Source: Bdellovibrio sp. (GTDB lineage Bacteria; Bdellovibrionota; Bdellovibrionia; Bdellovibrionales; Bdellovibrionaceae). Taken from it: a stretch of 64,000 bases of DNA. This document shows positions 1-64,000 of this stretch, in pieces. The translations under genes and the position numbers were made by a program. The notes under the pieces are model-generated. The model made no database searches. It saw nothing but the letters and a program-made list of their open reading frames with translations, and was not told the DNA's origin. The stretch's first letter is position 1. Every line of letters starts with the position of its first letter. Location of the stretch: positions 14,939 to 78,938 of the forward strand of contig JAYUOK010000057.1 of assembly GCA_043760925.1 (NCBI GenBank), read 5' to 3'.

Positions 1-1513
1 GACAAATCAGATTCGAAAAGGTCTTAAAGAAAAGGGAATTTCGTCTCGTAGTATTGTTGCATTTGTCATCTTCGGGATGATCGTACTTGTTTTCGTACTT
101 TCTGATTTAAACGGGCAAAGTGGATCGGGCAGTATGTCGATGGGGCAAGCGGCCGAAGTGAATGGGGAAATTATTTCGATTAAAGATTTTCAAGATGAGG
201 AAAATCGCCTGAGTCAATATTACGCGCAGCTTTTCGGTGGGCAGTTTGATATGTCTGCACAAAGAGATATGTTGCGCGGTGAAGTGATGAACTCTTTGGT
301 CAGTAAAACATTAAGTGCGCAGGCTGCAGAAAAAGAGGGCATTTTCGCTACAGATGCGGAAGTCAGATACATGGTCACGCAGGAATTGCCTTATTTTAAA
401 CGCGACGGAGCTTTTCAATCTGACGCATACAAATCGATCCTTGCTTCGAATCGTATGACGCCCGGTGAATTCGAAAATAAATTACGCCAAGACATTAAAA
501 ACCAACGTTCTCGTCAGTTATTTGAAACTTCAATGGCCGTCAGTGATCTTCAACGAAATGCCGAAAAAGAACTTCGGGCCGCGAAAATGAATATTGAATT
601 TATCGCATTAAACCCAACTGAATTTTCAAAAACTCATGAGGTTAATCAAGCAACGGTTCAGGCTCAATTAGCAGAGCCTGAATTCACAAAAAGAGTCGAC
701 GAATACTTTAAAAATAATCAAGCCGAATTTGAGAAATTAGAAGAGATTAAGGCTTCCCATATTTTGATCAAATCGGACGCAACGAATGAAGCCGCGGCCC
801 GAGACAAAGCGACGGCTATACTTCAGCGTTTACAAAAAGAAGATTTTGCTAAAGTCGCTGCACAAGTGAGTGATGATCCAGGCTCGAAAGCCAAAAATGG
901 CGATCTTGGTTATTTTTCGCGTGGTCGTATGGTTAAAGAATTTGAAGAAGAAGCATTCAAACTTCCCGTTGGCCAAGTTTCGGGTTTAGTAAAATCATCA
1001 TTTGGCTTTCATATCATTAAAGTCACCGATAAAAAACCAGCGGTTCCAGCCGATGTAGAAAAATCAAAACAAATCATCGCAAAAAGACTCATCGGAACTG
1101 ATGAATTTGGAACTTTTGTAACATCATTAGAAAAAGAAGTTGCCGCTGGAAATACAGACGTTGTTAATCAAACTCTGGCAAAAAATAATTTAAAATGGAA
1201 AGAAACCGGATTTTTTGACATCGCCGCAGAAGCCGTTCCTGCGATTAATTCACCCCAAGTCATGAAAGCTTCGCTTGAATTATCGAAGTCGCAGCCAGTC
1301 GCCAAGAAGTTAGTTCGTGAAGGTGACACTCAATATCTTGTCCGTTTAAAAGATGCGAAAACTGAAATGACAGAGCTAAAGCCACAGGATCAGGAAGTGA
1401 TTGAGCGCCAAAAGTCGACCGAAGCTTATCGTTCTTGGGTTGAAACATTCAAGAAGTCGGCTAAAATTGAGACCAACGCAGACTTAACTCAAGCGACGGC
1501 AGCCGCGCAGTAA
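1..1513 (+). CDS. ppiD: Periplasmic parvulin-type peptidyl-prolyl isomerase, PpiD-like; 5' end lies outside the window (codon phase starts at nt 2)
   Basis: The frame is open from the window edge. Codons upstream of the track's ATG 77 read TNQIRKGLKEKGISSRSIVAFVIFG and run into MIVLVFVL, which is one N-terminal membrane anchor split by the track start. Parvulin core: ASHILIK...GDLGYFSRGRMVKEFEEEAF...FGFHIIKV. Confidence 0.85.
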   Translation, partial: TNQIRKGLKEKGISSRSIVAFVIFGMIVLVFVLSDLNGQSGSGSMSMGQAAEVNGEIISIKDFQDEENRLSQYYAQLFGGQFDMSAQRDMLRGEVMNSLVSKTLSAQAAEKEGIFATDAEVRYMVTQELPYFKRDGAFQSDAYKSILASNRMTPGEFENKLRQDIKNQRSRQLFETSMAVSDLQRNAEKELRAAKMNIEFIALNPTEFSKTHEVNQATVQAQLAEPEFTKRVDEYFKNNQAEFEKLEEIKASHILIKSDATNEAAARDKATAILQRLQKEDFAKVAAQVSDDPGSKAKNGDLGYFSRGRMVKEFEEEAFKLPVGQVSGLVKSSFGFHIIKVTDKKPAVPADVEKSKQIIAKRLIGTDEFGTFVTSLEKEVAAGNTDVVNQTLAKNNLKWKETGFFDIAAEAVPAINSPQVMKASLELSKSQPVAKKLVREGDTQYLVRLKDAKTEMTELKPQDQEVIERQKSTEAYRSWVETFKKSAKIETNADLTQATAAAQ

Positions 1514-1545
1514 TTAAAACGATCAATTCTACGACGGTACAGAAT

Positions 1546-1956
1546 TTATTTTTTAAGATGTTCAGGTTTAAAGGCCTCTGGAAAAAGGTCTCTGAATTGA
1601 TAGCTGACCTCTTTGCCGGTCGGATTAATCATTCGAATGATGGTTTCCGGGGTTGCAAACTCAGCAATCACTTGGCGGCAAAATCCACACGGCGGCCAAG
1701 GCTCGACTTCATTACTAGCGACGACAATCTCGGTAATTTTTTCGGTCGACTTATTTTCACTAAATGCTTTCCAAACAGCGACTCTTTCTGCGCAAACGGT
1801 TCCACCGTAAGATGCATTTTCGATGTTGCAGCCAGAATAAGTTTTACCATTGGTGAGCACTAAACTTGAGCCAATCTTTTTTTGTGAATAAGGTGAGTAC
1901 GAAAATTCCATTACGGCCAATGCATCCGTATTTAATTTAATTTTTAAAGAGTTCAT
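1546..1956 (-). CDS. cdd: Cytidine deaminase
   Basis: 136 aa. Zinc-ligand motifs CAERVA and PCGFCRQVIAEF are typical of homotetrameric cytidine deaminases. Overlaps the maf stop by 20 nt (operon). Confidence 0.9.
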   Translation of the reverse strand: MNSLKIKLNTDALAVMEFSYSPYSQKKIGSSLVLTNGKTYSGCNIENASYGGTVCAERVAVWKAFSENKSTEKITEIVVASNEVEPWPPCGFCRQVIAEFATPETIIRMINPTGKEVSYQFRDLFPEAFKPEHLKK

Positions 1957-2527
1957 AACCTAATCCTTTAAGTTGGTGAGTAATCCATAGTAGAGGTAAA
2001 CCTTGGATGGCAGAAAAATCATCCGATTCGATTTTTTCGAAAAGAATTAGTCCGCTCTCTTCAATTTTATAACTGCCGGCCGCATCGTAGGGTTCATCTT
2101 TTTTTAAATAGTTCTTTAATTCCTGATCGCTGAGGGATTTCATGTACATTTGGGTGATGTGATTAAGATGCAGAACTTCAGTCTCGGTGCGAATTGTAAC
2201 AGCCGTAATCAGTTCATGTTTTTGACCATTCAGTTGCTTTAACTGATTAAATGCTTTTTCAAATGTTCCAGCTTTCCCCAAAATCCCATGATTAAAATGA
2301 ACCAGTTGGTCTCCCGCGATAATAAGTCGATCGTTCGCATTGATCGATAAGGCTTTACCTTTCGATAGCGCCTCAGCGATTTCAAGTGGGGTCCTACGAT
2401 CTAGAAGCATTTGATACTTAACTTTTTCTTCATCATAGCTGGGCTTTTCTGTCGTAAAAGCTAAACCCGTTTTTTCAAGAAGTTGTTTGCGGTATTTAGA
2501 GGTACTGGCCAGAATGATTTTTTTCAT
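1937..2527 (-). CDS. maf: Maf-like nucleoside triphosphate pyrophosphatase (septum formation protein Maf)
   Basis: 196 aa. N-terminus KIILASTSKYRKQLLEKTGL, IIAGDQLV and the overall length fit the Maf family. 4-nt overlap with the upstream gene. Confidence 0.88.
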   Translation of the reverse strand: MKKIILASTSKYRKQLLEKTGLAFTTEKPSYDEEKVKYQMLLDRRTPLEIAEALSKGKALSINANDRLIIAGDQLVHFNHGILGKAGTFEKAFNQLKQLNGQKHELITAVTIRTETEVLHLNHITQMYMKSLSDQELKNYLKKDEPYDAAGSYKIEESGLILFEKIESDDFSAIQGLPLLWITHQLKGLGYELFKN

Positions 2528-4221
2528 GCCGTTGTTTCTTTTTTAATGGATTGATAAAGCAAATCTAGTTCGTACTCGGCAACAAGTTTTCGAAAATCTT
2601 TTTCGAACTCAAGGGGAGTAAATAATTTATTTACTTTTTTATCTATTAATCGCTGCTGCTGAACGGAAGTTAATGACTGTTGGCGGGGAGTGTAAAGCAA
2701 ATATTTTTTATTTTCGGGCAGGTGCAAATTTAAACTCAGAGAAAGCACTTTATTGACCGGAATAATTGAAATCGGTACTTCAATTTGATCGTTTTCATTC
2801 AGTGCTACGATTAAAGAATTTGGATCTACGGAAAAGAAGCTCAGCATCACTTCATTTTCATTCTTTTTTACAAATTCATAATAATCTGCTTTTGACTGCG
2901 CCCAAACCTTGAATTCGGTATGAACTAAATTTATTTCAAATTGTTCGCTGTCTTCAAGTTCACTTAAGTTCTCAAAATTCTTTTCTAACCACGTTCTAAA
3001 TAGTGACTGAGAAGTTGAAAAATCAATGTCGCAATCTGAGCACAGCACCAAATAGCCACACCAAGACTGGCTTTGCACCGTCATGCAGTAAGCACGACCC
3101 GATTTTTTCCTTAACACGTCACTTGCATCCAATTCATTTAAAGAATTTAACTCATTCATTGAATCATCGCCAGGTGAATCATGCATCGTCGGCGATGGGT
3201 ACGGCTGTCCATTTGCATCGAGCGCATCATTACGATTCGTACTATCCGAGTTACTCATATTTAAAGTCGAAGACGACGAGCCACCGAATGAAGATGAATC
3301 ATCCGATGAAAACGATCCTCCGGATGAAAACGATCCTCCGGATGAAATCGATCCTCCGGATGAAATCGATCCTCCGGATGAAAACGATCCCCCCGATGAC
3401 GATGAGCTACTCGATGAAACAAATTGCGCACCGCTTGTTTTTTGCGGCATATAGCCAATTTCGGATTTTTTACTATAGCCCTCATAGGTCTCGATCATAT
3501 CTTCTAATTGGGCACGAATTTCTTGATCGAATTCGATCTTAAGATCTTTTTTTGTTTCGCTGGCAATGTGGCTTTGCTTAAATTGCTGTAAAGTAGAATT
3601 TTTTGTTTTTAAAACGGCACCGCGAATTCCTTTTTGAATAACAAACTTTGCGCGATTTTCTTGAGTTGAATCAAGATTCTGGTTGTATGACTCTTCTTCT
3701 AAGCTTTTGAGCGCATCTGATTTTTTTTGAAGCATGTCTTCTCGGGTCGGTTGACCCGTTGTTGCGTACTGATTACTAACTTCGTTATTTAAATCTTTCG
3801 AAATCTTAGAAATTAATCTTTCGATCGCTGGTCCCGATATGGGCGGATAGAGTTTTTGCGTAAATCCACTGAATTCAAGCTTGCGAATTGCATCTTTTGA
3901 ACTACTTTGCGCGTAGGCAATGATTTGCGCGTTAGTTGATTGCCGAAGAACTTTTGGCACCAGCGATACTTTAGGATCCATATGATCGATCGCAATAAAA
4001 ACGTATTCAGCTTCAGATTCAATGACTTTGACTAAACTACTTTTAATGTCGGTTTCGGTAAAGACCTCATAATTACGCTTACTTAAAAAGACTTCGATGG
4101 GCTTCAAATTATGATGCTGAGATTTAATGAAGAACAATTTCGTTTTAGCGGTTTCAGACATTCCAAATAGTATAGCGTGCCCTTGGTGAGCTATGTACAA
4201 AACAGATGACTGACCCGACAA
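2524..4221 (-). CDS. Hypothetical protein: receiver(REC)-like N-terminal domain, long Ser/Gly-rich disordered region, unrecognised C-terminal domain
   Basis: 565-aa ORF. TTG 4221 is preceded by AAGGA; the alternative ATG 4161 (MSETAKTKLFFIK) lacks an SD. The N-terminus has REC-like strand spacing (KLFFIKS ... YVFIAIDHMDP ... QIIAYAQ ... KLYPPIS) but no acidic pair after beta1. The central region reads SSSSSSSGGSFSSGGSISSGGSISSGGSFSSGGSFSSDDSSS. Confidence 0.75.
   Translation of the reverse strand: MSGQSSVLYIAHQGHAILFGMSETAKTKLFFIKSQHHNLKPIEVFLSKRNYEVFTETDIKSSLVKVIESEAEYVFIAIDHMDPKVSLVPKVLRQSTNAQIIAYAQSSSKDAIRKLEFSGFTQKLYPPISGPAIERLISKISKDLNNEVSNQYATTGQPTREDMLQKKSDALKSLEEESYNQNLDSTQENRAKFVIQKGIRGAVLKTKNSTLQQFKQSHIASETKKDLKIEFDQEIRAQLEDMIETYEGYSKKSEIGYMPQKTSGAQFVSSSSSSSSGGSFSSGGSISSGGSISSGGSFSSGGSFSSDDSSSFGGSSSSTLNMSNSDSTNRNDALDANGQPYPSPTMHDSPGDDSMNELNSLNELDASDVLRKKSGRAYCMTVQSQSWCGYLVLCSDCDIDFSTSQSLFRTWLEKNFENLSELEDSEQFEINLVHTEFKVWAQSKADYYEFVKKNENEVMLSFFSVDPNSLIVALNENDQIEVPISIIPVNKVLSLSLNLHLPENKKYLLYTPRQQSLTSVQQQRLIDKKVNKLFTPLEFEKDFRKLVAEYELDLLYQSIKKETTA
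3301..3390. repeat. 18-bp in-frame tandem repeat, 5 units (consensus TCCGGATGAAAACGATCC on the + strand), encoding (GGS[FI]SS)n on the - strand
   Basis: Read directly: units at 3301, 3319, 3337, 3355 and 3373. The four inner units differ only at one position (A/T). More degenerate copies flank them (about 3283-3410). Confidence 0.9.
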
Positions 4222-4263
4222 TAGTCCTTACTTTTTGCCACTTATTTTGATACACCAAGCTCG

Positions 4264-5136
4264 ATGAAAGTACTACCAGACATCATGATCCAACAATCAA
4301 AACTCTATCAAAAGCTCGAATGGGTGGGGATGACCGATATTCAGCTGGCCATGCTGGTGGGTTCGATGGCGGTTCCCGTATCCCTCGACGTCGGGGTGAA
4401 TTTAATTGAAGGCAACCGCGGAATTCACATGTCTCGACTTTATCAGCTGCAACAATCCTTATTATTAAATAAGCCTTTATCGCAAAGCTTGTTGAATGAA
4501 TTCAGTCAGAGATGTCTTGAATCGCAAGCCGATATTAGCCAATTTGTGTCCGCAAAAATTAAATTTCAATGGCCATTAGCAACTCAATCATTGAAGTCGG
4601 GGCTTCCTGGCTTCAGACAATATCCATCGCAATTTATTATTGAATCGAACGGTATCGAATTTAAGACTTGGTTCCAATTTGAAGTTCTTTACTCAAGTAC
4701 ATGCCCGCAGTCAGCAAGTGTCGCTATGGAAGTAATGAAAGCTGATCAAATTCTACAAAATCAAAGTGGTCAAACGCTCGAACGATTCGCGGCTACACCC
4801 CACGCCCAACGTAGCGTTGCGCGAATTCAAGTACATTTGAAAAAATTTGATCAGTCCTATTTAGAGCAATTGATTTTCGGTTCAGAAGCTTGTTTAGGAA
4901 CTCCAGTGCAAACAACGGTCAAAAAAGTTGACGAGATGGAGTTTGCGAAACTAAATGCACAGAACTTAATGTTCTGTGAGGATGCCAGTCGAAAGCTTTC
5001 TGCTTTTTTGACCCAACAATATGACGTTTTGGGCTGTCGTGTATCGTGTGAACACCAAGAAAGTCTGCATCCACATAATGCCACAAGTCTATCTGTTCAA
5101 AATTACAGCAGCCCGCAAACGCTTTCTTTTACTTAA
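4264..5136 (+). CDS. folE2: GTP cyclohydrolase IB (FolE2/MptA family)
   Basis: 290 aa. Family motifs as I recall them from B. subtilis/Neisseria FolE2: LPDI near the N-terminus, RGIHMSRL, SSTCPQSAS (usually ..CPCS..), PHAQRS, FCEDASR, CEHQESLHPHNA. Confidence 0.8.
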   Translation: MKVLPDIMIQQSKLYQKLEWVGMTDIQLAMLVGSMAVPVSLDVGVNLIEGNRGIHMSRLYQLQQSLLLNKPLSQSLLNEFSQRCLESQADISQFVSAKIKFQWPLATQSLKSGLPGFRQYPSQFIIESNGIEFKTWFQFEVLYSSTCPQSASVAMEVMKADQILQNQSGQTLERFAATPHAQRSVARIQVHLKKFDQSYLEQLIFGSEACLGTPVQTTVKKVDEMEFAKLNAQNLMFCEDASRKLSAFLTQQYDVLGCRVSCEHQESLHPHNATSLSVQNYSSPQTLSFT

Positions 5137-5153
5137 TGAGAATAATTCTCATT
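5135..5153. promoter_or_regulatory. Fur-family 7-1-7 operator candidate inside a sigma70-like promoter for the downstream Fur-family gene
   Basis: Perfect palindrome AATGAGAAT-A-ATTCTCATT (core TGAGAAT-n-ATTCTCA). It fills the 17-nt spacer between TTAATG (5133-5138) and TAATAT (5156-5161), overlaps the folE2 stop codon and lies 52 nt upstream of ATG 5213. Confidence 0.55.
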
Positions 5154-5212
5154 TTTAATATGCATTCTGCTTGAGATCAGATACAACCTTTGCTTACGCA
5201 AGGGGATTTCCG

Positions 5213-5737
5213 ATGCCGATGAATTTAAATGAATCTTTTCACTTACCGCGACCGCAAGACGAAGCCATCGTTCGAAAAGAAGAGCGATTTCAAATAGAAG
5301 ACTTTAAAAAGATGATCCGCTCGATGGGGTTGAAAATAACCGAGCAAAGATTATTAATCTTAAATTGTTTGCATGATGCCGAAGCCAGATCGGGCGAGCG
5401 CCATGTGACTGCGCAAGAGCTATTCGAAAAAGTTTCCATGAAGGATGCGAGTGTTGGCTTTGCAACGGTGTATCGTTTTCTTCGAGACCTTGCCGAAAAG
5501 GGCCTTGTCACTGAAGTGCGTATGGGCGGGCAATCTTCACGGTATGAACTAACCACTCAAAATCATCACGATCATTTAACCTGCGTGCAGTGCGGAAAAA
5601 TTTGTGAATTCGAAAATAAAAAAATCGAAAAGTTGCAAGTTCAAGTTGCGGAATATTTTGGATTTAAATTGACTAACCATATCCTAGAACTTTATGGCGT
5701 ATGTCCGGCTTGTCAGGAGCTCGGTAAGTTGAAATAA
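5213..5737 (+). CDS. Fur-family metalloregulator (Fur/Zur/PerR type not resolvable by eye)
   Basis: Winged-helix region ITEQRLLILNCL...HVTAQELFEKV...ATVYRFLRDLAEKGLV, then HHDHLTCVQCGK and CPAC (structural Zn CxxC pairs). ATG 5213 follows AGGGGA (5201-5206) by 6 nt. The track's TTG 5171 is less likely. Confidence 0.9.
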   Translation: MPMNLNESFHLPRPQDEAIVRKEERFQIEDFKKMIRSMGLKITEQRLLILNCLHDAEARSGERHVTAQELFEKVSMKDASVGFATVYRFLRDLAEKGLVTEVRMGGQSSRYELTTQNHHDHLTCVQCGKICEFENKKIEKLQVQVAEYFGFKLTNHILELYGVCPACQELGKLK

Positions 5738-5804
5738 TAGCCCCATTGAACTTTCTCCAGCGGCGAAGGATGTGGGCTCGGTGGCAAAAAAACAAGAAAT
5801 CAAC

Positions 5805-8411
5805 ATGCAGGATGGAATCGTCATCAAAGGCGCGCGCGAGCATAACCTCAAAGACGTTTCCATCACAGTTCCGCGAAATATGATCACTGTGTTTACCGGA
5901 CTCAGTGGTTCCGGAAAATCTTCGTTAGCATTTGATACAATTTATGCTGAAGGGCAACGTCGTTACGTTGAAAGTTTGTCAGCTTATGCAAGAAACTTTT
6001 TAGAGCAATTAAAAAAACCAGAGGTGGATTCAATCACCGGTTTAAGCCCAGCTATTGCAATCGATCAGAAGTCGGTGGGTCTTAATCCGCGATCGACGGT
6101 GGGAACAATTACCGAAATCTATGACTACCTACGATTGCTTTATGCGAAGGTCGGAATTCCTGAATGTCCGACTCATCATATTCCGGTCTCTTCACAAACT
6201 CCGCAGCAAATTATTGACGATATTTTCAAAAAATCGGTCGGCACAAAATTTTCTATTTTAGCTCCAATGGCGCAAGGTAAAAAAGGCGAATTCTTGGCCG
6301 AGTTTCAAAAATGGGCCAAAAAAGGCTTCGTCAAGGCTAAGGTTGACGGTCAATTTATTGAACTTGAAAAAGCTACACGCCTTGCAAAAACGAAGGCGCA
6401 CGATATTGATCTGGTTGTTGATCAACTTATTTTGAAGGATACCATCAAGCACCGCCTCAGCGAAAGTATTAATACGGCGTTATCTTTAGCGAACGGTCGA
6501 TTGATACTTGAAATGGCCAGTGGCGAAAGAATTAACTATTCAATTCATTCAACGTGCCCAAAATGCGGCTTTGGTTTTCCCGAGCTTGAGCCAAGGCTTT
6601 TTAGTTTTAATAATCCACGCGGCGCTTGCGTTACCTGTCATGGATTAGGAACTCTTGATTTAGTTGAAGAAGAGCAGTTTTCTGATTCCGAGGTAGGCGG
6701 GCGCAAACTTGAAAACGTCAAATATTCTTACAAGGGAAAACGAGTTACCGACGAGGGCGGGGCCGACGATGAAGAAGGCGAAGAGATGGTTTTATCAACG
6801 TGCCCAGATTGTAAAGGAGCACGCCTAAAAACCGAATCGTTAAGTATCAAAGTTGGTGACCGAAATATTGCAGAACTATCAGATATGTCGATCGTTGAAC
6901 TTTATGATTGGTTTACCAAGGTTAAATGGGCCGAAAGAAACCGAATGGTTTCAGATAAAATCCTAAAGCAAATTCTGACTCGCCTTGAATTTTTGAAGCG
7001 CGTCGGTACCAGCTATTTATCATTATCTAGAACAGCGCGCACGTTGTCAGGTGGCGAGGCTCAACGAATTCGCTTGGCGACGCAAGTGGGCTCTGCCTTG
7101 ATCGGCTGTATGTACGTCATGGACGAGCCAAGTATTGGTTTGCATCCACGTGATCATCATCGGTTATTAGAAATTATTGGTGAACTGAAAGAACGTGGAA
7201 ATACAATTATCCTGGTTGAACATGACGAAGACACAATTCGTTATGCAGATTATGTTGTCGATTTGGGCCCGCGCGCGGGTAAACTGGGCGGAGAGCTGAT
7301 GGCCATGGGAACGCCCGAGCAAATCGAAAAAAATGTAAATTCAATGACAGGTCAGTACCTTTCTGGAAAACGAAGAATCCCGGTTCCGAAATCCCGCCGC
7401 AAAGGCAATGGCCTTAAATTAAAATTGTTTGGTTCAACCGGCAATAACTTAAAAAACGTCGACTTAGAAATTCCACTCGGAACTTTAACTTGCGTGACCG
7501 GTGTATCGGGTAGTGGCAAAAGTACTTTGATTTTAGATACTCTTTATAAAATATTAGCGCGCGAATTTTATCGATCGTCAGTTGTGCCGTCGCCATATAA
7601 AAAAATTGAGGGCATCGATCATATTGATAAAGTCATCGACATTAATCAGCGCCCCATCGGCCGCACTCCACGTTCGACTCCGGCCACTTATGTTGGCTTA
7701 TTGCCAATGATCCGCGATCTCTATGCGGCACTACCTGAATCTAAATTGCGCGGCTTTGAGCCGGGCCGATTTAGTTTTAATGTCAAAGGCGGTCGCTGCG
7801 AGACTTGTTTGGGTCATGGAAAAATTAGAATGGAAATGCACTTTCTTTCTGACGTTTTTGTCACTTGCGATACCTGTGGCGGCCGTCGCTACAACCGGGA
7901 AACTCTGAACGTTAAATTTAAAGAAAAAAGTGTTGCTGACGTTTTAGAGATGAACGTTGCCGAAGCTTTTGATTTTTTCAAAAATCATTCGCAAATTCAC
8001 CGCAAGTTAGAAACGCTGATGAAAGTTGGACTTGATTATATGACTCTGGGTCAATCTTCCACGACTCTTTCAGGTGGCGAGGCCCAGCGGGTTAAACTGG
8101 CGAAAGAATTATCAAGACGGGGAACCGGTAAAACTCTTTATATTTTAGACGAACCTACAACCGGTTTACACTTTGATGACGTCCGAAAATTAGTGGAATT
8201 GCTGCATGAACTTGTCAATCAAGGCAATACGGTTTTGGTTATCGAACATAATTTAGAAGTCGTTAAAACGGCCGATCACATCATCGATGTGGGGCCAGAC
8301 GGTGGAATCTTTGGTGGCGAAATCGTCGCGACGGGCACTCCAGAAAAAGTCATGGACGTTAAAAAAAGCGAAACCGCAAAATTTTTGCGGCCGCTTTTAA
8401 TGCGAACATAA
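5805..8411 (+). CDS. uvrA: Excinuclease ABC subunit A (UvrA), with a shortened insertion domain
   Basis: GAREHNLK, two ABC modules (GLSGSGKSS / GVSGSGKST, LSGGEAQR twice), Zn modules CPKCGFGFPELEPRLFSFNNPRGACVTCHGLG and CETCLGHG...CDTCGGRRY. ATG 5805 aligns with the E. coli N-terminus; GTG 5772 or 5781 are alternatives. Confidence 0.95.
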   Translation: MQDGIVIKGAREHNLKDVSITVPRNMITVFTGLSGSGKSSLAFDTIYAEGQRRYVESLSAYARNFLEQLKKPEVDSITGLSPAIAIDQKSVGLNPRSTVGTITEIYDYLRLLYAKVGIPECPTHHIPVSSQTPQQIIDDIFKKSVGTKFSILAPMAQGKKGEFLAEFQKWAKKGFVKAKVDGQFIELEKATRLAKTKAHDIDLVVDQLILKDTIKHRLSESINTALSLANGRLILEMASGERINYSIHSTCPKCGFGFPELEPRLFSFNNPRGACVTCHGLGTLDLVEEEQFSDSEVGGRKLENVKYSYKGKRVTDEGGADDEEGEEMVLSTCPDCKGARLKTESLSIKVGDRNIAELSDMSIVELYDWFTKVKWAERNRMVSDKILKQILTRLEFLKRVGTSYLSLSRTARTLSGGEAQRIRLATQVGSALIGCMYVMDEPSIGLHPRDHHRLLEIIGELKERGNTIILVEHDEDTIRYADYVVDLGPRAGKLGGELMAMGTPEQIEKNVNSMTGQYLSGKRRIPVPKSRRKGNGLKLKLFGSTGNNLKNVDLEIPLGTLTCVTGVSGSGKSTLILDTLYKILAREFYRSSVVPSPYKKIEGIDHIDKVIDINQRPIGRTPRSTPATYVGLLPMIRDLYAALPESKLRGFEPGRFSFNVKGGRCETCLGHGKIRMEMHFLSDVFVTCDTCGGRRYNRETLNVKFKEKSVADVLEMNVAEAFDFFKNHSQIHRKLETLMKVGLDYMTLGQSSTTLSGGEAQRVKLAKELSRRGTGKTLYILDEPTTGLHFDDVRKLVELLHELVNQGNTVLVIEHNLEVVKTADHIIDVGPDGGIFGGEIVATGTPEKVMDVKKSETAKFLRPLLMRT

Positions 8412-8425
8412 ATCTGCGAACATAA

Positions 8426-9541
8426 TTATTTACAGAAGTAGCCAGCTATTTTCACATGACCACGAGGTTCGTTTGATCCAGTTGGCAATGCTGTTACAGG
8501 TTCACATTTGCCTGCAAGTGAGCCAATTTCAATACCCACTTTGAATCCTGAAACTAACCAACGGGCGATGACTTCTTTAGCGCCTTGCTCATAATTTCCT
8601 TCAAAGCTTTCCCACTTGCATTTTTTTGCCGGTGCCGGAGGTGCGGCAACGTATGGATTTGTGATCGACTCTTTCATCGCGTCTCTTAAATTTTTACGGT
8701 AGCGATTCGCATGAATGTAATCTATTTTTTCTCGGCAAGTTGTGTTTCCGGTCGATGTGCAATTCATATATTCTATAGAATGGATGGGCGAGCTATTATA
8801 AGGAGAAAAGTTTGCATCCGGGCTTTGATAGCAAATTTGATAAACAACCTCTGCAACGCTTGCACCGAAATATGTTTCGAATGAATCAGAATAAGGTGGC
8901 TGATACCAACGACCGCCAAACATTCTTTTCTGCATGGCAGGGTCATTTCGCAGTCCCGCAATCACATTCTTCTGTGCGGCACTCATCTCTGAATCTGGAT
9001 AAAAGGTTGGCGATAATCGGCTTAGTCTTGCAATAAGCTGCTCTTTTGTTGGAGCAACATATCCACGAGGTGCACTTTTATTTGGGATCGAACATCCGAT
9101 GGCCATGACATCAATAAAGGCCTGACCTTTTTCTGAAAATTGCGGAGGAGCTGGCGGAGTCATTGGAACGTTACACTTTAAACAGCTCAGTAATCGAGTT
9201 GATGAGTCATTCGCACATTTTCCATCTTTCATAACTGGTGGCGGTATGACAACCGGTGGTGGAACAACAACGGGTGGCGGGGTCACAACAACCGGCGGTT
9301 TTGTGGGAGGTGGTTCAGGTGGCGGAACTATGACAGGTGGAGGAACCACGACAGGCGGCGGAGTGATCACCGGCGGAAGAGGCTCGGGATCGATCGGAAT
9401 TGGTGTCGGCTCTGCTAAATTAGTTTCAATTGGAGTCTCGGCAATTTTACTAAATTGCTGCTGATGGCACCCGGCAAATAGAATAATGCTCGTTAATATT
9501 GCAACAAATTTGATTGAGTAAGATGATTGTAGTTTTAGCAT
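8426..9541 (-). CDS. Hypothetical lipoprotein with a Pro/Val-rich repeat region and a Cys-rich C-terminal domain
   Basis: GGAGGA SD before ATG 9541. Lipobox ILFAGC. PPV(V/I)(V/T) repeats follow, then a roughly 260-aa domain with many Cys. No family recognised. Confidence 0.8.
   Translation of the reverse strand: MLKLQSSYSIKFVAILTSIILFAGCHQQQFSKIAETPIETNLAEPTPIPIDPEPLPPVITPPPVVVPPPVIVPPPEPPPTKPPVVVTPPPVVVPPPVVIPPPVMKDGKCANDSSTRLLSCLKCNVPMTPPAPPQFSEKGQAFIDVMAIGCSIPNKSAPRGYVAPTKEQLIARLSRLSPTFYPDSEMSAAQKNVIAGLRNDPAMQKRMFGGRWYQPPYSDSFETYFGASVAEVVYQICYQSPDANFSPYNSSPIHSIEYMNCTSTGNTTCREKIDYIHANRYRKNLRDAMKESITNPYVAAPPAPAKKCKWESFEGNYEQGAKEVIARWLVSGFKVGIEIGSLAGKCEPVTALPTGSNEPRGHVKIAGYFCK
9233..9376. 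repeat. Degenerate coding repeat (PPPVVV-type, Pro/Val-rich linker)
   Basis: Encodes PPVITPPPVVVPPPVIVPPPEPPPTKPPVVVTPPPVVVPPPVVIPPPV on the - strand. The + strand is correspondingly GGN/ACN-rich. Confidence 0.7.
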
Positions 9542-9659
9542 TTGTCCTCCGCTGGACGTGACTGAAGTCAGTTGTGTACAAGACTGGTATCGACGAATGA
9601 ATGGTGCATCTTGAATTTTTTTAGTTTGAATTTATAAAAAAAGTTGCGAATATACGTCG

Positions 9660-10712
9660 ATGATAAAACATTTTACCTTTCCATTTATTTTTCTAGCACT
9701 TGGTCTTGTCGCTGCTGGACTGATGTCTTGGTCGCAACATCACAACTCGACGATTGTCCTTCAAAATACTTTTACGGTGCTTTTATTATGTATTCTTGAA
9801 ATTTCACTTTCATTCGACAATGCGGTCGTCAATGCGACGGTCTTAAAAAAGATGGATCCGGTTTGGAAGCATCGTTTTTTAACATGGGGTATGATTATCG
9901 CCGTTTTTGGAATGCGATTAGTATTTCCATTAATTATTGTTGCGATCGTTGGAAATATTTCTTTAATCGAATCATTTCAAGTTGCCTTTTCAAGGCCGGA
10001 TGAATACGCAACAATCATGAAGTCGGCGCATCTATCTGTTAGCAGCTTTGGTGGCGCATTTTTATTAATGGTTTTCTTACATTTTTTTATGAATCACGAA
10101 AAAGTAATTCATTGGATTCCTTTGGTTGAGCGCCCCATTTCGAAAGTATCTAACTTTAAAAGTATCGAGCTTTTGGTCGCGATGGGAATTTTACTGGGAA
10201 TTTATTCGCAATTATCCCCAGCCGACGGTGCAACTTTCTTTGTCTCGTACCTTTGGGGAATTATAGTTTTCTTAATCGTGCACGGAATTAGCGACCTTTT
10301 GGACGGGCCCGCAATTACGAAATATAAGTGGTTAAGCAGTGGTTTTGGAATGTTCTTATATCTTGAAGTACTTGATGCTTCATTTAGTTTCGATGGGGTG
10401 ATAGGGGCTTTTGCTATTTCACATGAAATCTTTGTAATCATGATTGGTCTGAGTGTCGGTGCATTCTTTGTGCGAGGCCTCACGCTGTACCTGGTTGAGA
10501 ATGAAACTCTTGAGCAATTTATGTACTTAGAGCACGGGGCATTTTACGCGTTAGGAATCTTAGCTTTCTTTATGCTATTAGATCCGTTCTTTCATATTCC
10601 TGAATGGTTCACGGCCTTAACGGGTGCAGCGGTTTTAGTTTTGTCGGTCCTTTGGTCGATCTATGTAGACCGACATCACGGAGCTAATAAGAATAACCAA
10701 AACGCCAACTAG
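9660..10712 (+). CDS. Integral membrane protein, DUF475/TerC-superfamily-like
   Basis: 350 aa, polytopic. The signature LEISLSFDNAVVNATVL resembles the TerC/DUF475 'SxDN' motif. The family assignment is from memory. Confidence 0.75.
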   Translation: MIKHFTFPFIFLALGLVAAGLMSWSQHHNSTIVLQNTFTVLLLCILEISLSFDNAVVNATVLKKMDPVWKHRFLTWGMIIAVFGMRLVFPLIIVAIVGNISLIESFQVAFSRPDEYATIMKSAHLSVSSFGGAFLLMVFLHFFMNHEKVIHWIPLVERPISKVSNFKSIELLVAMGILLGIYSQLSPADGATFFVSYLWGIIVFLIVHGISDLLDGPAITKYKWLSSGFGMFLYLEVLDASFSFDGVIGAFAISHEIFVIMIGLSVGAFFVRGLTLYLVENETLEQFMYLEHGAFYALGILAFFMLLDPFFHIPEWFTALTGAAVLVLSVLWSIYVDRHHGANKNNQNAN

Positions 10713-11570
10713 CTGAACGCCATTCAAGCTTTCATCTAATAAGAGGGCGGCGAAAATAAAAGCGTAAGGCGCTTCCAATAAGCATAAAAGACTTGAAGTT
10801 GTCGTGGTTAAAACTTTTTGCGCCTTAATCTGAAAATAAAATGCCATCAGACTGACAACCAACGCTAAAATTAATAAACCAAGCAGTGAAGTAAAGCGAA
10901 CACTCTCTGGCCAAAGCGGAGTGTTGTAGACCGACATTTCATAAATCAAAAAAGGTATCACCAATAGTAAGGCCCAAAAAGTTTGAAAATTATTAAATCG
11001 AAATCCGCTGGTGACCCGATTTGCCGATGCCCCAATAAACAAAATGTGAAAAGTTGATGCTAGCGCGCAACCTAAAGTTAAAAAATCACCGGCATTAAAT
11101 TTAAAATCGGTTTGGTGAAGGTCTAAAAGTAGTGCCATCCCCGAAAAGGCGATCAATCCCAAGAAAAAATGATAAGCACGTATTCGCTGTCTAAAAAATA
11201 TTCCAGCAATAATCGGTAACATAACTACGTAGAGTGAAGTGATAAAGCTAGATTTAGTTGCGGAAGTCGTATGTAGACCATGCGTCTGCAGAACGATCGA
11301 AAATCCTAATGCAAGTCCCGCAAGTAAAGCAAGTTTTGCGTCACTCCAGGAACTTTTGTAAACTTTGGGCTGGAAAAAGAATTGTAAAATTTCGCCCACG
11401 GCGAACGCGAGCACAAACCGCCAAAAAATTAAATTAGACGACGTAAAATCTTGTAACGCCCAGCGGATGCAAGTAAATGAGATTCCCCAAATGCTAGCCG
11501 CCAAAACGAGTTGCGCAACCGCGATTTGGTAAGGCGTAAATCGATTCGCAACTTTTTTAAGTAATGTCAC
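10635..11570 (-). CDS. EamA/DMT-family transporter
   Basis: 311 aa, about 10 predicted TM helices in two similar halves, typical of the EamA-domain duplication. The GTG start overlaps the upstream stop by 1 nt. Confidence 0.8.
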   Translation of the reverse strand: MTLLKKVANRFTPYQIAVAQLVLAASIWGISFTCIRWALQDFTSSNLIFWRFVLAFAVGEILQFFFQPKVYKSSWSDAKLALLAGLALGFSIVLQTHGLHTTSATKSSFITSLYVVMLPIIAGIFFRQRIRAYHFFLGLIAFSGMALLLDLHQTDFKFNAGDFLTLGCALASTFHILFIGASANRVTSGFRFNNFQTFWALLLVIPFLIYEMSVYNTPLWPESVRFTSLLGLLILALVVSLMAFYFQIKAQKVLTTTTSSLLCLLEAPYAFIFAALLLDESLNGVQLVGVLVILISSVMSVYIDRPKDRQN

Positions 11571-12292
11571 TAATCGAAAGCCTCAGACCAGACGCGATTT
11601 TTTTCAAGGCCATCTATTTCAAGTAATTGATGTTTGGTTTCTTTTATCATGCCGCCCGTGCCGCAAAGATAGAAAGTCGTCGGAATATTTTTGTAATCCG
11701 TTTCACTTAAAAAATTTTGAACGTATCCTTTTTTACCCGTCCACGTATCCGAGGCGCGGCTTAAGACGTAGTGGTATTCAAAATTTGGCAGTTTTTTTTG
11801 TAATCGTTTAAGCTCGGATTCATAATAAATATCATGTTCTCTGCGAACTCCAAAATAAAGTTTATATTTTAGGTTTGGATACATGTGCATTTTAGATTCC
11901 ATAAAACTAAAATGTTGCGAAACGCCGCTTCCCGTATTGAGGAATACAATTTGCTCTGTCGGTGGTTCAAGAAAGAAAACTTTCCCAAAAGGTCCGGTCA
12001 TTTGCAAAGTTTCTGTTCCTTTCAAATCCCATACAAATCGACTGGCTATTCCATTTTCAACAAATTTAAAAATCAACTTGAAGCCATTAGTTTTTTCATC
12101 CGTTGAAGCGATTGAATAGGCTCGTAGGGCCGGTTTCGCACCTTCAACTGGAACGTGTAACATGACAAATTGACCGGCTTTAAATTTAAATTCGGGCTTG
12201 TTCGTTAGTTCCAAATGAAGCTCGCGAATATCGGCCGTATGATCGATGATTGTATTGATTTTAAACTCGAAGGGAATGCGGGCTTGTGACAT
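11570..12292 (-). CDS. Ferredoxin-NADP reductase-like FAD/NAD(P)-binding oxidoreductase
   Basis: RAYSIAS (RxYS FAD motif), MTGPFGKVF, FLNTGSGVS (NAD(P) motif variant), YLCGTGGMI. 240 aa. Confidence 0.82.
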   Translation of the reverse strand: MSQARIPFEFKINTIIDHTADIRELHLELTNKPEFKFKAGQFVMLHVPVEGAKPALRAYSIASTDEKTNGFKLIFKFVENGIASRFVWDLKGTETLQMTGPFGKVFFLEPPTEQIVFLNTGSGVSQHFSFMESKMHMYPNLKYKLYFGVRREHDIYYESELKRLQKKLPNFEYHYVLSRASDTWTGKKGYVQNFLSETDYKNIPTTFYLCGTGGMIKETKHQLLEIDGLEKNRVWSEAFD

Positions 12293-12386
12293 AAACGATA
12301 TATTTTGTAGAAATTACCTTTTTGTCAAAGGTTTCAAGAGCTTAACTATCTAAAATAGAACGGATAGCTTATATTTGAAGCCGAAT

Positions 12387-13718
12387 ATGAAACAGCGCAC
12401 GCTCACTATCCTAATTTTGATCAGCTTTATTTTGATGGGTTGCGTTCCCGCAAGTGAATCTGGAAACGAACCCGGAGCGCCCGAATTTAAATTACCTATC
12501 CGTCCCGCTACAGATGGCCCTATTATTTCCAGAGAGCTTCTTTTTAAAAACGACCAACGCGTTAGTTACTGCGAACTGATCGAAAATCAAGCCTCAACCT
12601 ACAGTGGAATTCGTGACACCCAGCTTGAGCCGTTAGCTTCGCTATCGAAAGTGGTCACCAGTGCTTGGGCTATTGGCGCCTTAGGTCCTGACTTCAGATT
12701 TGAAAACGAGTGGTACCTAAATCCGGTACCGGGCCGACCAGGCATATTCGACGCCCACCTCAGTACAAATCACGATCCAATCGTCAACACCGAAAAAGTT
12801 TTATTTTTTTTATCAGAATTAAAAGCCCTTGGGGTTTCAGGTTTACGTCAATTAACTATTGATGAAACAACTCGAGTTTATCTTTCAGTTTTATCTCAAC
12901 CACATTTACAGCTCAGTGAAGTGCCGGTTCCCGTTTCAGAATCGAAAGAAAATTTAAAACTTATTTTAAATTCAGCGCGGTGGGGACCTAGAACCTTAAA
13001 AGCGCGTGATAATTTAATAAACTGGGCGCAATTAAATAAGCGGCCTCTCAATATTCCAAATTCATTTTCTGTTGAAGATGTTGTGGTTATACCGGCTTCA
13101 CAGGTGATGAAAGCTAACTACCAGATTAAAAAAGTAATTAAATCAGCCCCACTTTTTAAATACCTTAAAAATATGAATGTATTTTCTAATAACTATCTGG
13201 CCGATGCGCTTTTTTCAAAACTAGGCGGGCTTCAGCATTTTCGCGTTTTTCAAAATGACGTGCTCAGAATGCCTTATGCCGATTTAAAGTTTTATTCAGG
13301 TTCGGGCTTATCGACGGTCGTAAACGGACGTCGCCTTGATAATTTAGGAACTTGTTTTAGTCTGATAAAAGTACTCTCTTTTTTTCGGCAAGTTACGCAA
13401 AAAGCACAGTTAAATCTAGGGCAAATATTATTGAATCCGACCACGGATCATCAAGGTACTTTTCATGCTCGAACGAATTATTCAAATTCAGTTGTCCTTA
13501 AAACGGGCCGTCTTTATGATAATCCGGCTTTAAACTTAGCAGGTTTCGTTTCGACCCGTCGGGGTCTTCTTTCGTTTGTTTTCTTAGGTCACGATTTCAC
13601 CGAGCAAGAGGCGCGCGAGATGGAGCATAAGCGAACCGAAATACTTGATCATATTTTTGAAAAGTATGCGACCGCCGCACAATTTTCTACGTTACCTGAA
13701 TACGAAATATTTCTTTAG
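12387..13718 (+). CDS. dacB: PBP4-like D-alanyl-D-alanine carboxypeptidase/endopeptidase (peptidase S13), lipoprotein
   Basis: Lipobox FILMGC. SxxK = ASLSKVV, SxN = VFSNNY, KTG = VLKTGRL. Start taken at ATG 12387 (the track's TTG is at 12375). Confidence 0.78.
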
Positions 13719-14935
13719 TTGAGCGGCTGCTTCAAATCAGAATTACCCAACGTTAATGCGAACAGCACGGCTAACTTCGTAAAAGTATTTGAATGAGTGA
13801 TACTTGATTTTGAATCAAGCTTATCATTTTCACTGTGAATTTGCCGATTCATCGTACGCGTCGTTGATTCAAACGGCAGAACGGCTGGGTAGCCCTGCCG
13901 ATGCCATGAAGCGTGATCGCTGCAGCCATAACCACAAGTATCAGGTACGAATTCTCCATTCAAATAAATCGCATAGATTTTCATAAAAATTTCGCTCAGC
14001 CAAGGGCTGGTAAAATCGTTTACTAGGCCAATCACTTGTTCGCCGCTGCCCGGAAATAAAGTCATGTCTAATTGAAGTACGGCCACCACAGATTTATTTT
14101 TCTCTTTATAATCTTTTGCAATTTCAGCCGAACCCAAAAGCCCACTTTCTTCGCCCGCGTACCAGTAAAATTCAATTGTTCGGTCGGGCTGCGAGGTTTT
14201 CGTTAAGATTCTCACGGCTTCAATGAGGTTCGACGATCCGGATGCATTATCATCCGCGCCGGGCGCTAAGCTAGAGCCAAAGTAAGATTGATTGATCGAA
14301 TCAAGGTGGCCGCCAAGCACGACAATTTCTTGCGGACGGACTTTTCCGAGAATACGTAAGCGTAAACTTTTTTGATTCGTTGAAGTATGATCAATTGTTT
14401 CAATTTCGTAAGGCCAAGGCGCTGACTTAACTAATGATTCTAATTTTATTTTTAGATCAAGGACATGAATATTAGGATCACTCGCTTTATTCGAACGGGT
14501 CGGGTAAGAAGATAGCCATTCGATTTGTGTCTTTAATAGGTTTGGATCCGCCAGTTCAGATAGGTCTTTATAAATTTGATTATATTGAAAACCCGGTAGC
14601 TGAATAGGGGATCGACTTTGTAACTTCTTTGATGTCATAACAAGATTCTGCAGAACACTTCCGGCGCGATTTGATTCGCTAGAATTGAGAACTTCAAAGC
14701 CGCCGCACTTACCTTGAAAATGGTTAACGTTCGAAATTTGATTCATTTGCAAGGGCGTGACATGCGCAATACCCAGGTTCGTCGTTTCATCTTTACTTAA
14801 GATAACTGCTTCGACGGCTTTCAACTTATCCAAATCAGAAATTACGATTTGTGGTTTATCGGCAGATAAGAAACCGGTGTGCGAATAACTCAATTGTGCT
14901 GCTAATAAAACAATTAAAAGTAAAGCTGATTTCAT
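13715..14935 (-). CDS. Secreted M28-family aminopeptidase
   Basis: [26 protein letters not shown] and LQLDM match the M28 co-catalytic Zn ligand blocks. ATG 14935 ([13 protein letters not shown]) has the SD AGAGGGG; ATG 14953 is the alternative. Confidence 0.85.
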
Positions 14936-15017
14936 GAAATGACCCCTCTTCATAGTATAATGGTAGCCCTTTTGTAGAAGAGGGCAAAATAATAATGGGA
15001 TTCACTTAAAAATTTTT

Positions 15018-15710
15018 CTAGAAGTAGAACACCAGAAATCCGCGAGAGCCAAAGCCCGTTACGTCGGTTTGCCGCGTCGACGTATTAATCTGTTGAATAT
15101 CAAGATAGGCTTCACCACGCAGGGCGGTCGAGGTGCCCGCTAGGTACCAAGTTAAAAAGCCTCCGCCATTGATACTGACGATTGAAGCGCTGCCCCCACC
15201 ACGAGAAGCGGGTGACTGCACCGAGCCGAAACCAGCAAAAGCAAACGGTCCATAAACAAATGGTCGTGGATCGCGATTTGAAATTAGATTGTAATCAAAA
15301 TATCCACCCAGCAAAAAATCAGTTGTTGCACCAGCGCCAAGATCGACTGAAGTCATGTCGACCGCTGCACCAAATTCAAGTTGAGTAAAGTTCCATCCGT
15401 AACGCGCGTGCAATGCTCCAGCATTTTTCTGGTAATCAGTACCGCGTTGGCTAACGAAATTTCCGCCTAACATCAAAGAATTTTGCCGGGACTTCAGGCC
15501 CTTACTTTGATAGTTCGGGCTTTCCGAGATTGTGGCCGTTTGTAAATCATAAACTTCACCCTCTTCAAGCGGAATCGAACTTTCAATAATCGCATTACGA
15601 CCTTTTGTTTTTTTCACCGTGATCTTTTGGGCAAAGGAAATTTCAATAAATAAAAACGTAACAATTAAAAACGGAAGTAAAGTTGAATTTTTGCAGATCA
15701 ATTTTTTCAT
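15018..15710 (-). CDS. Small outer-membrane beta-barrel-like protein (hypothetical)
   Basis: Signal peptide, alternating Gly/aromatic-rich strands, C-terminal ...GFLVFYF. Start coupled to the upstream stop (TAATG). Confidence 0.7.
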   Translation of the reverse strand: MKKLICKNSTLLPFLIVTFLFIEISFAQKITVKKTKGRNAIIESSIPLEEGEVYDLQTATISESPNYQSKGLKSRQNSLMLGGNFVSQRGTDYQKNAGALHARYGWNFTQLEFGAAVDMTSVDLGAGATTDFLLGGYFDYNLISNRDPRPFVYGPFAFAGFGSVQSPASRGGGSASIVSINGGGFLTWYLAGTSTALRGEAYLDIQQINTSTRQTDVTGFGSRGFLVFYF

Positions 15711-16516
15711 TATAACTTGTTCGTACTTTCGAATATTTTATCTGCCGACTTCGCGATAAAACCCTGATAAAGTTCTCCGCTTGGCATGGGGTAACGTTTT
15801 GCAAATTCATAGTAGCAGCCGGGGATCGAGTAAACCCCATCTGCAAATTCACATTGAATTTCCGCCGCCATTGTTGAACTTTGTTCAAGTAATTCTTCAG
15901 GGGTCCCTTTGATCTCTCCGCCTGAAGCATTCAGTTTGAAGCCATTACTTTTAATAAAATCATTCAATCGGTGGATGTCAGTAAAATTCTTAAGGTGATT
16001 GATGCTTACAGTGAAATGATTTGGTCTAAAGCCATAAGCGTAGACCCAAGAGGCATATTCACTTTCTTGCGCCAGTTTTAAATAAGTAGCATGGTTCGCG
16101 ATCCAGTGCCGCCCGCTGAAAACAAAGTCTTCGCTATCGGTCGCGCTGGGCTCTAACTGATTTATACACAAAGCAATTATTTCTTGAACAAATGAAGACA
16201 TTTTTTCTAACTCAAGCTCAGAAATAAATATCTTTGGTACATTTTTATCCGGATGTTCATAGTGCTTTGCGTACAATTTTTTTTCCGTAAAGAAATATTC
16301 CCCTGACTCTTTGTAACCGTATTTCAAAAAGTGTTTAGCTAATGAGTCGATGCCTAATTGCGGGTGTTTGAAAGTTCGAAGTGCTAAATGATCATTTGAT
16401 AAAACTTCGCCCGAATGGCTAAACAAGTTATGAATTTTCTCTGCGGTCGGATTCATTTTAAGATAGTCAATCCACATGTTATCCATATAGCGATGCAACT
16501 GAACAATTGAACTCAT
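15710..16516 (-). CDS. DUF1338 / 2-oxoadipate dioxygenase-decarboxylase (HglS/YdcJ)-like protein
   Basis: 268 aa. NDHLALRTF near the N-terminus and the overall size fit DUF1338 (VOC-like fold). GGGAG SD before ATG 16516. Confidence 0.7.
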   Translation of the reverse strand: MSSIVQLHRYMDNMWIDYLKMNPTAEKIHNLFSHSGEVLSNDHLALRTFKHPQLGIDSLAKHFLKYGYKESGEYFFTEKKLYAKHYEHPDKNVPKIFISELELEKMSSFVQEIIALCINQLEPSATDSEDFVFSGRHWIANHATYLKLAQESEYASWVYAYGFRPNHFTVSINHLKNFTDIHRLNDFIKSNGFKLNASGGEIKGTPEELLEQSSTMAAEIQCEFADGVYSIPGCYYEFAKRYPMPSGELYQGFIAKSADKIFESTNKL

Positions 16517-16645
16517 ACTGGCTCCCGTTTCAATTTTAAATTAGCTCAAATCTATTTGATTTCTAATTGGTATTTATTACAAATCTATTTACCAAAAATG
16601 CCATCCCGCTGCATAAGATTGACTGTGAAATTCGCTTCGGGTTTT

Positions 16646-18085
16646 ATGCTCCGGATGCTCAATTCATTTCGCTTCGCGTACTACCTTTTTATTTTTCTAT
16701 TTGGCTGCTTTTTTATGCTGCAACGGGCAGATGCGCAAAGTCTTTCAACGTCGGTGATCGAACGAACCGATTCTGACAAGGCTACGCCGCCTCAGCAGAA
16801 AATGACCTTTGGGCTTACAGGTTTAGGCTATGTTTCTGATTCCAGCACCGACCAATCTGCGCAGGGGCAAGCTGAGTTTTCACTTTCACTGAAAAAAGAG
16901 GGTTTCTTTTTCTCTGGGTTAGAAGTAACTGCGGGTACATTCACCGAGCCCCGATCTACTTATATTCCGGTACCCGAAGCTTACCTTGCCGTTGGTTCTG
17001 AAAAAGAAAATTTTGCTGCCGTCGGAATTAAATCGCAGTCATATAGTTTCATTGACCGGTATTACAACCTAGGAATGTACCAATCCTATTACACGAATGA
17101 TTTTATTAATTATAAAGAACAAGGTTTTACAGGCCTGCAAGTGCAGTTGCGTTCGGGACTGCTTGGATTTAAGGGCGGGTACCAGCCCATCTTTCTAAAA
17201 AACCAAGGACCTTCTGTTTATGAAAAAGATGGCCAGCTGGTCACTTCGAATCGTTGGGCCCGTCGGCCGCCAAAGCAATTTGAATTCGTCGAGGGTCAAG
17301 TTAAAGACATTGAATACGATATCCGTAACGACGATGTTGCCCAGATTATAACGAACCAAGGTCACACGTTGAGTTTCTTTTTGGGAGAGAATGCAGAGCG
17401 ACCATGGTTTCAAGCTTCCTACGCCCGCCATCCGCTGAATGAAATACCACTTAGCCGCGAGACCTACGGGTCGATCGGGGATTTTCGCGGTCATGTTCTG
17501 TTGTCTCCGGTTGTAACCGATCATGAAGTGAAGTCGGCAGATTTTAATTTAGACTCAGGCCCTTTTGAATCGACGCTTTCTTATCTTGAAGACCAACCCC
17601 AGAATTCTGAGCCACGTCCAGATGAAACTTTGCAAGTTTTTAATCCACTAAAAGTCTACGGAGTCTACATCGCGGTAGAACTAAAAGAGTTATTTAATCG
17701 ACCGCTGAAAATAAGCTTTTCCGCTGCAGAAATGCAGGGTGGCGAAATCAAAGAAGTCATGCAGGGCGGAAAAGAAAGTCTTTTTATTTTTGCATCTGAA
17801 AGAACGATTTTCAAACGGCCCATCTCATTAGGCGCCACTGGGGAATTTCTTTATATTGGTTCAAAACCGCTACGCACTTCAGTTCAGTGGACTTACGATC
17901 GGGCGCACCAAGGTTCGTTGATTTCAACAAAGTTAGCGCATGAAACATGGAAGCAAGTGTATCTGCACGGTGGTTTTGATTTATTAGGAGTCGAAAACGA
18001 ACCTTCGGTTGATGCGCAGGCAAATCACCTCAGCCGAAATCAGGCAAACGATCGATTTTTTGCCGGAGTCCAATATGTCTATTAA
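16646..18085 (+). CDS. OM beta-barrel-like protein, module A (paralog of 27887..29206)
   Basis: Signal-peptide-like MLRMLNSFRFAYYLFIFLFGCFFMLQRADA|QS and C-terminal ...FFAGVQYVY. Alignable with the paralog (PIFLKNQGPSVYEKDGQLVTSNRWARRPPKQFEFVEGQVKDIEYDI vs PIFIPDQGPGYDLKDGQFERSNPWFSNPPQNVRFQGEVFPIDYVI). Start uncertain (ATG 16598, 16646 or 16655; TTG 16556). Confidence 0.75.
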   Translation: MLRMLNSFRFAYYLFIFLFGCFFMLQRADAQSLSTSVIERTDSDKATPPQQKMTFGLTGLGYVSDSSTDQSAQGQAEFSLSLKKEGFFFSGLEVTAGTFTEPRSTYIPVPEAYLAVGSEKENFAAVGIKSQSYSFIDRYYNLGMYQSYYTNDFINYKEQGFTGLQVQLRSGLLGFKGGYQPIFLKNQGPSVYEKDGQLVTSNRWARRPPKQFEFVEGQVKDIEYDIRNDDVAQIITNQGHTLSFFLGENAERPWFQASYARHPLNEIPLSRETYGSIGDFRGHVLLSPVVTDHEVKSADFNLDSGPFESTLSYLEDQPQNSEPRPDETLQVFNPLKVYGVYIAVELKELFNRPLKISFSAAEMQGGEIKEVMQGGKESLFIFASERTIFKRPISLGATGEFLYIGSKPLRTSVQWTYDRAHQGSLISTKLAHETWKQVYLHGGFDLLGVENEPSVDAQANHLSRNQANDRFFAGVQYVY

Positions 18086-21083
18086 AATTGTATTTGCGAT
18101 AAGTCTTATACTGACCCTTGGGTGCGGTATTAAATTTGGTGAAAAAAATAAAGATGCAAACCAAACGGCGCAAGTCAAAAGCGCCCGTTGCTTAGATGAT
18201 TCGATCGCGGGTTTAAAATTATTCGTTAAAGGTGAAGCCAGCGATAAAAAAGTAGAAGAATCAGTTCTTTGTCTAAAGAATGTTTTCACCGCATTTAAAG
18301 AAAACATTCGGGGCCAAGAAAAAGAATCATTCACTTCAGATGAACTGAGCCAGTTTATCAAAGTGAACTTCTTAAAAGATGGAACTGAAATTACAAAAGA
18401 ATTCCAATTAGAAATAATGAAATTGAAAGTCGTCTTATTTGGCGGGACCGAAGCGATCATCCAGAAAAGCGAAATCGATCAAGTTGTTCTATTTATGGGC
18501 CGCTTAACAAATTCGTTAGTGAAGCTAAACCCCCACATGAAAATTATCAGCATGAATTGGGATTCAGTCGAAATCACTGAAGGGTCTGCAATTCGAAATT
18601 CGAAAGAAGGCCAGTTTTTACAAGCGAAAAAGGCATTCCAAGATTTTGTTATCACTTTCACCTCAGAGCTAAAACGCAATGATGCAGATTATGAAATCGA
18701 TGATCTCATTAATCTTGCTGTCGAAACTGCGAAATTCGCCAATAGTAAGTCAGATCTTATTAAAAATATTAAAATGCTGAAGCCCGTAGTGAAAAGGTTT
18801 AAGCGCAGCCTCATCGGCGGCAGTGATGCAATCAAAGGTTCCGAGTGGGACCGGCTTGGTCTAACCCTTGGCGAAGCTTATTTTCAAATGCTTCGGGTTA
18901 AATATTTCTTAAATCCTCTTAATGATAGTCGGAATGGCAACCCTGAAGAGGTGCGTGCTAAGCAATGGCAGATCTACAAAGAGATGGCCGTTGATGTCAG
19001 CCAGTTGTTTCAAAAGCTATTACTCGCTAAACAGAGCCAGTCTGTGGCCAATGCTGAATTAGCTGATATCATGGCTCCGCTTTCCGAAATATTTCCTCAA
19101 TTTCAGATCAATGAAGATTTGCTGTCAGGGATTAGTGATCTGAAGGTGATGTTACTAGGCCAAGGGGCAATGGGGCGGGAAGGCTGGACGCGTGCCGATT
19201 TAGTTAATCTAAATAAAAAAATCCCTATTCTGATGAAGAACCTGAGTGCAATTCTGAAAGTAGTAAATGAATTATCTAGCGAAAATGCATCACAAATTTC
19301 ATACGGGACTTTTAACCAATACGAAGTTCAGTTATTAACCGCCGCAGCAGAAATCAGTGATCTAGTAGAAGCCGGTTATGATTTAAGATCTTTGCAGCAG
19401 TTGTTAGAAAATTTAACGAAGACGATTCTGAAAGATGAACTTACATTGCCGGCAAACTTCATCCACGTGTTCAATGCCACCATTGCTGGTCAAACTTTAA
19501 TAACCGGCGAGAAAACCAGCCTGCTTTCTGCCAAAAATATGCAGCTGCTGATGAAGACGGGTTCTCGAGCTTTCTTAAATTTTCAAGAATACAATATGTA
19601 CTTGGCTAAGCTTTCTTCAAAAGATTTAGCCTTCAATGAAAACTCATTGCGACTTTGGCCAAAGTTAAGAAAAACTTTGACGGTGTCACTTAATCTAAAA
19701 AGCAGCCATGTGATCACAACCGAAGAAATTATTTCGTTCATTCAGGTCTTGCAGAATGAAAAGTTAATTGAAACTCATTTTCGTTCTGATAGTTTAAGTA
19801 AACTTTTAAACGCCGTATGGAGCCATTTATTAAATGATCCCGGTTCTCGGATTTCGACAAAAATGATTCATTCCGGGTTTAATTTACAAACCCTCGCGCA
19901 ACTTTCAAATGAAGTTGAAATCTACTTACAAAATCAAAAAAATATTTCGATTGTTTTCTCTTCGAATGGCCGAATTGAGAAGGGCTCCTTAATTAAGCTG
20001 TTATCAACAAAAATTGAATCTTCGACGATCAGTTCCGAAAAAATCGGTTTGACCGAGCTAAATCAATTTTTGCAGCAAAAGATTCCACTTAATTTCAACG
20101 AGCTTGGATATCTAAAAATTCTCACGAGCGATGTAGGAAATTATTCTTACCAGGATTTAGCGAAATCAAATTTAGCCCGGGCACTTTCCCGAATGATCAT
20201 ACGCGGGTACGCCGGCGATGCTGATCGCGCTCGTGACCTGACGGGGATCAATCTAGCTGAGGCTGAATTAATTTTTAGCCATTTTCGACCAGCCGCGATT
20301 GATCTTGATTTTCTGGAAGAATCTAATCTTACATTCATTCAATCACGGTTCAGAGAATCAAACCTTTTTCTGAGCCCTTCAAACGGTGATCAATTTGTTA
20401 ACTTTGCAGAAATGCACCAGTTGCTGTTGCATATATTTTCTGGAACGGCACGATCTAGCGATGTAAAAAATAAAATTAAACAAGAATGCTTACCGCAACT
20501 GACCACTCCGATCACTAGTCAAACTCCAGTCAACGAAGATTGCCTTCTTGAAGTCTACGCAAAAGAGCAAGCCGCTTTTCAAGATATGCCGCTGTTTTTA
20601 CAGATGAAAACTCAGTACACGGCCGAGCAAATGAAGGAATATTATTATTCATTACTTAAGGCGGCGGGGCATGTTCCGAATGCAGAAAAGGTCGTTTACT
20701 TCACGGATGTCGATTTATTTCCACACGTCATTCAGTACATCGAAATGCTTTACTCAGTTTACGATTTCAACCGTGATGGCTTTTTGCGAAAAGATGAAGC
20801 GTTCGCGGCTTTTCCGGTATTCAAAAGCTTGTTAGCGGAACTAGTTGCTTCGTTCAAACAAATCAAAGAAGAAGACCTTCAAGGCGTATTCATTTACATT
20901 TTGAAATACGGCCGACCGCCTAAAAAAGAAAGCATCGCAGAAGTTTTAAAATTTATCTCTTTCATCCGAGATAAAGAACAAAAAGGCTGGGATATTCAAA
21001 GTACGCGCCTCGAGCTAGGAAAGATTTTTAACTTTATTGCGGATGCAACGAAGCCTACGGCTCCGGTTGTTCCGCAGCCGTAA
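18075..21083 (+). CDS. Very large (about 1000 aa) helical lipoprotein with an EF-hand-like loop, module A (paralog of 29196..31580)
   Basis: ATG 18075 follows GGAG (18065-18068) and gives MSIKIVFAISLILTLGC (lipobox). It overlaps the upstream stop by 11 nt. EF-like loop DFNRDGFLRKDE (20763-20798). N- and C-terminal regions align with the paralog. Confidence 0.85.
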   Translation: MSIKIVFAISLILTLGCGIKFGEKNKDANQTAQVKSARCLDDSIAGLKLFVKGEASDKKVEESVLCLKNVFTAFKENIRGQEKESFTSDELSQFIKVNFLKDGTEITKEFQLEIMKLKVVLFGGTEAIIQKSEIDQVVLFMGRLTNSLVKLNPHMKIISMNWDSVEITEGSAIRNSKEGQFLQAKKAFQDFVITFTSELKRNDADYEIDDLINLAVETAKFANSKSDLIKNIKMLKPVVKRFKRSLIGGSDAIKGSEWDRLGLTLGEAYFQMLRVKYFLNPLNDSRNGNPEEVRAKQWQIYKEMAVDVSQLFQKLLLAKQSQSVANAELADIMAPLSEIFPQFQINEDLLSGISDLKVMLLGQGAMGREGWTRADLVNLNKKIPILMKNLSAILKVVNELSSENASQISYGTFNQYEVQLLTAAAEISDLVEAGYDLRSLQQLLENLTKTILKDELTLPANFIHVFNATIAGQTLITGEKTSLLSAKNMQLLMKTGSRAFLNFQEYNMYLAKLSSKDLAFNENSLRLWPKLRKTLTVSLNLKSSHVITTEEIISFIQVLQNEKLIETHFRSDSLSKLLNAVWSHLLNDPGSRISTKMIHSGFNLQTLAQLSNEVEIYLQNQKNISIVFSSNGRIEKGSLIKLLSTKIESSTISSEKIGLTELNQFLQQKIPLNFNELGYLKILTSDVGNYSYQDLAKSNLARALSRMIIRGYAGDADRARDLTGINLAEAELIFSHFRPAAIDLDFLEESNLTFIQSRFRESNLFLSPSNGDQFVNFAEMHQLLLHIFSGTARSSDVKNKIKQECLPQLTTPITSQTPVNEDCLLEVYAKEQAAFQDMPLFLQMKTQYTAEQMKEYYYSLLKAAGHVPNAEKVVYFTDVDLFPHVIQYIEMLYSVYDFNRDGFLRKDEAFAAFPVFKSLLAELVASFKQIKEEDLQGVFIYILKYGRPPKKESIAEVLKFISFIRDKEQKGWDIQSTRLELGKIFNFIADATKPTAPVVPQP

Positions 21084-21130
21084 TTCATATAGTTAAATTT
21101 TCTTATTACGATTTATATTAATACTTAGTC

Positions 21131-21667
21131 TTAAAACTTATTTTTAAACATCATCGACTCAACAGGTAGAGTCGTGCGGGTGTTGTACTTTGCGCCCGGT
21201 TTTTTATTGTACATGTTTTCAATGTCGCCTTTGGTTTCAAAATAAATCAGCTGGCCAATTGGCATTCCGCCGTAGACACGAACGGGCTGTTTAACTGAAA
21301 TCTCTAAAGTCCAATGATTGCAAAATCCAACATCACCCTTACCGGCCGTCGCGTGGATATCAATTCCTAAACGGCCAACGCTTGATTTTCCTTCTAGGAA
21401 GGGAACATGGGCTAGGGTTTCGGTATATTCTTCCGTGACGCCCAGATAGAACTTATCTGGCATCAATACATAACCCTCTTCAGGGATATCGAAAGTTTTA
21501 ATTTTATTGTGAGCTTTTGCATCTAAGATATCAGACTCGTAAGTCGCTAGAGTTTTGCTTAGGTGCACATCATATGAATTCGTGCCCAAGCACGATAAAA
21601 GAAAAGGCTCTACTTTAATAAGCCCTTTTTCCATGTGGTTCAGAATTTCTTTATCCGTAAGAATCAT
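21131..21667 (-). CDS. dcd: dCTP deaminase
   Basis: 178 aa. MILTDKEILNHMEKGLI...GTNSYDVHL...GKSSVGRLGI is typical of Dcd/dUTPase-fold trimers. Lies 8 nt downstream of rpmG. Confidence 0.88.
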   Translation of the reverse strand: MILTDKEILNHMEKGLIKVEPFLLSCLGTNSYDVHLSKTLATYESDILDAKAHNKIKTFDIPEEGYVLMPDKFYLGVTEEYTETLAHVPFLEGKSSVGRLGIDIHATAGKGDVGFCNHWTLEISVKQPVRVYGGMPIGQLIYFETKGDIENMYNKKPGAKYNTRTTLPVESMMFKNKF

Positions 21668-21675
21668 GAAAAAAA

Positions 21676-21855
21676 CTACTTAGTTTCGCGATGAACAGTG
21701 TGTTTTTGCATGTTCGGGTTGTACTTCTTTTTTTCAAGACGACCCGGAGTTTTAGTTTTATTCTTAGTTGTTGTATAACGAGAAACTGGTTTGCCTGCAG
21801 CTTTTGCTTCAGTGCACTCAAGAGTTACTATGATACGACCCGATTTTTTTGCCAT
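21676..21855 (-). CDS. rpmG: 50S ribosomal protein L33 (Cys-less 'C-minus' form)
   Basis: [67 protein letters not shown] before ATG 21855. The CxxC pairs of Zn-binding L33 are absent. Confidence 0.9.
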
Positions 21856-21939
21856 AAGACACCTCAATAATGAAAGAACGAATATAAGTAAGTTTACAGC
21901 GCCTAGTCAATGGAATATACATAAGACCGGGGGTTCATC

Positions 21940-22794
21940 ATGCGTAAATCTGGTATTGTGCTATTTATAACAACAATTCTTTGTGTTTTCACCTTAAATG
22001 CTCAAATTTACCGGGGTGATGGCGTCAATCAGGCAGATCTTGAAGCAGCACTAGCCGGGGTTCAGCCGGGGACGATCGTTATCTTGGGCGAAAGCCATGG
22101 CGTCACCGCGCATCGAGATCAGCACATAGAAATTCTAACCCAGCTTCGCAAGCAAGGGTTGAAAGTTTCAGTCGGACTTGAGTTTCTAAATTACCCCGAT
22201 CAGACATTTTTAGACCAATTTCGATATCAAGAAATCGATGAGGCCACCTTTTTAAGTATTGTGGGGTGGAAGGGATTATCATTTGATTTCTACCGCGATC
22301 AAATTCTATTTCCGAATGTGATGGCAGGTGAGTTCTCATTAGCATTAAATTTACCTCGGTCAATCAGCTCTAAACTTTCTAAACAGGGTTTAGAAAGTTT
22401 AACTGAAGATGAATGGAAGATCATGCCACCGAACTTTAGTGTTGGTCGCGATTCATACAAAGAGCGTTTTGCCGCGGCGGCGGGCGCACATTGTCCAAGT
22501 TTAGATCGGTGCTTTGCTGCGCAGTCAGCTTGGGATGATACGATGGCATGGCAAGCGGCGCAGTTTATTCAGCGTCAACCCGCGCAAGTGCTAGTCATCG
22601 TCGTTGGTGAATTTCATGCACAGTTCGGTGGAGGATTAGCGGATCGAATTCGCGCAAGAAACAGCGAAATACCAATTCTTACTTTTTCGCAAATTTGGGC
22701 TGAAGGATTAACGGACGAAGAAATTCAGAATGAGCTAAAGCCTTCTGTGGTTGAAGGACCCCGTGCTGATTTTATTTGGCTTTCTAAACCGTAA
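21940..22794 (+). CDS. ChaN-family (Tiki/TraB/ChaN superfamily) secreted protein
   Basis: Signal peptide. The paired GExH blocks ILGESHGV and VVGEFHAQFGGG are typical of ChaN-like haem/iron-associated proteins. Confidence 0.68.
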   Translation: MRKSGIVLFITTILCVFTLNAQIYRGDGVNQADLEAALAGVQPGTIVILGESHGVTAHRDQHIEILTQLRKQGLKVSVGLEFLNYPDQTFLDQFRYQEIDEATFLSIVGWKGLSFDFYRDQILFPNVMAGEFSLALNLPRSISSKLSKQGLESLTEDEWKIMPPNFSVGRDSYKERFAAAAGAHCPSLDRCFAAQSAWDDTMAWQAAQFIQRQPAQVLVIVVGEFHAQFGGGLADRIRARNSEIPILTFSQIWAEGLTDEEIQNELKPSVVEGPRADFIWLSKP

Positions 22795-23409
22795 TTATTT
22801 AATCTGACTGATAAAATCGTATCCGCGCTTATTTAAGATCGCATCGATGACCGCGGTGGCTTTTTTCATCTTCGTGAAAAAATCATTTTCTGGTGTAATG
22901 ATGATTCGCTGTGGGTGGCCTTCCCAGCTTCGTTTTACTTTTTCGTTTAACAATTGAGCCTCATGGAAGTCTTCGGTGCGAATTTCATTCGACATATCGT
23001 AATCAGGCTCGGTCGCTGTATCTAGATGGATAATCCAGTCGTAGCGGGCTAATTCTTTTTCGCGCGTTGTGTTTAGCGTTTTATAGAAGTGTTCTTCGGT
23101 GTCGGGCCAATAGGCTAATGAATCTAAAGAACCTCGGTCGCAGACGATTAATGCCTCGGGATTTGTTTTACAGCGCAATTCTTCAAGTTCTCTTTGCGTG
23201 GCAAAGATAGCCATTTGGGCATGGAAAAAACCGTCGTAACTTTTGACTCGGGGGAAGCCGCCTTTGTATAGAATGGATGCGGCTTCGGGTACGACTTTTA
23301 CTTTTTGGTTGAACTCTTTTTTCAGCGCATCGATCAAAGTTGTTTTTCCACCGGACGGCCCGCCGGTGATTGCAATTTTAAGTGTTTTCGCTCGGGGCTC
23401 GTTCGTCAT
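22795..23409 (-). CDS. Small P-loop NTPase (AAA_28 / NadR-like kinase family)
   Basis: Walker A IAITGGPSGGKTTL. About 200 aa. ATG 23409 is coupled to the upstream stop (TAATG); the track's GTG 23421 is less likely. Confidence 0.75.
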   Translation of the reverse strand: MTNEPRAKTLKIAITGGPSGGKTTLIDALKKEFNQKVKVVPEAASILYKGGFPRVKSYDGFFHAQMAIFATQRELEELRCKTNPEALIVCDRGSLDSLAYWPDTEEHFYKTLNTTREKELARYDWIIHLDTATEPDYDMSNEIRTEDFHEAQLLNEKVKRSWEGHPQRIIITPENDFFTKMKKATAVIDAILNKRGYDFISQIK

Positions 23410-24704
23410 TAAACCAAACACTCGGTTACGACATCATGACCAATCCAGGCGACGGGTTGTTTGGGTTCGTAACCATCATGAAGCATGATATATCCACAGG
23501 CTCTGAATATAAGTTCGCTTAAACTTGCCGTCATCAATTTTTTTTCGTCAGCGTGAAGCGCGATGATATCGTCTGAAGCTTTGAGCGTCATTCCTAACTG
23601 TTCTTTGGTTGAATGCTGGGGCCAATCTTCGATCTGCCCCATTTTTTTGGTCACGGGCGAAGTTAACAACTGGTCCACTAATTTATAGACATCTGGTAAC
23701 GTCACGCCTTCTTTTAGGAGTGTATTGCATTCGGCCGATATTTTTTTAGTAACCGGGTGCCCAGGATATTTTTTTTCTATGTATCTGACCAAGTTATATA
23801 ATGGAATTTCTAAACCCTGAAACAGTGAGCTTGAGTTGGTTAAAATTTCAGGACAATTATACACACAACAGTTCACGCCTTTTTTTGTCCACGCAGTTGA
23901 GTAGTCTTCTAAAGACATCTTTGCCCAAGCCTGCAGGTAAGGAGCGTAACCTTGCCACTTTAAATCATTACCGACTAAGGTTTCAGTTCCGTGGTAGCCG
24001 TAAGCAACATAACTAACGTGCCCATTCTGTGATTTGATCTTTTCTCGCAAAGCGGTTGATTCTTCGATGAGGATATTAAAAGTCTCTGCCGTCACTTCAT
24101 GAAAGCTTGGTTCTAATACTTTACCCAAATCACTTTTCCAAAAAGTTTCGGATAATATAAATCGATCGCCAACACCTTTAAAAACCTTATTCATCACGGG
24201 CATGACGATCTTGCAGCGGGGAACGCCGCCGGCCATTAAGTGAGCGAAGTGAACTTGTCGGCCTGGCTGAATAAAAGTTTCAAGTTCTTTTAAAAAACTT
24301 TGTGTTTGTTTGCGAAAACGTTCTCGGCCTTTTTTCTGGCTGACGATTAAACTTTCTGCGGGCACTCTGGCTGATTGCCAATCGTTTAGCTTTACGTCCT
24401 TTAAATAATCCACGGGTGTTTTACCATGATCATCGGGCTCAAGATCAAAGCCAGCCTCAAGCGGTACATTAATAAAAGGTTTTGGGATTAATTCGGTTTC
24501 AGCCGCAGTCAGTGGGCGTAGTTTGCCGTTTTCATCACGACGACCAACCGTTGCGCGTACGACGGTTATTCCGCATTTTTCAGCTTCTTCAACAAGTCCG
24601 TTGGCATAGCCACGGCTGAAAAGTTCTCCAAATAGAACAAGTAAATCGCCTTTCTGGAACGGGCGAGTGGTGGGCTTTTTTCGAATCGGTGTGTACGCAG
24701 TCAT
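23409..24704 (-). CDS. Divergent FabV/TER (trans-2-enoyl reductase)-like protein; function uncertain
   Basis: Robust 431-aa ORF with AAGGA SD. Blocks resemble FabV/TER as I remember them: FAHLMAGGVPR (cf. VYSLASPVR), VAYGYHGTE (cf. VAYSYIGTE), a Y-x8-K spacing in YAPYLQAWAK, and ILTNSSS...IPLYNLV..KKYPGHP (cf. VTxASSAIPVxPLY...K..G.HEG). The Gly-rich dinucleotide motif is degenerate. Confidence 0.45.
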   Translation of the reverse strand: MTAYTPIRKKPTTRPFQKGDLLVLFGELFSRGYANGLVEEAEKCGITVVRATVGRRDENGKLRPLTAAETELIPKPFINVPLEAGFDLEPDDHGKTPVDYLKDVKLNDWQSARVPAESLIVSQKKGRERFRKQTQSFLKELETFIQPGRQVHFAHLMAGGVPRCKIVMPVMNKVFKGVGDRFILSETFWKSDLGKVLEPSFHEVTAETFNILIEESTALREKIKSQNGHVSYVAYGYHGTETLVGNDLKWQGYAPYLQAWAKMSLEDYSTAWTKKGVNCCVYNCPEILTNSSSLFQGLEIPLYNLVRYIEKKYPGHPVTKKISAECNTLLKEGVTLPDVYKLVDQLLTSPVTKKMGQIEDWPQHSTKEQLGMTLKASDDIIALHADEKKLMTASLSELIFRACGYIMLHDGYEPKQPVAWIGHDVVTECLV

Positions 24705-24782
24705 GTAGTATCCTTATTTTTGCAAAGCTTAACCTGACAGAGCTTCTTGACTCAACTAACACTCCTTTGACACGATCAGTTG

Positions 24783-25529
24783 ATGAAGCCCACGCGCCAA
24801 AATAGCCGAGTAATCAGCCTTGTTCCCTCGTGGACCGAAACATTTTTGGCGGCCGGAATCAATATTGTGGGGAAGACCCACTTTTGCATCCATCCAGATG
24901 ATAAAATTTCAAGCATTCCAAGCGTCGGTGGAACAAAAAACCTTCATATGGAAGCGATCATGAACTTGCGTCCTGATTATGTGATCTTGGATGAACAAGA
25001 AAACAAATTAGAAATGGCCGAGCAGTTGAGGGCGAACAGCATAAAAATTTTAACTTCGAACGTTACAGATTTTGATTCGGTCATTCAATTTTTACAAAGT
25101 ATGGCAGACATTCTGGATGAAAGTAAATTGAACGAATTTGCTGAGCGATATAAATCGGTCATCGGGCGAGATCAAATCAGCACAGAAAAATTTTGGGCTC
25201 AAATTTTACTAAAAGGTGATGTTCCCGATGCAAAATCAGCTATTGACTATGTGATTTGGAAAGATCCCTTTATGGTGATTGGTCAAAATACATTTATTGC
25301 AAATAATTTGAAATTAGTGGGATTCAATCTAGATCGAAGCGAGAAGTATCCTGAAGTCGCTGAAACTGAATTACGGCAGCGCTTTTGCCTGTTTTCAAGT
25401 GAACCTTACCGCTTTGACCGGAAGTTCGAAAAAATGATCTTAAGTGGGTTTCAAGGCGCACTGGTCGACGGTGAAAAGCTAAGCTGGTACGGCATTAGAA
25501 ATCTTTGTTTTTTAGAATCGTGTTTATAA
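24783..25529 (+). CDS. BtuF/TroA-like 'helical backbone metal receptor' protein without an obvious signal peptide
   Basis: VISLVPSWTETFLAAGINIVGKTHFC...IPSVGGTKNLHMEAIMNLRPDYVILDEQ matches the class III periplasmic-binding-protein pattern. The N-terminus MKPTRQNSRVISL has no hydrophobic leader. Confidence 0.65.
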   Translation: MKPTRQNSRVISLVPSWTETFLAAGINIVGKTHFCIHPDDKISSIPSVGGTKNLHMEAIMNLRPDYVILDEQENKLEMAEQLRANSIKILTSNVTDFDSVIQFLQSMADILDESKLNEFAERYKSVIGRDQISTEKFWAQILLKGDVPDAKSAIDYVIWKDPFMVIGQNTFIANNLKLVGFNLDRSEKYPEVAETELRQRFCLFSSEPYRFDRKFEKMILSGFQGALVDGEKLSWYGIRNLCFLESCL

Positions 25530-26757
25530 TCGTATTTAAAATTTTAAGCGTTGAGTTTTTTTGCGTCTGCATGACTGATTTAATCTTTTCTTTTAACTGA
25601 TTAGATAAACCATCAGGGGCGTCTTTCATTGCGGTTTCAATCTCAGCTATTGCCCGAAGTAAGTCAGACTGACATTGCGTCACGTAAATTATTTGCGGAT
25701 CGCGTAAGTCTTTGAAGCGAACAGCTTCAGGATTATTTTGATGGTAAGGCCCTAGCAAAACGGGAAGCCCGCAGCAAAGTGGCTCCATGACTGAATGAAC
25801 TTTCTCTTTGAAAGAACCGCCAACGAAAGCAATTTCGCCGTAGCGATAAAGATCTGCTAAATAGCCAATTTGATCGACGACTAAAATATCTGATGTAAAC
25901 TGTAAAGTTGATGAAGGTGCTTCAGAAAGAAGCTGGTGGGAATAATTTTGGCTGGAAATAACTTTTAGAATTCTTTGAATATTTGGCAGCGCCACTTCGT
26001 GAGGGCTCCAAATGATTTGATATTTCTTAGTCAATTCACGAAAAACGGGCAGAAGGTGAGCCTCGTCTTCTGGCCAGGTCGATCCGCAAATAAATATTGG
26101 ACGCTTATTTAAAACTTGTACTTTCGAGCTTTGTTCAAGGCGCCAAAAAACTTGGTCAAACCGCGTATCGCCATCCCTGGTCACCAATGTTTCAGGTGAC
26201 AAAATTTCACGTAGTTGCTGTACTTGGGCTTCTTCAACGCAAGAAATGAAGCTTACGTTTTTAAATAACCAGCGGTGCATCCACTTTTTAATCACGGTCA
26301 ATTCTCCAAAAAAAGACACAATGCAAATTGGGATTTTTGCATCGCCAGCCTGCTGTAAAAATTCAGGCCAAAAATCTGTTCTTGAAAAAATAATAAGTCG
26401 CGGATTAATTAAGCGGATTAGATTCTTAATTGCTCTTGGTTCATCCCAAGGCAGCGGAAAAAATTCATCGACGAATGGTTTAATATTGTTAAATAGTTTT
26501 TCGGCTGAAGGCGATGAATAGGTCACAACGATCTGCGCCTGGGGATTCGTTTTTTTAATATGGATAATGAGGGATTTAACATACTCAATTTCGCCGCTTG
26601 CCGCGTGAAACCAATAACTATCTTTCAAAGGTTGAAGTGCCTTTAAATTTCGTGACCTTAACGCAATCCAGGCTTGCATCTTTATACCTAAAAAAGGTTT
26701 AAGAACGATGACGAATGCTTTTAAAAGAAGATAAAAAAATCGGTAAATATAAATCAT
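25495..26757 (-). CDS. waaA: 3-deoxy-D-manno-octulosonic acid (Kdo) transferase
   Basis: N-terminal anchor, WFHAASGEIEY (cf. WxHxxSxGE), and a GT-B C-terminal half with FVGGSF...GHN-like region. Start ATG 26757 or GTG 26760 overlaps the upstream TGA. Confidence 0.85.
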   Translation of the reverse strand: MIYIYRFFYLLLKAFVIVLKPFLGIKMQAWIALRSRNLKALQPLKDSYWFHAASGEIEYVKSLIIHIKKTNPQAQIVVTYSSPSAEKLFNNIKPFVDEFFPLPWDEPRAIKNLIRLINPRLIIFSRTDFWPEFLQQAGDAKIPICIVSFFGELTVIKKWMHRWLFKNVSFISCVEEAQVQQLREILSPETLVTRDGDTRFDQVFWRLEQSSKVQVLNKRPIFICGSTWPEDEAHLLPVFRELTKKYQIIWSPHEVALPNIQRILKVISSQNYSHQLLSEAPSSTLQFTSDILVVDQIGYLADLYRYGEIAFVGGSFKEKVHSVMEPLCCGLPVLLGPYHQNNPEAVRFKDLRDPQIIYVTQCQSDLLRAIAEIETAMKDAPDGLSNQLKEKIKSVMQTQKNSTLKILNTIINTILKNKDF

Positions 26758-27755
26758 CACTGTTGGGAAGCCAGTTTAATATTTTTAATATGTTCAATCA
26801 CTTCATTTGGAGTAATTGCGCGAAGGCACTCGTGAAAATTCGGATTGATGCAGGGGCCTTGGCCATGCTTACTACATGGACGACATTTTAAATTTCTTTC
26901 TAAAATTAAAGTCGATGGTCGCGACGGAAAACCAAACGGGGCGGGGCCCATGAATGCAATCGCGGGCCGACCTAATTGTTCAGCGAAGTGTAAAAGGCCC
27001 GTATCATTACTGATCAGTAAATTTGCCTTTTCGATGATCGCTGCCGATTGAGTTAAATTGGATTGGCCAGTTAAATTGACGACATTTGCATACTGATTTA
27101 ACTCACTGGTAAAGGTATCGGCTTGTCCTGCTAAAACGACGAATTGGCGATCAGGCATGTTCGAAATAAGTTGATGCCAATACTCGAGTGGCCACCGCTT
27201 CAGTTCATAAGATGCCGAAGGAGCTAAGACAATTGGATTCATAAGTTGATGTTTGCTGAAGACATCCGTTGCATAGTTGCGAGATGCTTGATCTAGAAAT
27301 AATTGAGGGGTTGGTGGAAGAAAAAATTTATAATTCCACTTTTCAAGGGGCTTTAATAAATCACGTTGACCTGAAAAAGGTTTTTCAAAAAGATTGCGTT
27401 GGAATCTAATCAGTAAAAATCTTTTCAGCCGCATCATGGGTCGAACTAAAGTATTTGGCACAAATAAAAAACTTCGAATAACAAGCGATCGTAGATTATT
27501 ATGGGCATCATACAGATGCGTGAAATTTTCTTTACGAAGTTCTTGAATTAATTTCCATAAACCTTGCACGCCTAACTTGCGATCTAATTTCCAAACGCGT
27601 TCAATATTTGGATTGTTGTCGGCTAGTGAAGAAAGATCTTCCCGTGTTACAAAATGAATTCGAGCTTCTGGGGTATAGCTTTTTATCAGGCTTGGAATGC
27701 TAAGGGCTTGGGTCAGGTCCCCAATGCTTGAAAAGCGTATAATCAAAACTTTCAT
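26757..27755 (-). CDS. LPS heptosyltransferase (glycosyltransferase family 9)
   Basis: MKVLIIRFSSIGDLTQALSIP is the canonical GT9 N-terminus; LISNDTGLLHFA lies in the C-terminal half. ATG 27785 is the longer alternative. Confidence 0.85.
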   Translation of the reverse strand: MKVLIIRFSSIGDLTQALSIPSLIKSYTPEARIHFVTREDLSSLADNNPNIERVWKLDRKLGVQGLWKLIQELRKENFTHLYDAHNNLRSLVIRSFLFVPNTLVRPMMRLKRFLLIRFQRNLFEKPFSGQRDLLKPLEKWNYKFFLPPTPQLFLDQASRNYATDVFSKHQLMNPIVLAPSASYELKRWPLEYWHQLISNMPDRQFVVLAGQADTFTSELNQYANVVNLTGQSNLTQSAAIIEKANLLISNDTGLLHFAEQLGRPAIAFMGPAPFGFPSRPSTLILERNLKCRPCSKHGQGPCINPNFHECLRAITPNEVIEHIKNIKLASQQ

Positions 27756-27886
27756 ATCCGCTATGATATTTACAAAATCTGGCATGTGTCTAGAGCTAGC
27801 AGTCTAAACGCATTAAATGCTCTTTAAAACCACCAGATTCGCTTACATGCATTTTTTAAGGCATACGGCTTGTAGGTATCATTGAT

Positions 27887-29206
27887 ATGAGATTCACCAA
27901 ATGGTTTTTAGTTTTAATAATTCTTAGTCACACGATGGTGTCTCATTCTGATATGAAGTCGACTTTAGAGGTCGACAGTCTTACTTTTTTAAGTCCCGAT
28001 TATGAAACCACCGAGAAAAAAAGTTTCTTATTCGCGGGTGCAACCATAGCTTCGAATCCGGCAAAGCCCGATTTATTTATGCTTAATTTGACGGGACGTT
28101 ATGCCGTCGGTCAGTCCGTTTTAAGTTACCTGAACATCCGCGAAATTTATTTTACTTACGAGACTGACTCAAGTTCATCGATTCATGTTGGACGAAAACT
28201 AAATAATTGGTCAGCTCTTGATTCAGACTGGAACTTAGGGTTTTTTCAACCGCAGTTTCGCTGGAATCCAGTTGATCCTGAAAACCAAGGCATGACCGGA
28301 CTTTTCTGGGAAAGAAACGAAGCTTTCTGGGGCTTAACTCTTTTTGCATCACCAATTTTTATTCCAGATCAGGGGCCTGGCTACGATCTTAAAGACGGAC
28401 AATTCGAGCGAAGTAATCCTTGGTTTTCTAATCCCCCGCAAAATGTCAGATTTCAGGGCGAAGTTTTCCCAATCGATTATGTTATTCTTAAACCTGAGAC
28501 GACAGATGTTATTTTTCAGCCTGTTTATGCTGCTAGCTTTCGACTGGGTGAAAAGACCGGACTTTATTCAAATATAGCCGGCGCATTTAAACCGGCTCAC
28601 CAGTTGGCGCTTGCGTATAAAGCGACGCATGTAGTTTCAAGAGTTCGTGTCGATGTTATTCCGAAAACATATTTAGAAAATATTTACTCTGCCGACGTTG
28701 GCTACCGCGACGATTGGGGCGCGGCCCAGTTTTCCGTGCTTTATACAAAACCTCAAACGCCAGAGTTCGAATCGGGGTATAACGTTCCGATTCTTGACGA
28801 GAGCGTCAGCTGGGGGCCCAAGATTGTTTACCGTTTGAAACCCTTTCAGTTCGGAATTTCTTATCTGGATACGACTGGCGGCGCAGTGAAAGAGACCGGC
28901 CCCGACGTGGCAAGCGACCGAGCGGCGCTCACGCAGCGTTACTTATTTCGCCAAGCGGTGCAAGTACAAGCCTCATACAGAGAAATTTTATTTAAAAAAG
29001 TTTTAATTGATTCAAGCATCCAGTGGCGAAGTAGTACCAAAGATGAATTCACTGAAATTCGCTTTAAAAATAAATTCGACTTACGGGGTCCATGGTCTTT
29101 TTGGGCCGACCTCACTTTAATTGAAACTGCAGACAAAACTCTTTCAAATATGGGCCCTTACAGGAATATTGATCAAGTATGGATTGGAGCCGGCTATGAT
29201 ATCTAG
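27887..29206 (+). CDS. OM beta-barrel-like protein, module B (paralog of 16646..18085)
   Basis: Signal peptide MRFTKWFLVLIILSHTMVSHS and C-terminal ...VWIGAGYDI. Alignable with module A (see that entry). Confidence 0.8.
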   Translation: MRFTKWFLVLIILSHTMVSHSDMKSTLEVDSLTFLSPDYETTEKKSFLFAGATIASNPAKPDLFMLNLTGRYAVGQSVLSYLNIREIYFTYETDSSSSIHVGRKLNNWSALDSDWNLGFFQPQFRWNPVDPENQGMTGLFWERNEAFWGLTLFASPIFIPDQGPGYDLKDGQFERSNPWFSNPPQNVRFQGEVFPIDYVILKPETTDVIFQPVYAASFRLGEKTGLYSNIAGAFKPAHQLALAYKATHVVSRVRVDVIPKTYLENIYSADVGYRDDWGAAQFSVLYTKPQTPEFESGYNVPILDESVSWGPKIVYRLKPFQFGISYLDTTGGAVKETGPDVASDRAALTQRYLFRQAVQVQASYREILFKKVLIDSSIQWRSSTKDEFTEIRFKNKFDLRGPWSFWADLTLIETADKTLSNMGPYRNIDQVWIGAGYDI

Positions 29207-31580
29207 AATTTTTCGAACCTCAATAGTAGTCATTGCTTTAGGCAGTGTTACAGTATCGTGTACAGATTTTCTGCGCGGCAAGCCAGAGAAAAAAGAAACG
29301 ATCGTAGTCGAGAAAGAATCACTTAGTTGTTTAAAACAGGTCGCTACGCAATTTAAAAATTTACTTAAGTCTGAAGCAAGTGAAAAAGATGTTGATGCAA
29401 GTTTTGCTTGTCTTGATAAAACACTGAGCGAATTTCAAAATCGCGTTGAAGGACGAAGCGATGCCCATTCATTTACGGCCGAAGAACTGCATGAAATATT
29501 TGAACGATTTTTAAAAGACGTTGAGGTTTCAAGAGAAGCAACAACAGATTTATTAGTTCTGAAAACGGCCATATTGGGTGGTAGCAATGATAAGATTACA
29601 AAAAAAGAAATTAGCGACCTAAGAAATTTTCTTTCAGTCTTGAAACCCGAATTGAAGGCACTGATTCCTTACGCAAAAATATTTGCTTTTAAAAAAGGTG
29701 ATACCGCGTATTTAAAAAGTGTTATCAAAGGCGCATTCGATCAACTTAATTTAAGTTTAAAAAAGTTAATTAAAGTAACTTATATTACGCGTTCAGATTA
29801 CCGATTCGAAGATTTTAAACGCCTAGTTACGCATCTAAATGTGATCGAAGGCGAAAAAAATAATCTGATGGAGCTAGCGAGTAAAGTTAAAAATCTACTG
29901 GTTGGAAACTACACGTTGCAGACCGAGGCTGATTATTACTTGTTCGTAGATAATTTAACAGAGATTTTACGCCTGTACTCGACGCAAGTTCAAGGAAATG
30001 TAAAATTTGAAATTTCGACAGGTAGCCATATGAACACCTCAATCGAATATATTCAAAGCTGGCTAGTGCTGCTTGAAAACTCAGTACAGTATAAGAATAA
30101 ACAAACGATTGCCCTTGATTCGTTGAATCCACTCATTGAAGAAATCGCTGCGCAGGGCATTCTACCGGTACAAATACAAGGAACAACTTTAGTTGAATTT
30201 TATAAGATGTTGATCGTTCGTGTATTCGAATCGGGTCGTCATGGAGATATCGCAAAAATAACCGGTCTTAGCCAGGTTCACTTCACAAACTTAAAAAGAG
30301 AAATTGCCATCTACCGACTTTACATGGAATTCATCAATGCGGTCGCCGTTGATGATGTTCGAATACCAATCAAAAGTATTCAAACGCAGCTAAGACAGTA
30401 TAATCCGAAAGCTCAAGAAAGCATTCTTAAATCGGTTCATGCAAGCGAGCATGCGAAAGTACTTCGTTCTTTTGATGAGTTACGCAATGAATTTCTAAGT
30501 GCGCGGCCGGTGGTTTATCGTTTTAAAAAAATGGTTATCGCAAATAACCAAGAGGTTTGGGATCAGAACTGGGAAGATTTAGCACGTGGTTTTTATGCAA
30601 AGATGCTTGCGCGCCAGTTATTAATTGGATGGGGAATGTTCACCCCATCGCGTGAAAACCCAACCGGTTATGCTTCAAAAGAGGTATCGCATTCTCACTT
30701 AACCGAAGATGCACTGGTGCAGTGGTACGCTGAGTTCAGACAGTTCGGAATCGAAACGAAAGCTTTCGATCCGCGATCTGTTAATTCGGGCGCTGAAAGT
30801 TTTAAGCAGGCTGACTTGCTAACGTTTTCGGCCGATGGCGACGGAAAGATGAACTTCTTTGAAACCGTACAATACGTTAATTTGCTAGTCTCTGGCGGCG
30901 GCCAAACTCTGAGCGAAATTCGTGCGGGGCTTGGCCGGGCCGGTTGCAACTTAACCGAAAAAGATGCGTTTGACTATGTTTGGAATAACGAAGCCTGCGC
31001 GATTGATGATTTGCGCAAAAACTTTAAATTTTATTTCTCGAATTTGTCGTGGTTAACTGCTTTTGTTGAGCGCTTGAATGATCAACAATTTGTTGATTTC
31101 TATTCCCAGTTGATGGATGTAACCCGATTTGACGCTCGTTTTAAGGGTATTCAAATTGAAACGGTTGATCTGCGTTCAATGTCGATTATTCTGCATTACA
31201 TTGAATCGTTATTCAGTACCTTCGATAAAAATTCGAACGGCACCCTGTCTGAATCTGAAATAAGAACTTCGTATGTACGATTTAAAGCTTTTGCAAAAAG
31301 TTACGCGTTTGAAAACTCTAAAGCACAAATTGACGAGTTTAATGGCTTACTAGGGCGCACGGTCTATGGGTGTTATTCAGAAGAAGATTTAATTCGCGAA
31401 TCGTTTATTTTCCTGGTTTACAACGGGAAAACGCCGACAAAAAATAATCTAAGCACTTTGCCTTGTATTTGGGGGTTACGAAAGCCACTCATTAAATTTT
31501 CGGCTTATGCGGAAGTGGATCGAAAAACGGTTATTAATACTTTTAAAATTTTAAAAGCCGTATTAGGCTCTAAGAAATAG
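29196..31580 (+). CDS. Large (about 795 aa) helical lipoprotein with a canonical EF-hand loop, module B (paralog of 18075..21083)
   Basis: ATG 29196 follows GGAG (29186-29189) and gives MISRIFRTSIVVIALGSVTVSC (lipobox). 11-nt overlap with the upstream stop. DKNSNGTLSESEI (31224-31259) satisfies the PROSITE EF-hand loop pattern; a second degenerate loop is SADGDGKMNFFE. Confidence 0.85.
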   Translation: MISRIFRTSIVVIALGSVTVSCTDFLRGKPEKKETIVVEKESLSCLKQVATQFKNLLKSEASEKDVDASFACLDKTLSEFQNRVEGRSDAHSFTAEELHEIFERFLKDVEVSREATTDLLVLKTAILGGSNDKITKKEISDLRNFLSVLKPELKALIPYAKIFAFKKGDTAYLKSVIKGAFDQLNLSLKKLIKVTYITRSDYRFEDFKRLVTHLNVIEGEKNNLMELASKVKNLLVGNYTLQTEADYYLFVDNLTEILRLYSTQVQGNVKFEISTGSHMNTSIEYIQSWLVLLENSVQYKNKQTIALDSLNPLIEEIAAQGILPVQIQGTTLVEFYKMLIVRVFESGRHGDIAKITGLSQVHFTNLKREIAIYRLYMEFINAVAVDDVRIPIKSIQTQLRQYNPKAQESILKSVHASEHAKVLRSFDELRNEFLSARPVVYRFKKMVIANNQEVWDQNWEDLARGFYAKMLARQLLIGWGMFTPSRENPTGYASKEVSHSHLTEDALVQWYAEFRQFGIETKAFDPRSVNSGAESFKQADLLTFSADGDGKMNFFETVQYVNLLVSGGGQTLSEIRAGLGRAGCNLTEKDAFDYVWNNEACAIDDLRKNFKFYFSNLSWLTAFVERLNDQQFVDFYSQLMDVTRFDARFKGIQIETVDLRSMSIILHYIESLFSTFDKNSNGTLSESEIRTSYVRFKAFAKSYAFENSKAQIDEFNGLLGRTVYGCYSEEDLIRESFIFLVYNGKTPTKNNLSTLPCIWGLRKPLIKFSAYAEVDRKTVINTFKILKAVLGSKK

Positions 31581-31599
31581 CTAGAAAGAGTATCGCAAC

Positions 31600-32748
31600 A
31601 TGATGTTTTCTATCCCGAGATATAAATGGGCCGTTCTTTTTGCCTGTTTAAGTATGATTGTTTTAGGCCTGGCGGATAATATTCGCGGACCACTATTTGC
31701 TGAGCTTCTTCATTTTTTCAGTTTATCAAATACACAAGGGTCGGCCACTTTTGCAGCTACTTCGGCAGCAGCTTTCTTTGGCAACGTTGTTTCCGCGCCG
31801 CTGATGCGAATTATGACGCTAGCGCGTTTACTTATTTTTTCAGTTCTGATGATGGCTCTTGGCCTTTTTGCAATGGGCATTGCTCCCACATTCGTCGTCT
31901 ACATGTTGAGCGCAGTCGTTTTTGGTTTCAGTTTAGGATTAATGGCAGTCGTTCAAAATTTGATCGTTGCTGAAAATGTAGTAACTGAAAAGCAACCGAA
32001 AGCGTTATCTGCTTTGCACGCGCTGTACGGTCTTTCAAGTTTGCTCGCTCCATTTATTGCCTCACGTGCCCCCGAGATCTTTGGGCCTTGGAGAAGTGCA
32101 TTCTTCATAACAAGTGCCGCCTGCGCTGTCGTTGTTGTTGGTGCATTAATAGCCTATTCTGAACCTGCGTTCGAAATTCATCAGCGAACGAAAGAACAAG
32201 TTGATCATCGTGCTTCAAAACTTCTACTTTTTGCATTCGGTGGAATTTTTGCTTTCTATGTGACGGCCGAAATTTTAGTTGCAACACGCCTGGCGCTTTA
32301 TTTAAGAACCTACTTTAATATGGATCTCGAGCAATCAAGTAATTACGTCAGTTATTTCTTTATGTTTTTACTGCTGGGACGCGCGATCTTTGCAGTGAAA
32401 ACTTTTAAAATTTCATTACGACAGCAGATGAATATTTCTTTAATCACATCCATTTTGTGTTTAATCGCGGGCCTTTGGTATCACCCGTTTTTTTTGGCAG
32501 TGGTTGGTTTGGCAATGGCTCCTTTCTATCCGATATCGGTCGCTTATATATCAGAAAAGACGGGCACTGAAAAAAGAAAATTTATTACCTTCGCTTTAAG
32601 TTTTCAAAGTTTATGTGTTATCTGTATGCATTTGGGAGTTGGGTATCTGACTGACCAGTATGGTTTGTTTTACGCTTTCGGCATTGGTTTACTTTCATTG
32701 GTCTTTTCATTACTTTGTGTGAACTTTCATCCGAAGGTGACATCGTGA
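31600..32748 (+). CDS. MFS transporter
   Basis: 382 aa, about 12 TM helices in 6+6 organisation. 19 nt downstream of the lipoprotein gene. Confidence 0.85.
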   Translation: MMFSIPRYKWAVLFACLSMIVLGLADNIRGPLFAELLHFFSLSNTQGSATFAATSAAAFFGNVVSAPLMRIMTLARLLIFSVLMMALGLFAMGIAPTFVVYMLSAVVFGFSLGLMAVVQNLIVAENVVTEKQPKALSALHALYGLSSLLAPFIASRAPEIFGPWRSAFFITSAACAVVVVGALIAYSEPAFEIHQRTKEQVDHRASKLLLFAFGGIFAFYVTAEILVATRLALYLRTYFNMDLEQSSNYVSYFFMFLLLGRAIFAVKTFKISLRQQMNISLITSILCLIAGLWYHPFFLAVVGLAMAPFYPISVAYISEKTGTEKRKFITFALSFQSLCVICMHLGVGYLTDQYGLFYAFGIGLLSLVFSLLCVNFHPKVTS

Positions 32749-33740
32749 TTGCTTTTCTAATTTGTTTTTTTACCGTGACAATCGCGTGGGCTGACAACAG
32801 CCCTTTTCGAACGGCTTTGGTCGAAAGCTTTGTCGACCATCAAAAAATAACAGCGGTCAGCGAGCGGGACGATTGGGAAGTGGGCGAAATTCTTTCGGTG
32901 GTTTCCAGAAATGCAAAATTAGGTGTGATTGGGTTCGTGGAAGTAAATTCAATACGTGCGCTTTCAGCTAGAAAATTCGAAATACGACTTAGATTACTAC
33001 GTCAGTCCAGAAAATATTTTATTCAAACGGGCGATGTCATCAGGCGTATGGATCTAACGGTTGATAATAATGATTACATTGGCACGACTGATTTATTGAT
33101 TAAGCAAAGTAGTTTTAACGTGTCATCGAAATATCGCCCGTTGACGTATCAAGGTATTATTATCGGTGATACGGCACAGACGTTGTATAAAAAAGAAATG
33201 CTAGTGAATTACTTCGGCAATTTTATGTACGGCTATAACGAATGGCTGACAGTTGGAACTCTCATTCCCGCAAATGTTTTTGGTAAGCCGAACGGCAGTT
33301 TTAAGGCCCGTGTTCATGATACTGAAGCCACCACGCTATCGACCGGGCTTTCGTTCGTACGCATCACGCAGAATGATGAAGCCTCGCTGAACTGGAACCT
33401 TTACTGGGATTCAACATCTTCGGAAGCATTAATCAGTCACACTTTTGTAAGTGTTGGTTTAGTCAAGTGGGAAAAGGCAGCCGAGGCTACGGCCATCAAA
33501 GCACTTGGTTCAAGTTCTTTTCAAACAGGCTACGAGGTTATTTTAAATAGCTGGGATCGATTACTTGTTGGACCAAGTTATAATTTTGAAAAAAAAGCGC
33601 TCGGCGGTTATTTATCTTACGTGTGGATCATGAACCGCATGCACGTGCAAGTTTCCGCCAATGCGACGGATATCACGAAATTAAAATTCAGCGCGTCTGA
33701 CGGTTACTACGGCTTCTTTGAAATGTATTGGAGATTTTAA
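32745..33740 (+). CDS. Secreted / OM beta-barrel-like hypothetical protein
   Basis: GTG 32745 overlaps the MFS stop (GTGA) after GAAGGTGA. Leader VIAFLICFFTVTIAWA. Beta-rich, with C-terminal ...FFEMYWRF (aromatic terminal residue as in OMPs). Confidence 0.68.
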   Translation: MIAFLICFFTVTIAWADNSPFRTALVESFVDHQKITAVSERDDWEVGEILSVVSRNAKLGVIGFVEVNSIRALSARKFEIRLRLLRQSRKYFIQTGDVIRRMDLTVDNNDYIGTTDLLIKQSSFNVSSKYRPLTYQGIIIGDTAQTLYKKEMLVNYFGNFMYGYNEWLTVGTLIPANVFGKPNGSFKARVHDTEATTLSTGLSFVRITQNDEASLNWNLYWDSTSSEALISHTFVSVGLVKWEKAAEATAIKALGSSSFQTGYEVILNSWDRLLVGPSYNFEKKALGGYLSYVWIMNRMHVQVSANATDITKLKFSASDGYYGFFEMYWRF

Positions 33741-34898
33741 TTGGCTAAATTTTTTGTCAGTTGCCCAGTTGGTTTCGAAGCCGAGTTAGTTTCAGAGCTA
33801 AAAGATTTTTGGTTTGAAATGTTTGACTTAGACGGACTTCCCACCCGGAGTGCTCTCCCTGAACATGTAGCATGGCCGGGCGGAATTGAAATCGAAGTCG
33901 AAGATCATCTAGGCTATCAAATCAATTTTTTTACGAAGATGGCAAATCGCGTGTTAGTACGGATCGCCTATTTTAATTCACGCTATTTCGATCAATTTGA
34001 AAAAGAACTTAACCGCGTTGCCATTGAAAAGTGGCTTGGGCCGCAGGCGGTGCAAGTTAAAGTCGAATATCATAAGTCTAGATTGAACAATGAAAAAAAC
34101 ATAATTGAAGCCGTGACCAGTAGTCTGGGCAAAAAGAAGTTTAAGGTCGTTGCAACTTCAGCTGATGAAATCCCTACGATTTATTTTCGTTTAGACAAAG
34201 ACAATGTAACGGTGAGCTTAGATACCTCGGGCGGCCACTTACACAGGCGTGGCTATGCGCAGTTTCGTGGTGAAGCGCCAATTCGGGAAAATTTAGCAGC
34301 CATGATGATTCGTCAACTGGCAAAAAAGGCAAACATCAACCAGCGCTTAACTTTGATCGATCCGTTTGCGGGGTCAGGAACCATCTTATTTGAAGCGGCA
34401 TCCATGCAAGAGGCTGCACTGAAGCGATCTTATTCATGGCAAAAATTTATTAATCGGCCAAAATTATTTCGATCGGAAGTTTGGTCAAAGAATTATCGCT
34501 GGTTACAGAGTCCTAAAAACTTCAACATGATTGCCATTGATGAAGATGAGAAATCGATTACGAATCTTCAGCGAAACCTAGCCCTATTCGATGAACTTTA
34601 CCCAAATGTTAAACTTGGGATCGAGACTCACGTTGCAGACAGTATGAACGTTAATCTAGAAGCTTTTGGTCAGCGCGAAAATCTGTGGATCGTCACCAAT
34701 CCACCGTATGGACATCGTCTTGAGCAGGGAGAAGCCTTACCTATCCTTGAGCGTTTTGAGCGCGAGTTGCCAATACAGGGGATGATCATATTGCACCCCG
34801 AGCCATGGTATTTCAACTTTGAGTCACTTCGTAAGAGTTCGCAATTAGACTTTAAAAATCAGGGTCTTAGATTAAAACTTTCAGTGTTTACCCGCTAG
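33741..34898 (+). CDS. THUMP-domain class I SAM-dependent RNA (m2G-type) methyltransferase
   Basis: HRRGY...GEAPIRENLAAMMI, LIDPFAGSGTILFEAA (SAM motif I), TNPPYGHRL (N/D-PPY catalytic motif). TTG start abuts the upstream stop. Confidence 0.85.
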   Translation: MAKFFVSCPVGFEAELVSELKDFWFEMFDLDGLPTRSALPEHVAWPGGIEIEVEDHLGYQINFFTKMANRVLVRIAYFNSRYFDQFEKELNRVAIEKWLGPQAVQVKVEYHKSRLNNEKNIIEAVTSSLGKKKFKVVATSADEIPTIYFRLDKDNVTVSLDTSGGHLHRRGYAQFRGEAPIRENLAAMMIRQLAKKANINQRLTLIDPFAGSGTILFEAASMQEAALKRSYSWQKFINRPKLFRSEVWSKNYRWLQSPKNFNMIAIDEDEKSITNLQRNLALFDELYPNVKLGIETHVADSMNVNLEAFGQRENLWIVTNPPYGHRLEQGEALPILERFERELPIQGMIILHPEPWYFNFESLRKSSQLDFKNQGLRLKLSVFTR

Positions 34899-34999
34899 AC
34901 GATCGTTTCAATTTTTCATTGTACATGGCAGAACTCCGAAGGCGCTCGACCAATCGTCTGGTTTTAAGTATAACAAACCGTTCATTCAGGGGGAACCAC

Positions 35000-35884
35000 A
35001 TGAAATTAGCTCAAATATTTTCAATCTTACTTACTTCAATTTTCTTAAGTTCATGCGCTCCGAAAGATACTCCTCTTGCAAAACCGGGTGGTTCAAATGC
35101 AAACGCAAATGCCGAAAGCAATAAACATCTACTTTATTTAATTGATCGCCAAGCAGAAGCCATTCACTTATTCAAAGCCGTTATTGATAGCGAATACGCG
35201 CAGAAGCAAAAGCTAAATGTGGAAGACGTTGTTGTGGCCGGAATGCCAATGAAAAAACTCTCTTCACCGGCGCGTGATTTTAAAGCCGGAAATCAAGTCC
35301 ACAAGTCCGAGACAAACTTATTGCTACAAATTGAAAAAGCGGATGATCAAACAGTATCGGGCGCTCGATTCAGTGAAAATCCTGAAGGCCCCATCAACCG
35401 CGATACTTTTGAAGATGGTTCGAAAAACATTACCGTCAAAAATAAAAGCAAAACAATCACGATCAAGAAGCTTGCCGATGGAAAATACTCTGCATTTATG
35501 CGACATATTGACGAGTCGAATACCGTTGCTGGTAAGTCAATTTTAATTAATGAATCTCAATTTACATTTTCATTAGTTGAAGCAAGAGCCGAAATTCTTG
35601 AAATGACCGTGAAACATAATCGTTATGGTTCGCAAACCGCTGACCTAGATATGAAATCAAAATCATCTTCGATTAAAGTTGATTTAAAAGCTGACTGCGT
35701 TTCAATCTCAGGCGCGCTTCAATTAGAATCAGTTATGCTTCGAAAAGATAAAACACCTGTTTATGATAAGTCTTTGGATTTCACGGATTCAAGTGTGCGA
35801 GGAATCGCAAATCGCGACGTCATCGAGCAGGCCGCGGCAGAATGTGCATCCCGCCCAGTCGTCGATCTTAAAAAATTATTGTAA
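35000..35884 (+). CDS. Hypothetical lipoprotein
   Basis: AGGGGGA SD, MKLAQIFSILLTSIFLSSC lipobox. No family recognised. Confidence 0.7.
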   Translation: MKLAQIFSILLTSIFLSSCAPKDTPLAKPGGSNANANAESNKHLLYLIDRQAEAIHLFKAVIDSEYAQKQKLNVEDVVVAGMPMKKLSSPARDFKAGNQVHKSETNLLLQIEKADDQTVSGARFSENPEGPINRDTFEDGSKNITVKNKSKTITIKKLADGKYSAFMRHIDESNTVAGKSILINESQFTFSLVEARAEILEMTVKHNRYGSQTADLDMKSKSSSIKVDLKADCVSISGALQLESVMLRKDKTPVYDKSLDFTDSSVRGIANRDVIEQAAAECASRPVVDLKKLL

Positions 35885-35902
35885 GAATTATTGCAAGAAT
35901 TA

Positions 35903-37069
35903 TTATAAGATACGAAGTCTTGCGTAAAGCGGGAAGTGGTCAGAGACCCCTTCTTTTTTTTCAGGGCTAAAACGAAGTGGCGTCCCATTTCGCTTCATGT
36001 TCGTGGTCGTACGAACGACCTGTAAAGATTCTGGAATCAATTCAACGCCGCTAGCTTGCGGAAGATTTTTCGAATAGACCATCACATCCAAAAAAGACCA
36101 TTCACCTTTATAATTGTGCGAGCCCTGACATTCTTTGCATCCCACTAAGTGTGAGACATGACCAACTTCAGAAAGTTGTGTTTTAAAAAACCCTTCTTTT
36201 TCTTCTTCAGTTGGGATGATGTTTAAATCTCCCCCCAAGATTACGGCACGACCTTCTTTTTGATAATCAGTCATTAGTTTCTTTGCAAATTGAACGGCTT
36301 GCGCGCGCCATGCGCTAGGATTTGATTGCGACGGAAAATGGACAGACAAGAACGTTAAATTTTTCTTGTTAGGTAGTTGCACAGTGGCTTCAAGAATTCC
36401 GCGGGAACGCTTCGCCCATTTAAGTTGTTCAGGGTTTGCGTCTACGTAAGGGATCAAGTGAAGTTTAGGCTGACCCTTCAACGGAAACTTCGAGATAAAT
36501 GCAGGGTCAATTCCACGCAAATCCGGACCGTCGATCAGTACAACTGTCTGATAGCCTAGATCGCTTAATTGCTCTTTCACCAAACGATTTAAGACGTTAA
36601 TGTTTTCAACCTCGGCCAAGAAAACATTATCGGGACCTTTGCCTCCGTCAATATGACGGATGATTGAATCAATACTTTTAAATTTCGCTTTTAAAACATC
36701 TTCCGTCCAATCCATCTCTTCGCATTCTTGACGGTAGTGGTTATTTTTTTGCTGCGCGCAGAACTTAACAACTTCCGGTTTTTTCTTCTCAGCAAGCGGT
36801 AAATAAGCAAAATCTTCGCGGTCGATATCGTGGGTTGTATCGAAAAGATTTTCTACGTTGAACGTCATCACCGAGATTTCATTAGGCTTTTTAGAAACTA
36901 CATCAGGTTTTACAACCCCGCCTATTTCAGCGGTTGGGGACGAGATATTTTTTGTTCCACTGCAGCCAAAGGCTCCACTAAGAATAAGCGTAAAACAGAG
37001 AATGACGTAAGCTAGATTAGAGGTTATTGATCTTGTCGAAAGCTTGATTGTTTTGTGTATTTTTTGCAT
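35903..37069 (-). CDS. Endonuclease/exonuclease/phosphatase (EEP) family lipoprotein
   Basis: Lipobox SGAFGC. ISVMTFNVENLFD, GGDLN and VSDHFPLYARL are EEP catalytic blocks. Confidence 0.85.
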   Translation of the reverse strand: MQKIHKTIKLSTRSITSNLAYVILCFTLILSGAFGCSGTKNISSPTAEIGGVVKPDVVSKKPNEISVMTFNVENLFDTTHDIDREDFAYLPLAEKKKPEVVKFCAQQKNNHYRQECEEMDWTEDVLKAKFKSIDSIIRHIDGGKGPDNVFLAEVENINVLNRLVKEQLSDLGYQTVVLIDGPDLRGIDPAFISKFPLKGQPKLHLIPYVDANPEQLKWAKRSRGILEATVQLPNKKNLTFLSVHFPSQSNPSAWRAQAVQFAKKLMTDYQKEGRAVILGGDLNIIPTEEEKEGFFKTQLSEVGHVSHLVGCKECQGSHNYKGEWSFLDVMVYSKNLPQASGVELIPESLQVVRTTTNMKRNGTPLRFSPEKKEGVSDHFPLYARLRIL

Positions 37070-37183
37070 GAAACGAGCCTAGTCGAAAACAATTTTCGGC
37101 GCTAGTTTAGACGTATCTAGTGCGGTGTGATATAAGGTTGGAAGACTTTTCTTAAGGCTTGATTGTCATGATGGGGGTAACCG

Positions 37184-38125
37184 GTGAGATTTACTTTAGC
37201 AACTATTGTTCTATTTGCGTTACAATTTGCACCTCAATTTGCAGCATCTCAAGAAACAGGTGCTGGTGGAACACCGACATCTTCGGACTCTCCAAGCACG
37301 GCCACAGGCCTTTCTGGTGGTGCGATCACGATGCCGAATCCATCGGGCTCTGAAGAATCTCAGCGAAAAGCTTTTGGAATATCATTATTTACTTTAGGCG
37401 GAGTGAACGTTGACCAGTTCGATCGCGAACGGCCTTCATTTTTCGTTTATGATGGTTACATTTCTTTTAATTACCGAGTGAATAGTGATTTACGTGTTTC
37501 GGCGCGCCCGGCATTTAATTATTCGACGGCGGGTCTTGATTACCAAGGTAAAGAAGTAACCGATAAAATGACCACGCGCGATTTCTCGATGCTAGTAACT
37601 GGTTATAATATTTTGCAAGACACTTTACCTGCCGCGATGGATTTAAAAGCGCAAGCGCGAATGTATTTACCCACCAGCGAAGGCTCGAAGGTCGAAGGAA
37701 TGATCGCGCGTCTGCGATTTGAATTTGAATCAAAATATCGATTAGGAAAATACCATAATCTTCGCGCTTACTTTAAACCGAGTTACTTTTTTCAACGTAC
37801 GACTGCATTCTTAGATCAGTATGGCAATGTACGAACAACAAAGATGGCCGATGCTCAACACGGGATTGAAGGCGATTATAACGTGAATAAGTATTTTTCT
37901 ATCAAGCCCGGGTTTGAAGTTGAAGATACATGGTCGAATGAGTCTGATGTGAATAATCGTGATCCTCGACACGAGACAACCATTGCTTACCGTATGGGAG
38001 TTGAATGTCGTCCGATGAAGGGCCTTAGCTTTACGGTAGGATATCAAGATCGCCGCGATTTAGTTCAAGTCGATCGCGAACGTGATTTAAGTTACTCATT
38101 AATGACGAACTTAGCGCTTTACTAA
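37184..38125 (+). CDS. OM beta-barrel-like hypothetical protein
   Basis: GTG 37184 lies 5 nt after GGGGG. Signal peptide ...QFAASQ. Alternating beta-strand pattern, C-terminal ...TNLALY. Confidence 0.68.
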   Translation: MRFTLATIVLFALQFAPQFAASQETGAGGTPTSSDSPSTATGLSGGAITMPNPSGSEESQRKAFGISLFTLGGVNVDQFDRERPSFFVYDGYISFNYRVNSDLRVSARPAFNYSTAGLDYQGKEVTDKMTTRDFSMLVTGYNILQDTLPAAMDLKAQARMYLPTSEGSKVEGMIARLRFEFESKYRLGKYHNLRAYFKPSYFFQRTTAFLDQYGNVRTTKMADAQHGIEGDYNVNKYFSIKPGFEVEDTWSNESDVNNRDPRHETTIAYRMGVECRPMKGLSFTVGYQDRRDLVQVDRERDLSYSLMTNLALY

Positions 38126-38991
38126 ATAAAACTAAATTCTTCTTCTAAATTAAATTGCTGCTGTTGCTGTTTCCAATTGAAACGCAATTCGCAAGCGCGT
38201 AAGGCAATGCCCGAGTTATCGCATTTCAATTGAGCACCATAAAGCGAATCACCCACAACGGGCGCTTCCATATTAGAAAGCTGTGCTCTGATCTGATGCG
38301 TACGCCCCGTCAGTAAATCAATTTTCACCCAAGTACTGTTCGAACATTTTTTTTGCTTGAGGATGTGCAGCTCACAAAAGGCCCAACCATCTGTAGCAAT
38401 GGGCGAAACCGTTTTTGGCGCGCGGGGAGACGGCTCCATATAGTGAATCAATTTTTCTGGTAAAGGTAATGCGGTTTCAACCAAAGCGACGTATTTTTTT
38501 TCGACTTGGCGGTTTTGCATTTGTACGTTGAAATTTTTGACGAAATCTAAATTTTTTCCATAAACAATGAGGCCTTCCGTTAACGTATCAAGCCGATGAG
38601 TAATGAAAAGTGGTTGTGATAGCGCTTCGCTTAATTGATGAAGCGAATTGTCTATAATATTATCCACTGATGGATGGCTTGGAACGCCGCTCGGTTTATC
38701 CAAAACAACAAAATCATCGTTATCAAAAACGATTCGATCTTTCCATTCGTGGCGACAATTGAATCTTCGTGGTTTCGTATGCACTCGAATTGTTTGATTT
38801 TCCTTAATCAATGAGTTCGTGTTTTGTCGAATGTTGTTAATATATATCGCACCCAAATTGAGCAAGTCATAAACGTCTGGTTCAGGTTTTTCCAATACTG
38901 AAGAGACCAGCTGGACCAAAGACCCAGAGTTTTGATTAATAAAATGTTTAACTCCATATTCAAAACCGTGCGAGCTTACAAATTGGGACAT
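38122..38991 (-). CDS. RluA-family pseudouridine synthase
   Basis: Catalytic HRLDTLTEGLIVYGK, GRTHQIRAQL, and an S4-like N-terminus. ATG 38991 chosen; GTG 39006 is the alternative. Confidence 0.85.
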   Translation of the reverse strand: MSQFVSSHGFEYGVKHFINQNSGSLVQLVSSVLEKPEPDVYDLLNLGAIYINNIRQNTNSLIKENQTIRVHTKPRRFNCRHEWKDRIVFDNDDFVVLDKPSGVPSHPSVDNIIDNSLHQLSEALSQPLFITHRLDTLTEGLIVYGKNLDFVKNFNVQMQNRQVEKKYVALVETALPLPEKLIHYMEPSPRAPKTVSPIATDGWAFCELHILKQKKCSNSTWVKIDLLTGRTHQIRAQLSNMEAPVVGDSLYGAQLKCDNSGIALRACELRFNWKQQQQQFNLEEEFSFI

Positions 38992-39065
38992 AAGAATGGT
39001 TAGCACACTGTACCGAGCTTGTTCAAGAGCTTAACATCAAGAGGATTTCTCATCATGATAGTAGG

Positions 39066-39755
39066 ATGCAAGAAAGCCTGTTCCAGTGTTTATGGCATAG
39101 TAAAGAGACACTCACGTGTTTGACCCCGTATGCGTACGAGCCTGCTTGGATTTATACTTTTCTAATCGTGATGATGCTTTTGTCCTCGATTGGCCTGCCG
39201 TTTCCCGAAGAGGCTACTTTAGTTAGCGTTGGAATTTTAGCTTACATGGGAAATAATCCAGATAAATTTCCGCCCCCGTATCCGGGTGCTCCGCATATCA
39301 ACGCAAATACGGCGGCACTGGTTGCGTTCTTAGCCGTTTTTCTGGCAGACTTTTTAATCTATGGAATGGGTCGGTATTTTGGTAGGCGAATCTTTGAGTG
39401 GGGACCGGTCAAATCAGTATTGTCTGAATCAAATCGGCAGCGCATTGAAAGTTGGACCGAGAAATACGGGGCCTACGCATGCGGTATTTTTAGATTTACG
39501 CCGGGGATTCGATTTCCGGGTCACTTAGCTTGTGGCATGTTAAAATTTCCGGCTTGGAAGTTTGGTCTTATCGATGGAATCGCGGCGGCCATTTCAGTTC
39601 CGACTCAGATTCTATTACTAGCTCACTACGGTGATCATATTCTTAAATACTTAAAGCAGTTTAAGATTGTTATTTTAGTGCTACTCGCGATTTTGCTGGT
39701 TGTGTTCTTATATAAAAAATACGTCAGACCTAAAAAAGAAGCGCCGATCCTTTAA
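39066..39755 (+). CDS. DedA-family (VTT domain) inner-membrane protein
   Basis: IGLPFPEEATLVSVGILA and YGMGRYFGRR are typical DedA motifs. 229 aa. Confidence 0.8.
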   Translation: MQESLFQCLWHSKETLTCLTPYAYEPAWIYTFLIVMMLLSSIGLPFPEEATLVSVGILAYMGNNPDKFPPPYPGAPHINANTAALVAFLAVFLADFLIYGMGRYFGRRIFEWGPVKSVLSESNRQRIESWTEKYGAYACGIFRFTPGIRFPGHLACGMLKFPAWKFGLIDGIAAAISVPTQILLLAHYGDHILKYLKQFKIVILVLLAILLVVFLYKKYVRPKKEAPIL

Positions 39756-39767
39756 GTCGTTTTTAGG

Positions 39768-39791
39768 AAGACTACGCAGCGGCGTAGTCTT
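39768..39791. terminator. 10-bp perfect hairpin in a convergent junction (weak bidirectional terminator candidate)
   Basis: AAGACTACGC-agcg-GCGTAGTCTT. A T-run precedes it (39760-39764) but only TTT follows. The stem overlaps the last codons of the minus-strand gene. Confidence 0.3.
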
Positions 39792-40830
39792 TAGATAAAT
39801 CTTTATGTGAAATTTTAAAGCAAATATTTAAGTTAGTTGCTGCTTTTGGCTTAGCAAGTGCTAGTTCAGGCCAGAAGATTTTTTCGTAACCTTCGGTCAC
39901 ACCGAATAACTCTTCACGAATTTTAAACAGTAAGCCGGCCTCAGAGCCTAGTAACCAGTCCATTTGGACGTGGTGAAGGGCTTCTTCCAGTTCAGATGTC
40001 GCCAATGAATTAATAAAACTTTTTGGAAGTTGTTCAATCAAACAACAAGCATTGTGATTGTATTGATTGAAAGACTTCATCAGCGGCTCGACGAATAGTT
40101 TCTCGATGCGAATGTCTTTATCTTTATGGCTAATAAAAGGAACACTTAATTTTTTAAACTGTAAGTAAAGCATAGCATCATTAACCGTGTAGTCAGATTT
40201 TGGCAAATAGTCAGAAATTGAATCGCACTTAACCGATTCAAATGAAGAATCTTCCACGTGAGCATTGTGATCAATCGCCATTAATGATCGTAAGTGAAAA
40301 AGAAAAGAGTAGAAACAAATCAACTTTTCATTCATCTTTTCACTAAACTGCACATTGAAATTATATAGAAATGCGGTTTCCATAGAAAGTTCAAATTCAG
40401 ATAAACAATCTAACGCCTTTTCAAGTTTAGAAAATACGATCGTCTTGTCTTGAAAAACTTCGCTCCAAATTTCGGTCATTTGCTTTTCAAAGTTTTCATT
40501 TTTTAAAGTGGCTTTGAAATTTCCGCGCAGTGATTTCACACGGGGAGCCGACTTTTGAAAAAGTTCGGTGTAAGGATCAAACGAACGATAGGCTTGCATC
40601 GCGAATTGTCGTTCTTCCGGAGTTAAAAATTTGTAATCTGTCATTTTGTGAAAACAAAGACCTAAAATGGCGTCCGTGTTGTATTTGAACGGTGACTCTG
40701 GAGTTAAATTCTTAATCTGCGGTGGTACTCCCGCCGATGTTAAGTCCCAAAAACGTAACTGCTCAGGCTTTAATACTGCACCTGCCGCTGTTTTAATTTC
40801 AATTCCCATTTGAAACAAATTCTTCGTCAT
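39772..40830 (-). CDS. Hypothetical cytoplasmic protein, no recognisable family
   Basis: ATG 40830 lies 5 nt after GAGGAG. 352 aa, no signal peptide or TM segment, no motif I can name. Confidence 0.7.
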   Translation of the reverse strand: MTKNLFQMGIEIKTAAGAVLKPEQLRFWDLTSAGVPPQIKNLTPESPFKYNTDAILGLCFHKMTDYKFLTPEERQFAMQAYRSFDPYTELFQKSAPRVKSLRGNFKATLKNENFEKQMTEIWSEVFQDKTIVFSKLEKALDCLSEFELSMETAFLYNFNVQFSEKMNEKLICFYSFLFHLRSLMAIDHNAHVEDSSFESVKCDSISDYLPKSDYTVNDAMLYLQFKKLSVPFISHKDKDIRIEKLFVEPLMKSFNQYNHNACCLIEQLPKSFINSLATSELEEALHHVQMDWLLGSEAGLLFKIREELFGVTEGYEKIFWPELALAKPKAATNLNICFKISHKDLSKDYAAA

Positions 40831-40915
40831 TTTCACTCCTCAAAGCTATTGCCTGATAGTTGTTTATCGGAATTTATTGTAAATCCCCAAGTCCAGATGT
40901 AACCTCGACGTTCGT

Positions 40916-41701
40916 ATGAAATATGTAGATGCCCACTCACATTGGTCTGATCCCAGACTTTTTTTAAAAGAAGATTTCAATGATCTTTTGCAAAAATCAA
41001 TTAGACAAAGTATTGATTTTTTTCTGCTTGGGGGCGTAAGTCCAGAAGAGTGGCAAAATCAGCTGGTTCTAAAAACGAAATATCCTGAAAATTTTGGCCT
41101 CTGTTTTGGATTACACCCTTACTACGTCAGCAGTCACGAATACGATGAATGCGAAGATGCGCTTGATCAACTGGCGAAAATTCTTCCCGCAGCCATGGCG
41201 GTCGGCGAGGCCGGTTTGGATTTTAGACCTCACATCATGAAAGATTCGCAAAGTTTGCAAGTCGAAATGTTCGAAAATCAAATTGAACTGGCGAAGGCAT
41301 TTGAAAAGCCGATGGTATTACATATCGTACAAGCCCATGACAAAGCCATTCAGATTTTTGATCTTTGGGATGCGCCCGAGCGTAAAGGTTTGGTGCACGG
41401 GTTTACCGGAAGTTACGACACGGCAAAAAAATATATCGATAAAGGCTTTCTGATCTCAGTCGGTGGAGCGGTCACTTACGAGAAAAATCAAAAACTGCGA
41501 GATTGCATACAAAGAATTCCGCTTGAATTTTTATTGCTTGAAAGCGATTCGCCTGACCAAGCTCCTCTTGGCTGGGTGGGCGATAACGATTCGACTTCGC
41601 TTTACCAAATTGCCGACATCGTCGCGGTCGCCAGAAACGTGAGCCCGTTTGATATCTTGCGGACTACGACGTCCAATTTCAAAAGACTATTTCATTTGTA
41701 A
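40916..41701 (+). CDS. TatD-family metal-dependent hydrolase/DNase
   Basis: DAHSHW, GEAGLDF, VLHIVQAH, LLLESDSP are the TatD metal-ligand blocks. Confidence 0.9.
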   Translation: MKYVDAHSHWSDPRLFLKEDFNDLLQKSIRQSIDFFLLGGVSPEEWQNQLVLKTKYPENFGLCFGLHPYYVSSHEYDECEDALDQLAKILPAAMAVGEAGLDFRPHIMKDSQSLQVEMFENQIELAKAFEKPMVLHIVQAHDKAIQIFDLWDAPERKGLVHGFTGSYDTAKKYIDKGFLISVGGAVTYEKNQKLRDCIQRIPLEFLLLESDSPDQAPLGWVGDNDSTSLYQIADIVAVARNVSPFDILRTTTSNFKRLFHL

Positions 41702-41784
41702 TCATTTGATTGCTATTTAACCAACATGACACCTGCACTGACCTTCAGCTAGTGTAATGATGCAAGCTTGAGTCTGCTTGCCGA

Positions 41785-42432
41785 ATGCTCTACAGTTTTG
41801 TTATGAAGTTATTTACTATACTTTTCGGCTTATCGCTCGTTTTTCCGGTGAATTCAATTGCAAAAAATTCAGAATCAGAACGAAGCAATCAAAATGTGTC
41901 CTTAAGTTTAAATGTTCAAGGATATGGTCCTAATCAAGGTTTAAATTTAGGTGGATACTTATCTCTGTATCTCTCAACAAACACAATTTTAGATTTCGAG
42001 TACATGTTGGGAGGCCCGGTCTACACAACTTTACTTTACGAAACAATTAATGTGAGCATTAATTCATACGGAGCTTCGATTCGACGTTTTCTAGGTAATA
42101 GTTTCTATGTTCGACTTGGCGGTGGAATTAAAACGGCTAGCTACGTTTATCAAAAAGAAGATCCGGTGACTCGAATAAGAACTGAAAGAGGTCGTTTCAA
42201 TGGAACGGCAAACTACCTCATGATTTCCTTGGGTAATCAGTGGAACTTGGGCGCTTTCACAATTGGCTGTGATTGGATTGGATTTTCGACAACGCAATCA
42301 AGTCAAATCCAAGAAGTCATTCCGGCAACTGCCTCGGCTTCCGATGTATCTCATATTAAAAATGCGGAAGAACAGTACTTGAAACTTGGCGTACCCATCG
42401 TGACTCGATTCTATCTTGGATTCGGTTTCTAA
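41785..42432 (+). CDS. Small OM beta-barrel-like protein (hypothetical)
   Basis: Signal peptide (MKLFTILFGLSLVFPVNSIA if ATG 41803 is used), C-terminal ...RFYLGFGF. Confidence 0.68.
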   Translation: MLYSFVMKLFTILFGLSLVFPVNSIAKNSESERSNQNVSLSLNVQGYGPNQGLNLGGYLSLYLSTNTILDFEYMLGGPVYTTLLYETINVSINSYGASIRRFLGNSFYVRLGGGIKTASYVYQKEDPVTRIRTERGRFNGTANYLMISLGNQWNLGAFTIGCDWIGFSTTQSSQIQEVIPATASASDVSHIKNAEEQYLKLGVPIVTRFYLGFGF

Positions 42433-42468
42433 ATTCGGAAACATGGCAACTTATACGTAATGGGCACG

Positions 42469-42492
42469 CCGTCCAATATAGGACGGTTTAAT
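42469..42492 (+). terminator. Weak intrinsic terminator candidate
   Basis: CCGTCC-aatata-GGACGG followed by TTTAAT. Short stem and a poor U-tract. Confidence 0.3.
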
Positions 42493-42558
42493 GACCTTTT
42501 ATTGCGCCAGACTCACTTAAACTTTGCCCTTAGACGGTGTTTTTGTTAGTAAATACGC

Positions 42559-43422
42559 ATGGAAAATACTCATGCCGCCAATTTCACGATTCCCGAGAAT
42601 AGCTACACTTTGCACCGTCGATTTGATCGAATGGGGCGTTTGGTAGGCGATGATGCGATGAAAAAGTTATTCGGCAGTCACGTCATGATTTTAGGATTGG
42701 GCGGAGTGGGCAGTTGGGCCGCAGAATCTTTAGCACGATCTGGGGTCGGAAAGATTACGATTGTGGATCATGATGAGATTTGTATTACAAATGCGAATCG
42801 TCAGCTGCATGCATTGCAGGGTTTGGTTGGGCAAAAAAAGGCTTTAGTTATGGCCGAACGTTTGAAAAAAATTAATCCACAAGCTCAAATCGAAGCGCTG
42901 CCGGTATTTTACAACAAAGATACTTCTGCTCAGATCCTAGCTTTAAAGCCCGATTACATTTTAGATGCGATCGACAATTTAACCGCGAAGACTTTTTTGT
43001 TGAACGAGTGTCGAACTCAGAATTTAAAGGTCATCACCAGTGGCGGGGCTTCGGCTAAAATGGACCCGACGCGCATTCGAATTGTTGATTTGGCGCAAAC
43101 CGTGATGGATCCGCTGGCGCATTCAGTTCGAAAAATTTTACGTCAAGATTTTAATTTTCCTCGCGAAAAGTTTTTCGGAATTCCGTGTGTTTTTTCGGAT
43201 GAAGAGCCGATGGAGCCGGTTGAGCTTAAGTATGATTTGGGTCAGGGTTTTAAATGCGTTTGTCCTCAAGGCGAAATTGATCCGCACTCGTGCATGCACC
43301 GATCTGTGATCTACGGGAATGCTAGTTTTGTGACGGGTGCATTTGGCTTAGCGATGGCATCGTGGGTTGTCCGAAGTGTTATGCAATCAAGCACTGAAGC
43401 AGTCTCAGCGAGCGTGAATTAG
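42559..43422 (+). CDS. tcdA: tRNA cyclic t6A dehydratase TcdA (ThiF/MoeB-type E1-like)
   Basis: ILGLGGVGSWAAESLARSGVGKITIVDHDEICITNANRQ together with the size (287 aa) fits TcdA/CsdL. Confidence 0.82.
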   Translation: MENTHAANFTIPENSYTLHRRFDRMGRLVGDDAMKKLFGSHVMILGLGGVGSWAAESLARSGVGKITIVDHDEICITNANRQLHALQGLVGQKKALVMAERLKKINPQAQIEALPVFYNKDTSAQILALKPDYILDAIDNLTAKTFLLNECRTQNLKVITSGGASAKMDPTRIRIVDLAQTVMDPLAHSVRKILRQDFNFPREKFFGIPCVFSDEEPMEPVELKYDLGQGFKCVCPQGEIDPHSCMHRSVIYGNASFVTGAFGLAMASWVVRSVMQSSTEAVSASVN

Positions 43423-43423
43423 T

Positions 43424-43552
43424 ATGAGTTTAATTATTTTCTTTGGCATGGCGCTGTGTATTTTTATCGCCGGAATAACTTTGATCTCGCTAACGTTCTA
43501 TCACTGGTATAAGGTTAGAAAAAATGGAAACCCTCAAAAAAACAATTCTTAA
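43424..43552 (+). CDS. Possible 42-aa single-pass membrane micro-protein (unlisted small ORF)
   Basis: My own translation: MSLIIFFGMALCIFIAGITLISLTFYHWYKVRKNGNPQKNNS. Starts 1 nt after the tcdA stop and overlaps the next gene's start by 29 nt. No SD seen; speculative. Confidence 0.25.
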   Translation: MSLIIFFGMALCIFIAGITLISLTFYHWYKVRKNGNPQKNNS

Positions 43553-44576
43553 TAAAGCTGGTCTTTTTTATTCGTACGCACGGACCGGAAATTTTGCGCT
43601 TCAAGGCGCACTACTGCCCTGGATGAACTTTTTAGCGACGGGCGAAATGCGCGAACCACCGAAAGAATTTAAAGCACACATTAAAGAGGCCCTATTAAGA
43701 ATCAAATCTCTGCATGACAAAGATTTAGAAAATATAAAAAATAATATTTATCCTGTCGAAGTTCTGTACCCAGAAAATCCGATTAAGCATGCTTTAAGAT
43801 ATCCGCAAGTATTGATGGATGCCTTCAAGGCATCTAAGCGGCGTAAAAATAAAGTATCGGATCAGTTTTCTGATGAAGCTAATGAATACCTGGCCGACTT
43901 ACCCGATTACTATAAACGTAATTTTCATTTTCAAACGGGTGGTTACCTGAGTGAAGTTTCGGCTGAGCTTTATGAGCATCAGGTTGAGATTTTATTTAGT
44001 GGCGCTGCAGATGCTATGCGGCGCCTTTTACTTCCGGAGATGAAAGTTCATTTTCAAGGGAGCGATGGCGAAGGTCTTCATTTTCTAGAATTAGCTAGTG
44101 GCACTGGCCGATTTACTCGATCGTTAGCGCTGGCTTTTCCTAAGGCTAAAATTACCTGCGTTGATCTAAGCCCTAATTATTTGTCAAAAGCCCGCGAGCG
44201 TTTAAAAGAATTTAAAAATATCAATTTTGTTCAAGGGGCCGCTGAAGATCTGCCATTTAAAAAGTCGACTTACAATGCGGTCGTCTCGTGCTTTCTATTT
44301 CATGAGCTTCCGATGCCTATTCGTCAAACCGTTATTGCAAAGTCGATTCAATTCTTAAAGCCCCGTGGATTTTTAGGTTTGGTGGATTCAATTCAGAAAA
44401 ATGACGATAAAGAATTTCAGTGGGCGCTGAAGCAGTTCCCGATGGATTTTCATGAACCTTTTTATAAAAACTATGTACAAAACCCGATGGAGACCTTGCT
44501 GTCTGACGCGGGCCTAAAAAACGTGCAAAGCGAGGCCGGTTTTCTTTCGAAAACGGTTTCGGGAGTTAAAGCTTAG
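43524..44576 (+). CDS. Class I SAM-dependent methyltransferase with a roughly 170-aa N-terminal extension
   Basis: Motif I LELASGTGRFT, then VVSCFLFHELP. Substrate unknown. Confidence 0.82.
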   Translation: METLKKTILNKAGLFYSYARTGNFALQGALLPWMNFLATGEMREPPKEFKAHIKEALLRIKSLHDKDLENIKNNIYPVEVLYPENPIKHALRYPQVLMDAFKASKRRKNKVSDQFSDEANEYLADLPDYYKRNFHFQTGGYLSEVSAELYEHQVEILFSGAADAMRRLLLPEMKVHFQGSDGEGLHFLELASGTGRFTRSLALAFPKAKITCVDLSPNYLSKARERLKEFKNINFVQGAAEDLPFKKSTYNAVVSCFLFHELPMPIRQTVIAKSIQFLKPRGFLGLVDSIQKNDDKEFQWALKQFPMDFHEPFYKNYVQNPMETLLSDAGLKNVQSEAGFLSKTVSGVKA

Positions 44577-44634
44577 CTCTTGTCAGCACCCCTGAATCAC
44601 TGTTATCTTTCCCATTCACTTTTGGAGGCAACTT

Positions 44635-45603
44635 ATGAATATCTCTCAGTTTATTGATCACCACTATCGCCATTTCAATGCGGCCGCTCTAAAAGACGGT
44701 GCAAAAGGTTACAAGGATTTAATGGATCAGAACGGAAAGATGCTCATCACGCTTGCTGGAGCCATGAGTTCAGCTGAGCTTGGCCTTTCATTGGCCGAGA
44801 TGATCAGACAAGACAAAGTTCACGCTATTTCTTGCACAGGTGCAAACCTTGAGGAAGATGTTTTTAATTTAGTGGCGCACGATCATTACGTACGTATTCC
44901 TAACTACCGTGATCTAACTCCGGAAGATGAACAGAAATTATTAGATAAACATTTAAACCGAGTGACCGATACCTGTATTCCTGAAGAAGAAGCGATTCGC
45001 CGAATTGAAAAAGTGCTATTAGCAGAATGGCAGAACGCCGAAAAAGAAGGGAAGAGCTACTTCCCGCATGAATTCCTATATAAAATACTTCTTTCTGGAA
45101 AGCTTAAGCAGTACTACCAGATTGATCCGAAAAACTCTTGGTTACTAGCGGCGGCCGAAAAGAATTTGCCAATCATCGTTCCGGGTTGGGAAGACTCAAC
45201 AACCGGAAATATTTTTGCGGGCCACGTCATTAAGGGCAATGTCAAAAGTTCGCGTACGGTCAAGTCGGGCATCGATTATATGATTTACTGGTCTGAATGG
45301 TATATGGCGACGGCAACTAAATTCAAGGTCGGGTTTTTTCAAATCGGCGGCGGAATTGCGGGTGACTTCCCGATATGCGTAGTGCCGATGTTATCGCAGG
45401 ATTTGGGACATAAAGAAGTCCCGCTTTGGAGTTATTTCTGTCAGATCTCTGATTCGACAACTTCTTACGGTGGTTATTCGGGTGCCGTTCCGAATGAAAA
45501 GATCACGTGGGGAAAGCTTGCGATTGAAACTCCTAAATTTATTATTGAAAGCGATGCCTCAATCGTTGCCCCGTTAATGTTTTACTATGTCTTAGGAATG
45601 TAG
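44635..45603 (+). CDS. Deoxyhypusine synthase-like protein (bacterial DHS homolog)
   Basis: GGAGG SD. AGAMSSAELG, ISCTGANLEED, and C-terminal NEKITWGKL...SDASIVAPLMF (cf. eukaryotic EAVSWGKI...DASLVFPLL with the catalytic Lys). Confidence 0.82.
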   Translation: MNISQFIDHHYRHFNAAALKDGAKGYKDLMDQNGKMLITLAGAMSSAELGLSLAEMIRQDKVHAISCTGANLEEDVFNLVAHDHYVRIPNYRDLTPEDEQKLLDKHLNRVTDTCIPEEEAIRRIEKVLLAEWQNAEKEGKSYFPHEFLYKILLSGKLKQYYQIDPKNSWLLAAAEKNLPIIVPGWEDSTTGNIFAGHVIKGNVKSSRTVKSGIDYMIYWSEWYMATATKFKVGFFQIGGGIAGDFPICVVPMLSQDLGHKEVPLWSYFCQISDSTTSYGGYSGAVPNEKITWGKLAIETPKFIIESDASIVAPLMFYYVLGM

Positions 45604-45604
45604 G

Positions 45605-46429
45605 TTGAGTTTGGCAAAAGTGACGGGATTATGGATCTATCCCGTGAAATCTTGCCAGGGGATTTCGTTACAAGAAATGCCAATGGGTCCGACCGGACCA
45701 CGACATGATCGTGAGTGGATGATTGTCGATGAAAACAATCGTTTTATGACTCGACGATCGCATCCGAAGTTGGCTGAAATTAAAACAGCACTACAAGGTT
45801 CATTTCTTCACCTCTATTTAAACACGAATAAAATTTTTATTAATACCGAAGAGCCTTACGAAAACATAGAAACCGTGACGGTGTGGCAAGATTCATTCTT
45901 AGCCGGGCTTGCATCGAAAGACGTGAACAGCGCTATTTCTGATTTTTTATCTCAGTCAGTAAAGCTTGTCAGATACCAGAAAGAAAGTTTTCGTGATTTA
46001 AAAGGGGCAGGGACTTCGGTTGTTAAACAGACCATGTTTGCTGATTCTAGACCGATCTTATTAACAAATGAAAATACGTTAACCGATTTGAATAACCGGT
46101 TGCATTCACAAAACGCCCCCATGACTTTGATGGATCGTTTTCGAAGTAACATTATTGTTCAAGGTATAGATGCCTATTCTGAAGATCTGATTTCTGAAAT
46201 TCAAATTGGCGAGGTGATACTACAGAATCCGAAACCTTGCGTTCGGTGTGTCGTGATTACGCAAGATAGTGACACCGGAAAAGTTGTATCAAAAGAAACT
46301 TTAAAAACCTTGGCGAACTTGCGCAGCGAAAAAGGCGAAAAACCAACTTTCGGAATTAATTTAACTCCGCAAAATTTAGGTACAATACGGGTTGGTGATT
46401 CGTGCTTGGTTAAAAGTACGATCAATTAG
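45605..46429 (+). CDS. MOSC domain protein (YcbX-like, MOSC_N beta-barrel + MOSC)
   Basis: VTGLWIYPVKSCQG at the N-terminus and the conserved Cys in NPKPCVRCVVIT. Confidence 0.82.
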   Translation: MSLAKVTGLWIYPVKSCQGISLQEMPMGPTGPRHDREWMIVDENNRFMTRRSHPKLAEIKTALQGSFLHLYLNTNKIFINTEEPYENIETVTVWQDSFLAGLASKDVNSAISDFLSQSVKLVRYQKESFRDLKGAGTSVVKQTMFADSRPILLTNENTLTDLNNRLHSQNAPMTLMDRFRSNIIVQGIDAYSEDLISEIQIGEVILQNPKPCVRCVVITQDSDTGKVVSKETLKTLANLRSEKGEKPTFGINLTPQNLGTIRVGDSCLVKSTIN

Positions 46430-46432
46430 TAA

Positions 46433-46975
46433 TTAAATTGCTACGACTTCTTTTATTTCGGGAAATGCTTCCTTCATACGAACTTCAATCCCATCTTTTA
46501 GAGTGGCTTGTGAAGACGGGCAACCCGCGCAGGCTCCGCGCATGTGAATATGCAAAATATTATTTTCATATTTAGAAAAAACGATATCGCCACCGTCTAA
46601 GGCAACGACCGGTTTAATCTCAGTTTGCAATAGTCGTTTAATCTGTTTCACGATTTCAGAATCATTTACTGTTTCATCAAGGCTTGCTTCAAGCTGTAAA
46701 AGGACTGGTTGCCCACTTTCGATGTGTTCACCTAGTAGACCTGCTAATGGAGACGCAAGAATGTCCCATTCAACCCAGTCTTGCTTAGTAATTGTGACGA
46801 AATCTTCTCCTAAAAAGACCGACGAAGTCCAAGGGAAGCCAAAGATTTTAGCAGCTAGCGGAGATTTTTCAGAAGCCTCAACATTTGGAAAGTCGATTGA
46901 TTGGTCAGAGATTTTTTGACCAAAATTAAACTTCATTGTCGACGGATTTGGAGTGGGTTCAAATGTAACTTTCAT
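46433..46975 (-). CDS. Nfu/NifU-like Fe-S cluster scaffold (Nfu_N + NifU C-terminal domain)
   Basis: FEPTPNPSTMKF (Nfu_N) and GACAGCPSS (CxxC cluster site). Confidence 0.88.
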   Translation of the reverse strand: MKVTFEPTPNPSTMKFNFGQKISDQSIDFPNVEASEKSPLAAKIFGFPWTSSVFLGEDFVTITKQDWVEWDILASPLAGLLGEHIESGQPVLLQLEASLDETVNDSEIVKQIKRLLQTEIKPVVALDGGDIVFSKYENNILHIHMRGACAGCPSSQATLKDGIEVRMKEAFPEIKEVVAI

Positions 46976-47126
46976 GGCTCTGTTTTATCAGGTGTGTTAG
47001 AGAAGTCAAATTTGATCTGGAAATCACAGCTAAACCTTGCTCAGTTGCACTAATTTGATTATTTTCAGTGGGGCACTTCGCCCTTGAATTCGTTTATAGT
47101 GATCTAGATTAGAAATAGGAGATATC

Positions 47127-48050
47127 ATGACCCCTCGCGTACGTGAAATTTTAAGCTGGTATGGAGCCGAAAACATCGGAGTTCTAACAAACATGGCCCG
47201 CATGATGAATTCAGGAAAATTAGCTGGCACCGGTAAACTTGTTATTCTACCGGTTGATCAGGGTTTCGAGCATGGCCCAGCACGTAGTTTCGCGAAAAAT
47301 CCAGACGGCTATGATCCCGCTTATCACTTCGAATTAGCAATCGAATCCGGTTGCAACGCCTACGCGGCCCCGATCGGCGCTTTAGAAGCTTGCGCGCGCG
47401 ATTACGCCGGTGAGATTCCGCTCATCTTAAAAATTAATAACTCAGACGTACTTTACGGATCTAAGGCACCGATCTCGGCATTAACTTCTTCAGTAGAAGA
47501 TGCGCTACGCCTTGGTTGCGCCGGAATTGGTTTCACAATTTACCCGGGCTCACAGCACCGTAAACAAATGTACGAAGAAATCGCTCAAGCTTCCCGTGAA
47601 GCGAAAAAGGCTGGTCTTGCGGTAATCATGTGGGCCTACGCGCGCGGTGATGGTCTTTCTAAAGAAGGCGAAACGGGAATAGATGTCATTGCATATTCAG
47701 CTCATATTGCGGCTCAGTTGGGTGCAAACATTATCAAAGTGAAACCACCGACGGCGCACTTAGAACAAGCTGAAGCAAAAAAAGTTTACGAAACTCAAGG
47801 AATTAAAATTACTCAATTGTCTGATCGTATCCGTCACGTCGTGCAATCTTGCTACAACGGAAAACGCATTGTGATTTTTTCAGGCGGCGATACCAAAGGA
47901 ACGCCCGAGTTATTAGAAGAAGTAAAACAGCTAGCACAGGGCGGAGCATTCGGTAGCATTATGGGCCGCAATGCATTTCAACGACCGAAAAAAGAAGCGA
48001 TCGAGCTATTAAAAAATGTGATGGAAGCTTTTGCGGGGAAATCACTGTGA
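47127..48050 (+). CDS. fbaB: Class I fructose-bisphosphate aldolase (DhnA/FbaB type)
   Basis: GTGKLVILPVDQGFEHGP and the Schiff-base Lys region NIIKVKPP. 307 aa. Confidence 0.8.
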   Translation: MTPRVREILSWYGAENIGVLTNMARMMNSGKLAGTGKLVILPVDQGFEHGPARSFAKNPDGYDPAYHFELAIESGCNAYAAPIGALEACARDYAGEIPLILKINNSDVLYGSKAPISALTSSVEDALRLGCAGIGFTIYPGSQHRKQMYEEIAQASREAKKAGLAVIMWAYARGDGLSKEGETGIDVIAYSAHIAAQLGANIIKVKPPTAHLEQAEAKKVYETQGIKITQLSDRIRHVVQSCYNGKRIVIFSGGDTKGTPELLEEVKQLAQGGAFGSIMGRNAFQRPKKEAIELLKNVMEAFAGKSL

Positions 48051-49537
48051 GTTCTTTTACCGACCCGAACGATAATCCGATCAAAGCTGAAAAAAGAAAA
48101 AAGTTGCACGCGATGCGCGACAAGGGGATTAACCCTTATCCGTACACTTTCGATAAAAATATTCACATCGAAAAATTAATTACAGACTATGCCGACTTGC
48201 AGGCGGGTGAAAAAAAGACTGAAACAAATTTTAAAATCGCCGGCCGCTTAATGACTTTAAGAATGATGGGTAAAGCTAGTTTTTTTAATATCCAAGACGT
48301 GACGGGCTCAATTCAATGTTACATCAAAGTGGAAGAGCTGACAGATATGGACCGCGCCACTTTTGATCTGATCGATCTTGGCGATATCGTTGGTCTTGAG
48401 GGTTATATTTTTAAATCTCAAAAAGGCGAGCTTTCACTTTACGTACAAAAGTTTCAAGTCTTAACGAAAACTCTTGAACCGTTGCCTGAGAAATTTCACG
48501 GCATTCAAGACGTAGAGATTAAGTACCGGCATCGTCATTTAGATTTAATTTCAGATGTTGATTCACGAAAAGTTTTCGTTATCCGCGGAAAGATCATCAA
48601 ATCAATTAAAAAATTTCTAGACGACCGTGGTTTTATGGAAGTCGAAACGCCCGTGCTGCAACCGCTATACGGTGGTGCGGCTGCGCATCCGTTCACGACC
48701 CATCACCGGGCCCTTGATATGAAGCTTTACATGAAGATATCTCCCGAACTTTATTTGAAGCGTTTAGTCGTGGGCGGGTTTGAGAAAGTTTATGAAATCG
48801 GTAAAAACTTTCGTAACGAAGGGATTGATCGTTCTCATAATCCTGAATTCACCATGCTTGAATTTTACGAAGCGTACACAGACTACAATTATCAAATGAA
48901 ACAGTTTGAAGATTTAGTCGCGCAAGTCTGCATGGACATTCACGGTACGACTAAAATGATCTATCAAGAAAAAGAAATTGATTTCAAAACCCCTTGGCGC
49001 CGACTGACCGTTATGGACGGTATCAAACAATACGCTGAAATTAATCCCGACGATGTGTCGGCCTTGGATGCTTACTTAAAAAAGAATTCAGATAAGCCAG
49101 TGAAGTTAGAAAATCTTTCGACGGGCGAAAAGCAAATGAAAGTATTTGAGATCGCCGCCGAACCGCATTTATGGCAACCAACGATCGTGATGGATCACCC
49201 AGTTGAAATTTCACCGCTGACTAAAATTCACCGCAGCAACAATAAATTAGTAGAACGCTTCGAGCCTTTCGCCGCCTGCATGGAAATCGGTAATTCATAT
49301 TCAGAGTTAAACGACCCCGAAGAGCAGCGCGCGCGCTTGAAAGATCAAGAATCAAAACGGGGAGTCGACGAAGAAGCGCATCCGATGGACGAAGACTTTT
49401 TGCACGCGATTGAAACCGGCATGCCACCCACGGGCGGAGTTGGTTTAGGAATCGAGCGCATCGTTATGATCATAACGGATCGCCCCAGCATTCGTGATAT
49501 TATTTTTTTTCCAACGATGAAGATAAACCATAAATAA
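48047..49537 (+). CDS. lysS: Lysine--tRNA ligase, class II
   Basis: OB-fold N-domain plus class II motifs (FRNEGID..HNPEFTMLE, GGVGLGIERIVM). The GTG start overlaps the fba stop (GTGA). Confidence 0.95.
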   Translation: MSSFTDPNDNPIKAEKRKKLHAMRDKGINPYPYTFDKNIHIEKLITDYADLQAGEKKTETNFKIAGRLMTLRMMGKASFFNIQDVTGSIQCYIKVEELTDMDRATFDLIDLGDIVGLEGYIFKSQKGELSLYVQKFQVLTKTLEPLPEKFHGIQDVEIKYRHRHLDLISDVDSRKVFVIRGKIIKSIKKFLDDRGFMEVETPVLQPLYGGAAAHPFTTHHRALDMKLYMKISPELYLKRLVVGGFEKVYEIGKNFRNEGIDRSHNPEFTMLEFYEAYTDYNYQMKQFEDLVAQVCMDIHGTTKMIYQEKEIDFKTPWRRLTVMDGIKQYAEINPDDVSALDAYLKKNSDKPVKLENLSTGEKQMKVFEIAAEPHLWQPTIVMDHPVEISPLTKIHRSNNKLVERFEPFAACMEIGNSYSELNDPEEQRARLKDQESKRGVDEEAHPMDEDFLHAIETGMPPTGGVGLGIERIVMIITDRPSIRDIIFFPTMKINHK

Positions 49538-50082
49538 TGAAAGCTATCTACATCGCCATTTTTCTAGTGCTCAGTTGCCAACAAAAGCCGACCAAGGTGA
49601 TGCAGGAAACCGTCGATGCTTTTGCGGAAAACACCGTGCTAGTCGATACGCGAAACGCTTTTGACTACGCCTCGTTTTATATTCCGGGCAGTGTGAATTT
49701 AAGCACTTCAGAATTTTTAGTGTTGAAAAATCCACTGACCAAGCGGCGGGTGTTAGACCCAGATATCAAGCAAACCATCGAGCGCCTTGCCCGACGAGGA
49801 ATCACACCACAAAAGCGGGTGGTTCTGATTTCTGATAAAGCCGACAGCGTTGAAAATAAAAAGTGGCAGTGGTTACTGCGAAATTTAGAAGTTGAAAATG
49901 TTTCTACTGATACAATTGAAGCGTTTCGGAAAAAATACCCGAACCGGCGTTTTGCCGAACCGGCACGTGAAAGCGTTTGGTCTTTAGAAACCAGTGAAGA
50001 GTTACAGAATGAATTTATCTTTAAAAAATCCTCGGACTGCTTTGTCAGCTGGTCCGAGAAAAAGTGTAATAAAACTTTTTAA
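49537..50082 (+). CDS. Rhodanese-homology-domain lipoprotein, apparently lacking the catalytic Cys
   Basis: Lipobox VLSC. LVDTRNAFDYASFYIPGSVNL. The active-site loop position reads VVLISDKADS, with no Cys. The start overlaps the lysS stop (TAATG). Confidence 0.72.
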   Translation: MKAIYIAIFLVLSCQQKPTKVMQETVDAFAENTVLVDTRNAFDYASFYIPGSVNLSTSEFLVLKNPLTKRRVLDPDIKQTIERLARRGITPQKRVVLISDKADSVENKKWQWLLRNLEVENVSTDTIEAFRKKYPNRRFAEPARESVWSLETSEELQNEFIFKKSSDCFVSWSEKKCNKTF

Positions 50083-50094
50083 TTTAACTTCTGA

Positions 50095-51879
50095 TTACGG
50101 ATTCCACCAGTTGCCCGTCGCAACAAACATGCTGATCAACTGAAGTTCAAAGTCATAATATCCCGTTGCTGGTTTCGTCACACTCAACGTCCATAGTTTA
50201 TCTAGAAACGGTTGGAAGCGGCTATCGATTAAGGCTCCCGCAAGAGCTGGTCCCGAAAATGATGGCGAAGTGTAATCTGTCTGTGGAGTTGACAATGGCG
50301 TACCGTCAAGTTTGTAGCCCATCGTGATCAAGGCCGGATTTCCTCCGGTCTTTGTATTCAAGAAGTCCATCAGCTTTCCTAGAATATCTTTTGATCGGGT
50401 ATCGCCTGAAGTCACATAATCAGAACCTAAGCGCCAAGGAATTCGACACGCATTCCAAGCATAGAAACCTTCAGTTGCAGATTCGATGCGATTTCCTGGC
50501 GAAGGTGCCGGAGCTCCAGGTAGATTATAGATAAAGTCTGGGATCAAACCTGTATTTGGCGCGTACTTGCTTTGCATCAATGCCATCAATTCATAACTTT
50601 TATTAATGACCAAATCCCAGAACACATCGCCCGTCGCTTTTTTGAACGCACGAAAATGGGTAAACATATAATCTGAAGTTCGCGAAAGGTCCGACGTTGG
50701 TCCACCCATTGAGTAACCAGCGGCATTGAAATTTTTTGCTTTCATGGCGTTGATTGTTTTAATTGCTTCTGCTTTGTAATTGATGGCACCGGCTGATCCC
50801 CATTGACGATCGGCCATCAGTAAAGCCATCGCGATATCAAGATCTCCGTCCATTGCGTTATAGCCGCCGCCTGCGCTTGAACAATCATTATTAATACGCC
50901 AGTCCAATAAATTGGGATCAACATTGTAAGCAGGGTGTAAGCGAGCAAATTTGAAAAGTCCGTCAAAATAAGTTTTCGCATTTGCATCGTATCCTGCCAT
51001 CACCACCGTAATAAGCATTCCGTAAGAAATACCTTCAGAAACAGTTGCATATGGATCGTTGAATTTAACGTAGTAACCACCGCAACCGGCAATTAAGATT
51101 CTCTTCCAAGAGTTATAAAGATTTATAACAGCTTGATCTTGCGCCGCTTGCGTTGCGTTCGAAGGTCGAATGCCCGCAACGTATGGAACTAAACGCGAAC
51201 CAAACGGATACCCTAGGCCACCGGTAACCGGCGCAGGTGCGGGTGCTGGCGCTGGAGCCGGTGCTGGAGCTGACGCCGCTGAAGATAATTTTAACGAGAA
51301 ATCATCTACTTGCAAAGTTGAAGTTCCGCCATTTTTCCAGATCCCTATCTGGCCGGTGACTGCGCCTGCAGGAACGGTGAATAGGATATTATGAAGTGAG
51401 TAAGACGAAGATTCAATTTTTACGGATTTTGAAAAAATAGAAACATTTGAAGAGTTTTTGAACGAAACATTAATTTCAGCATATTCTGCTGTATTCGTCG
51501 TTCGCGCATAAGCGGATAACTCGTAGGTGCCACCAACCGAAACTAAAGACATGATATCTCGACCAAGTCCGCCAGCGGCGTGAGCCACTTGAACTGAATA
51601 AGATCCGGTATAAGCTTGGCCACTAACGACCATCGAGTTACCCCAGTCTTGATAAGAAGTCATTCCGCTTTCGAACCCAGGGTTCACGGTGATCAACGAT
51701 CCCGTTACTGGGGCTGGCGTTGGGGCCGGCGCTGGCGCAACGACCGGTGCAGTAACCGGTGCCGTAATTGGAGTGTTGGCTGGTGCACGAACTCTTTTGG
51801 CGGAAGCCAGATTCGGCAAAGAAATAATGATCGGTAGCAAAAGTAAGTGTCTCAGATTAAGCCAATATGTCGATTTCAT
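50095..51879 (-). CDS. Secreted glycoside hydrolase family 8 enzyme with an N-terminal CBM-like beta-sandwich and Pro/Ala linkers
   Basis: GH8 blocks TVSEGISYGML (catalytic Glu) and AMDGDLDIAMALLMADRQW (close to the PROSITE GH8 signature). Signal peptide. Linkers APVTAPVVAPAPAPTPAPV and SAPAPAPAPAPAPAPV. Confidence 0.85.
   Translation of the reverse strand: MKSTYWLNLRHLLLLPIIISLPNLASAKRVRAPANTPITAPVTAPVVAPAPAPTPAPVTGSLITVNPGFESGMTSYQDWGNSMVVSGQAYTGSYSVQVAHAAGGLGRDIMSLVSVGGTYELSAYARTTNTAEYAEINVSFKNSSNVSIFSKSVKIESSSYSLHNILFTVPAGAVTGQIGIWKNGGTSTLQVDDFSLKLSSAASAPAPAPAPAPAPAPVTGGLGYPFGSRLVPYVAGIRPSNATQAAQDQAVINLYNSWKRILIAGCGGYYVKFNDPYATVSEGISYGMLITVVMAGYDANAKTYFDGLFKFARLHPAYNVDPNLLDWRINNDCSSAGGGYNAMDGDLDIAMALLMADRQWGSAGAINYKAEAIKTINAMKAKNFNAAGYSMGGPTSDLSRTSDYMFTHFRAFKKATGDVFWDLVINKSYELMALMQSKYAPNTGLIPDFIYNLPGAPAPSPGNRIESATEGFYAWNACRIPWRLGSDYVTSGDTRSKDILGKLMDFLNTKTGGNPALITMGYKLDGTPLSTPQTDYTSPSFSGPALAGALIDSRFQPFLDKLWTLSVTKPATGYYDFELQLISMFVATGNWWNP
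51230..51271. repeat. Hexanucleotide (GGN GCN)x7 coding repeat = (Ala-Pro)7 linker of the GH8 gene
   Basis: Read directly: ggcgca ggtgcg ggtgct ggcgct ggagcc ggtgct ggagct. Confidence 0.75.
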
Positions 51880-52061
51880 AAATACGTTCCCCTAGTTTGA
51901 TTACAAGAATTACGTGCAAATAAAAAACCAGAAAATACGAGCTGCATTCGAAGTTACGCTTTTTCACCAGGCAAGTTCGTAGAAGTTTTTTACGCTGAAT
52001 ATAAGTTCATCGAAGTGAAGGTAAATTAAAACACAAGAATGGATTTCATCAAATGTCGGAA

Positions 52062-52073
52062 TGAAACGTTTCA
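52062..52073. promoter_or_regulatory. 12-bp perfect palindrome TGAAACGTTTCA in the GH8 upstream region (LacI/GalR-type operator candidate)
   Basis: Read directly. About 185 nt upstream of the GH8 ATG (51879), downstream of the hairpin that follows the preceding gene. Confidence 0.3.
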
Positions 52074-52113
52074 GAAAAATTTCACTTGATTTGGATCGCG
52101 AAAAAAGAATGTA

Positions 52114-52137
52114 CGGCGCTTGATAATTTAAGCGCCG
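52114..52137 (-). terminator. Intrinsic terminator candidate for the 52152..52562 gene
   Basis: On the minus strand: CGGCGCTT-aaattatc-AAGCGCCG, then tacattCTTTTTT. The T-run is displaced about 7 nt from the stem. Confidence 0.4.
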
Positions 52138-52151
52138 ACCGATTAAAAAAA

Positions 52152-52562
52152 TTAATGCCGAACTAAAACAATCTGCTGGTAAGGTGCAGGTAAAGTTAGG
52201 TACATAACGCCCGTGCCATCAAAATAAGCCGTCCAGAAACCGTAATCAAGACTTGCGCGGCAAAAGTGGCGGCCATCTTGTGATACTGTTTCGTGACGGT
52301 TTAAGATTTGAATTTGATTCACATTGTAGTGCACGTGTGATCGCGCAGAAGCGGCTAAGCGGGCTCCGTCATGGAAGCGGCAACGAGTTGTTACTTCGAC
52401 TGTGTGGTAATCAAAGCGAAAATGTAAATTGAACGTGACACCTGGGTGCATGATCGGTTGATAGGTGCGCCAGTTGCCAAGAATCAGCTGATTCGGTACT
52501 GCATTTGCGAATGAAGCGAGTAAAGTTGTTAGTGCGGCAGCTAAAAATAATTTGAATTTCAT
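52152..52562 (-). CDS. Small secreted hypothetical protein
   Basis: GGAGG SD and signal peptide MKFKLFLAAALTTLLASFANA. 136 aa, two Cys, His/Arg-rich. No family recognised. Confidence 0.7.
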   Translation of the reverse strand: MKFKLFLAAALTTLLASFANAVPNQLILGNWRTYQPIMHPGVTFNLHFRFDYHTVEVTTRCRFHDGARLAASARSHVHYNVNQIQILNRHETVSQDGRHFCRASLDYGFWTAYFDGTGVMYLTLPAPYQQIVLVRH

Positions 52563-52629
52563 AAGACCTCCGTTAAACCAGAGGCTATTGAATAATTGAA
52601 CGCGCTGTCAATATCTACGGTGGATTAAC

Positions 52630-53625
52630 TTAAGCTGCCTTCATTTTGAACAGCACTGAATACATCGCTCTTAACATTTCGGGGTCAAAGCGGCCCGATA
52701 ATTTATTTTTCATCATGTTCAAAGCTTCTGACGGATTCATCGGCGTGTTGTAAGAACGCTGCGTGGTCATTGCATCGTACGTATCGGTGAGGGCGACGAT
52801 GCGTCCGAACGGATGAATTTCTTGGCCTGAGATATCTTGTGGATATCCGCCGCCAGACCATGATTCATGATGTTCATAACAAGCGGCCTTGATGGCTTCA
52901 GAGATGTTGGCTTGTTCGTTTAATATTCTTAAACCGAACTGAGGATGCATGCGCATTTGTGCCCATTCATTTTCATCTAGCGGGCCTTTTTTGCAAAGAA
53001 TGTCTAACGAAACATTTCGTTTTCCAACGTCATGAAAAAGTGAACTTTGACCAAGCTCTTCTAAAGTTTTTTTGTCGAAGCCAAGGGCTTGCCCTAAACC
53101 TAAAGAATAAATGCTGACGTCGAAAGAGTGATTGTAAGTGTAGAAGTCATGGCCTGATAGACTGATTAAATTTCCGATTGATTCAGGAGCGATATCCATG
53201 AATTGAATAAGATCAGTGACGATTGGTTTTGAAGCCATCAGGGCTGAGCCCACATCTGGATTTTCAAAAAGGTCTTCAAGTAGTGCGATCGAGCTTTCAC
53301 GTAAGATGCTGGCCTTATCATCGTTAGATATCGTACTTGAATTCATCGAGCTTTTCACGTAATCACGGTAAAACTGCTTATTGTCGTTTGTGACGAAAAA
53401 AGATTCGCCCGTGTCTTTTTGATGAAGTGAGTTCATTTTTTCAAGTTTGAATGAATCACCTTGGCGCAAATAATTGATCATTTTGCCATCAACAAAAATG
53501 TAAACATCAAACGGAACGGGTTCTTGGGGGCGGATTGTGCTTAAACGAATGCGAAAATATTCTGATGTGCTCATAGACAATACTCTATCGTCTTTGTGTG
53601 TTTGACGGATGCTTTTTTTTGACAT
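52630..53625 (-). CDS. HD-GYP domain protein (putative c-di-GMP phosphodiesterase) with an unassigned N-terminal domain
   Basis: FHDVGK and HHESWSGGGYP signatures. Confidence 0.88.
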   Translation of the reverse strand: MSKKSIRQTHKDDRVLSMSTSEYFRIRLSTIRPQEPVPFDVYIFVDGKMINYLRQGDSFKLEKMNSLHQKDTGESFFVTNDNKQFYRDYVKSSMNSSTISNDDKASILRESSIALLEDLFENPDVGSALMASKPIVTDLIQFMDIAPESIGNLISLSGHDFYTYNHSFDVSIYSLGLGQALGFDKKTLEELGQSSLFHDVGKRNVSLDILCKKGPLDENEWAQMRMHPQFGLRILNEQANISEAIKAACYEHHESWSGGGYPQDISGQEIHPFGRIVALTDTYDAMTTQRSYNTPMNPSEALNMMKNKLSGRFDPEMLRAMYSVLFKMKAA

Positions 53626-53636
53626 GAAATCAAACC

Positions 53637-55724
53637 ATGGCCCTTCGTCTAGACACTGACATTCAATATCTTAAAGGAGTAGGACCAAAGCTTGGGGCTT
53701 TGTTCTCGCGCAATGGTATAAAAACAGTTGACCACCTTTTGCAGAATTATCCGCGCGCTTACGAAGACCGGCGGGCCGCAAGAAATATTGCCAGTTTGAA
53801 ACCTGAAGATGTAGTTAGTTTGAAAGCACGAGTCGTGAATGTTTCGGCTTACAATATGGGTAAATCAACCCGTCGTATTTATGATGTCACGATTCGCGAT
53901 GAATCGGGTCAGATCAAATGCAAATTTTTTCGAACGCCCTACAAAGGTTATTTTGAAAGGTTTCAGCCAGGGAAAGAAGTTCGCGTGGTCGGTAAAGTCA
54001 CTGATTACCGCGGCCGAGTTGAATTTCACCACCCCGATTTAAAAGACATCGAGCCTGAAGAAGAAATTCAAGATGCGCTGATTCCTATTTACGTCGAGAA
54101 CGAAGGTTTAAGCTCGGCCAAAATTCATAAGTTGATTCAATCTGTTTTTACGCAAGTAAAAGAGTGGCCCGTTGAAAAACTTCCTTTAGAACTAGTGAAA
54201 AAGTTAGAACTCACCGCACGCGAGCAGGCGTTTTATAAAATTCATCATCCCGAAGCGGAAATGGGGAATTTTTATAACGAGTTTAAATCGCCGGCGCATC
54301 GCCGTTTGATTTTTGAAGAATTTTTTTGGTTAGAACTTTATCTGGCTTCAAAAAAAGCAGGCCTTAAAAGTGAAAAAGGTTTTACGTTCGATAATAAAGA
54401 AATCAAGATTGCGAAATTAATCGAAAACTTACCTTTTAAATTAACGGGCGCGCAGTTGCGTTCTTTCGACGAAATTAAAAAGGACCTTATCTCTGGAAAG
54501 CCGATGAATCGGCTTGTGCAAGGGGACGTGGGCTCGGGAAAAACTTTGGTGTGTTTCTTAGCCTGCTTGAAAGCGCACGAATCAAACTTTCAAACTTGCA
54601 TGATGGCGCCAACTGAAATTTTGGCCGAGCAGCATTTTAAAAATGCGGAGAAATTATTAACTCCGCTCGGGGTTCGGGTTGGATTACTAACCGGTAAGAC
54701 TAAAGTGAAAGAGCGAAAAGAAATCGGCGAAAAGCTTGCCAGCGGAGAAATTCATTTTCTGATTGGAACGCACGCACTGATCGAAGATTGGGTGCAGTTT
54801 GAAAACTTGGGCTTAGTGATCATCGATGAACAGCACCGCTTCGGCGTTGCCCAGCGGGGAATTTTAAAAAATAAAGGATCGTCACCGCATTTTTTAATTA
54901 TGACTGCAACGCCAATCCCGCGAACGCTTGCGATGACGGTCTATGGTGATTTAGATGTTTCTGTCATCGACGAAATGCCTATCGGCCGAACTCCCATCCA
55001 GACGCGAGTCACCAACGATTCAAAGCGTCCGGCGGCCTTAAAATTTATGATGGAACATATCGAGCGCGGGCGGCAAGCTTACGTGGTTTATCCGCTGGTT
55101 GAAGAAAGTGAAAAGATCGATTTAAAAAATGCGACCGAAGAATATGAAAAGCTAAAAGCTGAATTTCCAATAGTTCGCTTCGGTCTGCTTCATGGTAGAA
55201 TGAAGTCGGTTGAAAAAGACGCCGTGATGACAGAATTTCGCGAACATAAGATTGATGTTCTAGTTTCAACAACGGTGATCGAGGTGGGGGTCGACGTACC
55301 CAACGCGACAATCATGATGATCGAACATTCAGAGCGCTTTGGACTTTCACAATTACATCAACTTCGCGGGCGGGTCGGGCGGGGCGAGCATAAAAGTTTT
55401 TGTATCTTAATTATGGGTTATGCCATCTCGGAAGAAACTAGAACGCGAATTGAGTTTATGGAAAAAACGACAGATGGGTTTAAGGTTGCTGAATTTGATT
55501 TAGAAATGCGCGGGCCTGGTGAATTCATGGGCGCAAAGCAATCGGGTTTAACGGGATTTAAGATGGCGAATCTAGTGCGCGATTTCGACCTGTTAAAATT
55601 GGCGCGTGATGCGGCCTTCGATATTTTAGCGCGTGACCCGAAATTGATTAAAAAAGAAAATCTACTTTTACGTGAAGAGCTTTTAAAAAGCTACGGCCCA
55701 ACGGCACTTGCTGGCGTAGGATAA
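53637..55724 (+). CDS. recG: ATP-dependent DNA helicase RecG
   Basis: Wedge/OB N-domain, Walker A GDVGSGKT, DEQHRFG, and TATPIPRT plus QLHQLRGRVGRG helicase motifs. Confidence 0.95.
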   Translation: MALRLDTDIQYLKGVGPKLGALFSRNGIKTVDHLLQNYPRAYEDRRAARNIASLKPEDVVSLKARVVNVSAYNMGKSTRRIYDVTIRDESGQIKCKFFRTPYKGYFERFQPGKEVRVVGKVTDYRGRVEFHHPDLKDIEPEEEIQDALIPIYVENEGLSSAKIHKLIQSVFTQVKEWPVEKLPLELVKKLELTAREQAFYKIHHPEAEMGNFYNEFKSPAHRRLIFEEFFWLELYLASKKAGLKSEKGFTFDNKEIKIAKLIENLPFKLTGAQLRSFDEIKKDLISGKPMNRLVQGDVGSGKTLVCFLACLKAHESNFQTCMMAPTEILAEQHFKNAEKLLTPLGVRVGLLTGKTKVKERKEIGEKLASGEIHFLIGTHALIEDWVQFENLGLVIIDEQHRFGVAQRGILKNKGSSPHFLIMTATPIPRTLAMTVYGDLDVSVIDEMPIGRTPIQTRVTNDSKRPAALKFMMEHIERGRQAYVVYPLVEESEKIDLKNATEEYEKLKAEFPIVRFGLLHGRMKSVEKDAVMTEFREHKIDVLVSTTVIEVGVDVPNATIMMIEHSERFGLSQLHQLRGRVGRGEHKSFCILIMGYAISEETRTRIEFMEKTTDGFKVAEFDLEMRGPGEFMGAKQSGLTGFKMANLVRDFDLLKLARDAAFDILARDPKLIKKENLLLREELLKSYGPTALAGVG

Positions 55725-55851
55725 CAAGCAAAACGCCTAAGAGCTGCGCGTTATTCTGAATAAAATCCGACATTCTGCTTCCCTCTGAGTTTTTGCCGTG
55801 TTGGAATTTTTTTATCAAACGATGATGATTAAATGTTCAAGGAGGACACTT

Positions 55852-57972
55852 ATGAATACCACTTCGATCTTATGCAGCTTATTGCTTGCAACTTCACTAA
55901 CAACGTCAGTGACGGCTTTTGCTGGCACTGAAATCAAGTTGAATAGCGGAACTATTTCAACACAATTAAAAACTTTGCAAGTTGCAAAGCGAGGTCAAAG
56001 TGAATGGATTGTGCAATTTAAAAATCATGTCCGTGAAGCCGATAAGTTAGCGATCAAAGCAGAAGGTCTGCAGATTCATAGCTACTTACCCGAAGATGCA
56101 TTCATCGTTCGCGGAAATTTAATTCAAATCAATCAATTGAAACAACTTCCGCAAGTTCAAGCCATTCTTCCGTTTGAAGCGCACATGAAAATGTCGCCTA
56201 CTTTAGGAAGTTTAAGCCGGGTTATGTCGGCGACAACCGAAACTTACCTGGTCAGCGTTTTCAATCAAAGTGAAAGAGATCAAGTTGAAGCGGCCATTAA
56301 AAAGTTGTCTGCTGAAATTCTAGTTCAAAAATCTGAAGGCGAATCAATCGTATTAACAATGTCACGCTCGCAATTAAATGCGGTGGCCGCGTTAAGTGGC
56401 GTTGAAAATATTCAAGCTTTCGTTGAAGTGATGCCTTTACACCAAGTTTTTGATGCCAGTGATATTTCGCCGGTGCCAACAACCGCTGGTGACTACACCG
56501 ATTTAAATGGCTTCGAAACGGGAACTAAAATTATGAATTTTGAAGCCGCATGGGCTTTAGATATCAGCGGACAAAACCAAGTCGTCGGCATGGCCGACAC
56601 GGGTTTAGATTCGGGTGATTCAAAAGCCATTCACGGTGATTTTCAAAACGGAGTGAAATCTGGTTACGCCGTCGGAATGTTTGGAAAAACTTGGGCCGAT
56701 CCAATGGGCCACGGAACACACGTCGCAGGCAGCGTGATGGGACGCGGAACGGCGTCAAAGGGCGCGCTTAAAGGCGGAGCTTTCTCGGCGCAAATGGTTG
56801 CGCAAGGTATGTGGTCACCGATTTTAAATAATTTATCAGTGCCAGCTAATTTAGTTACAATGTTTAATCAGGCCTACACAGACGGAGCGCGCGTTCACAC
56901 AAACTCTTGGGGTGCAGGCGCTAACTTAGGCGCTTACGAAAAGATGGCGGCGGCCGTTGATGAAGTGATGTTTGAAAAACAAGATATGTTAATTTTATTC
57001 GCCGCCGGCAACAGCGGAGTTGACCGAAATAAAGATGGCCGTATCGATGGCGGTTCAGTTGCAACTCCCGGGACTTCGAAAAATGCTTTAACCGTTGGTG
57101 CTAGTGAAAATTTAGTTTCAAGCGGTGGTATCCAGAAAAAAATTAAGGAACTTCGTGGTGCTGCTGAAAGTTGGGGAGCTGCTCCGATTTCAGAGTCGAT
57201 GGTTTCTGACAGCGTTGATGGTCTTGCCATGTTCAGTTCACGTGGTCCAACAAACGATGGTCGCTTGAAGCCCGAGATCGTTGCGCCAGGAACGAATGTA
57301 TTATCTGTTAAGTCACAGCAACCAACGGCCGAGTTACTATGGGGAGCTTACAATACCGATTACGTTTGGTCGGGCGGTACATCAATGGCGTGCCCATTAG
57401 CAGCTGGCGGGGCCGCAGTTGCGCGACAGTTTCTTATGCAGAAGATGGATCAGCCGCAACCAACAGCGGCTTTATTGAAAGCTTATATTCTTCATACAGC
57501 TTTTGATATGTTCCCTGGTCAGTACGGCGAAGTCGGAGCAGCCCAAGGGCAAGAGCTTTTAACTTTACGTCCAAATAGCGACGAAGGTTACGGAAGACTT
57601 GATGTCGGGCAAGTCGTAAAATTAGGTCAGTCCGGAGTTTTAATGCTGGTTGATTCAAAAACTGGAATCGCAACGGGCGAGAACGCAGAATTTAGTTTTA
57701 AAGTTGCAAGCGCTGGCCGATTACAGGTGAACATCGTATGGATGGATGCTCCGGGATCAGTGAATGCGGCTAAAGCCTTAGTGAATGACTTAGATCTTGA
57801 AGTTGAACTTCCGGATGGTAAAACTTTGGCGATGAATGATGCGATTAATAACCATGCGTATGTGCAAGGTCAGACGGGCCCAGGTACAGTTAAAATCAAA
57901 GTTAAGGGTTTAAATGTTCCGATGGGCAAAGCTGGTAAGCAGCCTTTTGCGCTTGTTGCCTCTGTGCAGTAA
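55852..57972 (+). CDS. Secreted subtilisin-like serine protease (peptidase S8) with propeptide and C-terminal beta-sandwich domain
   Basis: AGGAGG SD before ATG 55852. Catalytic triad blocks GMADTGLD, HGTHVAGS, GGTSMACP. Confidence 0.9.
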   Translation: MNTTSILCSLLLATSLTTSVTAFAGTEIKLNSGTISTQLKTLQVAKRGQSEWIVQFKNHVREADKLAIKAEGLQIHSYLPEDAFIVRGNLIQINQLKQLPQVQAILPFEAHMKMSPTLGSLSRVMSATTETYLVSVFNQSERDQVEAAIKKLSAEILVQKSEGESIVLTMSRSQLNAVAALSGVENIQAFVEVMPLHQVFDASDISPVPTTAGDYTDLNGFETGTKIMNFEAAWALDISGQNQVVGMADTGLDSGDSKAIHGDFQNGVKSGYAVGMFGKTWADPMGHGTHVAGSVMGRGTASKGALKGGAFSAQMVAQGMWSPILNNLSVPANLVTMFNQAYTDGARVHTNSWGAGANLGAYEKMAAAVDEVMFEKQDMLILFAAGNSGVDRNKDGRIDGGSVATPGTSKNALTVGASENLVSSGGIQKKIKELRGAAESWGAAPISESMVSDSVDGLAMFSSRGPTNDGRLKPEIVAPGTNVLSVKSQQPTAELLWGAYNTDYVWSGGTSMACPLAAGGAAVARQFLMQKMDQPQPTAALLKAYILHTAFDMFPGQYGEVGAAQGQELLTLRPNSDEGYGRLDVGQVVKLGQSGVLMLVDSKTGIATGENAEFSFKVASAGRLQVNIVWMDAPGSVNAAKALVNDLDLEVELPDGKTLAMNDAINNHAYVQGQTGPGTVKIKVKGLNVPMGKAGKQPFALVASVQ

Positions 57973-57991
57973 TATTTTCTAACCTCAGTTC

Positions 57992-58020
57992 AGTTCAGGC
58001 CTCTCCTGGATGCCTGAACT
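57992..58020 (+). terminator. Terminator-like hairpin after the S8 protease gene
   Basis: AGTTCAGGC-ctctcctggat-GCCTGAACT, followed by tgaagCTTTT. The loop is large and the U-tract weak. Confidence 0.4.
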
Positions 58021-58059
58021 TGAAGCTTTTACAAAAATAAAAAAAGTAGCCCCAAAAAT

Positions 58060-58088
58060 TTGATGAACAGTGTCAAAACTGCTATAAC
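58060..58088 (+). promoter_or_regulatory. Sigma70-like promoter candidate for carD
   Basis: TTGATG-N17-TATAAC, about 50 nt upstream of ATG 58138. Confidence 0.35.
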
Positions 58089-58137
58089 TTACGTGGTTGT
58101 AGGTCTTAGTTTTTTTTCTGCTAAAGAGGTGGGGTTC

Positions 58138-58632
58138 ATGTCGCAATTTAAAGTTGGGGATCACGCAGTCTATCCGGGTCATGGTGTCGGTAAAATTCAT
58201 TCGATTGAGTCGAAAGAAATTTTAGGAACCATTCATACGTTTTATTCTGTCATGATTCTTGAAACAGGTATGAAGATTATGATTCCGGCTACGAATATAA
58301 AGTCGGTGGGTCTTCGTCCGTTGATCTCTCGTGAAGAAGCACAAAAAGTGGTTGAGATTTTAAAAGATAAAAACGTTAAAATCGATACGCAAACTTGGAA
58401 TCGCCGTTACCGGGATTACATGGAAAAAATCAAAACTGGTTCTGTTTATGAAATTGCTGAGGTTTTACGCGATCTATACGTTCTTAAAGTCGACAAAGAA
58501 TTAAGTTTTGGCGAAAAGAAGATGTTAGACACTGCAAAAAATCTTTTATTAAAAGAGCTTAATCTAGCTCCTGAAGTAAAAGACCTAGTCGGTTCAGACG
58601 CAGAGATTAAGGCGATCTTCGGCGTGCAGTAA
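58138..58632 (+). CDS. carD: CarD/CdnL-family RNA-polymerase-binding transcription factor
   Basis: MSQFKVGDHAVYPGHGVGKI... (Tudor-like RID) plus a helical C-domain. SD AAAGAGGTGGGG. The track's upstream TTG extension is unlikely. Confidence 0.9.
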   Translation: MSQFKVGDHAVYPGHGVGKIHSIESKEILGTIHTFYSVMILETGMKIMIPATNIKSVGLRPLISREEAQKVVEILKDKNVKIDTQTWNRRYRDYMEKIKTGSVYEIAEVLRDLYVLKVDKELSFGEKKMLDTAKNLLLKELNLAPEVKDLVGSDAEIKAIFGVQ

Positions 58633-58696
58633 TTTCTATTAATTAAATGTATGCGTTAGCATAACGTTTTACATATATAACGAATAAAGTAAAAAT

Positions 58697-58729
58697 AAAG
58701 GCTTGGTTTAACACCAGGCCTTTTTCTTT
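58697..58729 (+). terminator. Rho-independent terminator after carD
   Basis: AAAGGCTTGGT-ttaac-ACCAGGCCTTT (one G.U pair) running into TTTTTCTTT. Confidence 0.75.
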
Positions 58730-58758
58730 AGTAGAGGCCTGCGAAAAAGGATTTTGCA

Positions 58759-60249
58759 ATGGCTTCAACAGTATCTAGTTCATCTCAAGAAATTCGAGTA
58801 CGTTTTGCTCCTAGTCCAACGGGTTATTTACATGTTGGTGGGGCGCGCTCGGCTTTATTTAACTTACTTTATGCAAAACATAATAAAGGAAAATTCATTT
58901 TACGAATTGAAGACACGGACCAAGCGCGTTCGACCGAAGAGTCTTTGAAGATGATGCTTTCTGATTTAAAATGGCTTGGCTTGAACTGGGATGAGGGTCC
59001 GCATCCTGAAACCTTACAAGATATGGGAACCTATGGTCCTTACAAGCAAAGTGAGCGCCTGAGTATTTATAAAAAGTTTGCGGATGAACTTTTAAAAAAC
59101 GGTAAAGCATATTACTGCTTTATGACTGATGAAGAGCTTGAAGCTCAGCGTGAAAAAATAAAGGCCAGTGGTCAGCATACACATGTTGAATCTCCGTTCG
59201 CGGATAAACCAATGAATGAAGCTCTTGAGCGTATTGCAAAAGGCGAAAAGGCCGTGGTGCGTTTTAAAACGCGTGAACTTCGTAAAGATTATATTTTAAA
59301 AGATCTGATTCGTAACGAAGTCAAATTTCCGTCTGATATGGTGGGTGATTTTGTTTTATTACGCTCGGACGGGATGCCGGTTTATAATTTTTGCTGCGTG
59401 GTCGATGATTATCAAATGAAGATTTCGCATGTGCTTAGGGCGGAAGAGCATTTACCAAACACGTTACGGCAGTTGATGATTTATGAAGGCCTGGGTTGGG
59501 TGCCTCCGCAATTTGGCCATATTTCTTTAATTCTTGATGATGACCGACAGAAGTTATCAAAACGAAAAGGCGCGGTCGCCTGCGATCAATTTAAAAAAGA
59601 TGGTTACTTGCCGTCGGCGATGAATAATTATATGGCGCTTCTTGGATGGTCGCATCCAGAAGATAAAGAAATTATGACCTTAGATGATATGAAGGCTGCA
59701 TTTACTTTAGATCGGGTGCATGCCGCGGGTGCGGTTTTTGACCGGGTGAAATTAAAGTGGATGAACGCCCAGCATTTACGGGCTTTACCAAATGCTGAAA
59801 TATGGAATTTGATTTCTCCATTTTTAGCGGAAGCGGGACTCAATCTTCCGAAAGATTCAGACTGGCAACAGCGATCGGTTGAGACATTTAAATCTTATAT
59901 GGAAATACTAAGCGATGCGGTTACTTTGTATTCTCCTTTAGATGATTCAAAATACGAAATTTTAGCCGAAAGCGATGAAGCTTTGAAGTGGGAGACCACA
60001 AAGCCAGTTTTGACGGCTTGGCAGCAGCTTGTTCAGGGTCACGCAAAAGAAGTTTTCACCGAGGCTGACTTTTTAGCGATTCAAGATGAAGTTAAAAATA
60101 AGACCGGTCAAAAAGGTAAGAATTTATTTTTTCCGATTCGAATTGCATTAATTGGTAAACCTAGCGGGGCTGAATTAAAAATCTTAGTGCCCTTAATGAC
60201 AAAAAAATCAATTTTAGCTCGCGCGGAAAAGGCTTTAGCAAAATGTTAA
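58759..60249 (+). CDS. gltX: Glutamate--tRNA ligase
   Basis: RFAPSPTGYLHVGGARSALFN (HIGH) and KLSKRKG (KMSKS). Confidence 0.95.
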   Translation: MASTVSSSSQEIRVRFAPSPTGYLHVGGARSALFNLLYAKHNKGKFILRIEDTDQARSTEESLKMMLSDLKWLGLNWDEGPHPETLQDMGTYGPYKQSERLSIYKKFADELLKNGKAYYCFMTDEELEAQREKIKASGQHTHVESPFADKPMNEALERIAKGEKAVVRFKTRELRKDYILKDLIRNEVKFPSDMVGDFVLLRSDGMPVYNFCCVVDDYQMKISHVLRAEEHLPNTLRQLMIYEGLGWVPPQFGHISLILDDDRQKLSKRKGAVACDQFKKDGYLPSAMNNYMALLGWSHPEDKEIMTLDDMKAAFTLDRVHAAGAVFDRVKLKWMNAQHLRALPNAEIWNLISPFLAEAGLNLPKDSDWQQRSVETFKSYMEILSDAVTLYSPLDDSKYEILAESDEALKWETTKPVLTAWQQLVQGHAKEVFTEADFLAIQDEVKNKTGQKGKNLFFPIRIALIGKPSGAELKILVPLMTKKSILARAEKALAKC

Positions 60250-61718
60250 AAATTTATAATACCCTAGGTAAGAAGCTTGAAGAATTTAAACCGATTGAAG
60301 CGGGTAAAGTTTCGATCTATGTGTGCGGTCCGACGGTGTATGACCTTCTTCATGTGGGAAATTTTAGAGGGCCCGTGTTTTTTAATTTTGTGCGTAACTG
60401 GCTCGAGCATTTAGGTTATCATGTCGATTATGCGGTTAATTTCACCGACGTCGACGACAAGATCATTCGAAAAGCCACCGAAGAAGGTAAGGCGCCCTTA
60501 GCCGTTTCTGAATTTTATATCGAAGAATGCAAAAAAGATTTTGCTGCATTAGGTTTGCGACCACAGAGTCGTACTCCAAAAGTCAGTGAATTTATGAATG
60601 AAATTGTTGGGTTCATCGGTCAGTTAGTGGAAAAGAAGAAAGCTTATCTAACGGACGGGGCGACGGCAGGTTTGCACGACGTTAATTTTTCAATTTCAGA
60701 TTTTAAAGACTATGGAAAATTATCGGGTCGAAATCCCGATGAATTACAAAGTGGTGTGCGGATTGACGTTAACGAGAAAAAGAAAAACCCACTTGATTTT
60801 GCTTTATGGAAATCGGCAAAGCCCGGCGAAATCAGTTGGCCTTCTCCGTGGGGTGTTGGGCGTCCAGGATGGCACATCGAGTGTTCAGCGATGGTCCACG
60901 CGATGTTTGGGGATCAAGTCGATATTCACGGCGGTGGACTTGATCTGATGTTTCCACATCACGAAAATGAAATTGCGCAAACTGAAGCCTGTACCGAAAA
61001 AAAGATGGCAAATTACTGGATGCATTGGAATATGATTCAGTTTTCAGGTGCAAAGATGTCGAAGTCAGTGGGAAATATTATTTCGATGCGTTCTTTTCTG
61101 CAGCAGCATCACGCGGAAGTTTATAAATGGATGATGTTAACTCCGCACTACCGAAGTACGGCTGACTTCAGTGACGATACGATTTTTCAATCAATCGCGG
61201 GTCTAGCGCGTGTCTACTCATCAATGGCTTTGGCTGAATCGGTCTACCTTCAGATCAATGAAAAAGATTTCGTTATTGACCAGAAATACTATTTAGAATT
61301 GCAAGAGGCATGGGGGACTATTGAATCGGCCTTTAATGATGATTTTGCAACACCGGCAGGATTTGCCGTTATGTTTGAGGTCATTCGAAAGTTCAATTCA
61401 CAATTTCGCCGTGGGATGAAGGCAACGCCTGAACAGGCGGGTCGGGCCTTTCAATTTTATGAATTTATAAAAAAGTTCGGTGCATTCATGTCTTTATTTC
61501 AGCAATACCCAACAAAATTTTTAGTCGAACTTGATGATAAGCTCTTGCAAAAGGCAGGGCACCAGCGCGCTGATATTGACCAACTGGTGCAAGATCGTTC
61601 AAAGGTGCGTGAGGCAAAAGATTTCGCAAAAGCTGATGAGTACCGTAAAAAGTTAACCGAAATGGGAATCAGCGTAAGTGATCTTCCAGCGGGAAGTTTT
61701 TGGGAGGTTTCGAAATGA
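60243..61718 (+). CDS. cysS: Cysteine--tRNA ligase
   Basis: YVCGPTVYDLLHVGNFR (HIGH region), KMSKSVGN, and the Zn-ligand Cys/His pattern. Overlaps gltX by 7 nt. Confidence 0.95.
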   Translation: MLKIYNTLGKKLEEFKPIEAGKVSIYVCGPTVYDLLHVGNFRGPVFFNFVRNWLEHLGYHVDYAVNFTDVDDKIIRKATEEGKAPLAVSEFYIEECKKDFAALGLRPQSRTPKVSEFMNEIVGFIGQLVEKKKAYLTDGATAGLHDVNFSISDFKDYGKLSGRNPDELQSGVRIDVNEKKKNPLDFALWKSAKPGEISWPSPWGVGRPGWHIECSAMVHAMFGDQVDIHGGGLDLMFPHHENEIAQTEACTEKKMANYWMHWNMIQFSGAKMSKSVGNIISMRSFLQQHHAEVYKWMMLTPHYRSTADFSDDTIFQSIAGLARVYSSMALAESVYLQINEKDFVIDQKYYLELQEAWGTIESAFNDDFATPAGFAVMFEVIRKFNSQFRRGMKATPEQAGRAFQFYEFIKKFGAFMSLFQQYPTKFLVELDDKLLQKAGHQRADIDQLVQDRSKVREAKDFAKADEYRKKLTEMGISVSDLPAGSFWEVSK

Positions 61719-62131
61719 AATTCATCCTCGCGTTGAATCTGCTTTTAATATTTGCTTGTTCGAATAAGCCCAAGGCGGTCAATGACACAGCTCACTGGCC
61801 ACTGGCCCCTTTTACGACCCCAGAAAGTACGCAAGAAGTTCTTCACCGTCCGGCAGAGTCTGCTATCTCGGGGCAGTTGCTATTAAAAAGTCAAATTTCT
61901 TCTATTTTACCAAATACCAGACTGAATTTATATCGGTTGGATGGTCAAGTTTGGAAACTTGTCAGCGAATTTAACACTGACATTGATGGCCGATTCGCAG
62001 TCACGCAGAAATTATTTCCGGGCCGCTACGAATTAAGAAGTGCTCATTCAAAGTATGTCGGCGTTTTACCCGTTTTACTGAATGACAAAGCCGAAAACGA
62101 CCTCATATTCGAAGTTACACTCAAGAAGTAA
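61715..62131 (+). CDS. Small lipoprotein, possibly a CarboxypepD_reg/transthyretin-like beta-sandwich
   Basis: GGGAGG SD. ATG 61715 overlaps the cysS stop (ATGA). Lipobox LIFAC. NLYRLDGQVWKLVSEFNTDIDGRFAV..GRYEL pattern. Confidence 0.72.
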   Translation: MKFILALNLLLIFACSNKPKAVNDTAHWPLAPFTTPESTQEVLHRPAESAISGQLLLKSQISSILPNTRLNLYRLDGQVWKLVSEFNTDIDGRFAVTQKLFPGRYELRSAHSKYVGVLPVLLNDKAENDLIFEVTLKK

Positions 62132-62163
62132 ATTATTTTTATTGAATGAATGAAGAAGGATCA

Positions 62164-64000
62164 ATGTCGAAAAGTTTCAAAAAAAATTTTCAACTTGTTT
62201 CGACGTTTAAACCAGGTGGTGATCAGCCAAAGGCGATCGAAACTATGGTTGAGAACTTTAAACGGGGATTGAAGCATCAAACTTTACTGGGCGTCACCGG
62301 CAGCGGTAAAACGTTTTCAATGGCGCACGTGATTGCCGAGCTGAATCAGCCTGCGATTGTCTTGGCGCCGAATAAAACATTGGCAGCACAGCTGTACTCT
62401 GAGTTTAAAGAATTGTTTCCGCATAACGCGGTTGAGTATTTTGTTAGTTACTATGATTACTATCAACCGGAAGCTTATATTCCATCATCCGATACTTTTA
62501 TCGAAAAAGATTCGGCGATCAACGAGCAGATCGATCGTATGCGTCACTCGGCGACGCGATCGTTATTCGATCGACGCGATGTGATCATCGTATCCAGTGT
62601 TTCATGCATTTACGGTTTAGGTTCGCCGGAAGCCTATCAAGGGATGATGATTCAAGTCAGTAATGGTCAGAAATTAAAACGAGATGAATTTTTAAAAGAA
62701 CTGATTCGAATTCAGTACAACCGAAATAATGTCGATTTCTCTCGCGGAACGATTCGCGTGCGCGGAGATGTGGTCGAAGTTTTCCCGCCATATGAAGAAG
62801 ACCGCGCTTTACGGTTTGAATTTTTTGGTGATTTCGTCGAAAAAATTTGTTGGATCGATCCGATAACGGCTAAAATTTATGAAGAACTTGATCAGATCGG
62901 AATTTATCCGGGATCGCACTATGCCACAGGCGATGATAGTATCACTCGCGCGATAAAAAATATTCAGGCCGAGCTTTTAGACCGCTTGCAAGAGATGCAA
63001 GCGGGAATGAAATTTTTAGAAGCACAACGCTTAGAGCAGCGAACTTATTACGATATCGAAATGATGGAGCAAATTGGCTTCTGCCAAGGGATCGAAAACT
63101 ATTCACGCCACTTAACGGGCCGTATGCCGGGGCAGCCGCCCCCGACTTTGCTAGAATATTTCCCGAAAGGCTTCTTAACTTTTATTGATGAGTCGCACAT
63201 TACAGTACCGCAAATCGGCGGAATGTACCGCGGGGACCGCGCCCGAAAATCAACTTTAGTCGAACATGGTTTTCGCCTGCCTTCGGCACTGGATAACCGT
63301 CCTCTTAACTTTCAAGAATTTGAAGGCTTAGTAGATAAAGTTGTTTATGTGTCGGCAACTCCCGCAGCCTACGAACTCGAAAAATCAGAAGGTTTGATCG
63401 TTGAACAAATTATTCGCCCGACCGGACTGATCGATCCGGAAATTGAAATCAGGCCAGTTAAAAATCAAGTTGATGATTTATTGAAAGAAATAAAAATCCG
63501 AGTTGAAAGAAACGAACGCGTACTTATTACGACGTTGACGAAGCGATCGTCCGAAGATTTGACCGAATATTACGAATCGATCGGGATCAAAGTAAAATAT
63601 CTACATAGCGAAATTCAAACTCTTGAGCGCAGTGAAATTATTCGCGACCTTCGCTTAGGCGTTTTTGATGTATTAATCGGAATTAACTTACTTCGTGAGG
63701 GTTTAGATATTCCCGAAGTGAGTCTGGTTGGTATTACGGATGCCGATAAAGAAGGGTTTCTTCGATCGGAAAGATCGCTGATTCAAACGATTGGCCGCGC
63801 CGCCCGGAATGCCGAAGGGCGAGTGATTCTGTATGCCGATCGGATAACAGATTCAATCAAAAAAGCGATGGATGAAACTTACCGGCGGCGTAAAATTCAA
63901 TCTGAACACAATACTTTACATGGCATCACGCCAATGACGATAAAAAAGAAAATTCGTGAAGGTATCGGTGATATGTTCGACGGGTCGCTAAGCGCTTACA
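62164..64000 (+). CDS. uvrB: Excinuclease ABC subunit B (UvrB), 3' end outside the window
   Basis: Absent from the ORF track because no stop codon lies in the window. My translation from ATG 62164: [107 protein letters not shown]... The frame stays open to nt 64000. Confidence 0.95.

Follow-up and report, generated by a model that had tools for sequence, protein, structure and literature searches.

Two copies of one gene pair, coding for a predicted outer-membrane β-barrel protein and a predicted helical lipoprotein, lie in the window, i.e., the whole 64-kb stretch of Bdellovibrio sp. DNA that was analysed. All four ORFs are on the plus strand, where the earlier note had placed them, and contain every peptide string quoted there. 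Module A consists of A1 (16646..18085, 479 aa), assigned as a barrel paralogue by its ORF, BLASTP against B1, and the barrel-family HMM, and of A2 (18075..21083, 1002 aa), the lipoprotein paralogue with the lipobox LTLGC (Cys17). Module B consists of B1 (27887..29206, 439 aa), assigned as a barrel by AF2, Foldseek, and its homologues, and of B2 (29196..31580, 794 aa), a lipoprotein with the lipobox VTVSC (Cys22) and an AF2 model. In BLASTP the barrel proteins align over 314 aa at 24% identity (E=4e-23), and the lipoproteins align at the N-terminus over 140 aa at 31% identity (E=1e-14) and at the C-terminus over 304 aa at 21% identity (E=1e-9), the middle region of A2 being about 240 aa longer than that of B2. 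By these alignments, with similarity far beyond chance, modules A and B are judged to be true paralogous pairs, as had been claimed before; a profile search with the HMMs built in this analysis gave no third copy in the 64-kb window.

The barrel and lipoprotein gene products

B1 is confidently modelled as a large β-barrel: the AF2 model (pLDDT 90.8, pTM 0.84) is all-beta with 24 beta segments by DSSP, and the top Foldseek matches are the outer-membrane barrels AlgE, MOMP, OccK, and porins (E about 3e-9), a resemblance to known channels that is generic at a TM-score of about 0.5 and 9–10% identity. The signal peptide of B1 ends in VSHS before D and its C-terminus is GAGYDI, while in A1 the signal peptide ends in RADA before QS and the C-terminus is GVQYVY. 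A second in-frame ATG is located 9 nt downstream of the ATG giving the 479 aa of A1, and the A1 orthologues in relatives, in the same position, have 474–475 aa. The match of A1 to the barrel-family HMM (7.5e-107) includes the contribution of A1 itself to the HMM's alignment. The folds of A1 and A2 are predicted by homology to B1 and B2.

Most of the near-invariant residues of B1 sit in two loops, 105–135 and 156–191 (pLDDT 80–95). The loop after strand 5 (28190..28300, plus strand, aa 102–138), delimited by near-invariant alignment columns, DSSP, and pLDDT of at least 92, includes a short helix and is abundant in invariant Trp, Gly, Pro, and Gln; the signature loop after strand 7 is PIFIPDQGPGYDLKDGQFERSNPWFSNPPQN (28352..28444, plus strand, aa 156–186). 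In A1 the signature loop PIFLKNQGPSVYEKDGQLVTSNRWARRPPKQ (17186..17278, plus strand) is the best-conserved stretch common to both barrel paralogues. The strand count and the positions of the conserved loops in B1 were read from DSSP strings, not from coordinates. In total 116 homologues of B1 were recovered, and the barrel family comprises about 990 clusters (992) at 50% identity. Neither barrel matched Pfam at E≤1, so that DUF560, TPR, and POTRA/ShlB were not detected, and neither is assigned a family by Pfam or NCBIfam.

B2 is predicted to be all-helical (pLDDT 88.8, pTM 0.84); it gave no Foldseek match to PDB folds with E<0.1, and no internal sequence repeats are detectable in it. Thus the earlier description of a beta-rich, barrel-like first product and a largely helical second one holds for B1 and B2. 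Among the sequences of the lipoprotein family, for which 39 homologues of B2 were recovered, the Cys pairs C44/C71 and C583/C600 are conserved and common to both paralogues. Directly after the lipidated Cys, B2 carries the basic linker CTDFLRGKPEKKE (29259..29297, plus strand), delimited by column counts, with the family consensus C-[ST]-[DE]-F-L-K-G-K-P-K-K; it is predicted to be disordered, residues 1–35 having pLDDT <50.

Closer to the C-terminus of B2 the EF-hand loop DKNSNGTLSESE (31224..31259, plus strand, aa 677–688) was located by Pfam EF-hand_1 and column counts, where the Pfam match (E=1.6e-4, 21.4 bits) is under the cut-off of 25.4. Its Ca2+ ligand positions 1, 3, 5, and 12 are kept in 40/40 lipoprotein family members, and Gly is found at position 6 in just 13 of the 40. 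B2 also has the semi-canonical EF-hand-like loop SADGDGKMNFFE (30828..30863, plus strand, aa 545–556), and A2 has the EF-hand loop DFNRDGFLRKDE (20763..20798, plus strand, aa 897–908), recognised by a sub-threshold Pfam EF-hand match and column conservation. Searches of the lipoproteins against Pfam and NCBIfam returned EF-hand matches only. Because of the variable position 6 and the sub-threshold matches of A2 and B2, Ca2+ binding is putative, B2 being probably a calcium-binding helical lipoprotein.

The exact A2 protein is found in NCBI/Logan, carrying no name, and its relatives form 11 further clusters (about 990–1060 aa, 37–47% identity). Orthologues are labelled "hypothetical protein" by NCBI. 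In agreement with the earlier note, no named family in Pfam or NCBIfam accommodates either partner, and hence this is an undescribed envelope gene pair.

Conservation of the pair and its neighbourhood

In both modules the stop codon of the barrel gene and the start of the lipoprotein gene share an overlap of 11 nt (ATGTCTATTAA, 18075..18085, in module A; ATGATATCTAG, 29196..29206, in module B; both plus strand), and GGAG is located 6 nt upstream of the lipoprotein ATG (18065–18068 and 29186–29189, respectively). Junctions were compared in 73 adjacent pairs, taken from the loci L001–L080 and the window. In every one of them the ATG, in the lipoprotein frame, is set back 11 nt from where the barrel stop codon ends, and an SD-like motif is present in 71. 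The overlapping ATG is made from TAT or CAT plus G at all 73 junctions, which suggests a codon-level constraint on the overlapping start. The same overlap is found in type-A orthologues, in tandem modules, and in a third context. Therefore the order proposed earlier, with the barrel gene first, the lipoprotein gene second, and the start overlapping the stop, is fixed, and the pairs are clearly syntenic in relatives.

Predatory bacteria of the Bdellovibrio type show strong conservation of the pair: of the 86 barrel genes examined, about 82 are followed directly by the lipoprotein gene. For type B, 80 genome loci were obtained from various members of Bdellovibrionota, the phylum to which the recovered loci are restricted; it is a widely conserved module and type A a narrower paralogue, the window having both. 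The pairing is not obligate, since four barrels have no adjacent lipoprotein gene (L020, L021, L088, and L090, with none within ±6 kb of the barrel in the last two) and one lipoprotein (L084) stands without a barrel. The distance matrices of barrel and lipoprotein gave the best correlation (r=0.908), and when GT9, KdtA, and the methyltransferase were controlled for, the partial r was 0.613, a value that no other neighbour pair tested attained (0.536 for GT9–KdtA); this covariation could partly reflect two fast-evolving envelope proteins.

Type B is linked to LPS-core genes. A KdtA-like Kdo transferase gene (25495..26760) and a GT9 heptosyltransferase-like gene (26757..27785), both on the minus strand and assigned by Pfam/NCBIfam, are divergent from B1, and both occupy this upstream position in 72/80 loci; in the differently arranged L085 they again adjoin tandem modules. 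The genes 3' of B2 (31600..34898) run in the same direction as module B with tight spacing and encode an MFS transporter (31600..32748, plus strand, downstream in 56/80 loci), a 341-aa signal-peptide protein of no family (32715..33740, plus strand, 40/80), and an RlmL-like methyltransferase (33741..34898, plus strand, 61/80). Together with FabMG, KdtA and GT9 form a conserved envelope housekeeping neighbourhood of type B, while the contexts of type-A and third-context modules are unrelated to it. No substrate is indicated, and the MFS gene is absent from this position in the B. bacteriovorus loci.

Proposed function and rival readings

The pairing is well supported, but the mechanism is not: as no named family is available for either protein, complex formation, channel function, the Ca2+ role, and the orientation toward surface or periplasm are inferred only. 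Our best guess, to which a probability of roughly 0.45 is given, is that the two products of each module join in one outer-membrane complex, the barrel as a specific channel of porin type and the lipoprotein as its Ca2+-binding accessory. The first gene would provide a large β-barrel of about 20–24 strands; the two long, ordered, conserved loops that follow its strands 5 and 7 are probably folded into the lumen or across it, like porin L3, and would make the channel specific rather than general. The second gene would provide an all-helical lipoprotein of 800–1000 aa, and the invariant 11-nt overlap with coupled translation favours equimolar synthesis. The lipoprotein may dock on the barrel as a lid, gate, or ligand-binding scaffold, an interaction proposed from gene order, coupling, and rate covariation; its likely contacts are the parts best conserved between A and B, namely, the N-terminal domain and, directly behind the lipidated Cys, the basic tether, and the conserved EF-hand site, at least one, would make docking Ca2+-dependent. 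That some barrels occur without a lipoprotein gene agrees with a channel function residing in the barrel itself, the partner being accessory.

It is unlikely that the pair exports a polymer or glycolipid in the manner of AlgK/AlgE or BcsC/PelB/PgaA, with a periplasmic helical lipoprotein scaffold passing the product to an AlgE-like barrel in connection with the neighbouring LPS-core glycosyltransferases. Synthase-dependent exporters do join a large helical (TPR) periplasmic part to a 16–18-strand barrel, AlgE leads the structural matches of the barrel, GT9 and KdtA adjoin the module even in L085, and Trp, Phe, Asn, and Gln abound in the conserved barrel loops, as they do in sugar-binding sites. 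However, no TPR/SEL1 or Alginate_exp Pfam match was obtained in any family member scanned, the conserved neighbourhood lacks genes for a synthase, a co-polymerase, or a c-di-GMP receptor, type-A and third-context modules lie in unrelated surroundings, and the likeness to AlgE is of TM about 0.5 at 9% identity. Moreover, the product of GT9 and KdtA is LPS core, for which Lpt is the exporter.

An envelope-structural role is just as improbable, in which a Ca2+-dependent anchor or scaffold would stabilise or remodel the predator outer membrane with no transport. Such a role would account for the lipid A-core and fatty-acid genes to which the module is linked. The conserved housekeeping envelope neighbourhood of type B, recovered in 80 loci, speaks for it, and the large helical lipoprotein body, predicted to be rigid (pTM 0.84), with its conserved Ca2+-type site is consistent with it. 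Against it, profile searches found no peptidoglycan-binding or known tethering domain, channels or enzymes, more typically than anchors, have a large barrel with highly conserved loops of internal type, and the presence of several paralogues in one genome, each in a different setting, points to diversified specificity rather than to a single structural role.

The reading of the earlier note, a Slam-like or two-partner-secretion-like barrel that exports its cognate lipoprotein to the surface, is not supported and is regarded as distinctly improbable. Fixed gene order, strict translational coupling, and co-evolution of the partners agree with it, and the conserved disordered basic segment after the lipidated Cys could target or thread the cargo. 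Nevertheless, the barrels have no detected DUF560, TPR, POTRA/ShlB, or TPS domain, the supposed cargo, being compact, helical, about 800–1000 aa long, and furnished with conserved Cys pairs, resembles neither the Slam substrates nor the β-helices of TpsA, and the barrel is most strongly conserved in structured loops of the kind that constrict a channel; the persistence of barrels without the lipoprotein gene also argues against a mere translocon for it. Least probable of all are co-expressed but functionally independent envelope proteins with an overlap inherited from a common ancestor as part of a compact operon: gene overlaps are common in compact bacterial operons and both orphan barrels and an orphan lipoprotein exist, yet duplication and relocation have brought the two genes together into at least three contexts and into tandem arrays, the 11-nt geometry being the same each time, all 73 junctions keep the TAT- or CAT-derived ATG, and the partial distance correlation of the pair exceeds that of the other neighbour pairs tested.

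Comparison with known systems

Part of B2 resembles the penta-EF-hand proteins sorcin, calpain small subunit, and ALG-2 (TM normalised to target 0.5–0.58 over about 185 columns), and one 12-residue loop has the canonical ligand positions 1, 3, 5, and 12. However, the Foldseek E is 0.27 or worse, one or two loops are recognisable in about 800 aa, and B2 is predicted to be lipidated and exported and is without sequence repeats, while penta-EF-hand proteins are cytosolic and eukaryotic. Slam (DUF560) with surface lipoproteins and TpsB/TpsA likewise have a barrel gene adjoining the gene for an exported partner, but their domains (DUF560, TPR, POTRA, TPS) were not detected here, orphan barrels occur, and the partner is helical rather than a β-barrel/handle or β-helix.

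The AlgE/AlgK system of Pseudomonas, an alginate export barrel with a TPR lipoprotein, is similar in that an outer-membrane barrel is encoded beside a helical outer-membrane lipoprotein, and of all solved structures AlgE comes closest to B1 (Foldseek E 3e-9). It differs in sequence and profile matches, in the reversed gene order, with the barrel gene first here, and in its polysaccharide synthase operon, while the lipoprotein here is at least twice as long as AlgK, with EF-hand loops and no PDB fold match.

In SusC/SusD of Bacteroidota a barrel gene is also followed by a helical lipoprotein gene, the unit is duplicated many times per genome, and an inner-membrane MFS transporter is sometimes nearby. 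The SusD-type lipoprotein serves the SusC barrel as a lid or by binding ligand; surface exposure of the lipoprotein described here is putative. No TonB-dependent receptor, plug, or SusD profile was matched, the barrel has about 440–570 aa versus about 1000 aa, and the pair is known only from Bdellovibrionota.

Porins with the constriction loop L3 (OmpC/OmpF, OccK/OprD, chitoporin, and MOMP) share with the barrels an all-beta architecture, a C-terminal aromatic signal, and a long conserved loop after strand 5 with a short helix, and are among the top structural matches. No porin Pfam family was matched, 24 beta segments by DSSP stand against 16–18 strands, and the barrel described here is also distinguished from them by a second long conserved loop after strand 7 and by a dedicated, translationally coupled lipoprotein.

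Two paralogous modules and their proposed role

The four open reading frames described in the earlier note were all recovered on the forward strand. Module A consists of the barrel gene A1 (16646-18085, 479 aa) and the lipoprotein gene A2 (18075-21083, 1002 aa, lipobox LTLGC), and module B of the barrel gene B1 (27887-29206, 439 aa) and the lipoprotein gene B2 (29196-31580, 794 aa, lipobox VTVSC). The paralogy proposed in that note was borne out: A1 aligns with B1 at E=4e-23 (24% identity over 314 aa), and A2 aligns with B2 at both ends (E=1e-14, 31%, 140 aa; E=1e-9, 21%, 304 aa), the middle region of A2 having about 240 residues more. The start-stop overlap was likewise found in both modules, where the barrel and lipoprotein genes share 11 nt, from the A of the lipoprotein ATG to the last base of the barrel stop codon, and GGAG stands 6 nt 5' of each ATG. 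HMMs built from both families detected no further module copies in the 64-kb window. A scan of positions 16000-35900 gave promoter and terminator counts at the shuffle level (38 versus 39.4 and 27 versus 20.8, respectively) and thus no information on operon boundaries.

The pair is real and non-random, and it is uncharacterised in the databases and literature searched. The best-supported reading, with a probability of roughly 45%, is a porin-like channel combined with a lipoprotein accessory in one outer-membrane complex. In such a stoichiometric complex the barrel would be porin-like yet larger, its conserved ordered loops would shape a specific passage, and the large helical lipoprotein would serve as the accessory and probably bind Ca2+. 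It is conceivable, if doubtful, that the modules represent a phylum-specific outer-membrane machine of Bdellovibrionota without homologue among known barrel-lipoprotein systems, with a Ca2+-gated channel, a lipoprotein of new fold and several paralogous specificities per genome; the channel would then carry a particular class of molecules across the outer membrane, such as nutrients from the prey or precursors of envelope glycolipids.

Predicted structures of the two partners

The AlphaFold2 model of B1, computed from an alignment of 44 sequences (pLDDT 90.8, pTM 0.84), is all-beta with 24 DSSP beta segments, or 22 strands if two pairs of segments, each interrupted by just two residues, are counted as single bulged strands; a strand number of 20-24 and the placement of loops are read from DSSP strings. 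At 22 strands the turns on one side are uniformly short (2-7 residues) and the loops on the other side vary from 2 to 36, an asymmetry of the model that is as expected of an outer-membrane barrel. The modelled barrel begins directly after the signal peptide, an N-terminal helical domain being absent. Near-invariant residues of the family cluster in two long loops, B1 102-138 and 156-186, situated after strands 5 and 7; their pLDDT in the model is 80-95. The loop after strand 5 is long, ordered and carries a short helix in the model, which resembles the porin constriction loop L3, and the loop 156-186 (PIFIPDQGP..KDGQ..SN.W...PPQ) is the best-conserved stretch between A1 and B1. Both proteins possess a hydrophobic N-terminal leader, and the family consensus C-terminus ..SYDF is represented by ..YVY in A1 and ..YDI in B1. 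With a predicted signal peptide, a predicted barrel and a C-terminal aromatic beta-signal, A1 and B1 have the generic features of outer-membrane beta-barrels.

In the Foldseek comparison of B1 with the PDB 209 matches had E<=0.001, and the top matches listed were all outer-membrane barrels, with AlgE first (E 3e-9), followed by MOMP, OccK-type channels and general porins; as far as the model goes, this likeness is generic and of fold level. An export module of AlgK/AlgE type, which the first place of AlgE would suggest, is unlikely; the likeness of B1 to AlgE is structural only (TM ~0.5, 9% identity), and no polysaccharide synthase gene was found in the conserved neighbourhood. Hmmscan of A1 and B1 at E<=1 matched 0 Pfam families and no NCBIfam model, the 44 barrel relatives gave just 3 scattered chance matches to Pfam at E<=0.1, and PDB sequence profiles yielded nothing for the barrel. 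A catalytic outer-membrane enzyme of the OMPLA, PagP or OmpT type was set aside, given near-invariant barrel columns without His and no profile match.

The model of B2, based on an alignment of 40 sequences (pLDDT 88.8, pTM 0.84), is all-helical, with residues 1 to ~35 disordered. No PDB entry was matched by Foldseek with E<0.1, and local similarity was restricted to the penta-EF-hand domains of sorcin, calpain small subunit and ALG-2 (target-normalised TM 0.5-0.58 over ~185 columns), so the modelled fold appears to be without solved relative. Alpha-solenoid matches (CRM1, Nup192, AP2) were disregarded owing to low probability and TM <=0.15. A2 and B2 carry a signal peptide and a lipobox of the bacterial pattern [LVI][ASTVI][GAS]C, and their lipidation is predicted; the lipobox Cys is kept in 38 of 40 aligned relatives, the other two being N-terminally truncated. 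The Cys pairs C44/C71 and C583/C600 are kept in both A2 and B2, and this conservation is compatible with an exported protein.

An EF-hand was taken as a helix-flanked loop of 12 residues, D-x-[DNS]-x-[DNS]-G-x-[ILV]-x-x-x-E, with a score that exceeds the Pfam threshold. The loop at B2 aa 677-688 (A2 aa 897-908) has Asp1, Asp/Asn3, Asn/Asp/Ser5 and Glu12 in 40/40 relatives and a fitting position 8 equally in 40/40, with Gly6 in just 13/40, and is here called EF-hand-type; a second loop, B2 aa 545-556, keeps positions 3, 4, 5, 8 and 12 with Asp rare at position 1. The Pfam EF-hand score of B2 is just below threshold (21.4 bits versus a cut-off of 25.4) and that of A2 is weaker, an EF-hand_6 match at E<=0.01 is found in 14/40 lipoprotein relatives, and PDB sequence profiles returned only weak, marginal EF-hand proteins. 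Among the 40 relatives and A2/B2 there were only EF-hand and chance Pfam matches, and A2 and B2 matched no NCBIfam family. EF-hand-like repeats along the whole lipoprotein, suggested by the DSSP succession of helix, short strand and helix, were rejected after hhalign of 12 sub-alignments found none, and therefore the EF-hand-type claim is limited to the two C-terminal loops. The site is of interest because buffers with Ca2+ are in routine use for Bdellovibrio predation. Such a site would also suit a structural, Ca2+-dependent envelope scaffold, an improbable reading.

Despite its predicted disorder, the segment that follows the lipidated Cys, C-[ST]-[DE]-F-L-K-G-K-P-K-K, shows strong conservation, a combination that would be usual for stretches folding upon contact with a partner. 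For the reading of a channel with its accessory, the barrel loop 156-186 and the N-terminal tether and domain of the lipoprotein are natural candidates for the interface, since conservation between the A and B paralogues is highest in them.

Pairing, family extent and gene neighbourhoods

In loci of related genomes (designated L001-L090) HMMs and six-frame ORFs placed the lipoprotein gene directly 3' of the barrel gene in practically all loci whose downstream sequence was long enough. About 82 of the 86 barrel genes examined are paired, so the gene order emphasised in the earlier note is conserved in relatives. In 73/73 adjacent pairs an ATG in the lipoprotein frame is found at -11, counted from the last base of the barrel stop codon, and in 71 of them it has an SD-like motif on its 5' side. 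This ATG is composed of the antepenultimate barrel codon and the next G, the codon being TAT (Tyr) or CAT (His) in all 73 pairs, and its fixed position is consistent with codon-level selection on the start. According to gene calls the 11-nt overlap is also present in orthologues of module A (type A), in the tandem modules of L085, in a third context (L086/L087) and in L089.

Whole modules are tandemly duplicated in L078 (568-4474 and 4621-8557) and in L085 (6629-10205 and 10366-14311), which indicates that the pair duplicates as a unit. When Kimura-corrected distance matrices of five neighbouring proteins were compared across 44 loci, the barrel and the lipoprotein had the highest raw correlation (0.908) and, given GT9, KdtA and the methyltransferase, also the highest partial correlation (0.613), compared with 0.536 for GT9-KdtA, two proteins that act in one pathway. 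This covariation, a correlation and not a probability, supports a functional or physical link, and fast envelope-protein evolution of both partners could contribute to it.

Barrel genes without adjacent lipoprotein gene occur in L020, L021, L088 and L090, and a lipoprotein gene without barrel in L084. L020 and L021 carry a barrel like that of module B (type B) in an otherwise conserved neighbourhood. In these two metagenome-assembled genomes the barrel gene (L020 1721-3070; L021 5756-7084) is followed directly by an MFS gene (3081-4259 and 7137-8306, respectively), the lipoprotein gene being cleanly absent from this position. Barrels of this kind fit better with an autonomous channel and an optional accessory than with a lipoprotein-dedicated translocon; a translocon-cargo pair of Slam or two-partner-secretion (TPS) type, which the constant gene order might suggest, is quite improbable, as barrel genes exist without an adjacent lipoprotein gene. 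Very unlikely are two independent, merely co-expressed proteins, an explanation compatible with unpaired genes and set against the covariation and joint duplication.

Word-indexed searches found 116 homologues of B1 and 39 of B2, with only Bdellovibrio and Pseudobdellovibrio as organism names. The barrel HMM run against 1.84 billion representatives matched 992 clusters at E<=1e-3, 668 of these at <=1e-30, so that the family comprises about 990 clusters at 50% identity. Among GTDB species genomes 80 loci were recovered; except for a few whose labels are generic or mis-binned, they are named Bdellovibrio, Pseudobdellovibrio, Bdellovibrionales, Bdellovibrionota or Oligoflexia. Orthologues, including those of B. 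bacteriovorus, are named "hypothetical protein" in NCBI and UniRef, and the statement that neither partner belongs to a named family held, Pfam and NCBIfam giving none beyond the sub- or near-threshold EF-hand. The orthologues in the strains Bd5 and kdesi of B. bacteriovorus comprise, among others, the lipoproteins WP_374000143.1 and WP_262551735.1. The full-text literature searched contained nothing on the pair.

Type-B modules have divergent upstream genes for a GT9 heptosyltransferase-like protein and a KdtA-like Kdo transferase in 72/80 loci, and downstream genes for an MFS transporter (56/80), a signal-peptide protein of 341 aa without known family (40/80) and an RlmL-like methyltransferase (61/80); the MFS gene is absent from this position in B. 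bacteriovorus loci. The two tandem modules of L085 adjoin FabMG-KdtA-GT9 in a different arrangement, which argues that the lipid A-core linkage is more than frozen synteny. Between modules A and B lies a conserved gene for a FabMG-type enoyl-ACP reductase (23409-24704, minus strand, Pfam E=1.7e-169), which is found again beside modules in the distant loci L078 and L085. Two competing hints to the cargo arise from these neighbours: the MFS gene would point to small-solute uptake, and the GT9/KdtA linkage to glycolipid or polymer handling.

The 341-aa protein of the window (32715-33740, plus strand) has a signal-peptide-like N-terminus, a beta-rich sequence and the C-terminus ..EMYWRF, and had no match in Pfam, NCBIfam or a PDB sequence search. 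Its gene belongs to a tight co-directional string with B1, B2 and MFS and directly follows the lipoprotein gene in B. bacteriovorus loci; with it, the type-B cluster may encode three envelope components. Another beta-rich signal-peptide protein (37184-38125, plus strand, 313 aa, ending ..NLALY) is outer-membrane-protein-like, and the family HMMs found no relation to the barrel family. Also present on the minus strand are an ORF of 565 aa that contains an extended low-complexity tract of Ser and Gly (2524-4221; SSGGSFSSGGSISSGGS...) and a gene for a 371-aa putative lipoprotein (8426-9541; ..LFAGC) with a long Pro/Val-rich tract (PPVVVPPPVIVPPP...) and then a Cys-rich domain.

Type A, with a lipoprotein of ~1000 aa, comprises about 11 related clusters and adjoins the dcd gene, at the same position in the two relatives inspected. 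As in the window, it lies between the HGLS and dcd genes in L082/L083 and about 9 kb upstream of its own type-B module in L081. A 230-aa signal-peptide protein (15018-15710, minus strand), outer-membrane-protein-like with the end ..FLVFYF, has no NCBIfam family, and a 230-aa gene without Pfam match occupies the corresponding position upstream of type A in L081-L083. L081 also contains an HTH/HipA toxin-antitoxin-like pair (18399-19927) between a TroA-like gene and kdtA, which is absent from the window. A third barrel subfamily (L086/L087, L088, L090; 482-568 aa, extended at the N-terminus) always has Peptidase_M14 and alpha/beta-hydrolase genes before it and a convergent Peptidase_S8 gene opposite; its lipoprotein partner is present in L086/L087 and absent in L088 and L090.

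Significance and comparison with known systems

The barrel-lipoprotein pairs LptDE, SusCD and AlgKE and the Bam subcomplexes serve key outer-membrane processes, and a barrel with partner lipoprotein is, as a general kind, already known; what is new are the two protein families, the predicted fold of the lipoprotein and the constant geometry of the coupling. To these pairs is added a conserved module of two genes, for which the databases searched have no annotation. Since the loci include cultivable B. bacteriovorus strains, genetics is possible, and experimental handles are provided by the invariant 11-nt overlap, the conserved EF-hand-type site and the linkage of type B to lipid A-core genes. 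Should the pair prove to be a gated, specific channel or a factor of envelope assembly, part of the large "hypothetical" share of predator envelopes would be accounted for, and the module would be a candidate determinant of predatory physiology. The module is a solid lead that lends itself to experiments in a predator amenable to genetics, with a function that is predicted only.

The likening to Slam and two-partner secretion made in the earlier note failed at every defining domain. Slam has a C-terminal DUF560 14-strand barrel (PF04575) after a periplasmic TPR domain, whereas A1 and B1 are without Pfam match, and Slam substrates of the TbpB, LbpB and fHbp type possess a C-terminal beta-barrel/handle domain, in contrast to the all-helical model of B2. 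TpsB is an Omp85-type 16-strand barrel with POTRA and TpsA has an N-terminal TPS domain and a beta-helix, whereas the partner here is helical, unlike either cargo, and predicted to be lipidated; as neither A1 nor B1 matched Pfam at E<=1 and the lipoproteins gave only EF-hand and chance matches, no ShlB, POTRA or TPS profile was found. LptD is a 26-strand barrel with an N-terminal beta-jellyroll (PF04453) and LptE (PF04390) a small plug lipoprotein, while the present pair has no profile match, a barrel without N-terminal domain and a helical lipoprotein of 794-1002 aa.

SusC is a TonB-dependent receptor with plug and SusD-like proteins are TPR lipoproteins (PF07980/PF14322); the pair described here is without Pfam or NCBIfam match and its barrel has only 439-479 aa, which places it outside SusC/SusD. 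AlgE and AlgK are an Alginate_exp barrel (PF13372) and a TPR/SEL1 lipoprotein encoded in a polysaccharide synthase operon, and neither profile was matched. In terms of membership the pair qualifies only as a generic outer-membrane barrel and a lipoprotein with an EF-hand-type loop. In its possible way of working it resembles AlgK/AlgE, SusC/SusD and porin-accessory pairs.
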